Assembly (NCBI GenBank): GCA_029267355.1
Contig: JAJUJA010000002.1
Span: forward strand, 65,386 to 129,385
Reading direction: 5' to 3'
DNA from: Elusimicrobiota bacterium
Lineage (GTDB): Bacteria; Elusimicrobiota; Elusimicrobia; Elusimicrobiales; UBA9959
Length of the DNA: 64,000 bases
Both the position numbers and the translations under genes were made by a program. This document shows, in pieces, positions 1 to 64,000 of the stretch (position 1 is the first letter of the stretch; every line of letters begins with the position of its first letter). The notes under the pieces are model-generated. The model did not search any database and had not been told where the DNA came from. It saw only the letters and a list, made by a program, of their open reading frames with translations.

Positions 1-16
1 TAAAGAAGTTGTTCTC

Positions 17-847
17 ATGAGAAAAAATTTGATGGAAGTAGAGAGACTTTCCAAAAGAGTATTAAAAATCCCATTCGCTGCAGTATTTATTTGTGAAAAC
101 CCGGAAGGTAATAAAATATTACGTGAACTAGAGCCGCCGGAACACAATAAATGGGACAAAGACCGCAGGCCGGATGGCTCTCAGATTATAAAGAACATGG
201 ATGATTGGATAAAAGAAAAATTAAAAGAACTAAGAGAAAACCCCGGCGGCCGAGAAATTGAACTGGCCAGTTTAAGTAAATATCTGCCGGGAGGGTTAAA
301 ATCAAAAACTGGGCATATAAACCCGGAAACTGGAGATAAACAAAAAAAAGGCGATATAGATACAGGGGGAAATATTAAAGGATCATATGAAGAAAAACCA
401 AAAGCGCTTAATTTTGACGGCTCGGCCGAAGCTCCGATTATATACATTCCGGCAATAGAAGAAAGCGGAGATGAGCCTGGCGGGACGGGTTCAGGGAATG
501 CCGGGGGAGGAGGCAGCGGAAAGAGAGGTAATAGAGGGAAAAGAAACAAAAAGCATCCTGACTATAAGTTTAGTTTTAGGTGGATACCATTGAAGAGTAA
601 CGAAGCGATGCTAATTATCCATCCTCACCAAAAAATTAATACCCCTGTTGATGCCTATTTGGCAGCTGCCGGAGAAGATGAGGTTTACAAGCTTAACATA
701 TTAAGTGCAAGATATTCTGACGATAAGCCGGCAGCATTTTCTGGAAGTGCTATTAAACAGATACCACTAGAAGAAAACAAACCATGCAGAATCATCATAG
801 AAATTTCAGGATCAGCACATATTGCTGTAGGTGTGAAACTTATATGA
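17..847 (+). CDS. Hypothetical protein, possibly the C-terminal part of a larger protein that starts upstream of the window
   Basis: The reading frame has no stop between nt 2 and the ATG at 17, so the gene may be 5'-truncated by the window edge. Stop TGA 845-847 overlaps the next gene's ATG (ATGA). It contains a Gly/Lys/Arg-rich low-complexity linker (GGTGSGNAGGGGSGKRGNRGKRNKK). I recognise no family. Confidence 0.5.
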   Translation: MRKNLMEVERLSKRVLKIPFAAVFICENPEGNKILRELEPPEHNKWDKDRRPDGSQIIKNMDDWIKEKLKELRENPGGREIELASLSKYLPGGLKSKTGHINPETGDKQKKGDIDTGGNIKGSYEEKPKALNFDGSAEAPIIYIPAIEESGDEPGGTGSGNAGGGGSGKRGNRGKRNKKHPDYKFSFRWIPLKSNEAMLIIHPHQKINTPVDAYLAAAGEDEVYKLNILSARYSDDKPAAFSGSAIKQIPLEENKPCRIIIEISGSAHIAVGVKLI

Positions 848-1644
848 TTCGAAATAATTTGAAATCTTACCCATTACCGGTTCTTGGCAATGCAGATGAC
901 TACAATGAACCCTTCATAGTAGAAGGTGATTTTCATTTAGCTGGAGAAAAAATAAATATCAGATTGAGGCATTCCATATCTAATAAAGGAATTATAAAAC
1001 TTATTCAGGAAAAAAAGGCGGTATTTGGAAGTCAAATTGAATGCAAGGGGACTTTTTTTAGAAAAATATATACTGGGAACGAAATAACACTGAAAAGTTC
1101 GAGCCTGAAAGATCGTGTTGCTGTTACTCCTTATGTAATAGCCGTGGAAACGATTCGGGAGTTTACTCCGACAAATGTAAATAATGACTATATAGGAGTA
1201 AAATTTAATGTAAACCCAGGAGAATACCTGGCAATCGGCAAAACAGCTTATTTTTCCGCGGACAAAGATTTTGATGTTTCCGAAACTAATATTGGTTCCA
1301 TTATGACGATAAAACCTTCTGAAGACAGCGAGTATTATTCTGCCATTTTTGACAGCGATATAATCGAAATTATGGTTCCAAAGTCAGACATTGAATCATT
1401 GGAAGCTCTTGCATTAAACCCAAAAACAGAAGAAATAATACATGCAATGATTGTACTTCCAGTATTAACGGAGGCTATCAGGAAGTTAAAAAAAACCGAT
1501 TATGACGGAAACAAATGGTTCAATGTCCTTTCTGAAATCACAAATAAAAGAAATATTGACATTAATGAGCCATTTAATGCAGCTCAGCAGTTACTTGATA
1601 AGCCTATAAGCCGCGGTTTAAACTCCTGCACGGAAGATGATTAA
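844..1644 (+). CDS. Hypothetical protein (266 aa), translationally coupled to the upstream ORF
   Basis: ATG at 844 is in frame within the 784..1644 track ORF and forms an ATGA overlap with the upstream stop. AGGTG lies about 14 nt upstream. The protein starts MIRNNLKSYPLPVLGNADDY. I recognise no catalytic motif or family. Confidence 0.55.
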   Translation: MIRNNLKSYPLPVLGNADDYNEPFIVEGDFHLAGEKINIRLRHSISNKGIIKLIQEKKAVFGSQIECKGTFFRKIYTGNEITLKSSSLKDRVAVTPYVIAVETIREFTPTNVNNDYIGVKFNVNPGEYLAIGKTAYFSADKDFDVSETNIGSIMTIKPSEDSEYYSAIFDSDIIEIMVPKSDIESLEALALNPKTEEIIHAMIVLPVLTEAIRKLKKTDYDGNKWFNVLSEITNKRNIDINEPFNAAQQLLDKPISRGLNSCTEDD

Positions 1645-1659
1645 ACTCGGGGAAAATAT

Positions 1660-2457
1660 ATGCCTCAATTAAATAGAGTACTTAAAAACACCAAACTAAC
1701 TGAAATCAGAAAAGCTCTCTCAGCTCTACAAAATCTAAATTCTTATATATCTGGAGACTTCGGATTAACTGACTCAGATTTCCTCCCAGCAGAAGTTGCA
1801 TCATCAGATGAACCTCTGACTTTCGAAAATAACGAGGATAAAAATAAAGAAGATTTGTCTAATTCAATAATGCTGCATAAAAGGCTTAACAAACTTGATC
1901 CGGCGAAAGCATCCGATATCCGACTTTGGACCTATCTGGCCTACCATATAAGCCCTGATTACGTACGGAGGCGCTGGCCAATAAAATACGACAACTTAGA
2001 TTCCGAAAAAGAAGAAGTTAAAAAGGAAGAAGCTAAAAAAATTGCAACACATTGGCTATTCGGAAGCGCTACGGACCGGGCTTTAAGAAGAAATGCACTC
2101 GCCAGGTTGTGGTGGGCGGCCCATCTAACATATGAACCCTGGGAAGATCCTGAGCTGAAACAATTCAAAAAAGACGATTCTTATTTTTATACTAGTATTA
2201 TATTCAGAAATCAAGGAGTCTATTCAGACCTAATGGAAAGAGCCTTTTGCAGGGATAAAAAAATCTTGACAGTAATATTGGACCTTTTTCATGAATATCC
2301 TCAGCTTACCGAGAGAAAATACACACGTGCTTTTGTAAAGCTTGTAAACATAAATTCCGGATTCAAATCACTCGGAGCGCTCACTGTACCTCAACTAAAA
2401 GAGCTGCTGAAGGGAATAAAAGAAAAAGTATTTTCTACCCCCATTGACGAATTATAG
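1660..2457 (+). CDS. Hypothetical protein (265 aa) with Trp/Arg-rich motifs
   Basis: There is a 15-nt gap after the previous gene and a GGGGA RBS-like element. Motifs are RLWTYLAY, RRRWP, THWLFG and LARLWWAAHLTYEPWEDPE. I cannot assign a family with confidence. Confidence 0.6.
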   Translation: MPQLNRVLKNTKLTEIRKALSALQNLNSYISGDFGLTDSDFLPAEVASSDEPLTFENNEDKNKEDLSNSIMLHKRLNKLDPAKASDIRLWTYLAYHISPDYVRRRWPIKYDNLDSEKEEVKKEEAKKIATHWLFGSATDRALRRNALARLWWAAHLTYEPWEDPELKQFKKDDSYFYTSIIFRNQGVYSDLMERAFCRDKKILTVILDLFHEYPQLTERKYTRAFVKLVNINSGFKSLGALTVPQLKELLKGIKEKVFSTPIDEL

Positions 2458-2489
2458 TAACGCGCTTTTTAAATTAATATAATTGATAT

Positions 2490-2903
2490 GTGGCAGACAC
2501 AATCACAAAAAAACATAGAAGCTGGAATATGTCTAGGATTAAGAGCCGAAACACAACTCCAGAAAAAAAGATCCGCAGTCTTTTGCATAGTTTGGGCTAT
2601 AGATTCAGACTGCATAGAAAAGATCTTCCAGGGAAACCAGACATTGTTTTACCGAAATTTAAAACAGTTATTTTTATACATGGATGCTTTTGGCACAAAC
2701 ACAAAGGATGCAAAAGAGCAAACACTCCAAAGTCGAATCTGAATTATTGGATTCCGAAGCTTGCTCGGAATGTAAAAAATGACAAAAAACACATTCGCGA
2801 TTTAAGAAAAAAAGGATGGAAAACCATGGTAATATGGGAATGCACATCAAAAAATCCATCAATACTTAAATCAGTTCTCAGGAAGCTGGAAAATGGAAAA
2901 TAA
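2490..2903 (+). CDS. vsr: Very short patch repair endonuclease (Vsr, T:G mismatch nicking)
   Basis: GTG start. MADTITKKHRSWNMSRIKSRNT...PGKPDIVLPKFKTVIFIHGCFWHKH...VIWECT matches E. coli Vsr end to end as I remember it (MAD..SKNM..I..R.T / PG.PDFV / IF.HGCFWH.H / VWEC). It overlaps the downstream methyltransferase gene by 11 nt. Confidence 0.9.
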   Translation: MADTITKKHRSWNMSRIKSRNTTPEKKIRSLLHSLGYRFRLHRKDLPGKPDIVLPKFKTVIFIHGCFWHKHKGCKRANTPKSNLNYWIPKLARNVKNDKKHIRDLRKKGWKTMVIWECTSKNPSILKSVLRKLENGK

Positions 2904-3867
2904 AAATAAATATTTCAAAGTTGGAAGTCTTTATGCAGGAATAGGAGGAATATGCCGCGCTTTTATAAATGCAGGCGCAAAGGTGGTTTGGGCAAATGAG
3001 TGGGACAAATACGCCTGCATGACATATAGAGAAAACTTTTCTCATCGCCTTTACGAAGAGGATGTTGAAGATTTTATAAAAAAGGACCTAAAAGAAGCGG
3101 AAGACATAGACATTTTAACCTCAGGATTTCCATGCCAGGCCTTTTCAATTGCCGGATACAGAAAAGGGTTTAAAGATGAAAGAGGAAATCATTTTTTTAA
3201 AACTATTGAAGTTTTGAATAAAAAAAGGCCAAAGGCTTTTTTATTTGAAAATGTTAAAAATCTTAGAACTCATGATAACGGCAACACTTATAGGGTTATT
3301 GTGGATTGTATTAAACATGCTAAATACCATTTAATAACGCTGTGTTTAAATACAATGAATCACGGAAATATACCTCAAAACAGAGAAAGGATATATCTAG
3401 TCGGATTCAAAAACAAAGCAGCAGCTGATATTTTTCCTAATCTTGAAAAAAATCCAATACCTTTAACTGTTAAGATCAAAGACTTACTTAAGGAAGGCGC
3501 AGTTGACCCCAAATATTACTACAAAAATTTTGATTGCTATAATCAGCTTAAAGAACAGATCAGGTCTTCTAACACTATTTATCAATGGAGAAGAGTGTAT
3601 GTCCGGGAAAACAAAAAAAATGTTTGCCCGACACTTACAGCAAATATGGGGACAGGAGGACACAATGTTCCCCTAATAAAAGATAGAAAAGGAATAAGGA
3701 AATTAACTCCGGAAGAGTGCGCAAATTTTCAAGGACTTTTCAACTGGAAATTTCCCAATATTGCTGATAGTCATAAATACAAACAAATAGGCAACTCTGT
3801 TAGTATTCCGGTAGTAACAAGAATAGCAAAAGCTATGATTCAAACATTAGAGCAATTTAAAAAATGA
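2893..3867 (+). CDS. DNA (cytosine-5)-methyltransferase
   Basis: Canonical C5-MTase motifs are present: LYAGIGG (I), GFPCQAFSIAG (IV, catalytic Cys), ENVKNL (VI), QNRERIY (VIII) and QIGNSVSIP (X). It sits next to vsr. Confidence 0.95.
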   Translation: MENKNKYFKVGSLYAGIGGICRAFINAGAKVVWANEWDKYACMTYRENFSHRLYEEDVEDFIKKDLKEAEDIDILTSGFPCQAFSIAGYRKGFKDERGNHFFKTIEVLNKKRPKAFLFENVKNLRTHDNGNTYRVIVDCIKHAKYHLITLCLNTMNHGNIPQNRERIYLVGFKNKAAADIFPNLEKNPIPLTVKIKDLLKEGAVDPKYYYKNFDCYNQLKEQIRSSNTIYQWRRVYVRENKKNVCPTLTANMGTGGHNVPLIKDRKGIRKLTPEECANFQGLFNWKFPNIADSHKYKQIGNSVSIPVVTRIAKAMIQTLEQFKK

Positions 3868-5009
3868 ATGAAGAACAATTTTCCCCCTTCTACATCAATC
3901 AGCCAAAAGAGAACAGAGATTACTATATAAAACTGCTCCGCGGTGCAGTCCAAACCAGCATATTATACAGTGAAAACGATAAACCGTACCTTCCATATAG
4001 AGCTGCTGAAAAAATATTTTGTAAAGCTTTTAGAGCTCAGGATGTATCAAGAAAAGACATATCTGTCGACGCTATAAAAAACCAAGAAGGGATAGGAATT
4101 AAAACATTCATCACTGGCGGTAAAAATGGGAAATTCGAAAAAATAGCCGAATTTGTAGACAGAGTTAAATACCCTTTATCTGAAAACAACCCTGAAAAAT
4201 TAATAAAAGAAATTTCAGAATACAGAAATTCAAGAATTGAAGAGGTCAGAAAAGAATTTGATTTAAGAAATATTGTTTACCACTCAATAGTTAGAGCCCC
4301 AGGGAAAATGTACATTTGCGAACAGCCGTTGTCTACTATAAAAACCAACAACTTAACTCTTCAAGGTAAAAAAGGCGCAAATATATATTTTAAAGATACA
4401 TCTTCTAAGTATCTATTTAGTCTTTCTAAACATACTCTATATACACATTTCTTTTATGATTCGCCCTTTGAAGAAATTACTATAAATAAAAACATTGAAA
4501 AAGAACTTCTGAGCTGGACGATACAAGAACTCAGTTCAAAATATGAGACCAAAAAAGAACTCTTAAAAAAATATGAATATGTTTTGCTTCCTTTATACAG
4601 CACGAGACTCGGAGATGTACCTGAAAAAAGCGGCCTTAATCAGTGGAATGCAGGAGGAAGGGAAAGGAATCCAAATGAAGTATACATCCCCATACCAAGG
4701 GTTGTCCATGTAAAGAAACCCAATTTTTTCCCTCCAAAAGACCAGAAATTTATTTTACAAACAGATGACGGATATAAATTTAAAGCAAAAGTATGCCAAG
4801 ATGGATCCAAAGCACTTATGACTGATCACAACAAGGACCTGGGCGAATGGATTTTACGCAAGATTTTAAAAATTCAAGAAGGTGAAAAAGTAACTTTAGC
4901 TCATCTTCAGGCAAAAAATGCTGATACAGTTATTATTTATAAAATTTCTGAGGACACTTATCTTATAAGTCTTGATTCTTTTGGCAGCTTTGCCAAAGAA
5001 TATACATGA
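3864..5009 (+). CDS. Putative type II restriction endonuclease, partner of the C5-MTase
   Basis: ATGA overlap with the MTase stop (3864-3867), the classic position in a vsr-M-R operon. The C-terminal ~130 aa (SGLNQWNAGGRERNPNEVYIPIP...FILQTDDGYKFKAKVCQDGSKALM...LGEWILRKIL) resemble, from memory only, the B3/EcoRII-N/BfiI-C type DNA-binding pseudobarrel. I could not pin a catalytic motif in the N-terminal half. Confidence 0.55.
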   Translation: MNEEQFSPFYINQPKENRDYYIKLLRGAVQTSILYSENDKPYLPYRAAEKIFCKAFRAQDVSRKDISVDAIKNQEGIGIKTFITGGKNGKFEKIAEFVDRVKYPLSENNPEKLIKEISEYRNSRIEEVRKEFDLRNIVYHSIVRAPGKMYICEQPLSTIKTNNLTLQGKKGANIYFKDTSSKYLFSLSKHTLYTHFFYDSPFEEITINKNIEKELLSWTIQELSSKYETKKELLKKYEYVLLPLYSTRLGDVPEKSGLNQWNAGGRERNPNEVYIPIPRVVHVKKPNFFPPKDQKFILQTDDGYKFKAKVCQDGSKALMTDHNKDLGEWILRKILKIQEGEKVTLAHLQAKNADTVIIYKISEDTYLISLDSFGSFAKEYT

Positions 5010-5036
5010 TATTAATATCTCTGGGGAGGTGGTATT

Positions 5037-5468
5037 ATGGCTGGATATTCAAGAATATATTGTATGGGCGAAAAAGGAGGCTTGGGAGGGATTGACGGCA
5101 TTAATCCTATACTTTTTCAGATCCTTGTGGGGGATGCCGGCAGACAATGGTATGAGGTCCATTACTTTGATAAGCACATAAAACCTCTAGCTGGAATCAC
5201 ACGCACGATTCCGGTCCGCCCCGATGACAAAAACGCATTATTAGATGCCTGTATATTATTTTATCCTGATTATTTTTCCAAATGTCCTTCTATAAAAAAA
5301 GTTTCTTCTAACCTCTTAGAGTCATCCCATAACGGCCTTTTAGATTTCAATTTAAACAAAGAGAACATTCCTGAGTACTGGGATAAGTTGCGCAAAGAAA
5401 GCGAACCATTTTTTAAAAAATTTTATATATTAGAGGCAAAACTAAATGAATATAAAAAACAACCTTAG
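5037..5468 (+). CDS. Hypothetical small protein (143 aa), putative partner of the HEPN-GGCT protein
   Basis: A GGAGGTG RBS lies 5-11 nt upstream. The 3' end overlaps the next gene by 23 nt. It has a glycine-rich N-terminus (GEKGGLGGIDG). I recognise no family. Confidence 0.5.
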   Translation: MAGYSRIYCMGEKGGLGGIDGINPILFQILVGDAGRQWYEVHYFDKHIKPLAGITRTIPVRPDDKNALLDACILFYPDYFSKCPSIKKVSSNLLESSHNGLLDFNLNKENIPEYWDKLRKESEPFFKKFYILEAKLNEYKKQP

Positions 5469-6378
5469 CAAATGGTGGGAAACCGCCAGAGCAAATTCAA
5501 TTGCTGATGCTATTGGACATATAAATGAAGCTAAATACAAAAAGAATATTATAGAAAAGTTTTCTTCTTTATCTAAGGCAGCCAATAAATTATGGACAGA
5601 ATACAATTATCAAAACAATCTAACAAAAGGCGATACGGCTTCTTTTGAGGCGCTGCTTCGTAACACTCTCTCTTATGCCGATAAGGCCAAGATAGCAGAC
5701 TCATTAGAATTAATGAATCTGGTAAAATTAGAACCCAAAATAATGGACCATTATTGCTTAAATAAAAATCATTATAACCCGGAAAATATATCCAAAGAGC
5801 ATCAAAAAGCCGCTTCTGAAAAGCACCGGGAACTTATCAAGAAATTTAACATTTGCTTAACTGAAAAAACGGACGAGAAATTGAATCAAATTATTAAAAA
5901 ATTGGCAGACCTTCTTTTTGTGGTCCGGTCGAATATCGCGCATGGAGAAAAAACAATAAACGGACCAGATTTTAAAAAAAATTTTCGGGACAAAATGGTA
6001 TGTGAAACCGCAGTTCCGGTTATGAAATTAATTTTTGATTCGTTTTTTAACCAACCAGACAATCGTTTAGCGGTTTATGGAACCTTAAAACCTGAAGGAT
6101 CCAAACATTACAAGATTTCAAGTATAGATGGCACTTGGATTAACGCCTCTTTAACCGGACGGATATATAGTGGAGATGATAGTCTCCCATATTTCATGTG
6201 GGATTTATCAGGTGATAATATCAAAGTAAAAATAGTTGAATCTTCTAAACTCCCTGACATATGGTTATACCTGGACAATTTTGAAGGCAAATCATACAAG
6301 CGAATATGGGTTTTGGCAAATACTCTAGATAATAAATTGATTGTTGCTAACATATACGCATCGAACAAACTCCAATAA
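5446..6378 (+). CDS. HEPN-domain (Rx4H) protein fused to a gamma-glutamylcyclotransferase (AIG2/GGACT-like) domain
   Basis: The N-terminal ~200 aa are all-alpha-looking and carry R161-SNIA-H166 (VVRSNIAHGEK, nt 5926-5943), the HEPN Rx4-6H signature. The C-terminal ~100 aa carry YGTLKPEG (nt 6076-) and LDNFEG (Glu at nt 6283-6285), the GGCT-fold N-terminal motif and the catalytic-Glu motif. Confidence 0.7.
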   Translation: MNIKNNLSKWWETARANSIADAIGHINEAKYKKNIIEKFSSLSKAANKLWTEYNYQNNLTKGDTASFEALLRNTLSYADKAKIADSLELMNLVKLEPKIMDHYCLNKNHYNPENISKEHQKAASEKHRELIKKFNICLTEKTDEKLNQIIKKLADLLFVVRSNIAHGEKTINGPDFKKNFRDKMVCETAVPVMKLIFDSFFNQPDNRLAVYGTLKPEGSKHYKISSIDGTWINASLTGRIYSGDDSLPYFMWDLSGDNIKVKIVESSKLPDIWLYLDNFEGKSYKRIWVLANTLDNKLIVANIYASNKLQ

Positions 6379-6591
6379 AAATATCGGAAGGATGGGCACA
6401 AATAAAGACGTGTTTTGGTAAGTGAAAAGCTAATTATGTGCTACGCTTTTTCGGCTTATCCTGACTCATTTTGTCACAATTCACAACATATCTCATCCTA
6501 ACATTTGCTGTAAAGGGCATTAGAAGAAGACATAGACGAATCAGGTAATATAAGCGGCCTGTTCTGAGAACGGATTAATTAAGAAGCAGGT

Positions 6592-7269
6592 TTATTCAAT
6601 TGAAAATTTATTGAAAAAAAGCGCAATGCCCAGTATTATAAGGGCTATGCCGGCAATTTTCTCCACATAAAAGAATATGCTCTTTTTGGAAGAAATGAAT
6701 TTGAAAAAAGAGGCGCTGAAAAGCCCCGCTATCAAGAAAGGCACACCCAGCCCCAGCGAGTAAACAAAAAGCATCAAAAATCCCTTATAAACCGCAGCCG
6801 ATGAAGCCAGCATCAAAACGCCGGCGAGAACCGGTCCTATGCATGGAGACCAGCCGAAAGCAAAAGCTGCACCCATAAGAAAAGAGGAAAAAAAGCTTTT
6901 ATCCGCAGTTTTCAAAAAGGCGCGCTTTTCATAATTCAGCAGATTTATATTAAGGAAACCTGCTGTGTGGGCGCCGAGTATAACAAGAGCCAGGCCCATA
7001 ATTTTTTGGAATATGTCCTTATGAGAAAGCAGAAAAGAGCCGATATATGAAGCCGCCGCACCCATAAGGGAAAAGACCAGAGAAAAGCCCAGAAAGAAAA
7101 AAAGCGAAGCGTAAAAAACCTTCTTATGTATTCCGCTTTCGCCTTCCTTAACTATCTGCGAAGCTGAAACGCCCGATATCATTGACAAATAGGCCGGGAT
7201 AAGAGGCAGAACGCAAGGGGAAAAAAAAGTCAAAACTCCGGCCCAGAATGTCAGAACAAATTCTTTCAT
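6592..7269 (-). CDS. ccdA: Cytochrome c biogenesis / thiol-disulfide electron transporter CcdA (DsbD family)
   Basis: Polytopic membrane protein with the two conserved Cys motifs FSPCVLPLIPAY and WSPCIGP. Confidence 0.85.
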   Translation of the reverse strand: MKEFVLTFWAGVLTFFSPCVLPLIPAYLSMISGVSASQIVKEGESGIHKKVFYASLFFFLGFSLVFSLMGAAASYIGSFLLSHKDIFQKIMGLALVILGAHTAGFLNINLLNYEKRAFLKTADKSFFSSFLMGAAFAFGWSPCIGPVLAGVLMLASSAAVYKGFLMLFVYSLGLGVPFLIAGLFSASFFKFISSKKSIFFYVEKIAGIALIILGIALFFNKFSIE

Positions 7270-7754
7270 TTGGTCTTTTTATCCTTTGAAACAGGCGCGT
7301 TTTTTTTATCTGAAGCCGGTTTATTTTCGCTTTTATTTTCCGGCTTTTTAATTTCTGCCGGCTGCTCAAGCTCTATCTTTTCTATATCCATATTGCCCCA
7401 GCTTGAGCCCTTCATAAAAAAGAAAACATTCCTGAATTTTCCCGTTGATGGGTCGGCAAATTGAACCTTCACTTTTTTTTCTGTTTCTGAAAGATTGTCA
7501 ACTGACAATACGGCGAGATATTTGAGCGAGAGCACTTTGCCGCTTTTTTTGTCTTCAATAAAGAAAGCGCCTTTCAGAGATTCATCCTTCTTTATATAAT
7601 CCTCAACTATGCTCTTTATATCATCGTCTGAATCCTGAACCATCACCCCGCTTTCTTCGCCGGCTGAATTTTCCGAAACAACCGGCTCCTCATAGTTTTC
7701 ATCAGCGGCCAGCAATGGCGCAGCCAATAGCAAAAGAATAAGAGTTTTTTTCAT
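7266..7754 (-). CDS. Secreted hypothetical protein
   Basis: Signal peptide MKKTLILLLLAAPLLAADE. There are 4-nt overlaps with both neighbouring genes. No family recognised. Confidence 0.5.
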   Translation of the reverse strand: MKKTLILLLLAAPLLAADENYEEPVVSENSAGEESGVMVQDSDDDIKSIVEDYIKKDESLKGAFFIEDKKSGKVLSLKYLAVLSVDNLSETEKKVKVQFADPSTGKFRNVFFFMKGSSWGNMDIEKIELEQPAEIKKPENKSENKPASDKKNAPVSKDKKTK

Positions 7755-8374
7755 TTCATCCCCCTTGAAATTTTTGAATAAAGAACGGTTTTAAGCTTGA
7801 CCTTCCCCGCTTTAGGCCATACAGCCTGCTCAACGCCTTTCATAACCTCATTTTCAAGACCCTTGGCTTTAAGTATCAAATCGCATACTTCCCTTACTGC
7901 GCCGTCGCCGCCGTTTCTCTCTGAGACGAAATCGCAGACTTTTTTTATCTCTGAAACGGAATTTTTAGGGCAGCAGGAAAGGCCCGCTCTTTTAAGTAAA
8001 GGCAAATCGGTGAGATCGTCGCCCATATAGGCGGCTTCACTGTAATCAATGCCCTCCGCAGCCATTATCTCTTCCATCGGCTTTATTTTTGAAAGAAATC
8101 CCTGATAGGCATAGCTCATAGAAAGCATTTTAGCCCTTTCCTGAGCCCCGGCGGCTTCTCTGCCTGTTATTATACCCGTCTTAATTGAAAACTTGTTCAA
8201 AAGCATAAGCCCTATGCCGTCCTGGGCATTAAAAGCCTTTATTTCCTGAGTCTCCTTGCCGGAAGAAAAAAAGTACATTTTGCCGTCAGTCAGCACGCCG
8301 TCAACATCCATTATGAAAACCTTTATCTTCTCCGCTTTTTTCAATATGTTCATCCGTTTTTTTCCTTTATCCAT
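7751..8374 (-). CDS. kdsC: KDO 8-phosphate phosphatase KdsC (HAD superfamily)
   Basis: HAD motifs IMDVDGVLTDG and GDDLTDLP, with overall KdsC-like layout. The alternative start at 8353 (MNILKK) would abut the upstream stop. Confidence 0.8.
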   Translation of the reverse strand: MDKGKKRMNILKKAEKIKVFIMDVDGVLTDGKMYFFSSGKETQEIKAFNAQDGIGLMLLNKFSIKTGIITGREAAGAQERAKMLSMSYAYQGFLSKIKPMEEIMAAEGIDYSEAAYMGDDLTDLPLLKRAGLSCCPKNSVSEIKKVCDFVSERNGGDGAVREVCDLILKAKGLENEVMKGVEQAVWPKAGKVKLKTVLYSKISRGMK

Positions 8375-9384
8375 TCATCGCAAAGCGCTATCTCCTTGCT
8401 TCTTGCCGCATAATCGGAAGGCTTTGGGCCTGCATATTCAAAGAAAAACCATTTTATGCTGTCTTCCAGCCATGCGCGCAGGGGGGTTGATTTCAATTTC
8501 AGAAGGTTTTGGGCTTTTTCTATGTCAAGGATATAATCCCTCTTGCTGGAATAAGGAGAAGCGGCCAGATTAAACCCCTTTTCCTTAAGCCAGCCGAAAT
8601 CGGCTGGAATCCCCAGCAAAGGCTTGCCCATTATTTCAGCAGACATTTTCAGAAAATCTCCCAAGGAAATAGTCTCCATATCGCCTAAATTGAAAATTTC
8701 TCCAGCAGCGCCTTCCTGCTTCTCCATTATGGCGTTTATCCATGAAGCCATATCTCCGCTGAAGGCAAATCTCTTTGAAAAGCTCCAGCCGGGAGCGAAA
8801 AAAGGATAGCCGTCGGCTATTCTTATCCAGTAGGAATAAGCCCTCAAAGTATTGTCGCCCGGCCCTATTATTATAGGCGGCCTTATTATGCATACCGGAA
8901 ATTTGATCTCTTCAAAGGCTTTGATAAATTCCTGCTCGGCAAGATATTTACCGCAGGCATAATCCCAAAATCCGCCTTTTTTAAGCTCTATTGAATCTTT
9001 AAAGATTTCTGTATGTTTCTCTCTGAAAGGAGAAGCCAGGTCCTTTATAAGATAATAAACAGCTTCGGAACTTGTCATTATATAGAGGCCGCAGCGGCCT
9101 GAAAACTTTTTCACGGCCTTTTGCGCATCCTCCCGGCCATAGCATATATTGTCAAAAATGACATCCCAGGTTTCCAGAGACAGGCGGGACAAATCCGCTT
9201 CAACTGTCCTGTCGCCCTTAATGAATTTCACATCCAATGGAAAGTTCGGAGGGGGTTCCTTTCTGGAAAAAACGGTTACCTGATGCCCGCCGGAAACAGC
9301 CAGTCTGGCAGTCTGAGCGCCGAAGAAGGAAGTTCCGCCCAAAATGAGAATTTTCAAATTTCCTCCCGGGAAAAGAGGCGTCAA
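8350..9384 (-). CDS. NAD(P)-dependent epimerase/dehydratase family protein
   Basis: N-terminal Rossmann motif ILILGGTSFFG and SDR-extended length (344 aa). 4-nt overlap with dut. Confidence 0.8.
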   Translation of the reverse strand: MTPLFPGGNLKILILGGTSFFGAQTARLAVSGGHQVTVFSRKEPPPNFPLDVKFIKGDRTVEADLSRLSLETWDVIFDNICYGREDAQKAVKKFSGRCGLYIMTSSEAVYYLIKDLASPFREKHTEIFKDSIELKKGGFWDYACGKYLAEQEFIKAFEEIKFPVCIIRPPIIIGPGDNTLRAYSYWIRIADGYPFFAPGWSFSKRFAFSGDMASWINAIMEKQEGAAGEIFNLGDMETISLGDFLKMSAEIMGKPLLGIPADFGWLKEKGFNLAASPYSSKRDYILDIEKAQNLLKLKSTPLRAWLEDSIKWFFFEYAGPKPSDYAARSKEIALCDEWIKEKNG

Positions 9385-9869
9385 ATTACAGCTTTCTGCC
9401 TGTCATCCGATGAACCGCCGGACGCCATGACTTTCTCGTCGGAAATACCCTTTCCGGTACTGCCGAATCCGAATATGCCTCTCTTAGAAGAAGGCAATTC
9501 CTTTGTCTCTTTAAAGGAAGGATAATAAACCGGTATAACGACAAGCTGGGCGACCTTCTGGCCTTTTTCTATAAGCTGTATCTTATCGGTAAGATTCTGC
9601 ATGCAAACTATTATCTCGCCCCTGTAGCCTTCATCTATAAGCCCGGCGGTAACAATGAGCCCTCTGGATTCTACAGAGCTTTTACCCCATATAAGCCCCG
9701 CGGTTTTTCCAGCAAGAGCTATCGCTATCCCTGTTCTTATCTTAGCGGAGGAATGAGGGGGTATTTCTGTTCTCTCTATTGCAAAAATATCTGCGCCGGC
9801 ATCATTGTCATAAGCCCTTTTAGGAAGTACCGCATCATTGCTGAGTTTTTTGACTTTAACTTTCATCAT
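9381..9869 (-). CDS. dut: dUTP diphosphatase
   Basis: dUTPase motifs AGADIFA, GLIDEGYRGEI and the C-terminal RGIFGFGSTG. Confidence 0.9.
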   Translation of the reverse strand: MMKVKVKKLSNDAVLPKRAYDNDAGADIFAIERTEIPPHSSAKIRTGIAIALAGKTAGLIWGKSSVESRGLIVTAGLIDEGYRGEIIVCMQNLTDKIQLIEKGQKVAQLVVIPVYYPSFKETKELPSSKRGIFGFGSTGKGISDEKVMASGGSSDDRQKAVI

Positions 9870-9982
9870 TTCCTCCGAAATCGGCCGAGGCCGTGAAAAT
9901 ATTCTATCATATTTTGGGTTATTATTTCCCGCTTGCGAACATTGCCCAAATAAGCATATCTTAAAAAAGTCAGCCGTATATA

Positions 9983-10081
9983 TAGTTAACTTATGTTAAC
10001 CATAAGGAAATATAGGGTATTTAGATAAAAGGGTATTGAAAAGAATAGAATGGTATGCTATCATAGTTAACATAGGTTAAT
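9983..10081 (+). promoter_or_regulatory. Two copies of an 18-nt GTTAAC-containing motif bracketing a sigma70-like promoter upstream of the HTH gene
   Basis: TAGTTAACTTATGTTAAC (9983-10000) and TAGTTAACATAGGTTAAT (10064-10081) are identical at 15/18 positions. TTGAAA (10036-10041), a 17-nt spacer and TATCAT (10059-10064) form the promoter. ATG at 10086. Confidence 0.35.
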
Positions 10082-10085
10082 ATAA

Positions 10086-10397
10086 ATGGAAAAAGAATTT
10101 CTTTCTATACCTGAATACGCCAAAAGAATAGGTATAAGCAGAATAGCTGTATTCAAGCAAGTAAAAAAGGGTAAAATAGAGGCAATAAAGGTGGGAAGGA
10201 ACTGGATTATCCCTGTTGATAAAAATCATACATACAAACAACATATCAACAAAAATGAGTTATCAACAGGCTTCCATAAGGGAAAAAAAGAAGATATAAA
10301 CAAAAACAGCGTCTTTGTGAATAAAAATGTTAATAACTCTACAGAAACCCTTGACAAGTTAATAGATGACAAGATGGAAGATATGGGCTGGGATTAA
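10086..10397 (+). CDS. Excisionase-family (MerR-like) helix-turn-helix DNA-binding protein
   Basis: N-terminal LSIPEYAKRIGISRIAVFKQVKKGKIEAIKVGRNWIIP is typical of the HTH_17/excisionase type. The C-terminal tail is low-complexity. Confidence 0.7.
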   Translation: MEKEFLSIPEYAKRIGISRIAVFKQVKKGKIEAIKVGRNWIIPVDKNHTYKQHINKNELSTGFHKGKKEDINKNSVFVNKNVNNSTETLDKLIDDKMEDMGWD

Positions 10398-10452
10398 CCC
10401 TTCTACAATAGGAAATATACCAATAGCAGCTTGTTTATTATATAATTGACTT

Positions 10453-11286
10453 ATGAATGTAAAGAATACTATACCTTTTATACTGCTTATTGCTTTACCC
10501 AAAACAGCTTTGCCTTTATGGAACGATTTTTCTCTTACCTCCGGCTCAAATGAATTTGCGCGAATAGAGAGCAATTTCGCTTCAAACATAAGCACAAGAG
10601 TTGTGGCCGGAATAGGCGCCTCAGCGTATAAAGAGGAAAAACATGACTATGTTTACGCTCTGAGATTTCCCGTGAGCGTCTTCATAGGCAGAAGGGCCAT
10701 GCTGTCGGCTAAACCGTATTTCTATCCTGCTGACGCTCAAGGATCCTTTGCCCAGGGATTGAGAACTTCCATTTCATATCTTACCGAGAATCCTCAAAAT
10801 GAAACTTCAGCCACATATTTGTTTTCTGTTTCTCATCAGCGCCAGCGGCTTTCATCTTACGGCCAGAAAGATTTTTCATCAAACTGCGCAGAACTGTCCA
10901 TAGAAAAAAACTTCTATGATCAGTTTTTTCTTCTGGCCTCGGCCGGAGCGCTGTCTCATTCCGCTTTTTCAGCAACGCCTCAGAAGAATTATGCTGAAAC
11001 GCAGGATATCATTTCACTTAACACAGGCGCCTTCTTAAATGACGCGGTTAATTCCAAGCTCGGCCTGCAGTTTGCCAGAAGCTTCAGGCCGGATTTTGAC
11101 AGCTATATCTATGCGGGCTATGAAAAAATAAACGGCCGTTTCTCTGAATACAATTCATGGCTTCTGGGACTGAGAGTAAATTTTTCAGAAAAAAACTTCG
11201 CTAATTTTTCGTATAATTATTTAGACAGCCGCATCGGACGGTCAAAAATTTATTACAGGGCGGGAATAGGACTTTTTTTCAAATGA
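10453..11286 (+). CDS. Putative outer-membrane beta-barrel protein
   Basis: N-terminal signal-like segment, alternating-hydrophobicity segments, and an aromatic-rich C-terminus (YYRAGIGLFFK). No specific family recognised. Confidence 0.4.
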   Translation: MNVKNTIPFILLIALPKTALPLWNDFSLTSGSNEFARIESNFASNISTRVVAGIGASAYKEEKHDYVYALRFPVSVFIGRRAMLSAKPYFYPADAQGSFAQGLRTSISYLTENPQNETSATYLFSVSHQRQRLSSYGQKDFSSNCAELSIEKNFYDQFFLLASAGALSHSAFSATPQKNYAETQDIISLNTGAFLNDAVNSKLGLQFARSFRPDFDSYIYAGYEKINGRFSEYNSWLLGLRVNFSEKNFANFSYNYLDSRIGRSKIYYRAGIGLFFK

Positions 11287-12815
11287 CCACTCAAAGCACA
11301 GAAAGTCTAGAAATGCTGGTAATGGTGTCAAGACTTTTGTCTTCAAAACTTGACATCTCAGAGCTTTTGGTCACAATAATGCGGCTTTCATCAAGGGTTG
11401 TAGGAGCGGAAAGGGCTTCTCTTTATCTGCTTGACGAAAAAACTCAGGAACTTTATTTCGACGTCGCGCTGGGCTTGCCTGAAGATGTGCAGAAGATGCG
11501 CTTCGCGCTCGGGGAAGGCATAGCCGGCACCTGCGCCCAGCAGGGCAAATCAATAATTTCAAACGATGTCCAAAGCGACTCAAGACACGCCTCAAAGGTT
11601 GACAATAAAAGCGGCTTTATAACGCGATCACTTTTAACCTGCCCCATGATAATAAAGGGCAAGGTCATAGGCGTCGTTCAGGCCATAAACAAGATAGACG
11701 GCGATTTTAATGAAACGGACAAAAACAGTTTTGAAGCTTTTGCCTCGCAGGCGGCCATAGCGATAGAAAATTCCAGGCTCTTCAACAATGTCAAAGAGGA
11801 AAAGAAGAAGCTTGAAGTAATATTCAAAAAGATAGAGGAAGGCGCCATCCTTACGGATACATCCGGCGAGATAATAATACTCAATAATTCCGCCGCTCTT
11901 TACATTGAGTATGAAAAATACAATCCTAAAAATATAGGCGAAGTTTTTTCATCTCTGGGCAAGCCTGCTGATTTCGGAAAGACTTTGTGTGAAGACGGCT
12001 CTTCTCATAAATTTCTCATTGAAAGGGAAAAGCCGAAAAAACTTATACTTGAGGTCTCCTGCATAAAGATAAAAAACGAGAAAGACGACAAGACAGATTC
12101 CGTTCTGTGGGTTTTTTCGGATGTCACCGACAAGGTGACAGAAGAAAGGCTGGCAAGGAATTTTCTCTCCCTTATCTCCCATAAGTTCAAGACCCCTCTT
12201 GCAGCAATAAACGGCTTTGCTCAGCTTCTAAGGGACAATTCCAAAGACGGCGATGAAATGACAAAAAGGGCCAGCGAATCAATTTTTTCCCAGGGCCAGA
12301 AACTGGCCGTTCTGATCGATACGCTGATAGATTTTACCCAGGTGGAAAGCCTGTCGCAGCAGGATTTAAACAGAACCGATTTCAGCGCGGCCGAGCTTCT
12401 GGAAGAAATAAAAAAAGAATATGAGCAGAAAAATTCAGAAGCGGTTTTTAAGACCGTAATTCCCCAGGATTTTACGATAAATGCAGACAGGACGCTCATA
12501 AAGAAAGCGGTAAATCAGCTGGCCGACAACGGCCTTAAATTCAACAAAAATGCGGAAAAGAAAATTATATTCTCGGCCCTGGAAAAAGACGGCAGAAAGA
12601 TGCTTACCGTCGGCGACAACGGGACCGGCATTCCCGGAGAGGAAATAAGCAAGATATTCGCCAAGTTTTATCAGATAGAATCCTCTTTCACGGGCCAGGT
12701 GGAAGGCTGGGGACTGGGTCTGGCTATGGTCAAAAAAATAGCGGAATTGCATTCAGGCAAGGCGCTGGCTAAATCTCAGCTGGACAAAGGCTCCGCTTTC
12801 ACTATAATCCTTTAA
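11283..12815 (+). CDS. GAF-domain sensor histidine kinase
   Basis: GAF-like N-terminus (GEGIAGTCAQQGKSIISNDV), H-box LISHKFKTPLAAINGF, and ATPase motifs DNGTGIP and GWGLGLAMVKK. ATGA overlap with the upstream gene. Confidence 0.85.
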   Translation: MTTQSTESLEMLVMVSRLLSSKLDISELLVTIMRLSSRVVGAERASLYLLDEKTQELYFDVALGLPEDVQKMRFALGEGIAGTCAQQGKSIISNDVQSDSRHASKVDNKSGFITRSLLTCPMIIKGKVIGVVQAINKIDGDFNETDKNSFEAFASQAAIAIENSRLFNNVKEEKKKLEVIFKKIEEGAILTDTSGEIIILNNSAALYIEYEKYNPKNIGEVFSSLGKPADFGKTLCEDGSSHKFLIEREKPKKLILEVSCIKIKNEKDDKTDSVLWVFSDVTDKVTEERLARNFLSLISHKFKTPLAAINGFAQLLRDNSKDGDEMTKRASESIFSQGQKLAVLIDTLIDFTQVESLSQQDLNRTDFSAAELLEEIKKEYEQKNSEAVFKTVIPQDFTINADRTLIKKAVNQLADNGLKFNKNAEKKIIFSALEKDGRKMLTVGDNGTGIPGEEISKIFAKFYQIESSFTGQVEGWGLGLAMVKKIAELHSGKALAKSQLDKGSAFTIIL

Positions 12816-13084
12816 TTTCCAACTTTAACTTTTTCCCCGATAAAAACCGCTTTCGGCTGAAGTATTATGGCCTGAAAATAATTGCTTAAAACGGAAGAGG
12901 AAGCCGGTATTATTGACAATATGCCGCCTGTCCATGAAACATAAAGTATCTCTTCGGCCATTATGAAATAATAACCGCCGCCTTCAATTTCGTCTGAAAT
13001 CCAGACAAGAGCGTCCCTCCAGGGCAAAGAGGAGGCGTCAGCTGAAAATTTTATTTCAGGGAATTTTTCGGATATTTTTTTCAT
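12812..13084 (-). CDS. Hypothetical protein (90 aa)
   Basis: An ORF only. It is convergent with the kinase gene and overlaps it by 4 nt. No motif recognised. Confidence 0.35.
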   Translation of the reverse strand: MKKISEKFPEIKFSADASSLPWRDALVWISDEIEGGGYYFIMAEEILYVSWTGGILSIIPASSSVLSNYFQAIILQPKAVFIGEKVKVGN

Positions 13085-13098
13085 AATTCCATTTATTT

Positions 13099-13454
13099 AA
13101 GCGGCGGACTGTACCCCGGATTCTGTCAGCCTTGCGGCCGGCTGTCATTTATCTGAGCGGATTACTCTGCGCTGCGCGTAAAAACGCGCGCGGCAAGGGG
13201 CCTGCGCATATTTATCCTTGCTCCACGCGGGGTTTTCACTGCCTCCGGCGTTGCCGCCGGAGCGGTGCGCTCTTACCGCGCCTTTTCACCCTTACCCGCC
13301 GTTAAGGCGTTGGCGGGCGGTATATTTTCTGCTGCACTTTCCGTTGCCGCCGGGTTACCCCTGCGGCCCCCGGTCTTTCGACCGGCGCGTTCCCTTGAGG
13401 AGTCCGGAAGTTCCTCCGCGGCTTAAAGCCGCGGCGACAGCCCATCCGCCGCTT
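13099..13454 (-). ncRNA. rnpB: RNase P RNA (bacterial type A-like)
   Basis: The reverse complement reads AAGCGGCGGAUGGGCUGUCGCCGC...GAGGAACUUCCGGACUCC...GGUAAGGGUGAAAAGGCGCGGUAAGAGCGCACCGC...GGAGCAAGG...ACAGAAUCCGGGGUACAGUCCGCCGCUU. This is collinear with E. coli M1 RNA conserved regions as I remember them. The 5' and 3' ends pair to form P1. Confidence 0.9.
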
Positions 13455-13932
13455 AAAAAAGCTCGTCCTGACTGAAAGATTCTTTTCTTTCTCTGGCGAT
13501 CTTTAAATTTTCGCTTTCCGGAAGTTTCTTTGAATCAAGTATGGAATTCACAAGCTTATCAGCAAGCTTGTTTTTTTCTCTGTTTATATGGACAAGCTTG
13601 ACTTCCTTGAATTTTTGCAAATCCTTTGAAATCACCTTCATCATTTCAGAAAGTTTCTCGTCTTTCAGAGCGTACTCGCCGTAAAATTGTTTTACAAGAA
13701 GCTGCGAATCGGAATATATCTCCAGAAAAGCGGCCTTGAGAGATGCGGCGCAGGTAAGAGCGAGGTGAAGAGCTGAGTATTCCGCCACATTATTGGTGGT
13801 TTTACCCAAAAATCGTCCTTCTTCTCCTATTATATTGTCTTTCTCATCCATTATTACAGCCGCGCAGGCGGACGGGCCCGGATTGCCGCGGGAGCCGCCG
13901 TCTATGTATATCTTAAGTTTCTTTCCTTTCAT
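13453..13932 (-). CDS. rnhA: Ribonuclease HI family protein
   Basis: RNase H motifs IYIDGGSRGNPGP, TNNVAEYSAL and YSDSQLLVKQ. Confidence 0.8.
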   Translation of the reverse strand: MKGKKLKIYIDGGSRGNPGPSACAAVIMDEKDNIIGEEGRFLGKTTNNVAEYSALHLALTCAASLKAAFLEIYSDSQLLVKQFYGEYALKDEKLSEMMKVISKDLQKFKEVKLVHINREKNKLADKLVNSILDSKKLPESENLKIARERKESFSQDELF

Positions 13933-13940
13933 CTTTCCTC

Positions 13941-14657
13941 TTATCTTTTAACGTATATCAGTCTGAAACAATTCATGCAATTTATCAAGCCGGCTCCCTT
14001 TTTAAGCTCATCGGCCTGCGAAGCGGTAACGGCAATTCCGCAGCCAGAACAAAAAAGTTTGCCGTCCTTAAGAATACAGGCGGCCAAAGCCGGAAATTTC
14101 TTCTTCTTCACTGCTTCGTACCTGGACAAAATTTCCTGCGGACACTGATTAGCCGCCTTTGACCTTTCGATCTCCTGCTCTTTTTTAAGAGCCAGCAAAG
14201 CCGCTTCGCTTTTCTTTATCTTCTCTAGTTCAGCCCGGCTTTGAATCTCAATTTTTCCCAGTTCAGCTTTTATAGACAGCGCTTCCGCTTCGGCTTTATT
14301 GCGGTTTTCCATAAGAAGGAGAACCTTCTCCTCAAGAGCGTCTATCTCCGCCTTCAGAGTTTTTTCTTCCGCCTCAAGCTTTTCCGCCGCCTGAGCGTCC
14401 TTTATCAAATTTTGAGAAGCTCTTCTTGAAGACAGCCTTTCTTCAGCCTGCATAAGGCTTAATTCAGCTTCCTTTATTTCAAGCTCGAGCTTTTCCTTTT
14501 CTCCGTCGGCTGAAAGGGCCTTTTTTCCGGCCGATAAAACGGCGGATTCAACTGCTACGGCGCTGTCCTTGAGGTCTTTCAGCTCTTCTTCAATATCTGC
14601 CAGACGCGAATCCAGTTCTGAAAGATATAAAATTTTCTGAAAATCGGAAAAATCCAT
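13941..14657 (-). CDS. Coiled-coil protein with C-terminal C4 zinc ribbon (COG1579-type)
   Basis: Long E/K/L-rich coiled coil followed by CSGCGIAV...INCMNCFRLIY (CxxC...CxxC). Confidence 0.75.
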   Translation of the reverse strand: MDFSDFQKILYLSELDSRLADIEEELKDLKDSAVAVESAVLSAGKKALSADGEKEKLELEIKEAELSLMQAEERLSSRRASQNLIKDAQAAEKLEAEEKTLKAEIDALEEKVLLLMENRNKAEAEALSIKAELGKIEIQSRAELEKIKKSEAALLALKKEQEIERSKAANQCPQEILSRYEAVKKKKFPALAACILKDGKLFCSGCGIAVTASQADELKKGAGLINCMNCFRLIYVKR

Positions 14658-14737
14658 AAAGCCGGGAATCCCCGTGAAAGATACTATTATAGCAAAAAAT
14701 TTGAAAAAACCCGATAAATTGCTATAATGTAAGTATT

Positions 14738-14929
14738 ATGGCATTTAAATGTGAAATTTGCGGAAAAAAACCGGTTTCTGGAAACTCATACAGCCATTCG
14801 CATAAGGCCTCAAAAAGGCTTTTCAAACCCAATCTTCAAAGGAAGAAAACTTTGATAAACGGCGTAAGAAAGGCTGTTTACATCTGTTCCACCTGCCTTA
14901 AAAGCGGAAAAGATCTGAAAGTTTCCTGA
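14738..14929 (+). CDS. rpmB: 50S ribosomal protein L28
   Basis: MAFKCEICGKKPVSGNSYSHSHKASKRLFKPNLQRKK is the typical L28 sequence; 63 aa. Confidence 0.9.
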   Translation: MAFKCEICGKKPVSGNSYSHSHKASKRLFKPNLQRKKTLINGVRKAVYICSTCLKSGKDLKVS

Positions 14930-14946
14930 TACCGTTCTCATCTTCT

Positions 14947-14976
14947 AAAAAGGGAAGCTCAGCTTCCCTTTTTTCC
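14947..14976 (+). terminator. Rho-independent terminator after rpmB
   Basis: AAAAGGGAAGC-TCA-GCTTCCCTTTT hairpin followed by a T-run. Confidence 0.7.
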
Positions 14977-15064
14977 TTTTGAAACATTATTTTAATATTT
15001 TGAAAATATATTTTTGCCTTTGACTTTATAATATATAATTTAAGGTAAAGCGTTTATTTACCTT

Positions 15065-18000
15065 ATGTCTTGGGCTGAAAAGCCCGGAGGCGAGATGGAA
15101 TTTGAAGAAAATGTAAAACTGGATCCCCAGGGGCTGCAGGACCTTGAAACGGCGAAGCTGTCCCTGAAATGGACAGTTGAAAAGCTTAAAGAGCTGAAAG
15201 AAGAATTAGCCGTATTGAAAGAAGAGAAAATCAAGAGGGAAAACCAGATAAGAGATTTGATACTCAGAGCCGAGCAAAGCGAAGAACTTGTAAAGAAGTG
15301 GCAGACGACCGTAAAGGCCTGGGAAGAAAATGTAAGAACTCAGTCTGAAATGGAGGCGGAGCTTAAAAAGAAGCTCAGACAGCAGATATTAAACGAGGAA
15401 ATCTCGCATCTGCTTTCGGCAAGAAAAAGGCTGGAAGAAGAAATCCGTCAGCTTAAAGAACAATTGGCTCAAAGGGAAGAGGAAATAGGCAGGATAAGAT
15501 CGCAATGGGCCGAGGAGCTTGGAAAAATTTCAAAATTCAAGGACGCCGAAGCTCTCGCCCTGGTGGAGAAATACAAGGAAGAATATGAAAAAAACTCTCT
15601 GTCGCTGAAAGAAAATCTTGAAAAATTTGCCGCTGAAAGCGAAGAAAAAAGGCGCGCCGCCATAGAAGAGCTCAGATTTAATATTGAAAAGGTTTATGAG
15701 GAAAAGCTGGCAAGCCTTGAGTCCATGCTGGCGAAAGAAAGGGAAAAGAACGCCGCTCTGGCGGCTGAAGCCCACAAAAAAGCGCTTGAAAAAGCTGACG
15801 CACAGGCTGAAGATTTAAGACAGAAATATGAAAAGGAAAAAGAATTTTTAATCGAAGAAATAGAAAAAAGAAAACAGCAGGCCCAGCAAGCGGTTTCGGC
15901 CGAACTGGCGAGACTTTCTCAGGAATATCTGAAAAAAGCCGCAGAGCTTGACACCATTATAATAGCCGAAAGGGAAAAAGCCGCGCAGGAATTTGCGCAA
16001 AAAGAAAGGGAACTGGCCTTGAAGTATGAAGCCAAACTTGAAGAAGCGGAAAACAGGCATGCGGCGGCCCTTGCAGAGATGACAAGAAAGATAGAAGAAT
16101 TTGCGGCTAAACGCGAAGAAGAATATGTAAATACAAGACTTAAACTGGAAGAGAATCTTCTTGAGCTGATAAAAAAGCATGACTCTCAAACCGCGCAAAA
16201 TTTTGAGAAAGCTGCCGAAGAGATCAGGGGCAAATGGGCTCAAATGGCGGCCGAACTCGCCGGCGAAAAAACAAGGCTGCTTGCCGAAAATGACGCCCGC
16301 TGGAGCAAAGAACTGCAGAAGATCTCGCTGGAAGCGGAGCTTAAATTCCAGCAAGATCTTATTAAGGCAAGACAGGAGCTTGAAGCACAAAAAGAGCAGG
16401 ATATAGAAAAGATAAAATCGGAGCTTGAAAGACTTTACAAGGAAAAGATTGAAAGGCATAAAGCGGCGCTGGAAAACGAGTTTTCGCAAAAAGCGGCCCG
16501 GCTTCAGGAAGAAGCGGACAATCAGATAGAGAAAGCCAGACAGGAAGCGCTTAGGGAGAGAAAGCAGTATCTTGCCATAAAGGAAGACGAACTGGCCGCA
16601 GAAAAGGAAAAGCTTAGAAAAGAATTTTCCGCCTACAGAAACTCTCTGAAAGAAAAATTTGAGCATTTTGAAGACGAACTTAAGCTGAAATATGCCGAGA
16701 AAGAGGCTGCGCTTGAAGCGAAATACGCCAAAGAGACAGAAGAGAAAAAGCAGGCGCTGCAGCAGGAAAATGAAACATGGCTTAAGGCGATGAAAGCTGA
16801 GTTTGAGGAAAAAGAAAAGATCTTAACCGGCGAAAAACAGGAACTGGCCGAAAAAATCTCCCGGCTGACCGCCTCTTTTCACGAAAGACTTTCGCAAAAA
16901 GAGCTTGAAATGAGCGCCAAATATGAAAGCTGGCTTAAAGAGGCCGAAGAAAAAACGGCGCAGGCGCTTAAAAGAAAAGAGGAAATTTTAAAGAAGCAAT
17001 ATGAAAACAGGGAACTTCTTCTTGAAAGCAGGGAAAAGAAAATGCAGGAGGAGCTGGCCGAGGAGAGAAATAAATTTGAGGAAAAATTAAAGGAGCTGAA
17101 AAAAGATAACGAGCTGGTCCTTGCCGCTGAAAAAGAAAAGCTTAAGGAAGAAGTAATAACTCAGAAAGAAGCCCTGAGAGCCGCCGAAAAGGAATTGAAA
17201 GCGGCCGTTGACAGAAACGAAAAGGAAAAAATGGAATTCAAGGAAAACCTGACGGCTCAATTTGCCGTAAAGGAGCAGAACCTTTTTGATTCTCTATCAA
17301 AGGCGAAAGATGAAATGAACAGACAGGTTCTTGAAAAAAAGGAAAGCCTTGAAGCCGAATATGAGAGAAGAAAGGAAGCTCTCAGGAACAAAGAAAGGGC
17401 GCTTGAAGCTGTTTACGACGAAAAAGCGAAGAAACTTGAGGCGGAATTTTCGCAAAATAAGGCCTCGCTTGAAAAAATGATGAATTCGGAAATTTCAAAG
17501 GAGAAACTCAAGCTTGAGGAACTGTTTGAAACCAGAAAAGAAGAGCTTCAGAAGGCTCATTTTGAAAAAATGGCGCAAATGGAAGCTTCCTACTCGCAGA
17601 AACTTGCTGACATTTCGCAAAGACTGTCGGCGGAGTATGAGGCCAAACTGAAAGACCTGCAGGAAAAAATCAGGGAAGAAAAAGCGGCCTACGAAAAGGA
17701 AAAATCTCAGGAAATGGAAAAGTTTCTTGAAAACTTTTCCAGAGAAAAAGAGGAATGGGAAAAGAAAAAATTTGAAATACTGGAAAATGAAAGACTCAAT
17801 CTCCAGGCCCAGTATGAAAAGAAGGAAGCCGAATTAAACGCCTTCATCTCAAGACATAAAGAAGCTCTGCAGGATGAAAAGAACAAGCTTGAACAGGCCT
17901 ATAACGCCAGACTTAATACGCTTGAAAGGGAATATTTTCAGCATTTTGAAAAAGCCAGAAGCCAGATGGACAAACTGAGAAAGGAGTTTGAGGATGCTTT

Positions 18001-18148
18001 CAGGGAAAAGGAAAAAGAGCTTGAAGAAGAGAAAAACAAAGCCGTATCCAGAGCTCTGTCAAGGGAAAAAGAGCTTGTCGAAAAATACAAGGCCAAGGAA
18101 GAGGAGTTAGTAAAATACTGGCAGAATAAATTTAAGGAAGAGAAATAA
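15065..18148 (+). CDS. Giant E/K-rich coiled-coil protein (1027 aa)
   Basis: A continuous heptad-like E/K/L/A-rich sequence. I see no proline after roughly the first 25 residues. An L-x3-Y-E-x-K motif recurs. No enzymatic or membrane domain is visible. Confidence 0.8.
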   Translation: MSWAEKPGGEMEFEENVKLDPQGLQDLETAKLSLKWTVEKLKELKEELAVLKEEKIKRENQIRDLILRAEQSEELVKKWQTTVKAWEENVRTQSEMEAELKKKLRQQILNEEISHLLSARKRLEEEIRQLKEQLAQREEEIGRIRSQWAEELGKISKFKDAEALALVEKYKEEYEKNSLSLKENLEKFAAESEEKRRAAIEELRFNIEKVYEEKLASLESMLAKEREKNAALAAEAHKKALEKADAQAEDLRQKYEKEKEFLIEEIEKRKQQAQQAVSAELARLSQEYLKKAAELDTIIIAEREKAAQEFAQKERELALKYEAKLEEAENRHAAALAEMTRKIEEFAAKREEEYVNTRLKLEENLLELIKKHDSQTAQNFEKAAEEIRGKWAQMAAELAGEKTRLLAENDARWSKELQKISLEAELKFQQDLIKARQELEAQKEQDIEKIKSELERLYKEKIERHKAALENEFSQKAARLQEEADNQIEKARQEALRERKQYLAIKEDELAAEKEKLRKEFSAYRNSLKEKFEHFEDELKLKYAEKEAALEAKYAKETEEKKQALQQENETWLKAMKAEFEEKEKILTGEKQELAEKISRLTASFHERLSQKELEMSAKYESWLKEAEEKTAQALKRKEEILKKQYENRELLLESREKKMQEELAEERNKFEEKLKELKKDNELVLAAEKEKLKEEVITQKEALRAAEKELKAAVDRNEKEKMEFKENLTAQFAVKEQNLFDSLSKAKDEMNRQVLEKKESLEAEYERRKEALRNKERALEAVYDEKAKKLEAEFSQNKASLEKMMNSEISKEKLKLEELFETRKEELQKAHFEKMAQMEASYSQKLADISQRLSAEYEAKLKDLQEKIREEKAAYEKEKSQEMEKFLENFSREKEEWEKKKFEILENERLNLQAQYEKKEAELNAFISRHKEALQDEKNKLEQAYNARLNTLEREYFQHFEKARSQMDKLRKEFEDAFREKEKELEEEKNKAVSRALSREKELVEKYKAKEEELVKYWQNKFKEEK

Positions 18149-18150
18149 AT

Positions 18151-20964
18151 ATGGACTGGGATTTTCTGGAATACCCGCAAGTCTCGCAGGAAGAAATAGA
18201 TAATGCCAAGATAATTCTCCGCCTTTCAAGCGAGCTCAAGGAAAAGGAAGCCATGCTCGCATCCATGCGCGCAAAAATAGAGGAAGAAGCTCAAAAAGCG
18301 GCAAAAACCAAAGAACTTGAGTATGAAACCATAATGAAGCTGCGCGAGGAAAAATTTTCCAGAAAAGAGGAAGAAATAAGCAGAATTCTGTCTGAGAAGG
18401 AAAGTCAGCTGTGGAACAAATACAAGGAGCTTCTTGAACAGACAGCCGAAAGGCAAAGGCAGGAAACCGAGGCTGAAAAGGCCAGAATGGAGCAAATTCT
18501 GGCGGAAAAGGAAAAGGAACTCAACGATTACAGGGAAAAAATAACGCAGGAAAGCAGGGAGCTTTTCTCAAAGTGGCGCAAGGAAAAAGATTGGGAGACG
18601 GAAAGGGAAAAGGAAATTTTCCTCTCCCGCCTTGAAGAACTTAAGGAAGATTACAGAAATAAGCTGGAAGAAAACTCCCGCAAGATAGAGCAGATCTATG
18701 AGGCCAAGACTCAAAATCTGAGAGAAACGCTTGAAAACAGGCATAAGGCCGAGCTGGAAAAACTTAAGGACGATTTTAAGAAAGAGCTGGAAGAAAAACT
18801 TGCCGCCGAAACAGCGAAAATAGCCGGGGAATATTCCCTGAAATTCGATCAAAATTCGGCCGACTTCAAACATTACCTGTCGGAAATAAAAAACCATCTT
18901 CAAAAAGAATATGAGGAAAAACTCAAGGCGTATAAAGAGAATGAATTTCTGGAAATAAACAGGCTGAAGGAAGAATTGCAGCTTAAAAATCTGGAAATAG
19001 AAAGAATAAAGGAAGAGTTTTCGGCAGCGTCGGAAAAACTTAAAAAAGAATATGCAGCTGCCGGGGAAAGAAACAGGATTGAAAGTGAAAAAATTCAAAA
19101 AGAGTACATTTTGAAAAAGGAGCAGCTGGAAGAAGAGTTTGAAAAAAGATTTTCCGATATTGAGGAAAAAGAGAGCGAAATAAAGGAAGAGGCCGCGGCA
19201 AAAATAAAGGAACTGGAAGCCGTTTACGCAGAAAAAACGAAAATATTAAACGAAAAGGAACGCGAATTAAAGGAAAGGAAGGAATATTTTGAAAACCTTG
19301 AAAAGGAAATACAGCAGACGCTTTTCAACAAGGAAAAAGAGATAGCACTGGCCCATCAGGCCGCCGCCGAAGCGTACAAAAGCTCGCTTTTGCAGGCCTA
19401 TGAAGCCAAGGAAAAAATCCTGGAAAGAGAAAAAGAAAATCTCGCCAAAAAAGCGGCTGAGCTTGAAAAAGAGAGAAAGAGATTTATTAATGAAACAGAG
19501 AGGGCTATTGCCGAAAAGAACGCGGTTTTGCAGCTCTTAAAAAAGGAAAGGGAAGAGTTTAAAGAGAAAAAAGAGGAATTTGCAAACGAGCTTATTGAAC
19601 AGGCAAAAAACAGGGAAAAGGAGTTTGAAGCGGCTTTGAGAGAGAAATTTGAGATTGAGTTAAGAATCGAAAAGGATAAAGCTCTTGCGGAAAAGCTCAG
19701 CTGGGAAAAAATAAAGGAGAATTTCAAGGAGGAAATAGAGTCTCTCCGAAAAAGGCACGAAGCGGAAACCGAAGAAAAGAGCAGGCAGTACAAGGCTCTT
19801 GCGGAAAAAATAAGATCAGAAAAGGAACTTGAGATAAGATCCATAAAAGAGGCGTGGGAAGCGGAAAGAAGCAAAATGCTTGAATCATTTTCGCTTGAAA
19901 GGGAGAAATTGCTTGAAGAAAAAAGAAACGAACTTTCCATGCAGGCCGCAGCTTTAAGAAAAGAATTTGAAGCCGCGCGGTATGCGCTTAAAATCGACCT
20001 TGAGATCAAGCTGCAGGAAACATATGAAGATTTTGAGCAAAAGATAAGGATAAGAGAAGCCGAAGAAAAGGAGAGGATAGATTCCCTCAATGAGAAAATA
20101 AAACGGCTCAATCTTGAGCTTGAGAAAAGTCTTTCGCAAAAGAATGAGCTCAATAAAAGAATAATGGAAACTGAAGAGATATCTGCGATTCTCATGCAGG
20201 AAAAAGCGGAACTGGAAAAGGAAAAAAACGAAACGGCCCTGATGATAAAAAGATCGCTTGAAAAAGAGTTCTGGGAGAAAACAAAAAGGCTTGAAGAAAG
20301 GTATATGAACCATATTTCGCAGACCGCCCTGCACTATCAGGAAATACAAAGAGCGAAGGAAGAGGAATTTTTCTCCAAAATACAGGCTATTAAAAGCCGG
20401 TATGAACAGGAAATAAAAAGCCAGGAGGAAAGGCTTCAATCATTCTATGAACAGAAACATCAGCATTTGGCCAAAAGTCTTGAGGAAACCTACGCGCTCA
20501 GGGAGAAAAATCTTCTTTTAAGAATAAAACAGATAGAAACTTCTTATGAAAATCTTCTTAAACAAAAGGCGGAAGAAATAAACAGGGACACTCTTTTAAA
20601 TAAAAACCTTGAAGAGCTTGAGAAACAGCTCAGAGAAAAGAACAGGGAACTGTCGGAAAAAATACTGACGCTGGAAAACACGCTTGCCCTCAAGGAAAAG
20701 GAGCTTTCTGACAGATACGAAGAGAAAAGAAAAAATCTTGAACAGGAATACCATGTTAAACTTTCCCAGATAGAATCGGAAAAATCCAAGCTTAAGGCCC
20801 TGACTGAACAGGAGCAGGAGATAATCTCAAATTTAAGAAAAAGAGAAGAGCAGTTAAAGGAAACCTACAGGGAAAAAGAGGCCGCTCTTGTCAGAGAATT
20901 CAACAGCGTAAGGGAAAAACTGGAACTTGAGTATCAGAAAAAGCTTAAAGATAAAGGGATATAG
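18151..20964 (+). CDS. Giant E/K-rich coiled-coil protein (937 aa), paralogue-like partner of the upstream gene
   Basis: ATG lies 2 nt after the upstream TAA. Composition and the L-x3-Y-E-x-K periodic motif match the upstream protein. Confidence 0.8.
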   Translation: MDWDFLEYPQVSQEEIDNAKIILRLSSELKEKEAMLASMRAKIEEEAQKAAKTKELEYETIMKLREEKFSRKEEEISRILSEKESQLWNKYKELLEQTAERQRQETEAEKARMEQILAEKEKELNDYREKITQESRELFSKWRKEKDWETEREKEIFLSRLEELKEDYRNKLEENSRKIEQIYEAKTQNLRETLENRHKAELEKLKDDFKKELEEKLAAETAKIAGEYSLKFDQNSADFKHYLSEIKNHLQKEYEEKLKAYKENEFLEINRLKEELQLKNLEIERIKEEFSAASEKLKKEYAAAGERNRIESEKIQKEYILKKEQLEEEFEKRFSDIEEKESEIKEEAAAKIKELEAVYAEKTKILNEKERELKERKEYFENLEKEIQQTLFNKEKEIALAHQAAAEAYKSSLLQAYEAKEKILEREKENLAKKAAELEKERKRFINETERAIAEKNAVLQLLKKEREEFKEKKEEFANELIEQAKNREKEFEAALREKFEIELRIEKDKALAEKLSWEKIKENFKEEIESLRKRHEAETEEKSRQYKALAEKIRSEKELEIRSIKEAWEAERSKMLESFSLEREKLLEEKRNELSMQAAALRKEFEAARYALKIDLEIKLQETYEDFEQKIRIREAEEKERIDSLNEKIKRLNLELEKSLSQKNELNKRIMETEEISAILMQEKAELEKEKNETALMIKRSLEKEFWEKTKRLEERYMNHISQTALHYQEIQRAKEEEFFSKIQAIKSRYEQEIKSQEERLQSFYEQKHQHLAKSLEETYALREKNLLLRIKQIETSYENLLKQKAEEINRDTLLNKNLEELEKQLREKNRELSEKILTLENTLALKEKELSDRYEEKRKNLEQEYHVKLSQIESEKSKLKALTEQEQEIISNLRKREEQLKETYREKEAALVREFNSVREKLELEYQKKLKDKGI

Positions 20965-21009
20965 AAAACGCTGCGGACAGCCTTCACAAAATTCTCAGCA
21001 TAAAAAATA

Positions 21010-23550
21010 TTATTTAGAGACTTCTTTTTTCAGATCAGCCAGAATATTAAGAGCTTCCAGGGGGGTTAGTTTTTCTATCTCTATGGCAGCAATTCTGCAG
21101 GACAAGGAGTCATTTTCAAACAAGGGTAGAAAATCCTGTGCCGCATTCTGCTCAGGCGGCGGAGCTTTTTCAAGCTCGGAAAGTATTTCTCTGGCCCTTG
21201 AAACGCATTCTTGGGGCAGGCCGGCAAGCTCGGCCACATGTATCCCGTAGGATTTATCCGCCGGGCCGGGCACGATTTTATGCAAAAAAACAAGCTCCTT
21301 TTTGCCGTCGGCGCCGATCCACTCCCTTGCTGCTATGTTGAAATTTCTAGCCCCTTCAAGAATTAAAGGCAATTGAGTCATCTCAAAATAATGAGTGGCG
21401 AAAATTACCATGGCCTTTTTTTTATGGAGATACTCGCAAACGGCTCGAGCTATGGAAATGCCGTCAAAAGTGGAAGTTCCGCGGCCTATTTCGTCAAGAA
21501 GGACCAGACTTCTCGGCGTGGCTGATTTGAGTATTTCGGCAGTCTCTTTCATTTCAACCATGAAAGTGGACTCTCCGCGGCTTAAACGGTCATGGGCGCC
21601 GATACGGGTCATTATTCTGTCGGTCACGCCTATGACGGCACGGTCTGCCGGAACAAAACTGCCTATCTGAGCCATCAGCACGCAAAGAGCGTTTTGTCTT
21701 AAATACACGCTTTTTCCGCTCATATTGGGGCCGGTTAAAATTATCATTGAAGCGCGCTTTTCGCCTATGGCAAAGTCGTTCGGCACAAATTCGCCGGCGG
21801 CAAGATATCTCTCAACAACAGGATGTCTTCCCCCTGTTATTTCTATTATGTTCTCGTTTGTTATCTCAGGTTTTACATAGCCGTAGGTAAAAGCGGCCTG
21901 CGCCAGACTGTAAAAGGCGTCAAGTTCGGCAAGGCACAGCGAATAAGTCCTTATTTCAGGCAGGGACGAGAAAATTTTTTCTTTAAGATTTTCAAAAATG
22001 GCGCTCTCAAGTTTTATTATCTTTTCCTGCGCGCCGAGTATTTTATCTTCAAGCTGTTTAAGCTCCGCCGTTGAAAATCTTTCCGCATTCGTTAAGGTCT
22101 GTCTTCTTATATAAGAAGGCGGAACCTTTGATAAATGAGTTTTAGTCACCTCTATAAAATAGCCGAAATTGGAAGTATATCCTATTTTAAGCGAGGGAAT
22201 GCCTGTTTCGCGCCTGCAGGATTCCTCCATCTCGGATATCAGCCGCTGAGAATTTTTCCTTATGGTTCTTAATTCATCAAGCTCGCTGTTATAACCGTCG
22301 GCTATAACGGCCCCGTCTGATATTCTTGCCGGCGGCTCAGCAACAACGGCCCTCTCTATTTCAGACCTCAAAGGCATCAAAGAAGGCAAATCGGCAAGCC
22401 GGTTGGCTATGAAACCGGCCACTGAGAGAAAATCTCCGCTTGATATGAGCGCCTTGAATCTCGGCAAAAGAGAAAGCGCCCTGCCGAGCGCGGCCGCATC
22501 CCTGGGCGTCAATGAAAAATTGGATATGCGTCCGGATATGCGTTCTATATCCGGAGCGGCGTCAAGCAAAGCCGCCAAATCCTGCCTTTCTTTTTCAGCA
22601 GACACGAGAAAAGAGGTTAAATCCTGCCTGACCTTGATGCTGTAAATATCGGCCAGCGGATTTAAAATCCATCTTTTAAGCATTCTGGAGCCCATTGATG
22701 TCTTGGAAAAATCAAGAGTCTTCCACAGGCTCACGCCGCCTTCATAGTCGGCTTCAACCAGCTCAAGGGTTTTTATGGCCGTTTCATCCAGGCGCATTAT
22801 TCCCCTGTCTTCAAAATACAAGGGTGAAAAAGAAAATTTTGTAGCAGGCTGGGTCTTGAGAATATATGAATAGGCGAGAGCCGCCGCTTTAAGGGCGAGC
22901 TTTCTGTTCTTCCATTCGTTTTCATTCTCAAGGCCCGTTTCAGCGTATTCAAAAAAATGCGCGGCAACAGGCCCGGAAAATTTCACTCCTGATTTGGAAA
23001 AAATCCCGCTTGTCTTATGATCTGCCACTATCTCGGAAGGCATCACTCTGGCTATAAGCTCTTTAAGGCAGTGAAACTCAGGATCATTCAGGTTTTGAGA
23101 AGCCTTAAATTCGCCGGTTGAGACGTCGCAATACGCCGCGCCCCAGCCGACTATGTCGGCAAACACCGCAAAAAGATAGTTTGAAGATTTTTTCTCAAGC
23201 AAATCCTCTTCTATCAATGTCCCCGGAGTTATTATCCTTACAACCTCTCTTTTGAAAAGCTTGCTTTTTGAATCCTCTTCGCCAACCTGCTCGCAAACGG
23301 CCACGCTGCAGCCGAGTTTTATCAGTCTTGATATGTAGGATGAGCTTGAATGGTGAGGAACCCCGCACATTGGCACCCCTTGTCTTGAAGTCAGGGTAAG
23401 AGACAGGGCCGCGCTCGCTTTTTTCGCGTCCTCGCCGAACATTTCATAAAAATCGCCCAATCTGAAAAAAAGTATGGAATCTTTGTGCTTTTTTTTCAAA
23501 AAAGCGTACTGCTTCATCAACGGCGTGTCTGGCACCTCAAGGATTTCCAT
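21010..23550 (-). CDS. mutS: DNA mismatch repair protein MutS
   Basis: N-terminal mismatch-binding region (TPLMKQY...FYEMFGEDA), Walker A GPNMSGKS and LLDEIGRGTSTFDG; 846 aa. Confidence 0.95.
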   Translation of the reverse strand: MEILEVPDTPLMKQYAFLKKKHKDSILFFRLGDFYEMFGEDAKKASAALSLTLTSRQGVPMCGVPHHSSSSYISRLIKLGCSVAVCEQVGEEDSKSKLFKREVVRIITPGTLIEEDLLEKKSSNYLFAVFADIVGWGAAYCDVSTGEFKASQNLNDPEFHCLKELIARVMPSEIVADHKTSGIFSKSGVKFSGPVAAHFFEYAETGLENENEWKNRKLALKAAALAYSYILKTQPATKFSFSPLYFEDRGIMRLDETAIKTLELVEADYEGGVSLWKTLDFSKTSMGSRMLKRWILNPLADIYSIKVRQDLTSFLVSAEKERQDLAALLDAAPDIERISGRISNFSLTPRDAAALGRALSLLPRFKALISSGDFLSVAGFIANRLADLPSLMPLRSEIERAVVAEPPARISDGAVIADGYNSELDELRTIRKNSQRLISEMEESCRRETGIPSLKIGYTSNFGYFIEVTKTHLSKVPPSYIRRQTLTNAERFSTAELKQLEDKILGAQEKIIKLESAIFENLKEKIFSSLPEIRTYSLCLAELDAFYSLAQAAFTYGYVKPEITNENIIEITGGRHPVVERYLAAGEFVPNDFAIGEKRASMIILTGPNMSGKSVYLRQNALCVLMAQIGSFVPADRAVIGVTDRIMTRIGAHDRLSRGESTFMVEMKETAEILKSATPRSLVLLDEIGRGTSTFDGISIARAVCEYLHKKKAMVIFATHYFEMTQLPLILEGARNFNIAAREWIGADGKKELVFLHKIVPGPADKSYGIHVAELAGLPQECVSRAREILSELEKAPPPEQNAAQDFLPLFENDSLSCRIAAIEIEKLTPLEALNILADLKKEVSK

Positions 23551-23685
23551 TTTTATATTTTACCATAATAAACGCGGTCTTCTCCGGCTTTAGGCAAAAC
23601 TTAAACCCGGCGTATAACAAAATTAAAAAGACGGAGGAAGCGGCATGCGGGGGGGATGCCGGCCTCAAATATGATAAAATTTTCA

Positions 23686-24561
23686 ATGATGGAAATATTG
23701 GAAGGTAAAACTCTTTCAGCCGAAATTCTGGCTAAAGTCAAGAAAGATGCCGGGAAATTCCTGGAAAAAAAAGGCAGAGCTCCTTCTTTAAGGATAATCA
23801 ATTATTACGACAATTCAGCTTCATCGGTTTATATGAAACTGAAAATAAAGAAAGCCGCCGAGATAGGCATAGACGCCCGAGAATTAAGGCCTGATATCAG
23901 CCGCGGAAAGGAAGGATTTTTAAAGCTTCTTGAAGAATGCGCCGCAGATGAAAATATTGACGCCGTTATGGTTGAAAGGCCTTTGCCTGAAGGATTTGAC
24001 GACTGGCTTTTCTGGAAGAAAATGCCGGCTCATAAGGATCCGGATTGCCTTTCGGCCGACAATAACTCAAGGCTGTATTTAAGCAAGAACTTCAAAGAGA
24101 TAGAAAATGGGGATTTCTTTTCTCCGTGTACGGCCCTGGCAGCTGTGAGTCTGGCCAGGCGTTACGGGCTTTCTTTCAAGGGCAAAAAAACCGCAGTGGT
24201 CGGCCGTTCAGCCGTGGTTGGAAGGCCGCTGGCGCATATGCTGAGCTGCCTGGACTCAACAGTGACTCTATGTCATTCAAAAACCGAGGATATAGGCTTT
24301 CACCTCAAAAGCGCTGATTATATTTTTCTTGCCATAGGGAAAGCTAAATGGCTCAAAAAGGAAATGATAGGCGAGGGGCAAGTCATCATAGATATAGGAA
24401 CGAATTTTGATGAGAACTCCAAAATGTGCGGCGACGCTGACTATGAAGACTTAAAAAACAGCGTAAAGGCGATATCTCCGGTGCCGGGCGGCGTCGGACC
24501 GATAACGCTTGCCTTGCTGCTTGAAGCCTCGGTAAAGGCCGCTTTAAGGAGGTGTCCATGA
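23686..24561 (+). CDS. folD: Bifunctional methylenetetrahydrofolate dehydrogenase/cyclohydrolase FolD
   Basis: MMEILEGKTLSAEI start, GRSAVVGRPLAHML and PVPGGVGPITLALLL motifs. Start chosen at the ATG at 23686 inside the longer track ORF. Confidence 0.9.
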   Translation: MMEILEGKTLSAEILAKVKKDAGKFLEKKGRAPSLRIINYYDNSASSVYMKLKIKKAAEIGIDARELRPDISRGKEGFLKLLEECAADENIDAVMVERPLPEGFDDWLFWKKMPAHKDPDCLSADNNSRLYLSKNFKEIENGDFFSPCTALAAVSLARRYGLSFKGKKTAVVGRSAVVGRPLAHMLSCLDSTVTLCHSKTEDIGFHLKSADYIFLAIGKAKWLKKEMIGEGQVIIDIGTNFDENSKMCGDADYEDLKNSVKAISPVPGGVGPITLALLLEASVKAALRRCP

Positions 24562-25025
24562 GAATTATCTCTATCGCCGCAGCCGCGGTTTTTTTCCTTT
24601 CATTAAATGTCATCGCTCAGCAGGAAACAAACGAACAGAAAAAAGATGAGGTGAAATCTTCACAAAAAACGGAACCCGGGAAAAAAACCGGTAAACCGGC
24701 GAAAAAGAACGCAGCAAAACCTTCAAAGAAAGACAAATACATATTCAAGAACGAGGAAGATTCCACCTATAAGCTTGATGAAACGGCAAATCCGCTGGAC
24801 ACAAAAAAAGAGAAAACGAATAAAAAAAGCAAAGCGAAAAAAATGCAGAAGGACTACAAGAATTCTGTAAACAATACCCCTTTCAAGTCTTATAAGTTTG
24901 ACGAAAACGGAAATCCTATATCCGATTCGCCTAAATCTAGCTCAAAAACCAAAAAAAACAAAAAGGAACAGGATGATTCTGGTTTGGATTTGCCTGTTGA
25001 GAGCCAGAAAATAAAGACGAGGTGA
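24552..25025 (+). CDS. Secreted lysine-rich low-complexity protein
   Basis: Signal peptide MSMRIISIAAAAVFFLSLNVIAQQ followed by a K/N/E-rich, disordered-looking sequence. It overlaps folD by 10 nt and the GNAT gene by 4 nt. Confidence 0.45.
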   Translation: MSMRIISIAAAAVFFLSLNVIAQQETNEQKKDEVKSSQKTEPGKKTGKPAKKNAAKPSKKDKYIFKNEEDSTYKLDETANPLDTKKEKTNKKSKAKKMQKDYKNSVNNTPFKSYKFDENGNPISDSPKSSSKTKKNKKEQDDSGLDLPVESQKIKTR

Positions 25026-25486
25026 TTATGGGGGACATGCTTGTTAAACTGTATGACCTGCCGGCTTTTTGCTCAAATGAGATAAACGGAATAATCATAA
25101 AAAGAGCCATAGCGCCTGAAAAAATTCCGGTTTGCTTGTGGGTAAGGGAAAATTTTTCCCAGGCCTGGGCGGGAGAATGCGAAAACGCTTTTTCAAAAAC
25201 ACCCTCAACCTGTTTTATAGCCGTAAAAGACGGCAAGATCCTCGGTTTCGCCTGCTATGACACAACAGCCAAGGGCTTTTTCGGTCCCATAGGCGTAAGC
25301 TCTTCCGAAAGAAAAAGCGGCATAGGAAAAGCTCTTCTTTTAGCAGCCCTTGATCAAATGAAAGCTGACGGCTACGGCTACGCTATAATAGGATGGGCGG
25401 GCCCCCAGGATTTTTTTATAAAGAACTGCAAAGCTGTTCCGATAGAACGATCTGAGCCGGGTATCTACAGGCATATGGTCAAATAG
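25022..25486 (+). CDS. GNAT family N-acetyltransferase
   Basis: Acetyl-CoA binding region PIGVSSSERKSGIGKALLLAAL; 154 aa. Confidence 0.75.
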   Translation: MIMGDMLVKLYDLPAFCSNEINGIIIKRAIAPEKIPVCLWVRENFSQAWAGECENAFSKTPSTCFIAVKDGKILGFACYDTTAKGFFGPIGVSSSERKSGIGKALLLAALDQMKADGYGYAIIGWAGPQDFFIKNCKAVPIERSEPGIYRHMVK

Positions 25487-25505
25487 ATATCTGTCCCGCC
25501 CGAAA

Positions 25506-26264
25506 ATGCATAAGAAATCCGAATATTCAAACTGGCAAAAGAGTTTTTTTGAAAAAGGTTTTTATAATCCGGTCTGTCCGGCGAGCAAAAAAGCCGCAAA
25601 AAAAGAAGCGGAATTTGCGATAGAGAAAAGCGGAATAAACAGAGGGCAGGCGGTTCTTGATTTATGCTGCGGACCGGGCCGTCACGCTCTTATTTTCGCA
25701 GAAAAAGGATTCAAAACCGCAGGAATCGATTTCTCGCAAAGCTACATCATGCAGGCAAAAAAAGAGGCGGAAAAAAAGAATTTGAAAATAAGATTCTTGA
25801 AAGCGGACGCAAGGAAAATATCCTTGAAAGAAAATTTCGACCTCGCGGTCAACTTTTTCACTTCCTTCGGCTACTTCACGGATCACAGAGACGACATAAG
25901 AATGCTGAAAAATATTCACAGAGCGCTGAAAAAAGGCGGTAAGCTTTTGATAGACGTGATAAACGGAGATTTCCTGAAGAACAATGCGAAAAATAGGGAC
26001 TGGCACAGCGCCGCAAAAGGGGTTTTTTTTCTTGAAAACAACTATCTTTCAAAGGACGGCAAATATCTTTTCAGCGAATGGATAAAAATTGAAGGACGCA
26101 AAACAAAAAAAAGAAGATTTTTCCTTCGTCTTTACAACAAAAAGAGAATATCCGGCGCGCTCATTAAAGCCGGTTTTAAAATAAAAAGATTTTACGGCGG
26201 CTTTGATGGAAGCAGACTTAACAAGCAAAGCGAAAGACTTATTGTTTTGGCTGTAAAAAAATAA
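25506..26264 (+). CDS. Class I SAM-dependent methyltransferase
   Basis: Motif I VLDLCCGPGRH and post-I/II region; 252 aa. Confidence 0.8.
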   Translation: MHKKSEYSNWQKSFFEKGFYNPVCPASKKAAKKEAEFAIEKSGINRGQAVLDLCCGPGRHALIFAEKGFKTAGIDFSQSYIMQAKKEAEKKNLKIRFLKADARKISLKENFDLAVNFFTSFGYFTDHRDDIRMLKNIHRALKKGGKLLIDVINGDFLKNNAKNRDWHSAAKGVFFLENNYLSKDGKYLFSEWIKIEGRKTKKRRFFLRLYNKKRISGALIKAGFKIKRFYGGFDGSRLNKQSERLIVLAVKK

Positions 26265-26411
26265 AAGCTCCAGGCCGCAAAATAAATTGACTGCCTCAAT
26301 TATTATTTATATAATTATAGTCAGGCCCGATTTTGGCTGTTTATGGTTTTATTAACATAAAAAATCTTTATTTTTCAATGTTTTTTATTAAAAACATCAA
26401 AAAAAGCGGGC

Positions 26412-27776
26412 TTGCGGATAAAATTTGTGGAAAATAATAATCAGTTAAAAGAAATCTGGACTATAGCGGTTGAGAAAGTTGAAGCTAAAGCCGGCAGAGA
26501 TTTGACCGACTTATGGGTCAGATCAATAATGCCGCTGACATTTGAAGAAGACACTTTCAAACTTGAAATCTCTAATTCGCTTATTTACGAAAATTTGAAA
26601 AAAAATTTTTTGGACTCCGCTATAGTGGAGGCTTTAAGCGAAACTCTCGGCCGGCCCATAAAAATAGATTTTACGATTTCTCTTAAACCTCAAATAAAAA
26701 AAGAAGCCGTTCCTGCGGCGGCATGGGTTACGGAAAAGAAACAAAATTATCAGGAAACAGGTCTTTCTCCCTCATATACTTTTGAAGAAATTCTTGAAGG
26801 GGAAACCAACAGGTTCGCCATAACCATGGCAAAAAAAGTGGCGGAAAACCCGGGCGGCAGCTCAAACCCCTATTTCGTCTATGCGCCTTCGGGCATGGGA
26901 AAGACACATCTTCTTCACGCTATAGGCAATGAAATCTTAAAAAACAAGCCTGCCGCAAAAATACTTTACGTTTCGGCCGACACCTTCGTTGATGAATTCA
27001 TACAGACGATAAAAGAGGGAAAGTTTGAATCTTTCAGGACAAAATACAGAACACTTGACTGCCTGCTTCTTGACGATGTGCAGTTTATAGTCAAAAAAGA
27101 GAGAAGCGAAGAGGAGTTTTTTCATACGTTTAACAGTCTCTTTGATTACAAAAAACAGATAGTTGTAAGCTCTGACAAAGCCCCAAACGACCTGGAGCTC
27201 AATGAAAGGCTTATAACAAGGTTTAAAACCGGCGCTATAGCCGACATAAAAAGGCCTGAATATGAACTAAGGGTAGCAATACTCAACAGGGAAAATGAAA
27301 AAAATAATTTCCATCTGCCGTCAGACGTGGTAAACTTCATAGCCGAAAAAGTCACTGACAGCATAAGAAGCCTTAAAGGCTGCGTATCAAATGTGGCTCA
27401 TTTCTGCATAAATAACCGGATATATCCCTCAATAGATGCGGTTGAGAACATAATAAAGGATTATGTGCCGGCCGGAAACGTCTCAAATATATATGTCTCA
27501 ATAGAAAAGATAAAAGAGGAAGTGGCCAGGGCTTTCAATATAAATCCGTCAGACATAAACCTCAAAACAAGGGCGGAAAGAATAGCTCTGCCGAGACAGG
27601 TGGCAATGTATCTGGCCTGCAATCTTACGGACAAATCTCTTCCGGAAATAGGCGAGGCTTTTGATAAGAATCACGCTACTGTAATTTTCGCCAGAGACAA
27701 GATTTTACAGATGATACAAAGCGACCCTTTTTTCAATAAAACGATCAATGACATTATTAACAAAATAAGGGGTTGA
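26412..27776 (+). CDS. dnaA: Chromosomal replication initiator DnaA
   Basis: Walker A PSGMGKTHLL, LLLDDVQF, and the C-terminal DNA-binding signature ALPRQVAMYLACNLT. TTG start at 26412, with GTG at 26427 as the alternative. Confidence 0.95.
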   Translation: MRIKFVENNNQLKEIWTIAVEKVEAKAGRDLTDLWVRSIMPLTFEEDTFKLEISNSLIYENLKKNFLDSAIVEALSETLGRPIKIDFTISLKPQIKKEAVPAAAWVTEKKQNYQETGLSPSYTFEEILEGETNRFAITMAKKVAENPGGSSNPYFVYAPSGMGKTHLLHAIGNEILKNKPAAKILYVSADTFVDEFIQTIKEGKFESFRTKYRTLDCLLLDDVQFIVKKERSEEEFFHTFNSLFDYKKQIVVSSDKAPNDLELNERLITRFKTGAIADIKRPEYELRVAILNRENEKNNFHLPSDVVNFIAEKVTDSIRSLKGCVSNVAHFCINNRIYPSIDAVENIIKDYVPAGNVSNIYVSIEKIKEEVARAFNINPSDINLKTRAERIALPRQVAMYLACNLTDKSLPEIGEAFDKNHATVIFARDKILQMIQSDPFFNKTINDIINKIRG

Positions 27777-27807
27777 TTTGTTGAGAAGTTTTTATTAGCG
27801 GTTTTTT

Positions 27808-27885
27808 TGTTGATAAAGTGGATAAAGTGAGTAAAATGTTCATAAAAAACGCCAACGGCTATCAACATTAAGAACATTATCCACA
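27808..27885. promoter_or_regulatory. DnaA-box cluster (candidate oriC element) in the dnaA-dnaN spacer
   Basis: A perfect TTATCCACA lies at 27877-27885. AGTGGATAA at 27817-27825 is 8/9 in reverse orientation. TGTTGATAA (27808-27816) and CTATCAACA (27859-27867) are each 7/9. Confidence 0.6.
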
Positions 27886-27913
27886 GGAGCATCTTAATAA
27901 GAAGGAGATTAAT

Positions 27914-29023
27914 ATGAAGATAGTTTCCGAAAAAGAGGGTTTGTTAAAAGGCATTCAGGTTATTCAATCCGCCGTCACATCGAGAACCGGAACCATGCCG
28001 GCTTTGCAGAATTTTTTAATAGAAACCGAGAAAGAGGGAATAAAAATAATTTCCACAGATCTGGAAATAGCCATAAAGCACTTTATAAAAACTGACGTCA
28101 AAACGCCCGGCTCCGTAACGCTTCCCATGAAGAAGTTCAATGAAATAGTGCAGAACTTTGACGATGACACAGTTTCTCTTTTCGCGGATGAGGACGCCAA
28201 GGTTACGGTTAACAGCGGCAAAGCTAAAGTTAAAATAGCCGGTATACCTAAAACCGAATATCCGCTTATACCCGAAATAGACGAAAAAGATTGTTTTGAA
28301 TTAAACGCGGTTGAATTGTCGGAGATGATAGAAAAGACCGTGTTCTCCGTGTCAAACGAAGAGGAAAGACAGTTCCTTAACGGTTTACTGTGGGAGAAGA
28401 ATAAGGATGTTTTAAGCATAGTGGCCACGGACGGCAGGCGTCTGGCCCTTTACAGAAAAAACAAGATAGGAGCTAAAAAGGATTTCAGGGTTATAATTCC
28501 GGCAAAAATAATGAATGAGCTGGCGAGATTTCTTAAGGCGAACGCGAAAGACAAAAAAGAGACCGTAAAGGTGGATCTTTCTGCAAATCAGGCGGGGTTC
28601 ATTTTTGGAAAAACGGTTTTTATTTCGAAATTCATAGAAGGAAACTTCCCTGATTATGAAAGAATAATTCCCAAGGAATTCAATATAGCCGTAGAGATAG
28701 ACTCGCAAAAACTTCTGTCTGCCACAAAACGCGCGGCCATATGTTCAAACGAGAGAAACGCCTCGGTGAGATATTCTTTCAAAAAAGGCGTTATAATTAT
28801 AAGCTCCTCTTCCCAGAGCATAGACTTCGAGGATGAGTTTGAAATAGATTATAAAGGCGAAGATTTTCAGGTTAACTATAATCCGAAATTTGTGCTGGAC
28901 ATACTTAAGAATGTCTCAGGAAAAAAAGTTGAGTTTTCCTTTTCAGATCCCGGCAAACCTTCCATAATCAAGGATTGCGGCAACAGTGAGCTTCTTTATG
29001 TCGTCATGCCTTTGAGACAATAG
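27914..29023 (+). CDS. dnaN: DNA polymerase III beta sliding clamp
   Basis: 369 aa with a three-domain clamp-like sequence. It sits in the canonical position after dnaA and has the C-terminal LYVVMPLRQ. Confidence 0.95.
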   Translation: MKIVSEKEGLLKGIQVIQSAVTSRTGTMPALQNFLIETEKEGIKIISTDLEIAIKHFIKTDVKTPGSVTLPMKKFNEIVQNFDDDTVSLFADEDAKVTVNSGKAKVKIAGIPKTEYPLIPEIDEKDCFELNAVELSEMIEKTVFSVSNEEERQFLNGLLWEKNKDVLSIVATDGRRLALYRKNKIGAKKDFRVIIPAKIMNELARFLKANAKDKKETVKVDLSANQAGFIFGKTVFISKFIEGNFPDYERIIPKEFNIAVEIDSQKLLSATKRAAICSNERNASVRYSFKKGVIIISSSSQSIDFEDEFEIDYKGEDFQVNYNPKFVLDILKNVSGKKVEFSFSDPGKPSIIKDCGNSELLYVVMPLRQ

Positions 29024-29024
29024 A

Positions 29025-29315
29025 ATGGGAAGAAAAAAAGGCGGAATGAAAAGTTTGGCCGAGATAATTTCATCCCGCAATATTTTTTTCGGCATTAACC
29101 CCTCAAATCTGCCCGTGCTCGCCGCGGCATGGGACAGGGAGTACGGCGGGTTCAGCAGATATTTTAATCTTGAAGGCGTGGAGAAAAACGCCGTAATAGT
29201 TAAAGCCCGCAGTTCTTGCGCTGCAAACGATGTGAAGCTGAGGGAAAAAGAGATAATAAGGACACTCAATAAGTATTTTAAGAATAAATGGATAAAATCC
29301 GTAAAGGTTGTTTAA
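29025..29315 (+). CDS. DUF721 (DciA-like) domain protein
   Basis: A small protein between dnaN and gyrB. AAAWDREYGG...AVIVKARSSCAANDVKLREKEIIRTLNKY resembles the DUF721 pattern as I remember it. Confidence 0.6.
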   Translation: MGRKKGGMKSLAEIISSRNIFFGINPSNLPVLAAAWDREYGGFSRYFNLEGVEKNAVIVKARSSCAANDVKLREKEIIRTLNKYFKNKWIKSVKVV

Positions 29316-31796
<2,481 letters not shown>

Positions 31797-31832
31797 AGCG
31801 CAGCTTTTACAAATTTAAGACAAGGAGCTTTT

Positions 31833-34313
31833 ATGAGCGAAGAAAAAAAAGAAGAAGTTTTTAACTCGAATGTGATGGAAAGAGATATATCGGAAGAAAT
31901 GAAGTCTTCCTACATAGATTACTCAATGAGCGTCATAGTCGGCCGCGCCCTTCCTGATGTCAGAGACGGCCTTAAGCCGGTTCACAGAAGAGTGCTTTAC
32001 ACGATGTATGACATGGGCCTGCGCCACAATAAGCCGTTCAAGAAATCGGCGCGTATAGTCGGCGATGTGATGGGTAAATATCATCCCCATGGAGACGCCG
32101 CCATATACGACACTCTTGTCAGAATGGCCCAGGATTTTTCGCTCAGATACACTCTGGTGGATGGTCAGGGAAATTTCGGCTCGGTGGACGGAGATCCGCC
32201 GGCCGCCATGCGTTATACCGAAGCCAGACTGGCCGGGATATCCGAAGAAATACTAGGCGATATAGACAAGGAGACGGTGAAATTTATTCCCAACTATGAC
32301 GGCTCTCTTTCTGAGCCGTCTGTTTTGCCGGCCAAACTGCCAAATCTGCTCATAAACGGCTCTTCAGGCATAGCCGTGGGCATGGCCACGAATATTCCGA
32401 CGCATAATTTAAGCGAGGTTTGCGATGCTGCCATAGCGCTGATAGAAAATCCTGAGATACAGATAAAGGATTTGATGAAATTCATCAAAGGCCCGGATTT
32501 TCCCACAGGCGGCATAATCAGAGGCAGAAAAGGAATAAAGGATTATTTTGAAACCGGCCGCGGTTCAGTTAAAATGCAGGCTAGGACCGAGATAGAAGAG
32601 ATTAAAGGCAACAGGGAAGCCATAATAGTCACTGAAATTCCCTATCAGGTCAATAAATCCGCTTTGATAGAGAACATAGCCAATCTGGTCAAAGAGAAAA
32701 AGATAACCGACATATCCGACATAAGGGACGAATCCGACCGCCGCGGCATGAGAATAGTCATAGAGATAAAAAGGGACGGCAATGCGCAGGTCGTCCTGAA
32801 TCAGCTTTACAAGCATACCCAGATGGAAACCTCTTTCGGCGTGATAATGCTGGCCATAGTTGACGGCAAGCCGAGAGTGCTGAACATAAAAGAGGTATTG
32901 CAGCAATATGTCAAACACAGAAGGATAGTCGTTTACAACAGGACAAAATACGATCTTAACAGAGCCCTGGCCAGAGCTCATATTCTGGAAGGATATCTCA
33001 TAGCCCTTCAGAACATAGACGCGGTAGTGGAGATAATAAAGAAATCAAAAGATGCCCAGGAAGCAAAGCAGAAACTGATGAAGCAGTTCGCCTTAAGCGA
33101 AATACAGGCGCAGGCCATACTTGATATGAGACTGCATCAGCTGACCAAACTTGAGACCGGGCAGATAGAGGAAGAGCATAAAGCGCTGATGAAGCTTATA
33201 AAGGAGCTGAGAGAAATACTTGCAGACCCGAAGAAAATACTCAAGATAATAGCCGATGAGCTTAAGGAATTGAAGGAGAAGTACGGCGACAAGAGAAAAA
33301 CCGAAATAGCCGGCGAGGCGACTGAGCTTGATATTGAAGATCTTATCCCCGAAGAGGATGTGGTAATAACCATAACTCACAGCGGCTATATAAAAAGAAT
33401 TCCCTGCGACACTTACAAGGTTCAGGGCAGAGGCGGCAAGGGAGTTATGGGCTCGGACCTCAAAGAGGAGGATTTCATAGAGCATCTCTTTTCCACCTCC
33501 AGCCACGCCACCATACTTATGTTTACGACAAGGGGCAAGGTTTATGCCGTCAAAGGATATGAAATTCCCGAGGGAAACAGAACTTCCCGCGGCAAGGCCA
33601 TAGTCAATATTCTGCCTATAAAGGACGAGAAGATAACATCCATAATAGCGATAGAATCCTTTGAAGAGAAAAAGAAAAACGAGTCTTATCTTATGATGTG
33701 CACCAGAAAAGGAAATATAAAAAAGACTCCTATTTCAGATTTTGCCAATATAAGGAAATCTGGAATAAACGCCATAACGCTTGAAGATGGGGATATATTG
33801 ACCAGCGTTGCGCATACGGACGGCACATATGAGGTAATAATAGGCACAAAGGAAGGCATGTCCATAAGATTCAATGAAAGCGAAGTAAGGGATATGGGCA
33901 GAAACGCCATGGGCGTAAGAGGCATAAGGCTAGGCAAAGACGATAATGTTGTGGGCATGGAGGCGGCCGAACAGAAGACAAAGAAAACCCTCCTTACGGT
34001 CTGCGAAAACGGTTACGGGAAAAGAACCGACCTGGACGAATACCGCCATCAGCACAGAGGCGGAAGCGGCGTTATAACCATAAAAGCCACTGACAGGAAC
34101 GGCGCTGTTGTCGGTGTATATCTTGTGGAAGATAAAGATGATCTTATGGTTATGACCGAGAAGGGCAAGGTTATAAGAATATCCTGCGCTGATATAAGGG
34201 TAATAAGCAGGAATACTCAGGGCGTAAGGATAGTCAAGCTTGACGCCGGCGATAAAATAGCCAGCGTTGAGCCCGTGGTCAAGGAAGATATTGACCCAGA
34301 AGAAGCAAAGTAA
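31833..34313 (+). CDS. gyrA: DNA gyrase subunit A
   Basis: [13 protein letters not shown] and [10 protein letters not shown] (active-site Tyr region), plus C-terminal beta-pinwheel repeats. Confidence 0.97.
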
Positions 34314-34321
34314 TATTTGCC

Positions 34322-34357
34322 GGCGCCGGAGATATCTCCGGCGCTTTTTCTTTTTTT
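34322..34357 (+). terminator. Rho-independent terminator after gyrA
   Basis: Perfect palindrome GCGCCGGAGAT/ATCTCCGGCGC followed by TTTTTCTTTTTTT. Confidence 0.7.
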
Positions 34358-34361
34358 CCAT

Positions 34362-34958
34362 ATGGATATAATTGAAATAATCTCCGCTATTTTTACGCTA
34401 ACTCTTGTAATGGATCCGCTCGGCAATATTCCGCTTTTTATAACCGCGCTTAAAAATGTGGAAGAGAGCAGAAGGATAAAAGTTATAACGAGAGAGCTTA
34501 TCATAGCCCTGTTCATAATGGTGTTTTTCCTGTTTTTCGGCAAATGGATAGTGAGACTTCTCTCCATAGATATGCCGTCTCTTTCGGTCGCCGGCGGAAT
34601 AGTTCTTTTCCTTATAGCCCTTTCCATGATATTTCCGTCAAATCATTCCGCTTTTTCAGAGACGCCTGACAGCGAACCTTTTATAGTGCCTCTTGCCATA
34701 CCGCTTGTGGCCGGGCCTTCGGTGCTCAGCACCATTCTAATTTTTAATATGAAGGATCCGGGAAATCTGCCTGTATGGTTTCTGATAGTTTTTGTGTCAT
34801 GGCTTATAAACATAGCCATACTCGGCTTTTCATCAAAAATAGCTAAGTTTCTCGGGCAAAGAGGCCTGACCGCTCTTGAGAAACTCATGGGCATGATACT
34901 TATAACGATTTCAGTTCAAATGCTTCTGACTGGAATAAAGAAATTCATAATGGGCTGA
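34362..34958 (+). CDS. MarC family (NAAT) membrane protein
   Basis: Starts MDIIEIISAIFTLTLVMDPLGNIPLF (MarC signature) and is multi-TM. Start set at 34362 because the longer ORF would run through the gyrA terminator. Confidence 0.75.
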   Translation: MDIIEIISAIFTLTLVMDPLGNIPLFITALKNVEESRRIKVITRELIIALFIMVFFLFFGKWIVRLLSIDMPSLSVAGGIVLFLIALSMIFPSNHSAFSETPDSEPFIVPLAIPLVAGPSVLSTILIFNMKDPGNLPVWFLIVFVSWLINIAILGFSSKIAKFLGQRGLTALEKLMGMILITISVQMLLTGIKKFIMG

Positions 34959-34975
34959 ATATTTAAGGAGGAATT

Positions 34976-35530
34976 GTGAAAAAAGCTTTTTTTGCCTTTT
35001 TTCTTGCCGCGGTGTATATGCCGGCCTGGGCCGGCGAGTTTATGGGCGTAAAGTCGGAAGATAAAATAGTTTTGCCCCATGGAGAGCTGGTTCTTAATGG
35101 AATGGGTTTGAGAAAAAAAGTCGTTTTCAATGTTTATGTGGCTTCATTATACCTGGAAAAGAAGAACTCCAATTATATGGAAGTTATAAAAAGCAGGGAA
35201 AACAAGGTGGTTGAGCTTTCCTTCCTTCGCTCTGTAAGCGGCAAAACCATAGCCGATGCCATTGAGGAAAGTTTCAGGAAAAATTCGCCCGATTTTAAAG
35301 CTCTGGCTGAAAGGCTTGAAGTCTTTAAAAGCTATATACCTGATTTGAAGAAGAGAGACCTGGTCAGATTTGTTTTCAATAGAAACGAAACGCTGGAAGT
35401 TTTTTATAACGGAGCCAAAAAAGGCGAGATAAAAGGGCCTGATTTTTGCGAGACTTTGCTTAATGTCTGGCTTGGAGAAAAACCGGCCGATGAAGGCCTC
35501 AAGAACGGAATGCTTGGACTTAAAAAGTAA
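34976..35530 (+). CDS. Chalcone isomerase-like family protein (secreted)
   Basis: GTG start with an AAGGAGG RBS and a signal peptide. LNGMGLRKKVVFNVYVASLYL and LLNVWLGEKPADEGLK are typical of the bacterial chalcone-isomerase-like family. Confidence 0.7.
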   Translation: MKKAFFAFFLAAVYMPAWAGEFMGVKSEDKIVLPHGELVLNGMGLRKKVVFNVYVASLYLEKKNSNYMEVIKSRENKVVELSFLRSVSGKTIADAIEESFRKNSPDFKALAERLEVFKSYIPDLKKRDLVRFVFNRNETLEVFYNGAKKGEIKGPDFCETLLNVWLGEKPADEGLKNGMLGLKK

Positions 35531-35573
35531 AGTAAAATTGTCTGAAAAGCCCCTTATATTGTAAAATTTAACT

Positions 35574-35978
35574 ATGGCGATAAAAGCTGTCAAACAATAC
35601 ACTGTTTTTCTTCCAAATAAACCCGGCTCTTTAAGCAATTTTGTGGAGCTTTTTGCCAATGAAGGCATAAATATCATAGGTATAGCAAGCGAAATTCATG
35701 ATGAATCCGGCATAGTAAAGATAGCCATAGACTCTGACAAAAAACTAAGCTATATACTGACCAGGGCGGGTTTTACGACCCTTGAAACCACGATGATATC
35801 CATAGATCTTCTTGACAGACCGGGCGAGCTTTTAAAGCTTACAAAGATACTCGGCGAAAATGACATAAACATAACCACGGTTTACGGCACAGCTTTCGGC
35901 GGTACCACTTCAAGAATACTTATCAATGTATCCGACCCTCATAAAGCCATAGAAGTGCTTTCAAAAAATTATCAGTAA
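35574..35978 (+). CDS. ACT domain-containing protein
   Basis: Two tandem ACT-like beta-alpha-beta-beta-alpha-beta units (VFLPNKPGSLSNFVELFANEGINI and LLDRPGELLKLTKILGENDINI). Confidence 0.6.
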   Translation: MAIKAVKQYTVFLPNKPGSLSNFVELFANEGINIIGIASEIHDESGIVKIAIDSDKKLSYILTRAGFTTLETTMISIDLLDRPGELLKLTKILGENDINITTVYGTAFGGTTSRILINVSDPHKAIEVLSKNYQ

Positions 35979-36000
35979 GCCGCAGCTTAATCCGGCTTTC

Positions 36001-36441
36001 TCAGTAATGGTATTTTTTTCCTTTGTTTATGGCAAAAGCCCTGTAGAGCTGTTCAAGAAGAACAAGCCTTGCCATTTCATGAGTAAGGGTCATTTTTGAT
36101 AAAGCCATTTTCAGGAAGGCCCTTTTCTTTACTTCCGGCGAGGGGCCGTATACGCCGCCTACGGCGAAAGAGATCTCGCCTTTGTTTTTTAGAAAAGAGG
36201 CAAAATCAATGCTGGAAAGATTTTCGCCCCTCTCGTCAAGCAGCACAAAGTTTTCCGGAAGCTTTTCCAGAAATTTTTCGGATTCCTGCTTTATGACCTG
36301 ATTTATATCCCCGTGTCCTTCTCTGAATTCAATTATCTCCACGCAGGCGTCATTTTTGAGAAATTTAAGATATTCTTTTACCCCTTCCGCTATGAAGGGA
36401 GTTCTTGTTTTTCCCGGCCAGAAAAGCCTGATCTTAACCAT
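36001..36441 (-). CDS. rlmH: 23S rRNA (pseudouridine1915-N3)-methyltransferase RlmH
   Basis: SPOUT-fold RlmH pattern: MVKIRLFWPGKTR..., LLDERGE, FAVGGVYG and C-terminal GKKYHY. Start at the internal ATG at 36441. Confidence 0.85.
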   Translation of the reverse strand: MVKIRLFWPGKTRTPFIAEGVKEYLKFLKNDACVEIIEFREGHGDINQVIKQESEKFLEKLPENFVLLDERGENLSSIDFASFLKNKGEISFAVGGVYGPSPEVKKRAFLKMALSKMTLTHEMARLVLLEQLYRAFAINKGKKYHY

Positions 36442-36599
36442 AAGGATAATTATACACCATGAGCCGAAATTTATGTTCATTCCTGATATGCCGCCCGGTT
36501 AAAAAAGCTTCTTTATTTTCCGCGATATAAAATATAAAATATATCTCTGAATTGAAACTGCTTGATTGCGGTTTGATTTGCTTTTATATAAGAGGTTTT

Positions 36600-38000
36600 A
36601 TGGCGGCAAATGATATAGTGTTCGGCACAGACGGTTTTCGCGCCATGATAGGCGACAAATTTGATTTCAATAATGTAAGGCGTATAGCCCAGGGACTGGC
36701 TGACTATATGGCTTACAAGTCAATGAAGGGTCCCGATAAAAAAGTCGCAATCGGCTATGACAGGCGCTTTTTGTCCGAAAAATTTGCCGAGCAATTTGCC
36801 GCGGTGCTGGTTAAAAGCGGCATACCTGCGGAAGTTTCGCTTACGCCGATTTCCACTCCGGCCATAAGCGTTCTCACCGAGAAGAAATATGTTATGGGCG
36901 TTGTCATAACAGCCAGTCATAATCCCTACCTTTACAACGGCGTCAAGATAAAATACAAGGGCAGATCGGCGCCTCCGGCCATGACGGCGGAAATAGAAAC
37001 TCATATACCTAAAAATCCCGTCGCAGAGGTTAAGTGCAATGTTGAAAAAAAGGATTTCAGAAAGGAGTATTGCTCTTACATAAAGTCAAAGTACGACCTG
37101 AAAAAAATACTTTCAGGCATAAAGGGAAAGATAGTCGTGGACTTTATGAATGGAACAGCCGCTGAGGTGGCTGATGAAATATTCTGCGGCAGCAAGAATA
37201 TAATTTGCCTTCACGCAAACAGGGACCCGCTTTTTACCCAGGTCGGCGCCCCGGAGCCGGTTGAGAAAAATTTGGCAGAGCTTATAAAAACGGTGAAAGA
37301 CAATAAAGCTCTCATGGGCATAGCTGTGGACGGCGACGGCGACAGATTCGCGCTTATAGACGACAGGGGCAATTATCTCACGCCCTGCCAGATAGCTCCC
37401 CTGATAGTTGATTATTTGGTTGAACATAAAAAGTATTCCGGCAAGCTGGTGCAGGCCGTCTCTCTGGGATATTTGACCAAAAGGATAGCGGCAGCCAATA
37501 AATTCCTCTTTGAGGAAGTGCCTGTAGGATTTAAATTCATAGCGGAAAAAATAGCTTCTGAGGATATTCTTTTCGGCGCAGAGGAATCCGGCGGCTATGC
37601 ATGGAAGAAGAATCTGCCCGAAAGGGACGGCTTTATAACCGCTTTGATGCTTCTTGAAATCAGCGCTGTAAAGAAGAAAAAAGTTTCAGAACTTTGGGCT
37701 GAGATAGAAAAGAAATACGGTAAGTCGGTTTTTCTCAGGCAGGATTACCATTTGCCCAAACCTGTCGGGAATAAGCACTCTTTTGCCGTTAAAATAAAGA
37801 AAAAACTGGCCAAAAAAATACTGAATTACAAGGTCAAGGAAGCCAATACTCTTGACGGGCTTAAGGTTGTGCTGGAAAATGACTGGTGGTTTTTGATAAG
37901 GCCTTCAGGCACAGAGCCTCTTCTGAGAGTGTATGCCGAGACGGACAGTCAGTCAAATACCAGAAAACTGCTTGAAACTGCCTATAAGGCTTCAATCTAG
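36600..38000 (+). CDS. Phosphoglucomutase/phosphomannomutase family protein
   Basis: FGTDGFRA, active-site TASHNP, the metal loop VDGDGDRF, and RPSGTEPLLRVY. Confidence 0.85.
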   Translation: MAANDIVFGTDGFRAMIGDKFDFNNVRRIAQGLADYMAYKSMKGPDKKVAIGYDRRFLSEKFAEQFAAVLVKSGIPAEVSLTPISTPAISVLTEKKYVMGVVITASHNPYLYNGVKIKYKGRSAPPAMTAEIETHIPKNPVAEVKCNVEKKDFRKEYCSYIKSKYDLKKILSGIKGKIVVDFMNGTAAEVADEIFCGSKNIICLHANRDPLFTQVGAPEPVEKNLAELIKTVKDNKALMGIAVDGDGDRFALIDDRGNYLTPCQIAPLIVDYLVEHKKYSGKLVQAVSLGYLTKRIAAANKFLFEEVPVGFKFIAEKIASEDILFGAEESGGYAWKKNLPERDGFITALMLLEISAVKKKKVSELWAEIEKKYGKSVFLRQDYHLPKPVGNKHSFAVKIKKKLAKKILNYKVKEANTLDGLKVVLENDWWFLIRPSGTEPLLRVYAETDSQSNTRKLLETAYKASI

Positions 38001-38019
38001 TTTTTAAACAGGAGGAAAG

Positions 38020-39216
38020 ATGGATAGAGGAAATAAATTCATAACTTCGGAATCTGTTACAGAGGGGCATCCCGATAAGGTTTGCGACCAGATTTCAGAT
38101 GCGGTCTTAGACGAGATAATGAAAAAAGATCCGGCCGGCAGAGTAGCCTGCGAGACCTTTATAACAAGGGGCATGGTCGTGGTCGGCGGCGAAATAACCA
38201 CAAAAACCTATGTTGACATAGACACTCTTGTCAGAGATGTCGTTAAAGACATAGGTTATACCGACAATAAGTACGGCTTCAATTATGAGACTTGCGCCGT
38301 CATAAATGTAATAGGCAGACAAAGCCCCGACATTGCTCAGGGCGTAGATGTGGGCGGCGCCGGAGACCAGGGTCTGATGGTGGGTTATGCCTGCGATGAA
38401 ACCCAGGAGTATATGCCGCTTTCCCTGACTCTGGCCCAGAAATTGACCATGAGACTGGCTGAGGTGAGAAAGAAGAATATACTCAATTATCTCGGCCCGG
38501 ACGGCAAATCTCAGGTTACAGTGGAGTACAGGGACGGCATGCCTTACAGGATAGAGACGATAGTTCTCTCAACTCAGCATCTGGATACCATCCTGGATAA
38601 ATCAGGCAGGCAGATAACTGAAAAAGCCAGGCAGGAGATAATAAAAACCGTGATAAATCCAGTGATAGATTCTTCAATGATGGACAAAAACACCAAAATA
38701 CTTGTAAATCCTACCGGAAAATTTGTGGTCGGCGGCCCTCAGTCCGATACTGGGGTCACAGGCAGAAAAATAATAGTGGATACATACGGCGGCCTTGCTC
38801 CTCACGGCGGCGGCGCCTTCTCCGGAAAAGATCCCACGAAGGTGGACAGATCCGCGGCTTATATGGCCAGATATATAGCAAAGAACATAGTGGCTTCAGG
38901 TGCAGCCAAGGAATGTACCGTTCAGCTGGCTTATGCCATAGGCGTGGCCGAGCCGGTAGGTGTTTATGTTGACACGCATGGCACCGGTTTGATAGAAGAG
39001 GAAAAATTGACGGCTCTGGTGAGGAAGACCTTTGACCTTACGCCCAAAGGCATAATAAGGGACCTGAAACTCAGAAGACCGATATTCAGAAAAACGGCTT
39101 CTTACGGGCATTTCGGCAGAAATGAAAAGGATTTTTCATGGGAAAAAACCGATAAAAAAGCGGTATTCGCCAAAAATATAAGCAAACAGGTTTGCTCCTG
39201 TTCCTGCTGCGGTTGA
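38020..39216 (+). CDS. metK: S-adenosylmethionine synthetase
   Basis: [26 protein letters not shown] and [19 protein letters not shown]. Confidence 0.97.
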
Positions 39217-39225
39217 GGAGGATAA

Positions 39226-40494
<1,269 letters not shown>

Positions 40495-40504
40495 GGGGGG
40501 AGAA

Positions 40505-40855
40505 ATGAAGGTATTCATAGTAGAGGATAACAGCCTTACAAGGTTCACCATAAAAACGGCAGTTGAAAAACTGGGACATGCCGTTGTGGGTGAAGCGGAA
40601 AGCTTTTCCGAAGCCGTTTCAAAGCTCAGGGATATGAACCCTGACGCTATGCTTCTGGATGTAATTCTTCCGGATAAATCCGGGCTTGAAGTTCTCAAAG
40701 AATTCAAAAAAATGGACCATAAAACAAAAGTTATAGTTGTGACCGCTCTTGAACAGGATTCTCTGGATGATGAGCTGATGAGAGAAGGGGCATCTTTTAT
40801 ACTCAGAAAGCCGTTTTCTGTGGATGAACTGGAAAAAGCGCTCAGTAAAATATGA
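40505..40855 (+). CDS. CheY-like single-domain response regulator
   Basis: MKVFIVEDN, phospho-acceptor region LLDVILPDKSG, VVTAL and RKPF. Start at the internal ATG at 40505. Confidence 0.85.
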   Translation: MKVFIVEDNSLTRFTIKTAVEKLGHAVVGEAESFSEAVSKLRDMNPDAMLLDVILPDKSGLEVLKEFKKMDHKTKVIVVTALEQDSLDDELMREGASFILRKPFSVDELEKALSKI

Positions 40856-41409
40856 ACGCTCCCGATAAAATAAGCTGGAACGAGATTTTGGCGAAGACTT
40901 TTGAAAAAGCCGCAGAAAAAATAAACAGAATGTCTGTGGCGAAATGGGAGTTTTCTCCGCAAATTCCCGTACGGCCGGAAAATTATGATGCGGTATGCTG
41001 TTATTTCCATGTTAAAGACTTGAGCATGCCGATGAGTTTTGCCATGATATTCAGGCGTTCAGACGCGGCTGCCATATCAAAATCTCTGCTTGGTTACGGT
41101 TTTTTTGTCTCACAGAAAATGAGCAGATCTGAAGAGCTTCTTATGGAGGAGCTGTCCAATATAATACTCAATTGCCTGATAAGCGAGATAGCTAATTTCC
41201 TTAAGATAAAGATAATACCTTCAGGTCCCAGGACAGCCCAGGCGCCCAGAGATACGGCAATCGAGATAATATCATCTTTGTCAGAGCAAAGCAGCCGGAT
41301 GGTTTGCGTAGTTTCTTCCGCCGGGTTTTCCTGCGGCGGCGATAAAGTTTTTTGCGAGATACATTCATGCTTTGACAGAGAAATAGCGGAGAAGCTTTCA
41401 ATAGAATGA
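40852..41409 (+). CDS. Possible CheC/CheX-family phosphatase-like protein
   Basis: ATGA overlap with the response regulator gene. EELSNIILNCLISEIANFLKIKIIPSGP resembles the CheC-family E-x2-N-x(~22)-P motif. Otherwise weak. Confidence 0.4.
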   Translation: MNAPDKISWNEILAKTFEKAAEKINRMSVAKWEFSPQIPVRPENYDAVCCYFHVKDLSMPMSFAMIFRRSDAAAISKSLLGYGFFVSQKMSRSEELLMEELSNIILNCLISEIANFLKIKIIPSGPRTAQAPRDTAIEIISSLSEQSSRMVCVVSSAGFSCGGDKVFCEIHSCFDREIAEKLSIE

Positions 41410-41906
41410 AAAAAGCGATTTTTATACTGCTGCTGATTTCCGTTCAGGCCGTTTTTTCTCAGACGGTAAAAATATCTTCCGCTTCTTTTCAATATACCCC
41501 TTCAGCTGTGGCCAAAAAAAAGATTTATTATGATATCTCCGAAATCAAGATAAGGCCTGACGGCAAGCTTGATAGAACTTACAGAATAGAGGTTAAAGTC
41601 AAAAATTTATCGGATAAAGCCGTAGAAGGCCTTGTTTTTAAATATTCTCTGAGACTGTTCTTGAAGAAAGGCGAAAAAAATTTCAAGGATGTCCCCTTTA
41701 TAGCCGAGGATTTGAGAATTTCAAGGCTTGCGCCTATGGCTGAAAAGAATGTATATATTTACAATACAGATCTGCCTGAGCAGCTCAGACGCATTAAAAC
41801 CTGCGGATTTGAGCCTGCCGCCGTAGAGCTTGAAATAGCAAAAGAGCCCAGAAGAGGCGATGAAGCCCTGGAAGTTTCTTTCTTTTCTTTTCCCTTTTCA
41901 AAGTAG
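41406..41906 (+). CDS. Secreted hypothetical protein
   Basis: Signal peptide MKKAIFILLLISVQAVFSQ and a 4-nt overlap with the upstream gene. No family recognised. Confidence 0.4.
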   Translation: MKKAIFILLLISVQAVFSQTVKISSASFQYTPSAVAKKKIYYDISEIKIRPDGKLDRTYRIEVKVKNLSDKAVEGLVFKYSLRLFLKKGEKNFKDVPFIAEDLRISRLAPMAEKNVYIYNTDLPEQLRRIKTCGFEPAAVELEIAKEPRRGDEALEVSFFSFPFSK

Positions 41907-41914
41907 AGGTTCAT

Positions 41915-43192
41915 ATGATAGACATCAAACTGCTGCGCGTTTCTCCTGAAATTGTAAAAGACGCCCTTCTTTCCCGTTCGCCGAAAAATTTACAGCTTAT
42001 AGAAGCCATGTTTTCCCTCGATGAGCAGGCGAGAAAGGCCTTACAGGAGGCCGAGGCCTTGAGAAATGAAAGAAATGATATAAGCAGGGAAATATCGTCT
42101 TATAAAATAGCCAAAAGGGAAGTGCCTGAAACCCTTGCCAGAAAGGCTGCCGAAATAAAAGCAGGGCTTGCCGAGCTTGAAGCCAAATCAGCTTCTCTTG
42201 AAAAAGAGCTTGAAGCCATGCTGATGTCTGTTCCCAATCTGCCCTATGAAGATGTGCCCAGAGGCGAAAGCGAGGCGGATAATAAACAGGTTTCAGAGGA
42301 TATTTCCTGCAAAAGAGAATTTTCCTTCAAGCCGCTGGACCATCATGCCATAGGCGAAAAACTTGGCATAATAGATTTTGAAAGGGCGGCTAAATTGGCC
42401 GGCGCCAGATTTTCAATGCTCAGAGGCAAGGGAGCCGTTCTTGAAAGGGCCATAGCGCAGTTTATGCTTGATTCTCACCGCCGCAGCGGCTATGAGGAAG
42501 TGCTGCCGCCTTTTCTCGTCAATGCCCAAACCATGACCGGCACGGGGCAATTGCCGAAATTTGAACAGGACCTTTATAAGACCGCCGGCGAAAATCCGCT
42601 TTATCTGATACCCACGGCAGAGGTGCCTTTAACGAACATCTATTCCGGCGAAATTTTAGATGAAAGCGTTTTGCCCGTAAAATTGACGGCTCACACGCCA
42701 TGCTTCAGGCAGGAGGCCGGCTCTTACGGCAAGGATACTCGCGGGCTTATAAGAAATCATCAGTTCAACAAGGTGGAGCTTGTCTGGATAACGGCGCCTG
42801 AGAAATCTCCTCAGGCCTTAAACGATATGGTTTCTCATGCCTGCGGCATACTTAAAGACCTTAAAATACCTCACAGGGTGGTGGCGCTTTGCACAGGGGA
42901 TATGGGCTTTTCGGCGGCCAGGACCTTTGACATAGAAGTATGGCTGCCTTCCGAAAACCGCTACAGGGAGATATCCTCATGCTCGGACTGCAGGGATTTT
43001 CAGGCCAGAAGAATGAATCTGAGATACAGGCCCAAGGGAGAAAAACCCAGATATCCCCATACCTTAAACGGTTCCGGCCTGGCGGTAGGGCGCACCTTTG
43101 CCGCTGTGCTGGAAAATTATCAAAATGAGGACGGCTCAGTGGAGATTCCGGAAGTTCTAAGAAAATACACCGGCTTTGACAAGATAGGCTGA
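41915..43192 (+). CDS. serS: Seryl-tRNA synthetase
   Basis: N-terminal coiled-coil arm and class II motifs (FRQEAGSYGKDTRGL, GSGLAVGRTFAAVLENYQ). Confidence 0.95.
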   Translation: MIDIKLLRVSPEIVKDALLSRSPKNLQLIEAMFSLDEQARKALQEAEALRNERNDISREISSYKIAKREVPETLARKAAEIKAGLAELEAKSASLEKELEAMLMSVPNLPYEDVPRGESEADNKQVSEDISCKREFSFKPLDHHAIGEKLGIIDFERAAKLAGARFSMLRGKGAVLERAIAQFMLDSHRRSGYEEVLPPFLVNAQTMTGTGQLPKFEQDLYKTAGENPLYLIPTAEVPLTNIYSGEILDESVLPVKLTAHTPCFRQEAGSYGKDTRGLIRNHQFNKVELVWITAPEKSPQALNDMVSHACGILKDLKIPHRVVALCTGDMGFSAARTFDIEVWLPSENRYREISSCSDCRDFQARRMNLRYRPKGEKPRYPHTLNGSGLAVGRTFAAVLENYQNEDGSVEIPEVLRKYTGFDKIG

Positions 43193-43193
43193 T

Positions 43194-44366
43194 ATGAAAA
43201 AAATTATCTTTTCGCTGCTTTTTTTCTGCTCTTTTCTTAATGCCCAATCCGAAGATTTGCCGCAGGAATTGAAAGAGATATCAAAAAAAGGCATAGACGC
43301 GATTTATGCGGTTGAGCTGGATTCGGCTGAAAAATATTTCAATATGGCCGTTGAAAAATATCCGGACCATCCGTTCGGGCATTTCGGGCTGGCCATGACC
43401 AAATGGGCGCATTTTGAATATTTGGATGATGAGTCAGATCCTTCACTTGACAGGCAGTATTATGCTCTTACAGATAAAGCCATAGAGGTGGGCAAGCTTT
43501 GGCTTAAAAAACATCCCAATGACTCAAACGCTCATATGTGCATGGGCGGTATGTACGGCTTGAGGGCCAGACTTTATCTTATGCAGCACAGCTGGATAAA
43601 GGCCTATTTCAGCGGCAGAAAGGCCCTGTCTTATATGAGAAAAGCCATTGAGATAAATCCGCAAATGTACGACGCTTATCTCGGGCTCGGCATGTATGAG
43701 TATTCAGCAGGCACCTTGACGGGGGCTGTAAAGATCTTGTCCAAGCTTGTAATGCCGGGCGACGCCAAAAAAGGAATAGAGTATCTTAAACTGTGCAAGG
43801 AGAAAGGTTATTTCAATGCCGAGGCCGCAGAGCTTATATTGATAGAGATTTTCACCCAGCATAACAGTCCTTACGCCGACGCTCAGACCGCGGTTAAATG
43901 GTCAAAGGAGCTTAGAAAAAAATATCCCTATCACGCTCAGATGCATTTTGTTGAGATAGTGTCGCTTTATGAGGCGAAAATGTACGACGAAGCCGAAAAG
44001 GAAATGCTTGAATATCTCTCCAGAGTCGGCAGGCATCCGCATTACAGGGAGAAATACCTTTCCAGAATTTATGTCGCACTTGGAACCGTGAGAATGGTTG
44101 AAAAGGATTATGAAGGCGCCAGGTCGTATTTTGAAAAAGCCAAAGAAACCATAAAGAAGGAGAAGAACCCCAGCCGCTGGGGAGTGTGGGGCATTGTCCG
44201 CCTCGGCAATATACACGACGCTCAAAATCTGAGAAAAGAGGCTCTTGAGTATTACAATGAAGCGCTTTCCTACAAGGATAATTGGGGTTTCAGGGAGTAT
44301 ATAGAAAATTTTAAGGCTGCCGCTTTCAGAGCGGCTTCGCTGCCGGATCAATTGCCTCCGCCATGA
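43194..44366 (+). CDS. Secreted TPR-like repeat protein
   Basis: Signal peptide and repeated helical-hairpin segments (AEKYFNMAVEKYPDH, ALEYYNEALSY). Confidence 0.55.
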   Translation: MKKIIFSLLFFCSFLNAQSEDLPQELKEISKKGIDAIYAVELDSAEKYFNMAVEKYPDHPFGHFGLAMTKWAHFEYLDDESDPSLDRQYYALTDKAIEVGKLWLKKHPNDSNAHMCMGGMYGLRARLYLMQHSWIKAYFSGRKALSYMRKAIEINPQMYDAYLGLGMYEYSAGTLTGAVKILSKLVMPGDAKKGIEYLKLCKEKGYFNAEAAELILIEIFTQHNSPYADAQTAVKWSKELRKKYPYHAQMHFVEIVSLYEAKMYDEAEKEMLEYLSRVGRHPHYREKYLSRIYVALGTVRMVEKDYEGARSYFEKAKETIKKEKNPSRWGVWGIVRLGNIHDAQNLRKEALEYYNEALSYKDNWGFREYIENFKAAAFRAASLPDQLPPP

Positions 44367-44791
44367 CAAATTCAATTTATTTTTTTCTTTTTCTCGCGGT
44401 GCTCTCCTGGGGAGCCGGCGCCTTCTTTGACAAAATGACTTTGAAATATTTAAATCCGAATGCGGCTTTCTTCGGCAGAACTTTTGTTATGCTTGTGCTT
44501 TTCGTGCCGCTTCTGGCTTCAAGATTTTCTCTTACGGCAAAAGAGCTCGGCGCGGCTGCTAAAGTATCATGGCTGTATTTGTTTCTGAGCGTTCTTGTCA
44601 CCATGAGCGGCGTATTTTTTTATCTTAAGGCTATGAGCGCAGGCGAAGCTTCAAAAATAGTGCCTTTGTCTTCAGTTTACCCTCTTGTAACCTTTCTTCT
44701 GGCCTGGATTTTTCTCGGCGAAAATGTGAATATCGCCAAAATTTCCGGCGCGGTTCTTATATCCTGCGGCATATATTTGATAACAAAATAA
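44363..44791 (+). CDS. EamA-like (DMT superfamily) small membrane protein
   Basis: 142 aa with 4-5 TM segments and EamA-like sequence. ATGA overlap with the upstream gene. Confidence 0.6.
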   Translation: MTNSIYFFLFLAVLSWGAGAFFDKMTLKYLNPNAAFFGRTFVMLVLFVPLLASRFSLTAKELGAAAKVSWLYLFLSVLVTMSGVFFYLKAMSAGEASKIVPLSSVYPLVTFLLAWIFLGENVNIAKISGAVLISCGIYLITK

Positions 44792-44928
44792 TCCCGCTGA
44801 CTTCTTCATAGATTTGCTGAAAAAGTTCCAATTTCTCCGTTCAGAATAAGAAGGTTTTGTTTTGCCTCTAAAATAATTTATAATTAACAATTATAAGGGT
44901 ATTTTTCTCTCGGCTTATTGGAGGCTAT

Positions 44929-46389
44929 ATGGTCAAAACTTTGACCGCAATTTTAGGTAAAACGCATGAAGGAACAACTGAGAGGCTTATACAGCTTTCA
45001 GGCGGATACTTTTTGCTGTATGTTTTAACCGGCTATCTTGCCAAATACTTTGACAAGGTGCTTGGAGTAAGCGATGTTCAATACACTTTTTACAATACCA
45101 TAGGCGGTATGCTGATATGCAATGCCGTCGTTTTGATATGGGGCTGGTACAAGTTTAAATCAAGCGATACTGTAAGGTTCATGGGCTTCAATATGCCCAG
45201 GGAATTTTTTTACATAATACCATCTGGCATATGTACGGCCATAGTTATACCGACCACAACATTGATGTATACCTTGCCGATTTCGGTGATGGTGGCTATG
45301 ATAATAATGAGAGCCAGCATAATCATAATAAGCCGCCTGATAGACGAGGTTCAGATAAGGCAGGGCATACTTAAAAAGAAGGTTTACTGGGAAGAAAATC
45401 TTGCGGTTGTAATAGCTTTGGCCGCCGTTTCGCTTCAGCTTTTGAATTTCAAAGGCGCTTTTCTTGCCGCGGGACAAAGCGGCTGCTATTCAAATTTCGT
45501 AGCGGATCTTTTCAAATTTGACAAGAAGGACTTTGACTTTCTCGGAAATGCCGCCGCTATGACGATACTGACGTTTTATCTTACCGCCTACACCATAAGA
45601 ATATACATAATGAATTACTACAAAAACACAAGACCCAAAGGCGCCGTTTATGATACTAACGGCTTTTTTGCCATTGAGCAGATATCTTCTACTATAGCGA
45701 TAACGCTGGCCGGAGTAATTTTCTTTTTCTGGGTGAACAGGCCCGCTTCAATCGCTTATTCTCCGGTGGAGGTGCCGGCTGTTGCGGCTGTCAATATTGT
45801 TGAGGCGGAGAAACTTCAAAAAACGCTTTCCAGCGCTCAGCAGCTGCTCGCTGAAGAGACAGGCAAATTTGACGAAAATTCCAGAGCTTTTCTGGAAGAG
45901 AAAATAAAGGCCGGAGCGGCCGTTTTGTCGGATAAAAAAGCCAAAAAAGAGGATTTTGAGGCCATCGCCAAAGATATTGAAGAAGGGATAAAACCCGTAA
46001 AGAGAAGTTTTGCCTACAAATTCTCTGAAGCTGTGAAAAAGCCGACTGAGAAATGGTTTGTCAGCATACTTTCAGGCCTGCCTTTCGGCGCAGCCGCTTT
46101 TTTCTCGGTTTTTCTCTTTATGTTCAAGGGCAGAACCGCCACTTTCGCCGGTCTTGTCAACAGGCTTACTTCGCTTATAGCAGGCACTGCCGCCACAGTT
46201 CTGGTCTATCTTTTGATAAAGGGCCAGAAAATGCCCAAAGAGCAGGACTGGCTGGGGCTTGTGCTTATGTTTGTGGCGATATATTTCATAGGCCGGGCTG
46301 AAAAGAAAAGGGCCTGCGAACTGGCCAGAGAGAAAGAGATTGTTCCTGAATCCGGTTCTGAAATAACCAAAAACTGCGAAACAAAATAA
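44929..46389 (+). CDS. Polytopic membrane protein of unknown function with central soluble helical insert
   Basis: Multiple TM segments at both ends. The central charged segment is VEAEKLQKTLSSAQQLLAEETGKF...KKEDFEAIAKDIEEG. No family recognised. Confidence 0.5.
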   Translation: MVKTLTAILGKTHEGTTERLIQLSGGYFLLYVLTGYLAKYFDKVLGVSDVQYTFYNTIGGMLICNAVVLIWGWYKFKSSDTVRFMGFNMPREFFYIIPSGICTAIVIPTTTLMYTLPISVMVAMIIMRASIIIISRLIDEVQIRQGILKKKVYWEENLAVVIALAAVSLQLLNFKGAFLAAGQSGCYSNFVADLFKFDKKDFDFLGNAAAMTILTFYLTAYTIRIYIMNYYKNTRPKGAVYDTNGFFAIEQISSTIAITLAGVIFFFWVNRPASIAYSPVEVPAVAAVNIVEAEKLQKTLSSAQQLLAEETGKFDENSRAFLEEKIKAGAAVLSDKKAKKEDFEAIAKDIEEGIKPVKRSFAYKFSEAVKKPTEKWFVSILSGLPFGAAAFFSVFLFMFKGRTATFAGLVNRLTSLIAGTAATVLVYLLIKGQKMPKEQDWLGLVLMFVAIYFIGRAEKKRACELAREKEIVPESGSEITKNCETK

Positions 46390-46398
46390 GGAGAGATT

Positions 46399-47727
46399 AT
46401 GCCAGCCAATAAAAATCAGACCAATCTTTGTATGATAGGCACCGGCTATGTCGGCCTTGTGTCAGGGGCCTGTCTTGCCGAAATGGGAAACAGAGTGGTA
46501 TGCGTGGATAATAATGTTGAAAAAATAAAAATGCTTAATAAGGGCAAAATGCCTATATATGAAGAAGGGCTTGAGGAGCTTGTAAAGAAAAATGTCAAAG
46601 CCGGCCGGCTTTTTTTCGCCACTTCCATAAAAGAGGGTATGTACCATAAAGGCCACAGGGCAGAGGCGGTTTTTATAGCAGTCGGTACGCCGCCCAGGGA
46701 AGACGGTTCGGCTGATTTGTCGGCCATAGAAAAAGTTTCGCAGGAAATAGCCGAAAATATGACTGACTACACCGTTATAGTTGAGAAATCAACGGTGCCT
46801 GTTGAGACATGTCTCTGGATAGAGAAAACCGTTTCAAGATTCAATAGGAAAAATATACCTTTTGATGTATGCTCCAATCCGGAGTTTTTAAGAGAAGGCG
46901 TGGCTATAGAGGATTTTCTCAAGCCCGATAGAATAGTGATAGGCGTTCCGTCAAAGAAAGCCGAATTTACTTTGAGAAAGATATATTCAGCCCTTTCAAA
47001 ATATCCTATGCTTGTAACCGACGTTAAAAGCTCCGAGCTTATAAAACACGCCTCAAATTCCTTCCTTTCAACCAAGATCTCTTTCATAAATGCTGTTGCA
47101 AACATCTGCGAAAAAACCGGGGCCAATGTTGAAGACGTGGCCAAAGGCATGGGCCTTGATAAAAGAATCGGCCCGGCTTTTCTCAAGGCGGGCATAGGCT
47201 TCGGCGGTTTCTGCTTTCCAAAGGATTTGGAGGCCTTTTACTGGCTGTCAAGGCAGAAAGGTTATGATTTTGAGCTTCTTAAAAATGTAAAAGAGATAAA
47301 TGAGGGTCAGAAAAAGTGGATTGCCGCAAAAGTTCAGGAAGAGCTTTGGAACCTTGAAGGCAAGACTGTCGCTTTGCTGGGCCTGGCTTTCAAACCTCTG
47401 ACAGACGATATGAGATTTGCGCCTTCAATAGACATAGCCCAGGAGCTTAAATCCAAAGGCGCGAAAATAAGGGCCTATGACCCTGTATCCATGAATAATG
47501 CCAAAAAAGTTATGAAAAGCGTATATTTTGCCAAAGACGCCTATGATTGCGTCAAAGGCGCCGACTGTATCTGCCTGATAACTGAATGGAAGGAGTTTGC
47601 CGGCCTTGATTTTTCAAAAGTCCTTAAACTGGTTAAACATCCCATACTAATAGATGGCCGCAATCTTTATCAGCCCGAGAAAATGAGAGAAATGGGCTTT
47701 ACCTACAAATCCGTAGGCCGCAAATAA
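46399..47727 (+). CDS. ugd: UDP-glucose 6-dehydrogenase
   Basis: GTGYVGLVSGACLAEMG, the catalytic region GFGGFCFPKD and the C-terminal UDP-binding domain. Confidence 0.9.
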   Translation: MPANKNQTNLCMIGTGYVGLVSGACLAEMGNRVVCVDNNVEKIKMLNKGKMPIYEEGLEELVKKNVKAGRLFFATSIKEGMYHKGHRAEAVFIAVGTPPREDGSADLSAIEKVSQEIAENMTDYTVIVEKSTVPVETCLWIEKTVSRFNRKNIPFDVCSNPEFLREGVAIEDFLKPDRIVIGVPSKKAEFTLRKIYSALSKYPMLVTDVKSSELIKHASNSFLSTKISFINAVANICEKTGANVEDVAKGMGLDKRIGPAFLKAGIGFGGFCFPKDLEAFYWLSRQKGYDFELLKNVKEINEGQKKWIAAKVQEELWNLEGKTVALLGLAFKPLTDDMRFAPSIDIAQELKSKGAKIRAYDPVSMNNAKKVMKSVYFAKDAYDCVKGADCICLITEWKEFAGLDFSKVLKLVKHPILIDGRNLYQPEKMREMGFTYKSVGRK

Positions 47728-47736
47728 GGGGGCGAG

Positions 47737-48675
47737 ATGAGAGTTGTCATAACAGGCGGAGCCGGCTTTCTCGGCAGCCATTTATGCAGGTATTTTCTTG
47801 CCAAAGGCCATAAAGTTGTAGCCATAGACAATCTTATAACCGGCAATATTGAGAATATCAAGGATCTTTTCGGAAACGAGAATTTTTCATTCCAGAAGTA
47901 TGATGTGACTAATTACATACATGTGCCAGGCAAAGTGGACGCCATACTCCATTTCGCCAGCCCGGCCAGTCCTGTGGATTATTTGAAATTTCCCATACCG
48001 ACTTTAAAAGTCGGCGCTCTCGGCACGCATAAAGCACTCGGCTTTGCCAAGGAAAAAAAAGCCATTTTTATGATAGCTTCCACTTCCGAGGTGTACGGCG
48101 ATCCTTTGATCAATCCGCAAAAGGAAAGCTACTGGGGCAATGTCAATCCTGGCGGCCCCAGAGGCGTATATGATGAGGCCAAGCGTTTTGCCGAGGCGAT
48201 GACCATGGCTTATCACAGGTACCATAAGATGCCTGTACGCATAATCAGAATTTTCAACACTTATGGTCCGAATATGAGAATAAATGACGGCAGAGCAGTG
48301 CCTAATTTTATGACTCAGGCTCTGGCTGATAAGCCTTTAACAGTTTACGGCGACGGCCTGCAGACCAGAAGCCTTTGCTATGTCTCGGATCTCGTTGAGG
48401 GCATTTACAGGCTTTTAAACAGCGGCATAAATGAGCCGGTCAATATCGGCAATCCTCATGAAGTGACATTGCTTGAACTGGCGGAGACCATAAAGAGAAT
48501 AACGAAAAGCAAATCAAAAATAGTGTTCAGGCCTTTGCCGCAGGATGACCCGAAGGTAAGAAGGCCCGATATAACTTTGGCAAAAACAAAGCTCAAATGG
48601 ACTCCAAAAGTGGGCCTTGAAGACGGCTTGAGAAAAACAGTGGCTTATTTCAAACAGGCAGTTAAAAAAGCTTAA
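47737..48675 (+). CDS. UDP-glucuronate decarboxylase (UDP-xylose synthase) family SDR
   Basis: [12 protein letters not shown] and STSEVYGDP...YDEAKRFAE, with an overall UXS-like sequence. It follows ugd directly. Confidence 0.85.
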
Positions 48676-49064
48676 GGCGATTTTCTTCTTGAGATTTCGG
48701 CAGCTTTTTTTATCTTGATTTCAAGTTCAGCCATATCAAAGGGTTTTACAAGATAGTCCAAAGCTCCAAACAGCAGCGCGTCATTCAAGGTGGCCGCGTC
48801 GTTAAGACCGCTGACGGCTATTATAGGAATATGCTTGGTGCTTTCGTTGGAATGTATCTCATTCATAAGGGCTATGCCGTCTATATGCGGCATCATAATG
48901 TCCATCAAAATGACATCGGGTTTCTTTTCATTTGAAAACAGGAAATCCTTGGCTTTTTGCGGATTGTCAAAAGTTTTAAGCTCATAAGCCGGCAGGCCCG
49001 ATTCATATATGTCAAGAATCGTGTCGTCGTCGTCCACTGCCAGTACAAATATCCTGTTTTCCAT
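48672..49064 (-). CDS. Single-domain response regulator receiver protein
   Basis: [27 protein letters not shown] and DYLVKPF. Confidence 0.85.
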
Positions 49065-49102
49065 ACTGTTATTTTATTTTAAATCGCAAGCTTATTCAAT
49101 AT

Positions 49103-49852
49103 TTATTGCGGCTCTATAACAGAGCATTGAAAATTGCCCCTGGTAGTGCCTATGTAAAAAAGAGATTTCATGCCGGGCAGTCCTTCTTTGTTTATGAACT
49201 CCGATATCTCGGATATTTCTTCTTCCGTCTTAAGGGGTATCAGCCGGTACGGGTAGTTTATGGCGTCAAAGATCTTTTTCTGGCTTTTAAGCTTCTTTAT
49301 TTCTATGACTTTAAGGTCTTCCGTTTTCTGGCCTTTTTCCTCAAAATCGCTCAAAAGCTTGCCGGTGAGTGGAACAGCCGAAATAAAAGCCAGATATTTA
49401 TTTTCCGGCTTAAACTTGAAAATCTCTTTTTTCATTTCGGAAAAAGCGAAATGGAAGGAATCGCTGAAGTTTTTCATGGGCGCCTGTGCGCGTCTGAGTT
49501 CGCCGTTTATATAGGCGGAAATTTTGAGCGTTTCGCCTTTATAAAAAAGGGTTTTGGATTCATCAGGATTTTGTCTGGTTACTATCTCCGAGGATTTGGT
49601 TTCTCTGAAAAAATCTTTGGCGTACATTTTTTTTATCTGGCCTTCGCGTATTAGAATTTTTTTATTTTTCTCTTCTTTGGCCATGAAATTGCCTTCTGAG
49701 TCTATCTCTATGTAATAACTCTGTTTTTTAGCTGGCCAATCAGATTCAAGCCATATTTTTTCGGCATTATCCTTGTCCTCGTAACCCCGGAAGGCCCATA
49801 GCGTTGCCGCTGCCGCCAGTATAAGAAGCGCCGTAATCGATCTATTTTTCAT
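49103..49852 (-). CDS. Secreted hypothetical protein
   Basis: Start set at MKNRSITALLILAAAATLWA (signal peptide) inside the longer track ORF. No family recognised. Confidence 0.45.
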   Translation of the reverse strand: MKNRSITALLILAAAATLWAFRGYEDKDNAEKIWLESDWPAKKQSYYIEIDSEGNFMAKEEKNKKILIREGQIKKMYAKDFFRETKSSEIVTRQNPDESKTLFYKGETLKISAYINGELRRAQAPMKNFSDSFHFAFSEMKKEIFKFKPENKYLAFISAVPLTGKLLSDFEEKGQKTEDLKVIEIKKLKSQKKIFDAINYPYRLIPLKTEEEISEISEFINKEGLPGMKSLFYIGTTRGNFQCSVIEPQ

Positions 49853-50309
49853 TTTTAAATTTCCTCTCCAAAAAATTGTCCAAAGAAAAAAAACCGCCTT
49901 TCTTATAGGAGACAAATAAGAGGGCCAGCCATATAAGGTTCAGCATCATCTCCACGGGCAATGAATTTGAATGCGCCGCGCCGAAACAGCCGCAGTCTTT
50001 TATTTCAAGGCCTCTTAATGCGGCCTGTGCCAGCAAAAGCTCAAAAAAAGCAAAAATCCCCATGGCCGCAAGAATAGACTGTTTTCTGAAAATTCCGAGT
50101 ATAAGAAAGGCGCCGAGATAAATCTCAAGCCAGGGGAAAAATGAGGCGGCTATCAGGGCTGCCTGTCCTGAAATAACTTTATAGGCCTCTATTGAGAAGG
50201 CAAATTCCTCGGCCGGAGACATAAGCTTGATGTATCCGGCATAAAAGAGAACTGCGCCCGGAATAATTCCGGCTAAAGCATATGCTGATTCAGCCGCTTT
50301 CTCTCTCAT
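49842..50309 (-). CDS. MauE/DoxX-like membrane protein
   Basis: About four TM helices and a CGCFG motif (IKDCGCFGAAH), as in the MauE/DoxX family. 4-nt overlap with the DsbA-like gene. Confidence 0.55.
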   Translation of the reverse strand: MREKAAESAYALAGIIPGAVLFYAGYIKLMSPAEEFAFSIEAYKVISGQAALIAASFFPWLEIYLGAFLILGIFRKQSILAAMGIFAFFELLLAQAALRGLEIKDCGCFGAAHSNSLPVEMMLNLIWLALLFVSYKKGGFFSLDNFLERKFKNEK

Positions 50310-50944
50310 ATTTCTTCCACCAGCAGGCGCCTCAATTCATTTATCATCTGGCCTGCGCCGACGGCTCTCTTGCCGTTTATAAAAAAAGTCGGGGTGGCGT
50401 CTATGCCTTTAAGGTCGCCCCTGGATATATCGTTTTTGACTTCTTTTAAGGATTGAGGGTCAAGATAACACTTTTCCATCTGTTCAAAATTCAGCGAAAT
50501 TTTTTTGGCATAACTTTCAAATTCTTTCTTGAAATTTTCATTATTGGCCCATTTCTCCCTGTTTTCAAAAAGCAAATCGGCAAATTCCCAAAATTTCCCC
50601 TGTTTGCCGGCGCAATCGGCGAATACCGCCGCGTCAAGTGAAAATCTGTGTATGCCGGTTAAGGGATAATGCTTGAAATTAACCTGTATTTTGCCGCCGT
50701 ATACCGAAAGAACGCTTTTAAGCTTTGAATTTGCCGCAGCGCAGGCCGGACAGGCAAGGTCTGAATACTCAAAAATAGTTATCGCCGGCTTTTCGCTGCC
50801 GGCGCGCCTGAAGGCGGGGGAAAGAGGCGTAGGGCTGGCCTCGCTTTCTCTAAGCTGGAAAATAACGAATGTTAAAACGGCGGCTATAAAGACAGCCGAA
50901 AATATGCGGACTTTTGTAAGCTTGCTCATAGTATAATTATACAA
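50306..50944 (-). CDS. DsbA-family thioredoxin-fold thiol:disulfide oxidoreductase
   Basis: N-terminal TM anchor, CPAC active site (YSDLACPACAA) and a DsbA-like C-terminal part (GIDATPTFFINGK). Confidence 0.75.
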   Translation of the reverse strand: MYNYTMSKLTKVRIFSAVFIAAVLTFVIFQLRESEASPTPLSPAFRRAGSEKPAITIFEYSDLACPACAAANSKLKSVLSVYGGKIQVNFKHYPLTGIHRFSLDAAVFADCAGKQGKFWEFADLLFENREKWANNENFKKEFESYAKKISLNFEQMEKCYLDPQSLKEVKNDISRGDLKGIDATPTFFINGKRAVGAGQMINELRRLLVEEI

Positions 50945-51222
50945 CTAAAGCAAAGCGTTGTTCACATCGATTCGGGCCTTTCAATCAGTTTTATATTTTG
51001 AGCTTTTTGCGGGACGGCAGGAAAAGGACATTGCCATTCAGGTTTATTTTTTTAAGGCCGACTGTATAAAACCTTTCAAGAATCTTTACGGCATTTTAGC
51101 AATGCGGAAATGCGTATCTAATTCTTATCCCATCTTCTTTCGTTCTTGTGCAAAACGGTTTTGCGGGGTCCCGCGGCAGCCCGGCATATACTCGTTGCGC
51201 GAGTGAAATCTGAAAAAATAAA

Positions 51223-51768
51223 TTACCGGGTCATCTTGAGATTATTTTCCGCATTGGAGTCTTTATTATCATATTCCGCGGGGTTGCGATCCGTCTTTTT
51301 AGCTGCTGCGGAATATTTCTCGGGATTTTTATTGAATTTTTCAACGCATTCCCGGCAGCAAAAAAAATAAGTTTTTCCCTTATATTCAAGTTTTGGCGAT
51401 TTTGAAGATGGAGCAAATTTCGTTCCCATAACAGGGCAGATGAACTTATTTCCGGCTTTGATATCAGTTTTTGAGGCGTATTTGCCCGGCTCTTTTTGGA
51501 ATTCGTCCTTGCATGCGGGGCAGCAGAAATAGTATTTTTTGCCCGCATATTCAATAAAGGATGTCTTTTCGTTTACTGAAAAAGCTTCTCCAGTCACCGG
51601 GCATATCATTTGATTTCCGCAGACCGCGGCGTTTTTCTCGTCCGTCTTCTTTTGAATGCCGGCCTGCTTTTTGCCGCCTGCGTCCAGCATATACTTGTGA
51701 TTGAGGCTGTCATCCGTATATGCATAAACTGCTGCAGTTAATATGAGAGCGGTTATTGCTTTTTTCAT
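51223..51768 (-). CDS. Secreted protein with two YHS (TRASH-type) metal-binding domains
   Basis: A signal peptide followed by two repeats: ICPVTGEAF...YYFCCPACKDEFQKEPGKY and ICPVMGTKF...YFFCCRECVEKFNKNPEKY. Confidence 0.8.
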   Translation of the reverse strand: MKKAITALILTAAVYAYTDDSLNHKYMLDAGGKKQAGIQKKTDEKNAAVCGNQMICPVTGEAFSVNEKTSFIEYAGKKYYFCCPACKDEFQKEPGKYASKTDIKAGNKFICPVMGTKFAPSSKSPKLEYKGKTYFFCCRECVEKFNKNPEKYSAAAKKTDRNPAEYDNKDSNAENNLKMTR

Positions 51769-51962
51769 TGAATCTCCTTTCCTGTTTTTCTTATCAGTTC
51801 ATTTATCTTCTCAATTGTTATCCTCGTCATACACGATATTTACATCTTCTTTTTTGGATAAGCTTCAGCTTCTTTAATGCCGCCGCAGGTTAGAGCGGAT
51901 TTTATTTCGCTTACGCAGCTCATGCAGGCTATCGGCCTGATCTTTATGCCGATTCCCTTCAT
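51765..51962 (-). pseudogene. copZ-like heavy-metal-associated (HMA) domain gene interrupted by an in-frame TAA
   Basis: A 66-codon frame runs from ATG (51962) to a TGA that overlaps the YHS gene ATG (ATGA). It reads MKGIGIKIRPIACMSCVSEIKSALTCGGIKEAEAYPKKKM*ISCMTRITIEKINELIRKTGKEIQ, with a CxxC metal site and HMA-like length. The stop is codon 41, at 51840-51842. Confidence 0.55.
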
Positions 51963-52056
51963 AATTGTCTCCTGAGTTTGCCGGTTTGACGTAATTAGAT
52001 TATACTATGTGGGGGTATATCTTGTCAATCGTACCCTTTTCTGCTATACTTTTTGT

Positions 52057-53253
52057 ATGAGAAGGAAAGCATACTGTCTAATAGTATTCTTATTTGCTGC
52101 CGGAATTCTTTATTCCAAAGAGATGCCTTTAAGCGAATATTTAAGCGCAGTTTCTGAAAAAAATCCGCGCATAATATCGGCCGGAAAAGCATATGAGGGG
52201 GCCGATTTTGCAATCCGCTACTCATACGCCCTGAAAAATCCGACCATTGAGTTTGAAAGAATGTACACAGGCGATATGAATGAAAAGAGCTTTTATCTGA
52301 AGCAGGAAATAGAAAATCCGGCAAGATTAAGGCGTTTATACGGCGCTTCCAAAGCTTTCTATGAGATCAAAAAGCTTGAATATGAAAAAACTAAAAACGA
52401 TATAGTAACCGAGGCTGAGATTTCTTATTATGACTATCTGTATATCTCAAGAAAAAAGGATATATACCGCGATATCCTTTCCGCTTTGGATCTGCTGATC
52501 GAAAATCTTAAGGCGTCATATTCCGCGGGAAGCATCAGACTTAAAGATATCTCAGCTCTTGAGCTTAAGCGGATGGAAGTTAAGAACGAGATATCTCTAA
52601 TGGAGAACGAAGAAGACATTTACCGCAAAAAACTTATGTCTTTTGCGGATAATTACACACCCCTTGAACTTTCAAAAAAAATAGATGAACAAGTTTCGCT
52701 CAGTATCTCATTTGAAGAGATGAAATCAGTGCTTAAAGAGAAAAATTTGAGCGTTCTTGCAAAGAAAAAGGAGATTGAAATATCGGAATTTGAGTATGGC
52801 GTCTCAAAAACATCCTATTACCCGGACTTTATGTTTGGTTACAGGAAAAGATATCAAAACAGCAATTCATACGATTTGATGCTGGGTTTCTCTCTGCCCG
52901 TTTTCGCAAATAAAAACTCAAGCAGAATAAAAGAAAAAGAAAAAATGCTTGAATCTGCGCGGAAAGAATTTGAAAATATCCTGCTGGAAGAAGAGTTCAA
53001 GGCTGAGAAATATTTTCTGCTCGCCAAGGCAAATATGAATTCGTCAGATTACTATAGAAGCGCCGTTATACCGGCTGCCTCGCTTAATTTGGACCTGAAT
53101 ATAGCTGCCTACAATGCGGGCAGCGTCTCCATTAAGGATGTCATCTATTCAATTGATGAAAAGCTGAAAATAGAACTTAAATACTATGAGTATATAATTG
53201 AATTTCACAAGGCAAAAGCCGGGTTAAACGGCGCTTTGGGGAGGAGTTTATGA
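52057..53253 (+). CDS. TolC-like outer-membrane efflux factor (CusC/CzcC-type)
   Basis: A signal peptide starts at the internal ATG at 52057. The two-repeat helical/beta OEP-like sequence overlaps the adaptor gene by 4 nt. Confidence 0.75.
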   Translation: MRRKAYCLIVFLFAAGILYSKEMPLSEYLSAVSEKNPRIISAGKAYEGADFAIRYSYALKNPTIEFERMYTGDMNEKSFYLKQEIENPARLRRLYGASKAFYEIKKLEYEKTKNDIVTEAEISYYDYLYISRKKDIYRDILSALDLLIENLKASYSAGSIRLKDISALELKRMEVKNEISLMENEEDIYRKKLMSFADNYTPLELSKKIDEQVSLSISFEEMKSVLKEKNLSVLAKKKEIEISEFEYGVSKTSYYPDFMFGYRKRYQNSNSYDLMLGFSLPVFANKNSSRIKEKEKMLESARKEFENILLEEEFKAEKYFLLAKANMNSSDYYRSAVIPAASLNLDLNIAAYNAGSVSIKDVIYSIDEKLKIELKYYEYIIEFHKAKAGLNGALGRSL

Positions 53254-54278
53254 AAAGAATTTTAATTTTCTGGGCGCTTTTTTTCGTCCCGTTTCAACTG
53301 CGCGCCGGAGACGAAAAATCTCAGCTTTATTACTGTCCGATGCATCCGTCTTATACTTCAGCTCAGCTGGGCCAATGCCCGATATGTCATATGGATCTTG
53401 TTTTGAAGGAACAAGACGGGGGCGGGCATGAACATTCAAAAAATACCCGGGAAAACAGGGCAGGGATTATAAATGTGCCGTCTGATTTTTTGAGAAAGTT
53501 CGGAATAAAAACTCAAAAAGCCGTTAAAAAGAGGTTCAGCGTAAGCATTTACCTTCCGGGCAATGTCTCATATGACAGGGACCTTTATGAGCTTTTAAAC
53601 GAGTATAAAAATGTATCTTTGGTTAAGGATTCTTTCAGCAGCGGGGAGAATAACAGCTTTAAGGATCTGCTTGACTCGTCTTTGTTAAAACTGAAAATAT
53701 ACGGAATTTCAAAAGATATTGCCGGGGAGATGCTGTCGGCAGGGATCTCGCCTCTTATTTCGCCGTCTGATACGGCGTACGCCTATTTTTATGCGGATGA
53801 AAAGTATATCCCATTGATCAAGGAAGGCGATCCGGTCATTGTTGAGACGCAGATTAAAAAAAAATCTCTTAAAGGCAGGGTGCTTGCCGTCGGGGGCGCA
53901 GTTGATGAGTTCAGGAAGGCAAAGATTATCGTTTTAGTGGAAGATAAAGGCGCGCTTTTTACTCCGGGCATGTATTTGTATGGAAAATTTGACGCTGATC
54001 GCGGAGAGAAGCTTGTGATTGGCGAAGATTCATATATAGAAAACGGAGAGGAAGATTTAGTTTATGTTGAGAAAGAAAGGGGCAAATATGAGATTAGAAA
54101 GATAAAAACGGTTTTTTCTTCTGGCGGATATACGGAGGTCGCAGCCGGGCTTAAGGAGGGGGAGAAAATAATCTCTCCTGCCTTTCTTATAGATTCTGAA
54201 GCCAGACTTAAAGGCGTGTACGGGGATAGCAGCAGTGGAGCCGGCGGAGAGGCAAGAGCGTCAGGCCGTCACCATTAG
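53250..54278 (+). CDS. RND efflux periplasmic adaptor (CusB/CzcB-like) with N-terminal metal-binding motif
   Basis: Signal peptide, YYCPMHPSYTSAQLGQCPICHMDLV (heavy-metal-binding domain), and a barrel-sandwich/beta-barrel adaptor-like remainder. Confidence 0.8.
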   Translation: MKRILIFWALFFVPFQLRAGDEKSQLYYCPMHPSYTSAQLGQCPICHMDLVLKEQDGGGHEHSKNTRENRAGIINVPSDFLRKFGIKTQKAVKKRFSVSIYLPGNVSYDRDLYELLNEYKNVSLVKDSFSSGENNSFKDLLDSSLLKLKIYGISKDIAGEMLSAGISPLISPSDTAYAYFYADEKYIPLIKEGDPVIVETQIKKKSLKGRVLAVGGAVDEFRKAKIIVLVEDKGALFTPGMYLYGKFDADRGEKLVIGEDSYIENGEEDLVYVEKERGKYEIRKIKTVFSSGGYTEVAAGLKEGEKIISPAFLIDSEARLKGVYGDSSSGAGGEARASGRHH

Positions 54279-54287
54279 AGGCGTTCT

Positions 54288-57200
54288 ATGTTAAATGGAA
54301 TAATAGATTTTTCGGCAAAAAACAGATATCTTGTGCTGCTTCTGTCTGCGCTTTCTCTTTTTTTCTCTTTTTATGTTTTGAAAAATACGCCGGTTGACGC
54401 TATACCGGACCTTAGCGATACTCAGGTCATAGTTTACACTCAATGGAATAAAAGCCCCAGGATAATCGAAGATCAGATAACATATCCGATAGTAACCTCT
54501 TTGCTAGGCGCCCCCAGAGTAAAAACGATACGCGGCTTCTCCGATTACGGCTATTCATATGTTTATGTCATATTCAAGGACGGAACAGACATATACTGGG
54601 CAAGGAGCAGGGTTTTGGAATACCTTGATAAGGTTAAGGCCTCGCTTCCAAGGGACGCAAAACTGTCTCTCGGCCCAGACGCCAGCGGTGTCGGCTGGGT
54701 GTATCAGTATGCGCTTATTGATAAAACCGGCCGCAGAAGCATTGAAGAGATAAGGTCATTTCAAGACTTTAATCTGAAGTACCAGCTTGGCGCCGTTGAG
54801 GGGGTAAGCGAGGTAGCTGCGGTAGGCGGATTTAAGAAAGAATATCAGATAATCGTAAATCCGGCCAAACTTTTTCATTACAAGCTTTCAATAAAGGACA
54901 TAATACGTGCCGTTAAAGAATCAAATGATGAATCTGATGCCAGACTGCTTGAATATTCAGGTTTTGAGTACATGGTAAAAATAAATGGATATCTCAAAGG
55001 AATTGAAGATATAAAGAAGATTCCCCTTAATGCGGGCAATGGCGCCGGGGTCTTGCTTGAGGATGTTTGCGAAGTAAAGACAGGCCCTCAGCTCAGGCGG
55101 GGGGCCGGCGATCTTAACGGGGATGGCGATACTGTCTCCGGAATAATAGTTGCAAGACACAAGGAAAACGCCCTGGAAGTAATAAACAGGGTCAAAGAAA
55201 AAATTGAAGACATAAAAAAAACGCTGCCTGAAGGGCTTGAAATCGTCACTGTCTACGACAGGGCCCCGCTCATAGAGAGAGCTATAGCCGCTTTGAAGCG
55301 CCAGTTGACGGAAGAAATGCTTATAGTCAGTTTCATAATTCTGCTGTTTTTATGGCATATCCCGAGCGCTATAGTAGCCATTTTAACCATACCGGTGAGC
55401 ATTGCGCTTTGTTTTATCCTTATGTATTTCCTGGGCATTAATTCGAATATAATGTCAATTTCAGGAATAGCTATCTCTATAGGCGTCCTTGTCGACGGGG
55501 CGATAATAGAAGTTGAAAACGCTTATAAAAAACTTGAGATATGGCATGAAAACGGCAGATCCGGAGACTTCCATCAAATAAGGCTTGAAGCGATAAAAGA
55601 GGTAGTCCCGTCGGTGTTTTTCTCGCTTCTTGTGATAGCGGTTTCGTTTATCCCCATATTTGCCTTGACTGATATGGAGGGAAAACTTTTTTCTCCTCTC
55701 GCCTGGACGAAAACGCTCACAATGCTTTCCGCTGCTTTCCTTGCAATAACGCTTGATCCGGCTTTGAGGCTTTCTTTCTCAAGAATGGATGATTTTGAGC
55801 TGAAGCCCAAATTTATATCTTCATTTTTGAATGCCGTTTTTGTGGGAAAATATTACAGCGAGGAAAAGCATCCTGTAAGCCGCATTCTTTTTAATATCTA
55901 CACCCCCGTTTGCAATTTTATCTTAAGAAGGCCGAAGGCCACTGTCTTAAGCGCTGTAGTTCTGGTTATAACAACGATACCTTTTTTCTTAAAACAGATA
56001 GGAAGCGAGTTTATGCCGCCTTTGAACGAAGGCAGCATTTTGTATATGCCGACTACGATGCCGGGGATATCAGCGGCTGAGGCCGCCAGAGTGCTGAAAA
56101 TAAGCGATGAAATAATAATGAAATTCCCGGAGATTAAAACGGTTTATGGAAAAGCCGGAAGAGCCGATACCGCGACAGATCCTGCTCCTCTTTCAATGTT
56201 TGAAACCGTAATAGAATTGAAACCGCAGCTGGAGTGGCGCGAGAAAAAAAGATGGTATTCTTCATGGGCGCCGGAATTTCTTAAGAAATTTTTGAGACGC
56301 TTATGGAATGATAAAATCTCATACGAGGAGCTGATAACTGAACTCAATAAAGAGCTCAAAATACCCGGCTTTGCCAATGCCTGGACCATGCCGATAAAGG
56401 GAAGAATAGACATGCTGACCACAGGCGTGAGAACGCCCGTAGGCATAAAAGTTTTTGGAGATGATATCAAAAAAGTGGAAGAGGCCGCCGTAAGAATAGA
56501 GAGCTTACTCAAGGAATTTCCCGATACCCGCTCTGTTTACGCGGAAAGAATAGGCGGCGGTTATTTCATAGAAATAGATCCGGATAGAAACAAGCTTTCA
56601 AGGTACGGACTTTCAATAGAAGAATTTCAGGAAAATCTGTCAAATACGATAGGAGCAATGCCGGCCGCATATACCATTGAAAACAAGGAAAGATACCCTG
56701 TAACATTGAGATATCAGAAAAAATTCAGAGCGTCAATTGACGATATAAAAAATACGGCGGTAACCATATCGCAGGGCGTGCAGGTGCCCTTAAGCGAGCT
56801 TGCCGATGTTAAATTTGTCTATGGGCCTTCAATGATAAGAAATGAAAACGGACTTTCGGCATCCTATATATATGTCGATACGCAGGCGCATGACATTGGC
56901 GGATATGTGGAAAAAATAAAGAAGCATATCTATAAAAATCTTGAAATGCCTGCCGGCTATTCTCTCGCCTTCAGCGGACAATATGAGAATATGCTGAGGG
57001 TAAAAGAGAGGATGAAGATAATAGCTCCTGTTGTGATTTTGGCCATATTTTTGCTCATCTACGCAAATACCGGCTCTCTATTTAAGGCGTCGCTTGTGAT
57101 GGCGGCAATACCATTTTCGCTGGTGGGATGTTTTGCCGTTTTATATTTGCTTGACTATAATCTGTCCATTGCGGTGTGGGTGGGAATAATAGCTTTAGCA

Positions 57201-57530
57201 GGGCTTGATGCGGAAACAGGCGTCTTTATGCTTCTTTTCCTCGACCTCTCATATAAGCAATTAAAGTCAAAGAAAACAGTTATTACGGATGATGATATCA
57301 AGGATGCCGTTTTCCATGGAGCTGTAAAGAGAATAAGGCCGAAAATGATGACAGTAGTTGCGGCATTTATGGGACTTATGCCGATTATGTGGTCCTTGGG
57401 AACCGGCTCTGATGTTATGAAAAGGATTGCGGCGCCTATGATGGGCGGGCTTTTTACAAGCTTTGCACTTGAGCTTATTGTATATCCGGCGGTTTACTAT
57501 CTCTACTTAAAGCGCAGGCAAAACAATTGA
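54288..57530 (+). CDS. Heavy-metal efflux RND transporter, CusA/CzcA family
   Basis: 1080 aa with a 12-TM RND architecture and two large periplasmic loops. Its sequence resembles the CusA/CzcA family along the whole length. Confidence 0.9.
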   Translation: MLNGIIDFSAKNRYLVLLLSALSLFFSFYVLKNTPVDAIPDLSDTQVIVYTQWNKSPRIIEDQITYPIVTSLLGAPRVKTIRGFSDYGYSYVYVIFKDGTDIYWARSRVLEYLDKVKASLPRDAKLSLGPDASGVGWVYQYALIDKTGRRSIEEIRSFQDFNLKYQLGAVEGVSEVAAVGGFKKEYQIIVNPAKLFHYKLSIKDIIRAVKESNDESDARLLEYSGFEYMVKINGYLKGIEDIKKIPLNAGNGAGVLLEDVCEVKTGPQLRRGAGDLNGDGDTVSGIIVARHKENALEVINRVKEKIEDIKKTLPEGLEIVTVYDRAPLIERAIAALKRQLTEEMLIVSFIILLFLWHIPSAIVAILTIPVSIALCFILMYFLGINSNIMSISGIAISIGVLVDGAIIEVENAYKKLEIWHENGRSGDFHQIRLEAIKEVVPSVFFSLLVIAVSFIPIFALTDMEGKLFSPLAWTKTLTMLSAAFLAITLDPALRLSFSRMDDFELKPKFISSFLNAVFVGKYYSEEKHPVSRILFNIYTPVCNFILRRPKATVLSAVVLVITTIPFFLKQIGSEFMPPLNEGSILYMPTTMPGISAAEAARVLKISDEIIMKFPEIKTVYGKAGRADTATDPAPLSMFETVIELKPQLEWREKKRWYSSWAPEFLKKFLRRLWNDKISYEELITELNKELKIPGFANAWTMPIKGRIDMLTTGVRTPVGIKVFGDDIKKVEEAAVRIESLLKEFPDTRSVYAERIGGGYFIEIDPDRNKLSRYGLSIEEFQENLSNTIGAMPAAYTIENKERYPVTLRYQKKFRASIDDIKNTAVTISQGVQVPLSELADVKFVYGPSMIRNENGLSASYIYVDTQAHDIGGYVEKIKKHIYKNLEMPAGYSLAFSGQYENMLRVKERMKIIAPVVILAIFLLIYANTGSLFKASLVMAAIPFSLVGCFAVLYLLDYNLSIAVWVGIIALAGLDAETGVFMLLFLDLSYKQLKSKKTVITDDDIKDAVFHGAVKRIRPKMMTVVAAFMGLMPIMWSLGTGSDVMKRIAAPMMGGLFTSFALELIVYPAVYYLYLKRRQNN

Positions 57531-57747
57531 GAGGAGTTTACGAATAAAAAAAAGACATTATGTCAGTTTGCGGCGCAGAAGGATATGGAAGGTCTTAGAA
57601 AACTCGCTGTAAACGCAAAGTATATTTATTCGGGATGCTTCAGGGTTTCAAGGGGCCGCGAAAGAATATGCTGCAATCCGCAGCATATTGACAATGATAA
57701 AAACCTTGATTGCTGCGAAAATAAAGATTGAAAATTGCCTTTTTTAT

Positions 57748-58533
57748 TTAACTCAGAGATAAGGATGATAAAAGCCGCTTAGCATTTTCTATGAAATCAG
57801 GCAGCTCTTCAGGCGACAGCCTCTGCGTTTTTTTATAGGCGCAGAAGAATCTGCCGCCTGCATGGCAATGCCAGCCCAGCTCATTTTGGAAAAATGAAAT
57901 CCTTGAATCATTAAAGAAGGCTCTCGTAGATTCTTCTCTGTATCCTTTCAGACAGTAAGACGAGGAAAATTGCGGATAGTTTTCAAAATTTATGTCTTTA
58001 AAGCCCAATACGCTGCCTATTTTATCCAGAAAATTTTCAGGCCTTAAGGTAAAATCAGGAAGCTCATCCTTTGTCTTAAAAAGGGCCAGAGTGTAATTGT
58101 ATGTCGTGGAGCTTTTTCCGCCGCCTACCGTGTATTTGTAGTCAAAAACCATCAAATGGCTGCCCTTGAAGGGAATAACGAGCAAATTTCTTGCGCTTCT
58201 TGAATGGCCGGTCCTGAAAATCTCAAGGCCTGTAAAATCCAGATTTGCGGTTTGTCTGGGGAATAAATTTGAAAAAAATGAAAATTTCTCCTTATATATA
58301 GGATCCGACTCATAGATTTCCTTGTAATTTTCCATTGAAGAGGGTTTATACTCTCCCCTGAGGGAATTCAAGCTTTCAGCCGATTCTTCAAAGCGCAGGC
58401 CGGCAGACATGGCATATTCTTTGAGTTTCTCTCTTCTTTTTTTCTCGGAATATATTGCCGCAGAGACGATTACGCCCATGAGTGCAAAGAATATTATGAA
58501 AGGCAGAAAAGGAATTAAATCATGCATTTGCAT
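57748..58533 (-). CDS. Membrane-anchored hypothetical protein
   Basis: Single N-terminal TM (LIPFLPFIIFFALMGVIVSAAIY). No family recognised with confidence. Confidence 0.45.
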   Translation of the reverse strand: MQMHDLIPFLPFIIFFALMGVIVSAAIYSEKKRREKLKEYAMSAGLRFEESAESLNSLRGEYKPSSMENYKEIYESDPIYKEKFSFFSNLFPRQTANLDFTGLEIFRTGHSRSARNLLVIPFKGSHLMVFDYKYTVGGGKSSTTYNYTLALFKTKDELPDFTLRPENFLDKIGSVLGFKDINFENYPQFSSSYCLKGYREESTRAFFNDSRISFFQNELGWHCHAGGRFFCAYKKTQRLSPEELPDFIENAKRLLSSLSLS

Positions 58534-58769
58534 TATTCCCCCGATGCAGCCTTGAGCCGGTCTTGCTGAGCTTTTTCCATAAGCGCGGCGGCTTCTTTGG
58601 CCTGTCCAACGGCATTTACGGTGTTTCTCACATAATTAGCCGGAGCTGCCAAAGTTGAAGTGGAAGTTTGCGGTATTGCGGCATTATTTTCCGCCGGCTG
58701 TTTTTCAGTGTTTTCCCTGGGCGAGCAGGCCGCTATGGCCATGATGCAGACGAAAATAAATTTTTTCAT
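58533..58769 (-). CDS. Small lipoprotein
   Basis: Lipobox MKKFIFVCIMAIAACS. Its stop overlaps the downstream gene start by 1 nt. Confidence 0.45.
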   Translation of the reverse strand: MKKFIFVCIMAIAACSPRENTEKQPAENNAAIPQTSTSTLAAPANYVRNTVNAVGQAKEAAALMEKAQQDRLKAASGE

Positions 58770-59040
58770 ATATTATTCTCCCTTAACGCATTTTACAAAT
58801 CTTTAGGGCTTTAGCAAATAATTTTACAGCCGGAGATCAGGTTGCAGATAAAGCTTTCCGGCATTTTGGCATAAAAATTGCGCTGGGCGGGGGAACGGCC
58901 GGTTTTGCCGCTATTTTAACTTATAACTGTTTTGATAAGCCGGGTGACGCTTCTTGTTTGCAGAAAAAAAGCGGGAACTCTGGAAATGATTTTTGCTGAT
59001 GCGTGAATTTATGTCCGGCATAAATTCAAGACCGTGACTT

Positions 59041-59265
59041 TCAATCTATTACAGAGATTATCTTTGCCGGCGAGGTGTGGCCCTTTATGAGTCTGAGTTT
59101 TTGCGGCTGTACTTTCAGAAAAGCCGCCAATATAGAAATGACGGCCCTGTTGGCCCTGTTGTTTTCCGCCGGTTCTTTTACGCTTATTTCAAAAGAATCG
59201 GCGTCTCTCATCTCAATGCGATTTTCTTTCGCTTCAGCTTTTACCTTTACCTTTATAAATTTCAT
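59041..59265 (-). CDS. DUF167 (YggU) family protein
   Basis: MKFIKVKVKAEAKENRIE...VKEPAENNRANRAVISILAAFLKV...IKGHTSPAKII is typical of YggU. Start at the internal ATG at 59265. Confidence 0.7.
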   Translation of the reverse strand: MKFIKVKVKAEAKENRIEMRDADSFEISVKEPAENNRANRAVISILAAFLKVQPQKLRLIKGHTSPAKIISVID

Positions 59266-59399
59266 AATTCGTTTGCCTGTAAAAACGGCGCGGCCGACCA
59301 AGCTATGGGAAAACTATTCCGTATTTTCTAAAATATATTAATACTTTTGCCTGCCTTCCGCAATGCTTGTAATCGGATGAAGGCCGGAATGGAGAGCTT

Positions 59400-60953
59400 A
59401 TGAATAAAGTTCTGCTTATAATAAGAGACGGCTGGGGCATAGGCCGGAAAGACGACAAATACAATGCAGTGGCCGCGGCGCGCAAGCCGAACATAGATTC
59501 CTATCTTAAAAAATATCCCAATACCGTTCTGGAACCTTCAGGCGAAGCTGTGGGTCTGCCGCAGGGTTATCAGGGCTCTTCGGAGGTCGGGCATCTTAAT
59601 ATCGGCGCCGGCAGAATAGTGATTCAGGAGCTTAAAAGAATAAAGGATATGATAGAGGACGGCACTTTCTTTTCAACAGCGGCCATGAAAAATGCTCTTG
59701 ATAATGCCGCAAAGAACGGCACGCTTCATTTGATGGGGCTTGTTCAGGACGAGGGGGTGCACGCTCATCAGGACCATCTTTACGCGATAATAAAGAAAGC
59801 CTGCGAGATGAAGGTTAAAAATATTTATATACATTTTTTTGCCGACGGCAGAGATACGCCTCCAAGAAGCGCCAAGTTATATCTTAAAATGCTTGAGGAT
59901 TTCATAAAGGACAAGCCGCAGGCGAAGGCGGCGACCATAATCGGAAGATATTTCGCCATGGACAGAGGCGAGAAATGGCCTCTTGTTGACAGAAGCTATG
60001 AAGCCATAACTTTGGGCAAGGGGCTTAAGTTTAAAACAGCTTTGGAAGCCATGGATTACGCTTATGAAAATATGAAAAATCCCACGGGCGAGCCTGTCGT
60101 TGACGAATATATAGAACCCTGCATCATAGGCGATTATCCAGGCGTTAAAGACGGCGATTCGGTCATACACTTTAATTTCAGGCAGGACAGAGCCATAGAA
60201 TTAACCAAGGCCTTTATTGAAGACGATTATCCCGGCAAAAGGCATAAAAAATACAATATTGTCTATTGCGGCCTTACCAAATATTACGATTCTTTCGCTT
60301 ACAGCGCCCTCCCGCCTATGAGCGAAAGCGGCAATATGGATAATTTGCTCGGACAGGTTATTTCCGCGGCCGGCTTAAAACAGCTTAGGATTTCTGAGAC
60401 GCAGAAATTCAAGCATGTTACCTCTTTTTTTAACGGCAAGAAAATAGAGCCGGAAAAAGGCGAGGACAGAATAGAGATAAAAGGCAGCTGGGACCCTTCA
60501 TCTTTCGCGCAGCATCCTGAAATGGACGCTTATCCTGTGGCAGACAGATGCGAGAGCGAAATAAAAAGCGGGAAATATCATTTCATTCTGGTTAATTTCG
60601 CAAACGGCGATATGGTCGGCCATACCGGCGATTTCAAGGCGGCCGTGAAAGCGGTTGAGGTGGTTGATGAATGCGCCGGCCGGCTGGTAAAAACCGCGCT
60701 GGAAAACGGCTATACCGTTATGATTTCGGCCGATCATGGAAACAGCGAAGAAATGTGGGATTATAAAATAAATATGCCCAAAACCTCTCACACCACTAAT
60801 CCCGTGGAGTTCATTTTGATAGGGCCGAAATATGAAAAGGCCAAGCTCAGGGAAAGGGGCATACTGGCTGATATAGCTCCGACGGTTCTTGAGGTGATTG
60901 GCTTGGAGAAACCGCGTGAGATGACCGCTCAAAGCCTGATTTTAAAATCCTGA
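59400..60953 (+). CDS. gpmI: 2,3-bisphosphoglycerate-independent phosphoglycerate mutase
   Basis: LIIRDGWG, SSEVGHLNIGAGR, NFANGDMVGHTG and ISADHGNSE. Confidence 0.92.
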   Translation: MNKVLLIIRDGWGIGRKDDKYNAVAAARKPNIDSYLKKYPNTVLEPSGEAVGLPQGYQGSSEVGHLNIGAGRIVIQELKRIKDMIEDGTFFSTAAMKNALDNAAKNGTLHLMGLVQDEGVHAHQDHLYAIIKKACEMKVKNIYIHFFADGRDTPPRSAKLYLKMLEDFIKDKPQAKAATIIGRYFAMDRGEKWPLVDRSYEAITLGKGLKFKTALEAMDYAYENMKNPTGEPVVDEYIEPCIIGDYPGVKDGDSVIHFNFRQDRAIELTKAFIEDDYPGKRHKKYNIVYCGLTKYYDSFAYSALPPMSESGNMDNLLGQVISAAGLKQLRISETQKFKHVTSFFNGKKIEPEKGEDRIEIKGSWDPSSFAQHPEMDAYPVADRCESEIKSGKYHFILVNFANGDMVGHTGDFKAAVKAVEVVDECAGRLVKTALENGYTVMISADHGNSEEMWDYKINMPKTSHTTNPVEFILIGPKYEKAKLRERGILADIAPTVLEVIGLEKPREMTAQSLILKS

Positions 60954-60974
60954 AACCGCGGTATCGGCCGCAGG

Positions 60975-61676
60975 TTAATTGAAACTTACTTTTGTTTCTT
61001 CGGCCAGGAATGAAGGCTTTTCTATGTTTATGCTTTTTGACACAAACTCAAGTTCCGAGTTATCATTTATCCTTAAGCCGTAAAGAACGCCGTTGGCGGC
61101 CATAAGCCAGCGGGTCTTTGCTTTTATTGCCTTATCCTGCGATAAAGAATAGAAAAAATTTCCGTCCCTGTCCTTTCTCAGTGTTATTATCCCTTCTTCT
61201 TCATTCATTGGGGAAAGGTTTCTTAAAAAAGCATAGGTTACCGCATCGCCGAAAGTTATTTTGGGCGAGGCCTCATAAAGTTTTTCCATTAAATCTTTTT
61301 CAGTCAGTTCCACGCCTTCATATCTGGAATACTGAATATAAATCAGGCCGTCCTGCCTGCCTATTACCGCCTTTGTCTGGCCGTAAGAATAAAAAACCTT
61401 GTCATTGAGTTTTTCAAGTTTCCACGCTTTGGCGCCAAAGCCGTTTTTCGGTTTTATGAAAAACCATAAATCCCAGGCCTCATCCGCGCAAAAGGAGGCG
61501 TAAAAACTCTCGTCTCCTAGATTTAAATCCGCGGAAGCCGAATCCCTTTGGGCCAGCAAGTCAAGCAGGGGTGTTGAGGAGATGATCTTTTCCTCATTGT
61601 TTTTAAATTCATAAGAGCCGAAAGGCGCAGAAAAAAGATTTGAAGCTGCAAACAGAAACAATAGAAACATTTTCAT
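60975..61676 (-). CDS. Secreted hypothetical protein
   Basis: Signal peptide MKMFLLFLFAASNLFSA and a 4-nt overlap with the upstream gene. No family recognised. Confidence 0.45.
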   Translation of the reverse strand: MKMFLLFLFAASNLFSAPFGSYEFKNNEEKIISSTPLLDLLAQRDSASADLNLGDESFYASFCADEAWDLWFFIKPKNGFGAKAWKLEKLNDKVFYSYGQTKAVIGRQDGLIYIQYSRYEGVELTEKDLMEKLYEASPKITFGDAVTYAFLRNLSPMNEEEGIITLRKDRDGNFFYSLSQDKAIKAKTRWLMAANGVLYGLRINDNSELEFVSKSINIEKPSFLAEETKVSFN

Positions 61677-62557
61677 GGCTTTCTCCTTAATTTTAAATGA
61701 ACTTTTCTTTCGCCCTTGCCGAAGGAAGAGATAAGAATATCCTCAAAATAAAGGTCAAAGGAATATAGATTGGTGTCAACGGACTGTCCCGGTCTGTATC
61801 CTGGATGCTGTTCAAGGCTTGTAAAAGGATGGGCGAAACCCAGAGAATCTTCGCTTGAGGTAATGAAATTATCCGTGAGGAAAAAAAGATTTTCAAAATT
61901 TTCAAAGGCCTTTTTTATTTCTTCAAAGGAATTGGCGGCGGGGTCAAGTTTCATTATCCTGCCTATCAGTCCCCTGTCTTCCTCATAGAAATAAACGGCT
62001 TCAAGCGGAATGTTCACCGTAAACGGCTCATTTGAATTTTCAAAATGCATTCTTATGGCGTCTCTCACAGCCAGTGCATGGCAGCCTCTGGCTCCGTCAT
62101 AACTGCCGAAAAAACCGCCGGCTATGGTTACGCTTTTTCCCTTCAGCGGCAGGTTATGCTCGCCCCCGGCCGAAAAAAGCTCATAATCCGGCGTTCTGTA
62201 AGAGGGATAAAATTCTTCATAACCCTGCTCGCTCTGGTCGTGTACCAGATATATGACAGTTTTGCCGGCCGCTACATAGGCCTTCACTATTTCGTCAATC
62301 CCCTTTTTTGCCGACATTTCTTCATCAAAAAAAGATGAGGCGTGAACCACTATCAGAGGGTCGTCCTTGAGATTTTCGGGCAGGATATTGACCGGATTTT
62401 TCGGCCTTAAAGGCGAAAAAGACCGGGAAAAAGACGGAATTGGCAATGAAAGCTCTTTTTTCAAAAATTCAGCCGGCAAATTTGGTCTTTCAAATGAAAA
62501 AGCGCTTGAGTAAAAAATAAGGCAAAGCAGTAAAATGCGCATAATAAAATTGTACAA
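61673..62557 (-). CDS. Secreted hypothetical protein
   Basis: Signal peptide (MRILLLCLIFYSSAFS). No family recognised with confidence. Confidence 0.45.
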   Translation of the reverse strand: MYNFIMRILLLCLIFYSSAFSFERPNLPAEFLKKELSLPIPSFSRSFSPLRPKNPVNILPENLKDDPLIVVHASSFFDEEMSAKKGIDEIVKAYVAAGKTVIYLVHDQSEQGYEEFYPSYRTPDYELFSAGGEHNLPLKGKSVTIAGGFFGSYDGARGCHALAVRDAIRMHFENSNEPFTVNIPLEAVYFYEEDRGLIGRIMKLDPAANSFEEIKKAFENFENLFFLTDNFITSSEDSLGFAHPFTSLEQHPGYRPGQSVDTNLYSFDLYFEDILISSFGKGERKVHLKLRRKP

Positions 62558-62641
62558 TTAAGCCGGAAGTCATTTGAGGGCAGAAAGTCCCTTGATCAGA
62601 AGTATTTTGGCCTATTTGCCGGCGGGACCCGGGAGGAATAT

Positions 62642-63814
62642 GTGATTAGAATATTAACGGCAGCTTTATTATCCTGTTCGCTTATATATGCGCAGGATGA
62701 GCTTATACCGGTTGAAAGCGTACCGGCCGAAACCTCTTACGGCTCAAGTTTAACAAAAAGGCCGTCTGAAATCTGGCTTGAAGCTTTAAAGGGCGCTAAA
62801 AAGAGCATAGATATAGAGCAGTTTTACATAGAAAGCGAAAAAGGGGAAAGTCTTGAGCCGATAATAAAAGAAATAAGAAGCAGAGCCAGGGCCGGCGTCA
62901 AGGTCAGAGCTATTTTTGATAAGGCCATGCTTAAAAGCAGCGGCAAATATTTGTTTCTTTTCAAAGAAAAGAATATGTCGTATCGCATCATAGATTTCAA
63001 AAAAGTCGGCGGCGGCGTTCAGCATTCCAAGTTTTTCATAATAGACGGCGGACAGGTTTATATCGGAAGCCAGAATTTTGACTGGCGTTCGCTTTCTCAT
63101 ATAAGGGAATTCGGCTTTTTGATAAAAAGCCGCGCGGCCGCGTCAGATTTCAAAAAGATTTTTGAAGCTGACTGGAAAAACGCCGAAAAACCCAAAAAAG
63201 ATTATTTTTCCAAGGGTAAAATTTCAATATCTTGCGATAAGCCGTTAAAGGCCCTGATGCTTGGTCAGGAGGTTTCTTATTGCCTGGCTTTCTCGCCGGC
63301 CGGCGGAAAGTATCAGAGCGAGATAAAGGAAATGCTTAAAATAATAGATTCGGCAAAAGAAAGCATATCGGCCCAGGTAATGACTTATTCCGATAAGAAG
63401 AATTTTTCTCAGCTTGAGCAGGCCTTTCTGGCTGCCGCCGGAAGAAATGTAAAAGTAAAACTTGTGTTTTCAGACTGGTCCCTGGGGTCAGGTAAAGATT
63501 CGGCCATAAGGCGGCTGGCGGGCAATGAAAACATAGAAGTGAAAATTTCATCCATTCCCGTATTTTCCGGCGGGCATATACCTTTTGCGAGAGTGGAGCA
63601 TTTGAAATATATCACCGCTGACGATAATGTTTTTATGGCCAGCACTTCCAATTGGGGCTATGACTATTTTTATGAAACCAGAGGCGCGGCTGTCATAGTA
63701 AGAGGCGCTGCTGCAGGCCTTCTCGGCAAGGCCCTTTTTGAGCAGTCGTGGAACGGTCCCTATGTTTTTACTTTTGACCCCGCTGTCCGATATGAGGCCA
63801 AAAAGAGAGACTGA
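62642..63814 (+). CDS. Secreted phospholipase D superfamily protein (two HKD motifs)
   Basis: GTG start with a GGGAGG RBS and a signal peptide. The first HKD motif is HSKFFIIDGGQVYIGSQNFDWRS. The second is HLKYITADDNVFMASTSNW. Confidence 0.8.
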   Translation: MIRILTAALLSCSLIYAQDELIPVESVPAETSYGSSLTKRPSEIWLEALKGAKKSIDIEQFYIESEKGESLEPIIKEIRSRARAGVKVRAIFDKAMLKSSGKYLFLFKEKNMSYRIIDFKKVGGGVQHSKFFIIDGGQVYIGSQNFDWRSLSHIREFGFLIKSRAAASDFKKIFEADWKNAEKPKKDYFSKGKISISCDKPLKALMLGQEVSYCLAFSPAGGKYQSEIKEMLKIIDSAKESISAQVMTYSDKKNFSQLEQAFLAAAGRNVKVKLVFSDWSLGSGKDSAIRRLAGNENIEVKISSIPVFSGGHIPFARVEHLKYITADDNVFMASTSNWGYDYFYETRGAAVIVRGAAAGLLGKALFEQSWNGPYVFTFDPAVRYEAKKRD

Positions 63815-63815
63815 T

Positions 63816-64000
63816 TCATTCGCCTATGATCTTTATGAGAATTCTCTTGCGCCTCTGACCGTCAAATTCTCCGTAGAATATACGCTCCCATGGCCCGAAA
63901 TCAAGTTTCCCGCCGGTAACGGCTATGACAACTTCCCGGCCCATTATCGTCCTCTTGAGATGAGCATCGCCGTTATCTTCTCCTGTCAGATTATGATTGT
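63816..64000 (-). CDS. YjbQ/UPF0047 family protein, 5'-truncated by the window edge
   Basis: The reverse strand reads ...[48 protein letters not shown], the typical YjbQ C-terminus. Confidence 0.75.

Follow-up and report, generated by a model that had tools for sequence, protein, structure and literature searches.

The first 6591 nt of the window (the whole 64,000-nt stretch of DNA that was analysed) are probably best explained as the right end of a horizontally acquired island composed of three independently mobile modules arranged head to tail. These would be a homologue of the candidate defence cassette PDC-M33, a type II restriction-modification (R-M) operon and a gene pair designated ORF7/ORF8, all in one transcriptional direction. 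The features of the region are listed below with the evidence for each.

2..847 (ATG at 17), + strand: ORF1, C-terminal 281 aa of a PDC-M33A homologue (PADLOC, alignment)
844..1644, + strand: ORF2, PDC-M33B homologue, 266 aa (PADLOC, E = 9e-53)
1660..2457, + strand: ORF3, PDC-M33C homologue, DUF6339 protein, 265 aa (Pfam, PADLOC)
2490..2903, + strand: ORF4, Vsr very-short-patch repair endonuclease, 137 aa (TIGR00632, Pfam Vsr)
2893..3867, + strand: ORF5, C5 cytosine DNA methyltransferase, 324 aa (Pfam, TIGR00675, PADLOC)
3864..5009, + strand: ORF6, type II restriction endonuclease, 381 aa (PADLOC REase_II, Pfam RE_NgoFVII_C)
5037..5468, + strand: ORF7, conserved 143-aa protein (homologue alignment, AF2 model)
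5446..6378, + strand: ORF8, two-domain protein, 310 aa (alignment, AF2, Foldseek, Pfam GGACT)
6379..6591, no strand: non-coding spacer, 213 nt, between the block and the convergent ccdA-like gene
6592..7269, - strand: ccdA-like gene, convergent with the block

The eight ORFs fill positions 2..6378; four junctions overlap (by 4, 11, 4 and 23 nt) and three are spaced by 15, 32 and 27 nt. This layout matched that described in an earlier note on this DNA, the sole correction being that the reading frame of ORF1 extends without a stop from base 2. As the ATG at 17 also corresponds to a conserved Met inside full-length homologues (approximately 620-650 aa), and the PADLOC match to PDC-M33A (E = 2e-26) covers model positions 335-623 of 627, the gene is cut by the window edge; the proposal that the left border of the block lies beyond that edge was borne out. 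On the right, the low-G+C block is bordered by the 213-nt spacer (G+C 0.38), which matched no Rfam family. The flank consists of core genes as had been claimed, with CcdA/DsbD_TM, KdsC, an epimerase, Dut, RNase P RNA, RNase H and MutS recognized. Promoter-like and terminator-like matches across positions 1-7400 were not commoner than in shuffled sequences.

Base composition distinguishes the block from the remainder of the window. The G+C content is 35.8% in 1-6591 versus 43.3% elsewhere, the lowest among all 6591-nt windows; those starting after position 6591 have a mean of 0.433 (sd 0.011) and a minimum of 0.410. GC3 ranges from 0.27 to 0.35 in the eight genes and from 0.40 to 0.53 in the 45 other genes, without overlap (Mann-Whitney U = 0, p = 2e-9), and the tetranucleotide distance of the block to the rest is 0.338, compared to 0.156 +/- 0.05 for other windows. 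The six spot counts of G+C in the earlier note (16, 14, 19, 31, 33 and 26) were all exact, and the windowed G+C and codon-position check that it had called for was run and shows the shift to be real. G+C, GC3 and flank annotation support the view of the region as an accessory block, co-directional and distinct in composition, next to core genes, and its proposed right border at 6379-6591, near ccdA, lies close to the best G+C change point at approximately 6709 (z = 9.8; first 20 kb scanned). A second tetranucleotide outlier (distance 0.331) was observed at 14-21 kb, where two giant coiled-coil genes are located.

The three modules recur separately in unrelated lineages with no conserved synteny, and every window protein checked is a singleton at 90% identity. 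The G+C, GC3 and tetranucleotide shifts, together with the presence of the modules in unrelated hosts and on plasmids, suggest a foreign origin for 1-6591. No tRNA gene, integrase or border repeat was found within the window, from which the left end of the block is also absent; both points count against an acquired island.

The earlier note had described an R-M operon accompanied by two modules that could not be placed, in the architecture of a defence island. The R-M operon stands and ORF7/ORF8 remains unplaced, but the first module corresponds to PDC-M33 A/B/C in PADLOC; PADLOC models matched these three genes, the methyltransferase and the restriction enzyme, and ORF7 and ORF8 had no model. 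The defence-island label is reasonable, and it is genomic context by itself that suggests a defence role for the PDC-M33 and ORF7/ORF8 modules. The region resembles the defence islands and R-M-embedded candidates of Payne et al. (bioRxiv 10.1101/2024.01.29.577857) in its co-directional R-M operon with small accessory cassettes, in its foreign composition and in having modules that recur separately on plasmids, and PDC-M33 stems from the same catalogue. It differs in that the island ends, mobility genes and empty site are outside the view offered here, and a mechanism is known for one of the three modules.

ORF7 and ORF8 appear from sequence searches to be a conserved gene pair absent from every library searched (PADLOC, NCBIfam and Pfam), as neither matched a family beyond the GGACT domain; the absence of a PADLOC model counts against a defence reading. 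Alignment of 30 ORF8 homologues revealed an all-alpha domain (residues 1-205) with the invariant motif R161-S-N-I-x-H166-G-E-K-T, followed by a GGACT/AIG2-like domain (residues 206-310) with invariant Y211-G-T-L and F279-E280-G. Conservation of ORF8 stands at 32-47% identity. The AF2 model (pLDDT 93.5) matched GGACT structures 1vkb and 3jub by Foldseek (E = 2e-4), the Pfam GGACT domain was found in 30/30 family members (best E = 2e-10), and E280 aligns with the catalytic E82 of human GGACT. Because the GGACT-fold domain keeps this catalytic glutamate, the activity that sequence and model together make most likely is cleavage of a gamma-glutamyl-amine bond, in which the glutamyl moiety cyclises to 5-oxoproline. 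Compared to the GGACT/GGCT/ChaC/BtrG cyclotransferases (human GGACT 3JUB/3JUC; B. subtilis YkqA 2QIK), the C-terminal domain retains the fold, YGTL loop and Glu, whereas ORF8 differs by a fused helical domain of approximately 205 aa with its own invariant polar motif, by its pairing with ORF7, by the swapped domain order of related ORF7 partners and by one fusion.

ORF7 has 63 homologues (45-60% identical), for which no precomputed Pfam domain is listed, and relatives in 142 metagenome loci. Its invariant residues are M1-A2-G3, D20, N23, R36-Q37-W38, D70, C72, W115 and R119, and Foldseek found no structural neighbour for its AF2 model (pLDDT 90.3). The link between ORF7 and ORF8 is drawn from three observations: the genes are adjacent in either order, ORF8 has a version with its domains swapped, and in one case the two are naturally fused. 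An Ignavibacteria MAG carries ORF7 (53% identical) upstream of ORF8 (37% identical) with a 4-nt overlap. Of 80 ORF7 metagenome loci, 13 contain an ORF8-like gene and 15 a gene in which the GGACT domain precedes the helical domain; 28/80 carry a partner adjacent, on either side of ORF7. Comparison of ORF8 with the swapped family by hhalign gave a probability of 94% for GGACT against GGACT (E = 9e-8) and 52% for helical motif against helical motif (E = 1.4e-4), with cross controls at 0.1%. The fusion, P0123, joins an ORF7-like region, a poly-gamma-glutamate hydrolase domain (Gamma_PGA_hydro, E = 1e-38) and an ORF8-like region. Counting against the pair, ORF7 lies within 6-8 kb in only about 1/22 distinct ORF8 loci.

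Our best guess is that ORF7/ORF8 is a module for conflict or stress whose target is gamma-glutamyl-linked. ORF7 would serve as an accessory partner (regulator, adaptor or substrate carrier) and not as an obligatory antitoxin, because most ORF8 relatives occur without it. Phage defence is suggested by context: one ORF8 relative neighbours an integrase and a type I R-M operon, integrases directly adjoin the pair in two loci (L046 and L032), BrxL, MTase_I, SoFic and PDC families are among 150 neighbours, and a large SACS-helicase protein with an ATPase_2/AAA_22 ATPase lies next to relatives. A search of IMG/VR viral contigs gave no member of either family. Against defence, of ten large genes directly adjoining the pair at other loci, only 1-2 match PADLOC models, and weakly, and several neighbours are housekeeping genes (oxidoreductase, SerA-like, DnaE, transporter). 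A ChaC gene lies directly upstream of one ORF8 relative, and in locus L052 a pyridine-nucleotide-disulphide oxidoreductase is 38 nt upstream of the pair with an M28 peptidase downstream; the ChaC and oxidoreductase neighbours hint at thiol or gamma-glutamyl metabolism, not defence. Another locus, L061, has the same gene sizes and order as L052.

These neighbours bear on an alternative that we regard as somewhat unlikely, namely that ORF7/ORF8 is a small pair with an accessory metabolic or stress role, not an immune one, in the turnover of gamma-glutamyl compounds (glutathione, its conjugates, gamma-glutamyl amines, or poly-gamma-glutamate) and hitch-hikes at the island edge. Besides the ChaC gene and the L052 arrangement, the invariant GGACT catalytic residues, the hydrolase in the natural fusion, the conserved cysteines of ORF7 and the location of most ORF8 relatives alone among ordinary genes are in its favour. 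However, ORF8 relatives are very rare and patchily spread, occurring in 19/185,579 species genomes, all MAGs, from approximately a dozen lineages; conflict systems typically show domain swaps, flipped gene orders and fusions; and relatives lie beside the integrases, type I R-M operon and SACS-helicase protein described above. No transporter or pathway genes are conserved alongside, and here the pair follows the R-M operon at a distance of 27 nt, sharing both its strand and its foreign composition.

ORF4-6 is, by curated-threshold matches and overlapping genes, a standard Vsr/C5-methyltransferase/restriction enzyme operon. ORF4 scored 150 bits against TIGR00632 (cut-off 97.85) and matched Pfam Vsr (E = 3e-32). 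ORF5, which overlaps vsr by 11 nt, matched Pfam DNA_methylase (E = 6e-75), TIGR00675 (Dcm, 276 bits) and PADLOC MTase_II (E = 2e-106). ORF6 matched PADLOC REase_II PDLC03479 over its full length (E = 2e-71, 239 bits) and carries at its C-terminus an NgoFVII-type, B3-like DNA-binding domain (Pfam RE_NgoFVII_C, E = 3e-18, aa 247-361); its match to R.NgoVII (PDB 4rd5, E = 0.007) covers the B3 part only. The roles of Vsr, C5 methyltransferases and type II restriction enzymes are established. By analogy with these families, the methyltransferase would mark the host's own sites, the restriction enzyme would read its site through the B3-like domain and cut unmethylated incoming DNA, and Vsr would nick T:G mismatches arising from 5-methylcytosine deamination so that methylated sites are kept. 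The operon resembles Vsr-linked C5-methyltransferase type II systems in its overlapping vsr-dcm-REase genes, and R.NgoFVII/NgoAVII/CglI in the C-terminal domain. Unlike the latter, it lacks the PLD HxK nuclease domain and an SF2 N-protein gene; the N-terminal domain of ORF6 has no PLD HxK motif and no family assignment. The host sequence shows no depletion of GCSGC, the site of NgoAVII and CglI.

PADLOC-DB v2 matches ORF1-3 in order to PDC-M33 A, B and C. ORF1 aligns with plasmid M33A proteins, including a conserved LExPxHNxW stretch. ORF2, whose ATG lies in a 4-nt overlap with the ORF1 stop, has no Pfam or NCBIfam family and has homologues on 11 plasmids by tblastn; ORF3 matched Pfam DUF6339 (E = 2e-37) and PDC-M33C (E = 2e-34). 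Payne et al. list PDC-M33 among 145 phage-defence candidates identified by "guilt-by-embedding"; these are defined by embedding in R-M, BREX or DISARM loci (bioRxiv 10.1101/2024.01.29.577857). No experimental test was found in the literature searched for that name. The same arrangement occurs on five unrelated plasmids, found in Planococcus, Deinococcus, Arthrobacter, Priestia and Ligilactobacillus, with an extra gene of approximately 75 aa upstream, a position that falls outside this window, in which gene A is truncated. R-M genes adjoin the cassette in 5/5 plasmid contexts, as they do here, with Dcm in 4/5 and Vsr in 3/5. PDC-M33 is a candidate defence cassette and is habitually found next to R-M genes.

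It is unlikely, in our estimation, that M33A-B-C-Vsr-Dcm-REase forms one composite R-M-like system and not two neighbours. M33A would then be an NTPase partner of the restriction enzyme, comparable to the SF2 N-proteins of the B3-domain enzymes R.CglI and R.NgoAVII or to the predicted role of paraMORC ATPases in R-M operons. The six co-directional genes with gaps of 32 nt or less and the recurrent R-M association fit such a system, as do GHKL-like motifs read by eye in the M33A N-terminus (RExxQNxxDA, DYNTxGL and GSFGIGK), the requirement of NgoFVII-type B3-domain enzymes for an ATPase partner (PMC4267653) and the link of prokaryotic MORC-type ATPases to R-M systems (PMC2292703). However, the R-M genes beside plasmid M33 differ in kind (AlwI family, MutH/Sau3AI family, type I M/S, MmeI-like) and lie on either strand and either side, and the embedding that defines PDCs is expected of independent systems too. 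The GHKL reading found no Pfam or PDB match and no profile confirms it, and ORF6 is without the PLD domain of N-protein-dependent enzymes.

Quite improbable is a type II toxin-antitoxin system with ORF8 as HEPN RNase toxin and ORF7 as the small antitoxin. HEPN toxins paired with small partners are common, HEC-08 is a HEPN defence protein, and the small gene here overlaps the larger one by 23 nt. The helical domain of ORF8 shares with HEPN RNases (Rx4-6H; HEC-08, HEPN-MNT toxins) an invariant R-x4-H and a polar residue after the R; the motif also occurs in the domain-swapped family, and Rx4H motifs in other ORF7 partners. The RSNxxHGEKT pocket is HEPN-like by motif only: no HEPN profile or fold supported the assignment, Foldseek retrieved no solved HEPN structure, and the Pfam HEPN model touched 1/30 members (E = 0.11). 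The conserved stretch HGEKTxxGPDxxKxxRD, at the C-terminal end of a long helix in the AF2 model, is longer than the HEPN motif. Moreover, ORF7 is missing from the surrounding 6-8 kb at about 21/22 distinct ORF8 loci and therefore ORF8 is not lethal alone, many loci hold ORF7 without such a partner, ORF7 is better conserved than ORF8, unlike typical antitoxins, and the conserved GGACT catalytic site gets no role.

That the block is native, with low G+C resulting from amino-acid content or low expression, is very improbable. In its favour, the window shows no integrase, tRNA gene or repeats and protein composition also makes 14-21 kb a tetranucleotide outlier, but GC3, largely free of amino-acid choice, separates the eight genes from the 45 completely, the shift starts close to the border of the gene block, and all three modules also occur in unrelated hosts and on plasmids.

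The first 6.6 kb of the window (1-6591) had been described in an earlier note as an AT-rich defence island of eight genes, comprising a restriction-modification (R-M) operon and two modules that could not be placed. The ORF table agreed with its account of the layout: all eight ORFs lie on the + strand, with overlaps of 4, 11, 4 and 23 nt and gaps of 15, 32 and 27 nt.

17-847, + strand, ORF1, homologue of protein A of PDC-M33, a PADLOC candidate system
844-1644, + strand, ORF2, homologue of PDC-M33 protein B, its start an ATG overlapping the stop of ORF1
1660-2457, + strand, ORF3, homologue of PDC-M33 protein C
2490-2903, + strand, ORF4, Vsr
2893-3867, + strand, ORF5, C5 methyltransferase (dcm)
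3864-5009, + strand, ORF6, predicted restriction enzyme
5037-5468, + strand, ORF7, 143-aa protein
5446-6378, + strand, ORF8, 310-aa protein with a GGACT domain

The count of eight ORFs on this strand stands. ORF1 is not a whole gene: the reading frame is already open at base 2, the match covers only the C-terminal part of M33A (PADLOC model positions 335-623 of 627), and the ATG at 17 corresponds to a conserved Met in the interior of full-length homologues.

The six single-line G+C counts on which low G+C had been claimed were all reproduced exactly, and the claim held when composition was computed properly, with a G+C fraction of 0.358 for 1-6591 vs 0.433 for the remainder of the window. No other 6591-nt window was as low, the others never falling below 0.410. 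GC3 ranged from 0.27 to 0.35 in the eight island genes vs 0.40 to 0.53 in the 45 other genes, two disjoint ranges (Mann-Whitney p=2e-9), and the tetranucleotide distance to the remainder was 0.338 for 1-6591 and 0.156 +/- 0.05 for other windows. Within the first 20 kb, the best change point for G+C fell at about 6709 (z=9.8), and the genes on the right flank are housekeeping ones, as had been noted (CcdA, KdsC, Dut, RNase P RNA, RNase H and MutS). The feature is real, and its distinct composition and sharp border are those of a horizontally acquired island. No tRNA gene was found in the window and no integrase among the eight genes; the left end of the island lies outside the window. A ccdA scan of GTDB genomes for close relatives gave no match, all eight window proteins checked were singleton clusters at 90% identity, and promoter and terminator scans gave matches no more frequent than in shuffled sequence. 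On the best reading, the feature is the end of an accessory or defence island that was gained horizontally. An R-M operon with neighbouring accessory cassettes in an AT-rich block is the textbook form of a defence island, and as an island this one is ordinary.

The R-M operon had been recognised correctly, and the three marks of a type II system are all present in genes that overlap one another. Vsr scored 150 bits against TIGR00632 (cut-off 97.85) and overlaps dcm by 11 nt; the C5 methyltransferase scored 276 bits against TIGR00675 (cut-off 100.65) and matched Pfam DNA_methylase at E 6e-75; the predicted restriction enzyme, which overlaps dcm by 4 nt, matched PADLOC REase_II over its full length (239 bits, E 2e-71). 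Judged from these matches, module 2 is an ordinary R-M operon. In such systems the host's own sites are methylated, unmethylated DNA is cleaved, and Vsr repairs the T:G mismatches that arise by deamination of 5-methylcytosine. Like R.NgoFVII and the R-proteins of the NgoAVII/CglI type, the restriction enzyme has a C-terminal B3-like DNA-binding domain (Pfam RE_NgoFVII_C, 66 bits, cut-off 23.8; PDB 4rd5, E 0.007). Unlike the NgoAVII/CglI type, it lacks an N-terminal PLD nuclease domain with HxK: its sole H-x-K falls inside the B3 region on inspection of the translation, and full-length R.NgoVII (4rct) aligns with it only over 4rct residues 277-342. That type also has an adjoining SF2 helicase/ATPase N-protein, whereas none of the eight genes here matched a helicase family.

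Site avoidance was considered as a guide to the specificity of the operon (2490-5009) and rejected. In the host sequence (6592-64000) GCSGC was not depleted, and the palindromes that were depleted (TCGA, 28 seen vs 91 expected; ACGT, 21 vs 69; GATC and CTAG, also strongly under-represented) are not attributable to the operon; their depletion hints at other R-M pressures on the genome.

Of the two modules called unplaceable, the first is already catalogued. ORF1, ORF2 and ORF3, adjacent and in order, matched PADLOC PDC-M33A, B and C (E 2e-26, 9e-53 and 2e-34), and ORF3 is also a match to Pfam DUF6339 (E 2e-37). The PDC systems are 145 predicted candidates whose genes were found inside R-M, BREX and DISARM loci (Payne et al., bioRxiv 10.1101/2024.01.29.577857). 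Our literature search found no paper naming PDC-M33 or DUF6339. By tblastn with ORF2, the cassette was found on 11 plasmids. Five unrelated ones were examined, from Planococcus (3877-7617 of locus L111), Arthrobacter (4870-8615 of locus L114), Deinococcus, Priestia and Ligilactobacillus (loci L112, L113 and L115), and in these A, B and C follow the same order as in the window. The plasmid cassette is a four-gene unit in all five, with a gene of about 75 aa preceding A, B and the DUF6339 protein. M33A is about 620-650 aa long on the plasmids (annotated at 452 aa in Deinococcus, where the DUF6339 position is annotated as hypothetical). Its N-terminal half, which lies outside the window, has Bergerat/GHKL-like motifs by eye (RExxQNxxDA, DYNTxGL, GSFGIGK); Pfam and PDB profile searches matched no domain in M33A or M33B and left the GHKL reading unconfirmed. 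R-M genes adjoin the unit on 5/5 plasmids, among them a C5 methyltransferase on four and Vsr on three. The window adds an independent chromosomal example, head to tail with a Vsr-Dcm-REase operon, and taken with the five plasmid contexts it suggests a functional tie between the PDC-M33 candidate and the R-M genes whose company it keeps.

The other of these two modules, ORF7 and ORF8 (module 3), remains unplaced, as the earlier note had it. ORF8 has about 300 relatives; searched against 1.84 billion representative proteins, a profile of its N-terminal domain recovered 312 clusters (50% identity). Its AlphaFold model (pLDDT 93.5) consists of an all-alpha domain (1-205) followed by an alpha/beta domain. 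For the latter, Foldseek returned 1vkb (E 2e-4) and 3jub (E 5e-4) with probability 1.00 and a target TM of about 0.6. The Pfam GGACT score of ORF8 itself was barely over the cut-off (23.0 vs 22.8 bits), and the same family matched 30/30 members of the ORF8 family, the best at E 2e-10. An alignment of 30 members showed Y211, D277 and F279-E280-G281 to be invariant and G212-T-L nearly so, and E280 fell opposite E82, the catalytic residue of human GGACT. Pfam match, fold, catalytic Glu and YG(T/S)L substrate loop are thus all those of the GGACT/GGCT fold. Because of the structural match, the Pfam match throughout the family and the alignment of E280 with E82, the C-terminal domain is very likely an active enzyme of the gamma-glutamyl cyclotransferase type.

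The N-terminal domain carries a second invariant block in the same alignment, R161-S-N-I-x-H166-G-E-K-T ... D175 ... R181. HEPN RNases have an Rx4-6H motif, which R161-S-N-I-x-H166, invariant in the 30 sequences, resembles. HEPN profiles matched only 1/30 members (HEPN_MAE_28990, E 0.11), Pfam scans of the isolated domain at E<=10 returned no HEPN family, PADLOC gave no match, and the PDB profile search and Foldseek matched the GGACT domain only. Since neither profile nor structure searches recovered HEPN, we regard the likeness, read from the motif, as a resemblance only. Searches of 1.84 billion and 5.8 billion proteins with the N-domain profile returned, among the matches listed, only the ORF8 family itself.

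Some homologues depart from this architecture. On a Myxococcota MAG contig (L027, 6237-8444) the ORF8 homologue is split into an N part (6237-6707) and a C part (8001-8444), with about 1.3 kb between them that holds two ORFs resembling an IS transposase by eye. Two ORF8-like proteins, P0164 (519 aa) and P0179 (452 aa), have mutually similar N-terminal extensions. In P0164 the extension gave a match to the TFIIB repeat (PF00382, E 3e-12), suggesting that there is an archaeal version linked to a domain for DNA binding or transcription.

For ORF7, 63 relatives were found, with identities of 45-60%, and no precomputed Pfam domain is recorded for any of them. M-A-G at the N-terminus, R36-Q-W38, D70 and C72 are among the residues that never vary. 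The ORF7 model has a pLDDT of 90.3, and neither Foldseek against PDB and BFVD nor a PDB profile search returned a meaningful structural neighbour.

Several observations connect the two proteins. In an Ignavibacteria MAG, a gene 53% identical to ORF7 overlaps the start of a gene 37% identical to ORF8 by 4 nt. Among 80 metagenomic loci with ORF7, an ORF8-like gene adjoined in 13, and a further 15 had an adjoining protein of about 285 aa with the domains swapped, GGACT first and then a helical domain with YYQVRSNITHRGK, in which the Rx4H motif recurs. Profile-profile comparison of ORF8 with this family matched GGACT to GGACT at a probability of 94% (E 9e-8) and the helical motif regions at 52% (E 1.4e-4), with cross controls at 0.1%, and these matches support the domain swap. 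The partner, found at 28/80 ORF7 loci in all, stands on either side of ORF7. A metagenomic protein of 684 aa, P0123, joins an ORF7-like part (46% identity, E 5e-42), a poly-gamma-glutamate hydrolase (PF05908, E 1e-38) and an ORF8-like helical domain with GGACT; this fusion links each of the three to gamma-glutamyl chemistry. Some further proteins next to ORF7 join an AIG2-like domain to an Rx4H domain of another kind, or consist of a helical Rx4H domain only. At many ORF7 loci the neighbours are different ones, and only about 1/22 of distinct ORF8 loci have ORF7 alongside. ORF7 and ORF8 belong together, by a tie that is not obligatory, and are an uncharacterised, evolutionarily linked pair. 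A conserved pair that no library names has been brought to light through neighbourhood, the domain-swapped family and a natural fusion.

One lineage of ORF7 homologues, largely on marine metagenome contigs (L049, L058-L060, L062, L064, L066, L069, L071, L082), has no helical/GGACT partner. A Cys-rich protein of about 113 aa lies upstream in 10/10 of these and a 71-aa protein is present in 8/10; in 5/10, a protein of about 259 aa follows downstream on the opposite strand.

Our proposal for the pair (5037-6378), put forward tentatively and with more doubt than assurance, is that it forms a two-component module of conflict or immunity, not described before and scattered horizontally, whose chemistry would be that of gamma-glutamyl cyclotransferases. 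In it, a GGACT domain predicted to be catalytically intact would be coupled to the RSNxxHGEKT (HEPN-like) helical domain, with the orphan-fold protein of 140 aa as partner. If this were true, prokaryotic defence would have a new effector or switch mechanism in the cleavage of a gamma-glutamyl bond, whether on a metabolite, a protein or a polymer. Among described defence systems we found none that relies on such cleavage, and no paper in our literature search connected GGACT/AIG2 to either HEPN or phage defence. The pair is directly testable, being small (1.3 kb), with clear predicted catalytic residues and a confident structure model.

A role in defence of any kind is a possibility we hold short of belief. 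In its favour, module 3 begins 27 nt past the R-M operon and shares both its strand and its foreign composition; relatives adjoin a type I R-M operon with an integrase, a 1635-aa SACS-helicase protein and an ATPase_2/AAA_22 ATPase, and integrases are immediate neighbours of relatives. The family is also rare and scattered (19/185,579 species genomes, all MAGs, assigned to about a dozen lineages). Against it, neither ORF7 nor ORF8 matched a PADLOC model, and 9/10 large immediate neighbours elsewhere had no good PADLOC match, several being housekeeping genes. Also on the side of defence, BrxL, SoFic, subunits of type I R-M systems and several PDC families turned up when 150 neighbours were scanned with PADLOC as a pool, a scan giving no per-protein rate and run with no control. 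With several defence families in an uncontrolled pooled scan and a direct scan that was mostly negative, the evidence from context is mixed. A phage origin was rejected, as a search of IMG/VR viral contigs found neither family, a result that also counts in favour of defence.

A metabolic or stress role is possible and somewhat doubtful. The neighbours of relatives include a ChaC gene, a disulphide oxidoreductase and an M28 peptidase, and these point towards the metabolism of gamma-glutamyl compounds or thiols. At locus L052 (2517-5248) ORF7 and its swapped-domain partner lie 38 nt downstream of a pyridine-nucleotide-disulphide oxidoreductase gene and are co-directional with it, and at L007 (755-2289) a ChaC gene is directly upstream of the ORF8 homologue; the neighbours at these two loci give a hint of glutathione or thiol metabolism. 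Locus L061 (4555-7282) has a gene at the place corresponding to the L052 oxidoreductase, matched to it from size and position alone. Other regulatory or toxin roles take up whatever likelihood the defence and metabolic readings leave. That ORF7 and ORF8 form a simple type II toxin-antitoxin pair is argued against by their non-obligatory tie, since the obligatory co-occurrence of such pairs is seen neither from ORF8 (ORF7 at about 1/22 loci) nor from ORF7 (a partner at 28/80).

Elsewhere in the window, three further features were recorded.

13096-13453, - strand, RNase P RNA, bacterial class A (Rfam RF00010, 220 bits, full length), between histidine-kinase and RNase H genes
15065-18148, + strand, ORF of 1027 aa, E/K/A-rich coiled-coil protein
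18151-20964, + strand, ORF of 937 aa, E/K/A-rich coiled-coil protein, in tandem with the preceding one

The 1027-aa protein matched no NCBIfam family. Together the two tandem ORFs (15065-20964) have a very strong purine skew, with an AT skew of about 0.4 and a GC skew of about 0.2, and form the window's second tetranucleotide outlier (0.331).

Follow-up and report, generated by a model that had tools for sequence, protein, structure and literature searches.

The three open reading frames at the start of the 64,000-nucleotide stretch analysed here (the window) are, on their profile matches, the visible end of PDC-M33, a widespread defence candidate already catalogued in PADLOC. Across relatives, a C5 cytosine DNA methyltransferase is the consistently linked partner of the three genes, designated A, B and C below. 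A conflict or defence role for the cassette is the leading hypothesis on these sequence comparisons, and we rate as roughly even the chances that it acts as an ATP-driven, methylation-coupled, restriction-like module.

Identity and layout of the cassette

ORF1, the 3' part of gene A, is read in frame 2 of the forward strand; it is already open at the window edge (base 2) and runs up to a TGA codon at 845–847. Gene B (ORF2, 844–1644, forward strand, 266 amino acids) begins at the ATG at 844–846, forming an ATGA overlap with ORF1, and gene C (ORF3, 1660–2457, forward strand, 265 amino acids) follows after 15 nt. On the same strand are then found a Vsr very-short-patch repair endonuclease (2490–2903; TIGR00632 E 3e-44, Pfam Vsr E 3e-32), a Dcm-type C5 cytosine DNA methyltransferase (2893–3867; Pfam DNA_methylase E 5.7e-75, TIGR00675 E 6e-82) with readable GFPCQ and ENV motifs, and a type II restriction endonuclease whose C-terminal B3-like DNA-binding domain is of NgoFVII type (3864–5009; PADLOC REase_II E 2.2e-71, Pfam RE_NgoFVII_C E 3.3e-18). 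The successive gaps from ORF3 onwards are 32, −11 and −4 nt, and no terminator-like site was found between ORF3 and vsr. The downstream genes (2490–5009) correspond to a classical type II restriction-modification (R-M) operon, with a C5 methyltransferase carrying its catalytic motifs, a nuclease and Vsr. The window cassette has vsr-dcm in common with a conventional type II nuclease. GC content over positions 1–6000 is 0.33–0.39, against 0.42–0.49 for most of the remaining window sequence. The ATGA overlap, the 15-nt gap and the AT-rich island had all been reported in a preliminary description of this DNA, and each was seen again here.

The same description had regarded the three proteins as unrecognisable and potentially novel, which does not hold. 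A PADLOC scan matched ORF1, ORF2 and ORF3 to PDC-M33 A, B and C, adjacent and co-directional. ORF1 aligned to positions 329–623 of the 627 in PDC-M33A (E 8.6e-28); E values for B and C were 9e-53 and 2.2e-34. ORF3 also scored 129 bits with Pfam DUF6339, for which the gathering threshold is 23.2 (E 2.1e-37), and covered profile positions 2–174 of 175. No other PADLOC profile was matched by ORF1–3 at E up to 1, and the earlier description had likewise seen no match of these three genes to BREX, DISARM, Dnd/Dpt, Wadjet, Zorya, Druantia, Hachiman or Kiwa. Pfam and NCBIfam scans of A, B and the small accessory gene S (see below) gave no match above threshold.

PDC-M33 is one of 145 predicted "guilt-by-embedding" PADLOC candidates (Payne et al. 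2024 preprint, 10.1101/2024.01.29.577857), and its defining trait is that it occurs nested inside BREX, DISARM or type I R-M systems. With all three profiles matched in the same order, the window cassette is a member. The entry itself is a prediction that gives three profile names without describing the system; these names are silent on the methylase and Vsr linkage, on the GHKL motifs of A and on S. A paper search for DUF6339, PF19866 and PDC-M33 found nothing.

The full-length ORF1 product was recovered from the representative library as P0013 (630 amino acids), which is 100% identical to window ORF1 over residues 350–630. The open end of ORF1 had been read as the C-terminal part of a larger protein, and P0013 bears this out. 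The ORF1 fragment matches 404 clusters at 50% identity; a word-indexed homologue search with the same fragment returned one match only. Exact-protein look-ups with P0002, P0005 and P0013 for upstream DNA gave no record.

Linkage to DNA methyltransferases

The comparison set comprised 35 genome loci and six plasmids from many phyla. The A-B-C order is kept and tightly packed, at 25/26 and 29/29 of the gene junctions. Because dozens of unrelated genomes carry homologues of all three ORFs in this same order, ORF1–3 are real genes. In relatives, the small gene S (~75 amino acids) usually lies 5' of A, giving S-A-B-C.

Among the 22 well-flanked loci, a Dcm gene was found within 1 kb of the cassette in 15, and the count rises to 18 at 3 kb and to 20 at 5 kb; Vsr lies within 5 kb in 10. 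Since relatives almost always adjoin a DNA cytosine methylase, the position of the window cassette beside R-M genes is not chance, and the weight that had been given to the vsr-M-R linkage was justified. Neighbour clustering together with Pfam and PADLOC scans gave no recurrent family besides the C5 methyltransferase and Vsr; a recurrent nuclease or helicase partner, sought by the same means, was rejected. The nearest relatives of the window methyltransferase are the Dcm genes immediately 5' of A in L004, L005 and L006. In L004 and L006 the Dcm-S-A-B-C unit stands beside a serine recombinase with no nuclease detected. Plasmid cassettes adjoin either Dcm or a type I M+S pair. The partner is an N6-adenine methylase in L042 and a DPPY methylase in L040; L012 has only a weak PLD-like neighbour.

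A stand-alone defence cassette, functionally unconnected to the methylase and brought next to it by co-mobilisation and nesting in islands, is one rival explanation. L027 carries the cassette with neither a methylase nor any other R-M neighbour. Between the window and L001, B and C are 70% and 65% identical while the methylases are very different, as if swapped. Further defence genes share the islands, namely RT, SIR2, GmrSD, PIN and a FokI-like protein in L001 and AbiGI/GII in L040. Against this, adjacency to a single enzyme family in 18–20 of 22 loci, across many phyla, far exceeds that of any other neighbour, and co-directional Dcm-S-A-B-C units have housekeeping genes on their flanks. We consider such independence quite unlikely.

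Nucleases adjoining the methylase are of variable family or undetectable. At least eight loci (the window, L001, L026, L011, L031, L043, L044 and L045) have a conventional restriction nuclease beside the methylase, with NgoFVII, MvaI/BcnI, Sau3AI/MutH, AlwI and LlaJI families represented. Among the loci studied, the window restriction endonuclease has a homologue in L001 only and is a variable accessory. In the loci with a conventional nuclease the methylase is explicable without the cassette, which counts against a methylation-coupled module. L027, L012 and the dissimilar methylases of the window and L001 count against it as well.

This variety of nucleases also bears on a guard-type abortive-infection module, which would monitor the methylase or R-M complex, fire on phage anti-restriction and kill or arrest the cell. 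PrrC in EcoprrI is a precedent for a guard within an R-M locus. Such a role would suit a cassette with no specificity domain of its own that adjoins complete R-M systems of unrelated nuclease families as well as a type I M+S pair, and the nested setting by which PDC-M33 was defined points the same way. Physical interaction with the methylase would likewise fit the significant concordance between C and Dcm: in 12 of 21 loci the nearest neighbour by C is also the nearest by Dcm, where permutation predicts 1.0, a figure to which shared ancestry of close genomes contributes. This concordance also speaks for the methylation-coupled module. A Mantel test on the whole C and Dcm distance matrices was not significant (rho 0.15, p 0.07). 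However, in many Dcm-S-A-B-C loci no nuclease that could be guarded was detected, L027 lacks R-M neighbours altogether, and no toxin-like effector domain was recognised in the cassette. A guarding function is, in our estimate, unlikely.

Sequence features of the encoded proteins

The N-terminal half of A, which lies outside the window, contains four motifs of the GHKL (MutL/MORC-type, Bergerat) ATP-binding fold. They occur in canonical order (ExxxNxxD, DxGxG, GxxGxG, GT), and residues E37/N41/D44, D125/T128/G130, G160/G163/G165 and G245 are invariant in 105 homologues. Motifs I and III have canonical spacing; motif II reads DxNTxG (D125, T128, G130) and departs from DxGxG. On these motifs A is a putative GHKL ATPase. 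No profile search confirmed this assignment: HATPase_c_3 was the top Pfam family, marginally and below threshold (1/78 members, E 0.012), and HMMER profiles built from 22, 24 and 105 A sequences gave no GHKL match, MutL included, in the PDB. An hhalign comparison with E. coli MutL, the one MutL sequence that the PDB yielded, gave P 0.005 over the N-box only, with 17 confidently aligned columns. The preliminary description had placed the catalytic component upstream of the window. The enzyme-like GHKL half does lie there, but within ORF1 itself, and a separate partner is not needed, though most relatives have S.

Within the window, A carries a near-invariant R356 (nt 20–22) and an invariant E393-P-P-x-H397 (ExxxH, nt 131–145), both across the 105 homologues. 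The Gly/Arg/Lys linker noted earlier, GGTGSGNAGGGGSGKRGNRGKRNKK, was located at ~nt 479–553; it is basic, Gly-rich, disordered and of low complexity. A C-terminal module of ~90 amino acids follows (~nt 554–844).

Gene B has an N-terminal SYPxPVLGNxDD motif. In an alignment of 25 homologues its conservation was low and no catalytic signature was found; profile searches against Pfam and the PDB gave no match, and an AF2 model built from a three-sequence alignment reached a pLDDT of 36. Both B and the linker regions are poorly conserved and fast-evolving, as is typical of conflict genes.

Gene C is predicted to be all-alpha (AF2 pLDDT 77, pTM 0.72), and Foldseek of the model against the PDB returned nothing at E<1. 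Across 33 homologues Y29, W90, Y101, R105, R149-L150-W151-W152 and T178 are invariant and W106 is kept in 32, confirming the conservation earlier suspected for the Trp/Arg motifs of ORF3. The conserved core is rich in aromatic residues and arginine, and no acidic residue or His is conserved in the 33 sequences. C was rejected as a metal-dependent nuclease, the D/H residues being conserved in close relatives only. HMMER profiles of A, B, C and S against the PDB yielded nothing meaningful, and no nuclease or other effector signature was recognised in any of the four proteins.

The MutL-like motifs of A raise a further explanation, a portable helper for repair of 5-methylcytosine damage. The ATPase complex would aid or replace Vsr at deamination T:G mismatches at Dcm sites and would move with Dcm. 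A C5 methylase specifically is the partner in most loci, Vsr occurs in about half, and E. coli Vsr is known to be functionally tied to MutL, as discussed in PMC2292703. Yet about half of the Dcm-linked loci have no Vsr, and the cassette also occurs with N6-adenine methylases (L042; the DPPY methylase of L040) or with none (L027). Plasmid cassettes sit among Abi and R-M genes, the rapid divergence of B and the linker is typical of conflict genes, and the profile likeness of A to MutL stops at the N-box. We regard a repair function as distinctly improbable.

Proposed mechanism and relation to known systems

For the methylation-coupled, restriction-like module that we favour, the following scheme can be envisaged. 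The cassette, usually S-A-B-C, travels with a DNA methyltransferase, mostly a C5 Dcm enzyme with or without Vsr, and host DNA would be marked by this neighbouring methylase. Upon ATP binding A would dimerise and clamp DNA in the manner of MutL and MORC. B and C might sense the DNA or its methylation state, or bring in the methylase as a specificity subunit. Incoming unmodified DNA would then be cut, with the ExxxH region as the sole candidate site, or immobilised.

Type I and III R-M and BREX act on DNA in an ATP-dependent manner where the mark of the linked methylase is missing, with the methylase as a shared specificity subunit. They serve as the working analogy for the proposed mechanism. 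Their motors are of helicase or translocase type, and their nucleases are known, BREX excepted; in contrast, the cassette ATPase would be of GHKL type and its physical link to the methylase is putative. In E. coli, methylation-directed repair pairs a GHKL ATPase, MutL, with a restriction-fold nuclease, Vsr or MutH. The C-terminal dimerisation/endonuclease domain of MutL is absent from A, and profile-level likeness is confined to the N-box. The Mza system, reportedly described by Gao and colleagues in 2020, is said to be a multi-gene defence built around a MutL-like GHKL ATPase.

GHKL/paraMORC ATPases adjoining Dcm and Vsr in R-M operons have been described before (Iyer, Abhiman and Aravind 2008, PMC2292703). 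ExxxH is given there as a feature of paraMORC2, which resembles A in that the GHKL motifs precede a middle domain bearing a conserved basic residue. Dcm/Vsr neighbours are also common to paraMORC2 and the cassette, and both are patchily distributed, with cyanobacteria and Gram-positives among the carriers. The likeness is one of described features, and B, C (DUF6339) and S are absent as partners from the accessible 2008 text. MORC/paraMORC operons, as described there, mostly carry superfamily II helicases and recognisable nucleases, whereas neither recurs beside the cassette. Shedu type I-D (VcSduA, formerly paraMORC3) is a validated anti-phage protein with an essential ATPase glutamate, and its GHKL ATPase domain governs the defence function (PMC12137116), which is the point of likeness. 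In VcSduA one protein carries both the ATPase and a fused PD-(D/E)xK nuclease (DUF4263), whereas the cassette comprises three or four separate proteins with no nuclease domain.

A bolder form of the favoured reading, which we put forward only tentatively, is that Dcm-S-A-B-C represents a distinct ATP-dependent R-M class. Recognition of unmethylated DNA would be linked to interference by a MORC-like GHKL clamp in place of a helicase-type motor, with B, DUF6339 and S as reader or effector proteins of new fold. The 2008 work predicted that GHKL/MORC ATPases act with DNA methylation in bacterial R-M operons, a partnership proposed to lie at the origin of the MORC-based silencing of methylated DNA in eukaryotes (PMC2292703). 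Our literature searches found no biochemically or genetically characterised methylase-coupled bacterial cassette of the GHKL/MORC kind. If the reading is true, Dcm-S-A-B-C would offer a small bacterial system in which to study how cytosine methylation and MORC-type ATPases came to be linked; PDC-M33, one of the 145 PADLOC candidates, would gain a mechanism and DUF6339 a function. The family is small (four genes and a methylase), widespread (~400 clusters at 50% identity) and present on plasmids of cultivable bacteria, which makes the idea directly testable. Cultivable carriers of Dcm-S-A-B-C include Planococcus lenghuensis NZ_CP019642.1, Priestia megaterium NZ_CP117691.1 and Lactococcus lactis pS127. 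Plasmid-borne copies were found in Lactococcus lactis, Ligilactobacillus salivarius, Priestia megaterium, Planococcus and Deinococcus.

Organization and family assignment of the window cassette

As the preliminary description stated, the 3' part of gene A (ORF1) is open from base 2 at the window edge (forward strand, frame 2) to a stop at 845–847, gene B (ORF2, 844–1644, forward) begins in an ATGA overlap with this stop, and gene C (ORF3) was called at 1660–2457 on the same strand. The restriction-modification (R-M) genes lie directly downstream on this strand, also as described: vsr, for the very-short-patch repair endonuclease (2490–2903, 32 nt after ORF3), a C5 cytosine DNA methyltransferase gene (Dcm; 2893–3867, gap −11 nt) and a restriction enzyme gene (3864–5009, gap −4 nt). 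No terminator-like site was found in the ORF3–vsr interval. The AT-rich island is likewise real, with a GC fraction of 0.33–0.39 in the first 6 kb versus 0.42–0.49 in most of the remaining window.

The three ORFs had been considered of unrecognisable family, a view that no longer holds. ORF1 matched PADLOC profile PDC-M33A (E 8.6e-28, positions 329–623 of 627), ORF2 matched PDC-M33B (E 9e-53) and ORF3 matched both PDC-M33C (E 2.2e-34) and Pfam DUF6339 (E 2.1e-37); an NCBIfam search returned no family for any of them. By these profile matches the cassette is assigned to PDC-M33 and ORF3 to DUF6339. PDC systems are 145 predicted 'phage defence candidates', selected as being embedded in BREX, DISARM or type I R-M loci (Payne et al. 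2024 preprint, 10.1101/2024.01.29.577857). The system is already catalogued as a defence candidate, and a defence hypothesis is reasonable. A literature search for DUF6339, PF19866 and PDC-M33 found no paper naming any of these.

Two further co-directional ORFs (5037–6378, same strand as the restriction enzyme) complete the island: a 143-aa ORF without any match, and a 310-aa ORF whose C-terminus lies just above the Pfam GGACT/AIG2-like threshold (E 1.2e-4, 23.0 bits, cut-off 22.8). Neither matched PADLOC. The entire 64-kb window yielded no tRNA or tmRNA gene, so the right-hand island border (about 6400–6590) carries no tRNA marker. The NgoFVII family match of the restriction enzyme is confined to its C-terminal B3-like DNA-binding domain; the counterpart in L001 (L001:13016–14002), the sediment metagenome locus whose cassette is most closely related to that of the window, additionally carries a PLD-type RE_NgoFVII catalytic domain. 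Since the two enzymes are only weakly similar (E 2.5e-11), their catalytic domains probably differ. Elsewhere, two large adjoining ORFs of 1027 and 937 aa (15065–20964) have a strongly purine-rich coding strand (GC skew 0.16–0.31, AT skew 0.35–0.44). The first 400 residues of the 1027-aa ORF are Glu/Lys/Ala-rich and coiled-coil-like, a composition that would account for the purine richness if general to both ORFs.

Predicted properties of the cassette proteins

Searching the 281-aa ORF1 fragment against 1.84 billion representatives (E≤1e-3) gave 404 matching clusters and recovered the window's own full-length A protein, P0013 (630 aa). The window encodes residues 350–630, bearing out the expectation that ORF1 is the C-terminal part of a larger protein. 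The 70%-identical L001 cassette independently shows an A gene of 629 aa. When 105 full-length homologues were aligned, the residues invariant throughout (P0013 numbering) were E37, Q40, N41 and D44 (AREAIQNSLDA), D125, T128 and G130 (DFNTTGL), G160, G163 and G165 (GSHGIGK), G245 (GT), and E393 and H397, with R356 nearly so. The first four blocks correspond to GHKL (Bergerat) motifs I to IV in canonical order, with canonical spacing within motifs I and III. Support beyond the motifs was weak: HMMER profile searches of the PDB matched no GHKL protein, the top Pfam family (HATPase_c_3) gave a single marginal match among 78 members, and hhalign to E. coli MutL (P 0.005) confidently aligned the N-box alone. 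We therefore grade A as a probable GHKL ATPase, which, with its full length, extends the earlier picture.

A shares an ExxxH motif and a conserved basic residue with the paraMORC2 family, as far as the published description by Iyer et al. (PMC2292703) allows comparison, and may belong to, and work like, the paraMORC group. VcSduA (paraMORC3/Shedu), a validated GHKL defence protein, has a fused nuclease (PMC12137116), whereas A has none and the cassette comprises three or four separate subunits.

B retains an N-terminal SYPxPVLGNxDD and almost nothing else invariant (25 sequences), and its AF2 model gave no usable fold. The AF2 model of C was moderate (pLDDT 77), all-alpha and without a fold match in the PDB. 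Across 33 sequences, the conserved core of C (Y29, W90, Y101, R105, W106, R149, W151, W152, T157, T178) includes no acidic or His residue, and for this reason C looks more like a binding subunit than a nuclease. The ATP-binding motifs and ExxxH region of A are the sole enzyme-like features predicted in the cassette.

Scanning upstream of A in relatives added a small gene, S (about 72–80 aa; predicted helical; consensus RF..LAE.R.NK.L..L.LLGNLaN..NY.Y.d.dVkKIF). It sits directly in front of A in 26 loci (L004–L032, L041, L043–L045; e.g. L004:6851–7075; all E≤1e-22) and is missing from L001. S had no relative in Pfam or the PDB, and PDC-M33, with profiles named A, B and C, does not appear to cover it.

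Linkage to DNA methylases and candidate functions

Loci were gathered by the DUF6339 pattern, without reference to any methylase, from CPR bacteria, Alpha- and Gammaproteobacteria, Prochlorococcus, Melainabacteria, Bacteroidota, Firmicutes, Actinobacteria and others. Co-occurrence of the three homologues had been proposed earlier as a check: A-B-C is colinear wherever contig extent permits, with start codons −11 to +16 nt from the upstream stop at 25/26 A-B and 29/29 B-C junctions. Of the clusters formed from 339 neighbouring ORFs, only two were larger recurrent families: C5 methyltransferases, with 26 ORFs from 24 loci plus the window, and Vsr, from 14 loci plus the window. ORFs of 91–101 aa directly upstream of A in 5 loci formed a third cluster, which overlaps S, and the rest have 2–3 members each. 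Of the 22 loci flanked by 3 kb or more on each side, 15 carry Dcm no further than 1 kb from the cassette and 18 no further than 3 kb; 2 more have it at 4–5 kb, beyond two genes that were assigned, from size and homology, to an AAA_5 protein and a LlaJI-type nuclease. This strong, specific linkage to Dcm and Vsr, new to this analysis, makes the downstream vsr and methylase genes relevant to the window cassette.

Annotated plasmids, searched independently, yielded 25 records, including cultivable examples suited to testing. Gene order is Dcm, Vsr, S, A, B, C in a Deinococcus plasmid and AlwI nuclease, Vsr, Dcm, S, A, B, C in a Planococcus plasmid; in Priestia and Paenarthrobacter plasmids S-A-B-C adjoins a divergent type II nuclease and dcm. 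A-B-C follows a half HsdS and an N6 methylase in a Ligilactobacillus salivarius plasmid, and in Lactococcus lactis pS127 is flanked by AlwI-type R-M with a DPPY methylase and by AbiGI/GII. The cassette thus pairs with DNA methylases generally, and C5 enzymes are strongly preferred.

A methylase is the sole constant partner. We favour an ATP-dependent, methylation-coupled restriction-like module, a reading with about an even chance of being correct; Iyer et al. (PMC2292703) predicted a role of this kind for MORC/paraMORC proteins. The sequences establish gene content, motifs, linkage and distribution, and we infer every mechanistic step: A would clamp DNA, with B and C serving as readers or adaptors, and the methylase would provide the self mark and possibly sequence specificity. 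Counting against this module are the missing nuclease signature, the L027 cassette, which has no methylase, and a methylase swap between the window and L001. The window methylase most resembles those of L004, L005 and L006, paralleling the cassette; that of L001 differs. In 12/21 loci (permutation mean 1.0) the locus nearest by C is nearest by Dcm as well, a concordance to which common ancestry of closely related genomes contributes; the whole-matrix Mantel test of C versus Dcm is weak.

A PrrC-like guard of the adjoining R-M system would fit the nucleases beside the methylase; these belong to unrelated families (NgoFVII-like in the window and L001, MvaI/BcnI in L026, LlaJI-like in L011 and L031) or are undetectable, and L004 and L006 (serine recombinase, Dcm, S, A, B, C) have no nuclease candidate. 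We regard such a guard as unlikely. Slightly less probable is an independent defence cassette that simply nests beside methylases, with which L027 is compatible. To a MutL-like helper that would assist in repairing deaminated 5-methylcytosine we give the slimmest chance: it would suit the Vsr neighbours, but the MutL alignment of A is limited to the N-box.

The remaining neighbourhood is heterogeneous, made up of housekeeping genes, recombinases and defence genes that turn up only sporadically. Three loci have PbeA-like proteins close to the cassette (best E 1.5e-77), L009 has a mad3/mad8-like protein and L029 a SoFic-like one. L001:1–16290 is a dense defence island encoding a reverse transcriptase, SIR2/ThsA-like, GmrSD, MazE-PIN and FokI cleavage domain proteins. 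In two Prochlorococcus loci (L020:3–5649, L014:462–6227) a second, very divergent triad, A'-B'-C', accompanied by a second S paralogue, lies upstream of the same Dcm, and an A'-like protein with an N-terminal HTH_3 domain is found at L036:3734–7787 and L037:2077–6073.

Follow-up and report, generated by a model that had tools for sequence, protein, structure and literature searches.

Giant hendecad coiled-coil paralogs encoded by a conserved gene pair of Elusimicrobia, candidates for a lineage-specific scaffold

Introduction

The rods of intermediate filament (IF) proteins and of crescentin are dominated by heptads, are about 300–400 aa long and comprise coils 1A, 1B and 2 with linkers and one stutter. 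Bacterial coiled-coil-rich, IF-like proteins are thought, or have been shown, to self-assemble into structural filaments (PMC6599971). The Streptomyces protein Scy has a canonical coiled coil of 63 aa followed by a non-canonical coiled coil of 1226 aa (PMC3718342), and extended hendecads are present in Scy as well as in FilP (PMC9858780). Hendecads also form the E/G peripheral stalk of the A-ATPase, a parallel two-stranded coiled coil with nearly straight helices and a beam-like, anisotropic stiffness (PMC3293630).

Here we describe two adjacent genes, termed A and B, in a stretch of 64,000 nucleotides from an Elusimicrobiota bacterium (GCA_029267355.1 JAJUJA010000002.1:65386-129385), which is referred to below as the window. 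The phylum Elusimicrobia consists of ultramicrobacteria that have been little studied, and no more than a couple of its species are in culture. One that can be cultivated is Elusimicrobium minutum (strain Pei191), whose cells have a diameter of about 0.2–0.3 µm. An initial annotation of the window had proposed that A and B encode giant helical proteins with an internally repeated unit and a possible role as a scaffold.

Results and Discussion

The A-B gene pair and its chromosomal setting

The two open reading frames are in tandem at 15065-18148 (1027 aa) and 18151-20964 (937 aa), the TAA of the first (18146-18148) being separated by 2 nt from ATG 18151, exactly as initially annotated. The 1027 aa length is that of the mechanical ORF. 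Translation of A probably begins at ATG 15095 (M11, producing a protein of 1017 aa) rather than at 15065, because a GGAGG is located at 15086-15090 and the orthologs start with MDFDN.LDPS, which aligns to MEFEENVKLDPQ in the window. The features of the locus are as follows.

14701..14728, plus strand: promoter-like site 5' of rpmB, TTGAAA-16-TATAAT, 11 of 12 matches with a TG extension
14738..14929, plus strand: rpmB, coding for ribosomal protein L28 (63 aa) and conserved as the neighbour 5' of the A-B pair
14947..14973, plus strand: intrinsic-terminator-like hairpin of 12 pairs with a T-run after rpmB, dividing rpmB from the A-B unit
14979..15007, plus strand: weak promoter-like site in the AT-rich spacer before A, 9 of 12 matches
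15086..15090, plus strand: GGAGG ribosome-binding site for the ATG at 15095, as read from the sequence
15095..18148, plus strand: gene A from M11, 1017 aa, a heptad-like head and a hendecad rod of ~900 residues
18151..20964, plus strand: gene B, 937 aa, collinear paralog of A from residue ~116 to its end
21010-23550, minus strand: mutS, flanking the A-B pair on the other side from rpmB

The pair is surrounded by RNase P RNA, rnhA, rpmB, mutS, folD, gyrB and gyrA, in agreement with the core-gene setting initially noted. Of the 73 loci compared, 68 had rpmB (with PF00830 annotated in that of locus L002) immediately 5' of A, and the rpmB-A-B triplet was kept in about 65–68 of 70 related loci. Besides rpmB, no conserved partner or functional neighbour of the pair was identified in the gene neighbourhoods of the related loci. 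The interval between the A stop and the B start, 2 nt here, was mostly <40 nt in the other loci, and of the 69 intergenic regions from orthologous loci, 55 contained a strong hairpin with a T-run equivalent to the one after rpmB here. The site at 14979..15007 is a candidate promoter for A-B, such that A and B would be co-expressed as an operon from a promoter of their own 3' of the rpmB terminator. The PADLOC and PHROG models had no match to either protein, and we rejected a role in anti-phage defence or as a phage structural protein based on this result, the core-genome context and the conserved synteny with rpmB.

Composition and family searches

Both proteins are highly charged (E+K+R 43–45%, LIVMFYW ~25%), with A being composed of 21.9% E, 15.5% K, 11.7% A and 11.6% L, and B having 23.1% E and 15.0% K. 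Neither contains Cys. The only Pro residues are A7, A21 and B9, consistent with the earlier observation that proline is absent after residue ~25. Gly is so sparse (eight in A, three in B) that no G-x4-G-K Walker A motif is possible and, together with the lack of any family match in Pfam and NCBIfam scans of A and B, this upheld the view that they have no Walker or globular signature. The N-termini of A and B are acidic and have no hydrophobic segment, and for this reason we consider both proteins likely to be cytoplasmic.

Profile searches of the PDB with both family alignments produced nothing significant, and a word-indexed homology search with B had no match, its candidates being swamped by E/K words. 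In the literature on coiled-coil, cytoskeletal or hendecad proteins of Elusimicrobia we found nothing relevant, although a hendecad family survey might already include the family.

A hendecad register in A and B

The hydrophobic residues of A and B recurred with a period of 3.67–3.68 in the window A and of 3.60–3.63 in B, rather than 3.5. The spectral peak of A, at 3.68 residues, had a power of 5.3 versus a shuffle 99th percentile of 2.2, and among the orthologs the peak was at 3.66–3.68 in every A. The coiled coil of B was a mixture of hendecads and heptads, with a mean period of 3.60 in the window and 3.63 in most orthologs. The autocorrelation at lag 11 had z values of 7.1 (A) and 5.5 (B), and in A those at lags 22, 33 and 44 were 4.8–5.9. 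At multiples of 7 within lags 21–42 the autocorrelation was negative; the only significant lags were near-integer numbers of turns at 11/3. A and B are real coiled coils beyond what their composition produces, and their register is a hendecad one.

Folding on 11 residues placed hydrophobic residues at occupancies of 57% and 86% in two positions four apart, with no more than 33% elsewhere. The seam consists of these two strong core positions (Leu, then Tyr/Leu/Phe) and a weak third. It is narrow, occupying 2–3 of 11 positions within about ±33 degrees, and the core is sparse, at ~2–2.3 hydrophobic residues per 11. The residue most strongly locked to the core was Tyr, found there in 92% (A) and 71% (B) of cases in the window, compared with 67% and 58% for Leu and 60% and 73% for Phe. 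The corresponding ortholog means for A and B were 71% and 78% (Tyr), 65% and 61% (Leu), and 75% and 72% (Phe), with 28% expected by chance. Glu, Gln, Ser and Ala were on the face opposite the core; the mean direction of Ala was ~170–180 degrees away from it and only 21% (window) or 15–18% (family-wide) of Ala residues were in the core, versus the same 28% by chance.

The L-x3-Y-E-x-K motif that had first drawn attention to these proteins is two neighbouring hendecad core positions, with Tyr in the second. All 26 of the 26 instances initially quoted were present, and the counts of [LIMV]-x3-Y (18 in A and 19 in B) far exceeded those of 2000 shuffles (4.4 ± 1.9 and 5.7 ± 2.2), as did those of a stricter form of the motif (10 and 8 versus 0.4 and 0.5 expected). 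The claim of periodicity beyond composition was therefore confirmed, and its scale was revised, as the actual periodicity is 11 residues and not a recurrence every 30–50 residues. Motif spacings of 33 or 44 residues occur because these are multiples of 11. No sequence repeat longer than the register was detected, as the best off-diagonal 44-aa scores (71 and 75) were within those of register-preserving shuffles (maxima 73 and 81), and the internally repeated unit initially proposed was not borne out. Spectrin repeats, a class that includes bacterial EzrA-like proteins, are tandem three-helix bundles of ~106 residues with loops. The suggested spectrin-like logic was likewise not supported, as A and B had no Spectrin Pfam match, no internal repeat and no loop-forming Pro or Gly.

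Anatomy of the two proteins

By profile comparison A and B are collinear paralogs, with hhalign giving a probability of 98.4% (E 6e-15) and a collinear alignment over 835 columns (A 116–1039 with B 26–958). Six elements within the proteins are referred to below.

15140..15187, plus strand: N-terminal cap motif D-L-E-T-A-K-L-S-L-K-W-T-V-E-K-L, A residues 16–31, where the long helix starts
15293..15331, plus strand: invariant Trp-rich island K-K-W-Q-x-T-x-K-x-W-E-E-N in the head, A residues 67–79, local period 3.44–3.48
15440..18130, plus strand: hendecad rod of A, residues ~116–1012, phase flat against an 11/3 reference with two exceptions
16172..16183, plus strand: invariant K-K-H-D island, A residues 360–363, adjoining an AlphaFold2 helix break at 362–363
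16667..16693, plus strand: invariant F-E-D-E-L-K-L-K-Y island, A residues 525–533, adjoining an AlphaFold2 helix break at 530–536
18193..18240, plus strand: degenerate cap motif of B, E-I-D-N-A-K-I-I-L-R-L-S-S-E-L-K, B residues 15–30

Gene A differs from B in having an extra head of ~110 residues, which is heptad-like and highly conserved. The period was 3.44–3.48 over the first ~110–150 residues of A and 3.62–3.72 over the remainder, and P0011 and P0049, two distant paralogs, likewise had a heptad-like start followed by a hendecad rod. The two phase exceptions in the A rod were a single shift of about -160 to -180 degrees at ~380–460 and a bump at ~700–790. The cap motif follows the family pattern [DE]-x-[ED]-T-A-[KR]-L-x-L-[RK]-W and recurs in distant paralogs, in a protein fused to a histidine kinase and in a stand-alone protein of 238 aa.

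An AlphaFold2 monomer model of A, built on a 7-sequence alignment, was helical over residues 17–1015 apart from four short breaks, which agrees with the initial description of the proteins as nearly all-helical giants, although the model was bent and of low confidence (pLDDT 63.7, pTM 0.26). AlphaFold and sequence-based predictors are known to perform poorly on such coiled-coil sequences, and AlphaFold models of long coiled coils can be bent spuriously (PMC11676326).

The break at 530–536 is near the mid-point of A, leaving helices 17–529 and 537–1015, and adjoins an invariant island. Each chain might then be an intramolecular antiparallel hairpin of ~70 nm with FEDELKLKY at its apex, similar to the arms of SMC/Rad50 or a neighbouring CT398-type hairpin. 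We regard this as highly improbable, as the halves do not compensate for one another in length: N-terminal parts of 533 aa, as divided around FEDELK, pair with C-terminal parts of 470–559 aa, and one-sided indels are uncompensated, such as a lone 58-aa insertion in P0005 and a lone indel of 18 aa in P0002. There are also no ATPase head domains, AlphaFold is prone to such spurious bends, and the model is of low confidence. SMC/Rad50/MukB-type arms were rejected based on the lack of an ATPase domain or Walker motif and the independent variation of the halves around the mid-point island.

Distribution and evolution

When 1.84 billion proteins, a collection without the window's own A and B, were searched exhaustively by HMM, only 77 matched, and all 70 of 70 related loci were from Elusimicrobia, in support of the earlier suggestion that the genes are lineage-specific. 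A further ~35 weak matches (E 1e-11 to 1e-3) were to the mid-rod, in giant proteins, and the six whose periods were measured (P0045, P0046, P0047, P0056, P0058 and P0062) had values of 3.63–3.66. We did not accept these as homologs and regard them as matches of periodicity and composition. Based on these searches, A and B represent a previously undescribed family restricted to Elusimicrobia.

Orthologs of A ranged from 983 to 1123 aa and most of those of B from 965 to 971 aa. Relative to the closest relative (L004), the window proteins had identities of 67% (A) and 60% (B) with zero gaps, dN was 0.26 and 0.31, respectively, and dS was saturated. Such conservation indicates that A and B are real, constrained genes. 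Among 38 orthologs of A, all 18 of the indels that span 4 aa or more had lengths that could be written as 7a+11b, and 14 of the 18 were 0 or 7 mod 11, where ~3.3 would be expected. Of 46 indels in B, 22 were 0 or 7 mod 11. In addition, the register maps were conserved between orthologs at only ~30% identity, with A and B each having a map of its own. The comparisons point to phase-preserving evolution and to selection for an unbroken hydrophobic seam. An ER/K single alpha-helix (SAH) domain was rejected for A and B, given the coherence of the seam over ~900 residues and the indels that keep its phase.

We also considered whether A and B could be amphipathic 11-mer proteins that bind membranes or lipids or protect against stress. 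Apolipoproteins, perilipins and group 3 LEA proteins have in common with A and B a periodicity of 11 residues and an E/K/A-rich composition, and the best, non-significant PDB profile matches included apolipoprotein A-IV (E 0.03 and 0.17). We consider this very unlikely nonetheless, as the hydrophobic stripe of A and B is a narrow coiled-coil seam with Ala and Glu on the opposite face, and not a broad lipid face. There is also no Pro punctuation into 22-mers and no Apolipoprotein or LEA Pfam match. Indels quantised in heptads or hendecads and a register map conserved over ~900 residues would be unexpected for lipid-surface helices or disordered protectants, and strong conservation extends to the heads and sequence islands.

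Proposed assembly and role

Our preferred reading, to which we assign a probability of about 0.5, is that A and B are long cytoplasmic rods, probably parallel homo-oligomers, that co-assemble into a lineage-specific scaffold. The oligomeric state, the co-assembly and the cell-biological role are the parts that we infer. In both proteins ~850–900 residues of coiled coil made mainly of hendecads follow the cap (and the head in A). A seam at the hendecad period would run almost straight along the helix and, because of this, the strands would be nearly parallel without supercoiling, forming a stiff rod of roughly 135–150 nm, estimated from a rise of 0.15 nm per residue. We propose that A and B each form parallel, in-register homo-oligomers, probably two-stranded, and that the A and B rods co-assemble through their heads, caps and the invariant islands KKHD and FEDELKLKY. 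As the core is sparse, stability in a two-stranded form is not guaranteed and parts of the proteins could be single alpha-helices; the lack of Ala in the core, unlike in the dimeric Scy/FilP hendecads, means that the oligomeric state may be higher.

The adjacency of the two genes could also reflect an obligate, in-register parallel A:B heterodimer, like the A/V-ATPase E/G stalk, that polymerises into the heteromeric filament initially proposed. In its favour, A and B are always adjacent, with the 2-nt gap here making translational coupling probable, they are collinear paralogs, and a parallel heterodimeric hendecad coiled coil has been described in the A-ATPase E/G stalk (PMC3293630). The periods of A and B differ consistently (3.66–3.68 versus 3.63), however, and their conserved register maps are ~830 degrees (~2.3 turns) apart over the rod and locally out of phase. 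The argument for homo-oligomers is nevertheless an indirect one, as small mismatches in periodicity can be tolerated by helices, and A and B could also pair in a staggered or antiparallel manner. The lengths of the two proteins do not covary (r = -0.16), and as the length of A varies while that of B is constant, the A indels have no counterpart in B. A simple in-register two-stranded A:B dimer is thus disfavoured, since the conserved maps differ and the lengths do not covary, and we judge the obligate heterodimer unlikely; a heteromeric filament is possible as a co-assembly of A with B.

The cap motif is also present in proteins other than A and B. P0066, a 1152-aa paralog that starts with the cap, shares its operon with genes for a response regulator and a coiled-coil histidine kinase (L074), P0054 has the cap fused directly to a HATPase_c kinase domain, and P0063 is the stand-alone 238-aa protein. 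Combined with the near constant length of B in most species, these observations are consistent with A and B being spacers, tethers or molecular rulers, in which the head and cap dock them to a complex involved in signalling or located at the pole, with the rod setting a distance of ~140 nm. We hold this to be quite unlikely, given that the length of A is variable and that neither a kinase nor any other partner is conserved beside the A-B pair. It is also compatible with the scaffold model and the two are not mutually exclusive.

More speculatively, the scaffold proposed above could be an Elusimicrobia-only cytoskeleton in which A and B form straight struts of ~140 nm that determine how these ultra-small cells are shaped, how wide they are or how they are organised internally, with the cap/head as a docking module. 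We view this extension as doubtful. It would have ~80 consecutive hendecads per rod, the longest near-uninterrupted natural ones met in this analysis, forming non-supercoiled struts, and the new cap/head module, which would also recruit coiled-coil histidine kinases, would couple them to signalling.

If the scaffold reading is correct, the Elusimicrobia would have a conserved cytoskeletal or scaffold system of their own that is based on a rare coiled-coil geometry, and A and B would be concrete, clonable candidates for factors in cell shape or organisation in this phylum. The proteins also offer a clean natural structural test case, with hundreds of in-phase hendecad residues and a core rich in Tyr/Phe and poor in Ala, and an evolutionary record in which insertions occur only as whole heptads or hendecads. 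The cap is in addition a new motif at the N-terminus by which long coiled coils are connected with histidine kinases.

Comparison with known systems

The E/G stalk of the A/V-ATPase and the subunit b dimer of the F-type enzyme demonstrate that a two-chain hendecad rod of different, related chains is physically feasible. With its length of ~12 nm (120 Angstrom), the E/G stalk is ten times shorter than A and B. It carries a globular head and belongs to an enzyme, whereas A and B lack any globular domain and the A-B pair has no adjoining ATPase genes.

Crescentin, CfpA, Scc and eukaryotic intermediate filaments are similar to A and B in being long alpha-helical rods without cofactor-binding domains, and functionally A and B would fall in this coiled-coil-rich (IF-like) class. 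At the level of sequence the intermediate-filament-like logic initially suggested did not hold, since A and B have no Filament (PF00038) match in Pfam scans, a period of 3.67 rather than 3.5 in A, and ~900 aa of essentially continuous hendecads without Pro/Gly linkers.

The closest analogues of A and B, by similarity of architecture, are Scy and FilP of Streptomyces. The two pairs, which are found in Actinobacteria (Scy/FilP) and Elusimicrobia (A/B), share no detectable homology. The DivIVA-like motif RGYDxxEVD of Scy/FilP (PMC9858780) is absent from A and B, as determined with the regular expression GY[DN]xx[QE]V[DN], no DivIVA Pfam match was detected in either at E <= 0.1, and the cap motif of the family is a different one. 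The dimeric hendecad core of Scy/FilP is rich in Ala (PMC9858780), whereas that of A and B is depleted in Ala (15–21% occupancy) and rich in Tyr/Phe; A has an almost pure 11/3 period in contrast to the 51-residue super-repeat of Scy/FilP. At present A and B are best described as a well-defined new family whose structural role is proposed by analogy, as rpmB is their sole conserved neighbour. Co-assembly of A and B would yield a structural scaffold, or an element of a cytoskeleton, that is specific to this lineage and functionally analogous to Scy/FilP or crescentin-type proteins. Supporting that comparison, Scy/FilP and A share a short conserved N-terminal motif and a heptad-like coiled coil followed by a very long hendecad-rich one, the proteins are of a similar size class (1326 aa for Scy versus 1017 aa for A and 937 aa for B), and in both cases an organism has two related proteins that have no enzymatic domains and are, or are predicted to be, cytoplasmic.

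The A and B genes

The two giant coiled-coil genes lying between rpmB and mutS, referred to as A and B, were found exactly where the initial annotation had placed them, with 2 nt between them:

15065-18148, plus strand, A (longest ORF), 1027 aa
18151-20964, plus strand, B, 937 aa

The real start of A is probably ATG 15095 (M11) rather than the longest-ORF ATG 15065, based on a GGAGG at 15086-15090, 4 nt upstream, and on all orthologs starting at the equivalent position. Residues of A are counted from M11 below, unless called ORF residues. The composition of both proteins was extreme (E 22-23%, K 15%, L 12%, A 8-12%), with no Cys and with Pro confined to A7 and A21 (ORF residues) and B9. Neither protein matched any Pfam, NCBIfam, PADLOC or PHROG model, a Walker A motif was excluded in both as Gly is too sparse, and neither sequence gives any hint of catalysis, secretion or insertion into membranes.

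Periodicity of the rods

All 26 instances of the L-x3-Y-E-x-K motif quoted in the initial annotation were present, and the motif was clearly non-random. The pattern [LIMV]-x3-Y occurred 18 times in A and 19 times in B, against 4.4 and 5.7 expected from shuffles (maxima 13 and 14), and the strict motif 10 and 8 times against ~0.5 expected. However, the spacing of 30-50 residues that had been proposed corresponds to every third or fourth hendecad (11-residue repeat), as illustrated by the Tyr residues of A at 33-residue intervals from ORF residue 255 to 354. The hydrophobic spectrum of A had a sharp peak at 3.68 residues, coherent over long range and near 11/3 rather than the heptad value of 3.5 (power 5.3 versus a shuffle 99th percentile of 2.2), and that of B peaked at 3.60. 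BLOSUM autocorrelation was maximal at lag 11 in both proteins, with z of 7.1 for A and 5.5 for B; the z of A was 4.6-6.2 at lags 22, 33, 44, 66 and 77 and negative at lags 21, 28, 35 and 42.

When A 474-704 was written in 11-residue rows, two hydrophobic columns four residues apart were 57% and 86% occupied, with a weak third column (33%) three residues on and E, K, Q or A in the others. The motif therefore represents neighboring hendecad core positions, with Tyr in the second. With the seam drawn from other hydrophobic residues only, and the core taken as within +/-50 degrees, Tyr was the most core-locked residue (22/24 in A, R = 0.83; 71% in B), while Glu, Gln, Ser and, in particular, Ala faced away from the core in both proteins. 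Family-wide, the share in the core was 71-78% for Tyr, 72-75% for Phe and 15-18% for Ala, with 28% expected by chance. A search for a longer repeat gave best off-diagonal 44-residue self-matches of 71 and 75, scores that register-preserving shuffles also attained (maxima 73 and 81), and the spectrin-like or intermediate filament (IF)-like unit proposed earlier was not borne out.

Selection on the hydrophobic seam

Relative to the closest locus, L004, A and B aligned without gaps at 67% and 60% identity. Their dN values, 0.26 for A and 0.31 for B, were roughly double the 0.13 of mutS, whereas dS was saturated. Among 38 A orthologs we counted 18 distinct indels that spanned 4 residues or more, with lengths of 7, 11, 18, 22, 29, 36, 40, 58, 65 and 87, all of the form 7a+11b. 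Lengths of 0 or 7 mod 11 made up 14/18 in A (~3.3 expected) and 22/46 in B. In addition, register maps, the cumulative phase along each protein, were near-superimposable between orthologs sharing only ~30% identity. Together, these data indicated selection on an unbroken hydrophobic seam along the whole rod, the hallmark of a true coiled coil and unexpected for a disordered, lipid-surface or single-alpha-helix (SAH) protein. The long coiled coils first proposed were supported, and we consider A and B to be genuine long coiled-coil rods with a probability of roughly 0.8.

The 58-residue insertion in one A ortholog (P0005, locus L002; alignment A1 columns 606-663) appears to have arisen by tandem duplication of a 29-residue (7+22) unit (...LENKKETxIEEFKxKEAxLSEKEK...), and would illustrate rod growth by whole core repeats. 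Another relative, P0015 (HBL17182.1, 826 aa), had an A-like N-terminal ~650 residues joined to an unrelated Ala/Val/Pro-rich C-terminus and probably reflects a chimeric assembly or gene call, not a true fusion.

Paralogy and the head of A

BLASTP between A and B was weak (E 1e-5). Comparing the A and B ortholog alignments profile to profile gave 98.4% probability and E 6e-15, collinear across 835 columns, and their sequences identify A and B as paralogs. The alignment paired A 116-1039 with B 26-958, so that A amounts to B with ~100 residues of additional head; the B N-terminus bears a degenerate cap motif, E-I-D-x-A-K-[IM]-x-[LF]-R-L-S-S-E-L. The head is the most conserved part of A (column consensus 80-90%), and the first ~110-150 residues have a heptad-like period of 3.44-3.48. 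Over the other ~900 residues the phase barely changes relative to the 11/3 reference, apart from one shift (~-160 to -180 degrees, residues ~380-460) and one transient bump (~700-790). This rod otherwise evolves fast, with invariant islands breaking in. The motifs of the head and the islands of the rod are:

A residues 16-31, cap motif D-L-E-T-A-K-L-x-L-K-W-x-V-E-K-L
A residues 67-79, Trp-rich island in the head, K-K-W-Q-x-T-x-K-x-W-E-E-N
A residues 360-363, invariant island K-K-H-D
A residues 525-533, invariant island F-E-D-E-L-K-L-K-Y
Close to the A C-terminus, invariant islands W-E..K..L...R-Q....F-E-K-K-E and Y-Y.E.E..R

An AlphaFold2 monomer of A was helical over 17-1015, with breaks at 214-216, 232-238, 362-363 and 530-536. 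We gave these breaks little weight because of the low confidence (pLDDT 63.7, pTM 0.26) and because AlphaFold is known to introduce spurious bends into long non-canonical coiled coils (PMC11676326).

In its general form, [DE]-[LVI]-[ED]-T-A-[KR]-[LM]-x-L-[RK]-W-[AST]-[LV]-[ED]-[KR]-[LI], the cap motif also heads several other proteins, including three distant giant coiled coils:

P0011, 1171 aa, period 3.67
P0049, 1372 aa, period 3.63
P0066, 1152 aa, from the same MAG as locus L037

P0066 represents a third paralog class beside A and B. Downstream of it at its locus (L074 4419-11908) come a 945-aa coiled-coil HisKA/HATPase_c histidine kinase, whose start overlaps the P0066 stop, and a response regulator. 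In P0054 (580 aa) the cap motif and coiled coil are joined directly to a HATPase_c domain. P0063 and P0088, both of 238 aa, consist of the head alone (L077 8001-8717, GCA_027327915.1; L078, L079) and carry the cap motif and a W-x-x-T-x-x-x-W-E-E island; in a genome of high GC content, their gene has a GATase gene on one side and an AddAB-like helicase-nuclease pair on the other. This recurrence suggests that the cap and head are a docking or nucleation module, with a possible link to signaling.

Strand pairing

The conserved register map of A was nearly flat (net -120 to -200 degrees, period 3.67), whereas that of B gained ~+650 degrees (period 3.63-3.64), with a dip at residues ~200-240. The two maps are thus ~2.3 turns apart and locally out of phase. 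Nor did the lengths covary (r = -0.16), B being nearly constant and A varying by up to 140 residues. The heteromeric filament first envisaged would, in its simplest form, be an in-register A:B dimer, and both observations disfavor it. An intramolecular SMC-like hairpin also ranks below homo-oligomers, as the segments on either side of FEDELK vary independently (C-terminal parts of 470-559 aa accompany an N-terminal part that stays at 533 aa). Lone indels occurred in A orthologs (58 aa in P0005, 18 aa in P0002), and such uncompensated, phase-keeping changes would be tolerated automatically only with the same chain, in parallel register, as partner. Parallel homo-oligomers are therefore favored from the sequences; A and B would each form parallel homo-oligomeric rods and then co-assemble.

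Distribution and genomic context

A word-indexed search of 5.8 billion proteins found only six A relatives (28-33% identity). Searching 1.84 billion representatives exhaustively with an HMM gave 77 matches at E < 1e-3, 41 of them at E < 1e-10, mostly fragments; all named matches were "hypothetical protein" from Elusimicrobia or Elusimicrobiota MAGs. Scanning one genome per species identified 70 loci, those with taxon titles all being Elusimicrobia, Elusimicrobiales or Elusimicrobiaceae (a few were titled "MAG: bacterium" only), in agreement with a lineage-specific feature. The nearest were L004 (67% identical) and L005 (Elusimicrobium sp., 54%). Complete tandem A and B occurred in ~65 loci (A 983-1123 aa, B mostly 965-971 aa); all A proteins had a period of 3.66-3.68, and most B proteins one of 3.63.

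The gene rpmB was immediately upstream of A in 68/73 fetched loci, which had no other conserved neighbor; mutS and folD lay downstream in the closest relatives only. A strong hairpin and T-run followed rpmB in the window (14947-14973) and in 55/69 loci, so a separate promoter for A-B probably lies in the AT-rich spacer, with read-through from rpmB possible. The spacer was conserved in length, mostly 160-260 nt (L001-L073; window 14930-15094). In the 55/69 loci the GC-rich hairpin lies ~50-65 nt past the rpmB stop, which leaves ~150 nt with room for a conserved promoter or 5' UTR.

The window at large is unremarkable core chromosome (RNase P RNA, rnhA, a CT398/CdsZ-like protein, mutS, folD, gyrB, gyrA), which, with the constant position beside rpmB, fits the non-mobile character originally proposed. 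Upstream of A it includes:

13096-13453, minus strand, RNase P RNA class A (RF00010, 220 bits, full length)
13941-14657, minus strand, CT398/CdsZ-like protein, 238 aa, divergent beside rpmB

The former makes an 85-aa Pro-rich ORF (13218-13475, plus strand) spurious. The latter, a coiled-coil hairpin with a C4 zinc ribbon (PF24481, E 1.5e-6; NF047363, E 1.8e-13 but under the curated cut-off), is kept beside rpmB in L004 only. Window 1-6400, a low-GC (34-38%) segment that also holds two ORFs without family, is probably a restriction-modification or defense islet:

1660-2457, DUF6339 protein
2893-3867, C-5 cytosine DNA methyltransferase
3864-5009, NgoFVII-like restriction endonuclease

Comparison with known systems

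Membership in Scy/FilP, IF/crescentin, spectrin, apolipoprotein/LEA, SAH or SMC was rejected, at least one defining feature failing in each case, and no description of the A/B family was found in the literature searched, which did not extend to a 2023 catalogue of hendecad families. Five giant metagenome proteins (P0045, P0046, P0056, P0058 and P0062; 1673-3006 aa) matched the A profile weakly, in the rod, with a coherent period of 3.63-3.66; as they are unrelated, long hendecad-type rods occur in other lineages too.

The undistorted helix has a period of 3.63 (PMC9858780), and 11/3 is within ~0.03 of this value, so the A and B strands would run nearly straight, like the hendecad segment of the A-ATPase E/G stalk (PMC3293630). 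A rise of 0.15 nm per residue predicts rods ~135-150 nm long. The cap motif, short heptad head and ~900-residue non-heptad rod of A resemble Streptomyces Scy, which has 63 aa of canonical and 1226 aa of non-canonical coiled coil (PMC3718342), and are also paralleled in FilP, which assembles IF-like filaments and networks (PMC6599971). By this analogy, A and B would serve as a lineage-specific structural scaffold or cytoskeletal element, the explanation we favor, though only tentatively. In contrast to the dimeric hendecads of Scy and FilP, which have Ala cores (PMC9858780), the A/B core is sparse, with large Tyr/Phe/Leu at the axial position and Ala excluded, and could reflect three or four strands. 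Long non-canonical coiled-coil rod proteins of bacteria are already known as a kind; what appear undescribed in the literature searched are the A/B family with its cap and head, a hendecad core rich in Tyr/Phe but poor in Ala, the fixed rpmB-A-B order and the restriction to Elusimicrobia.
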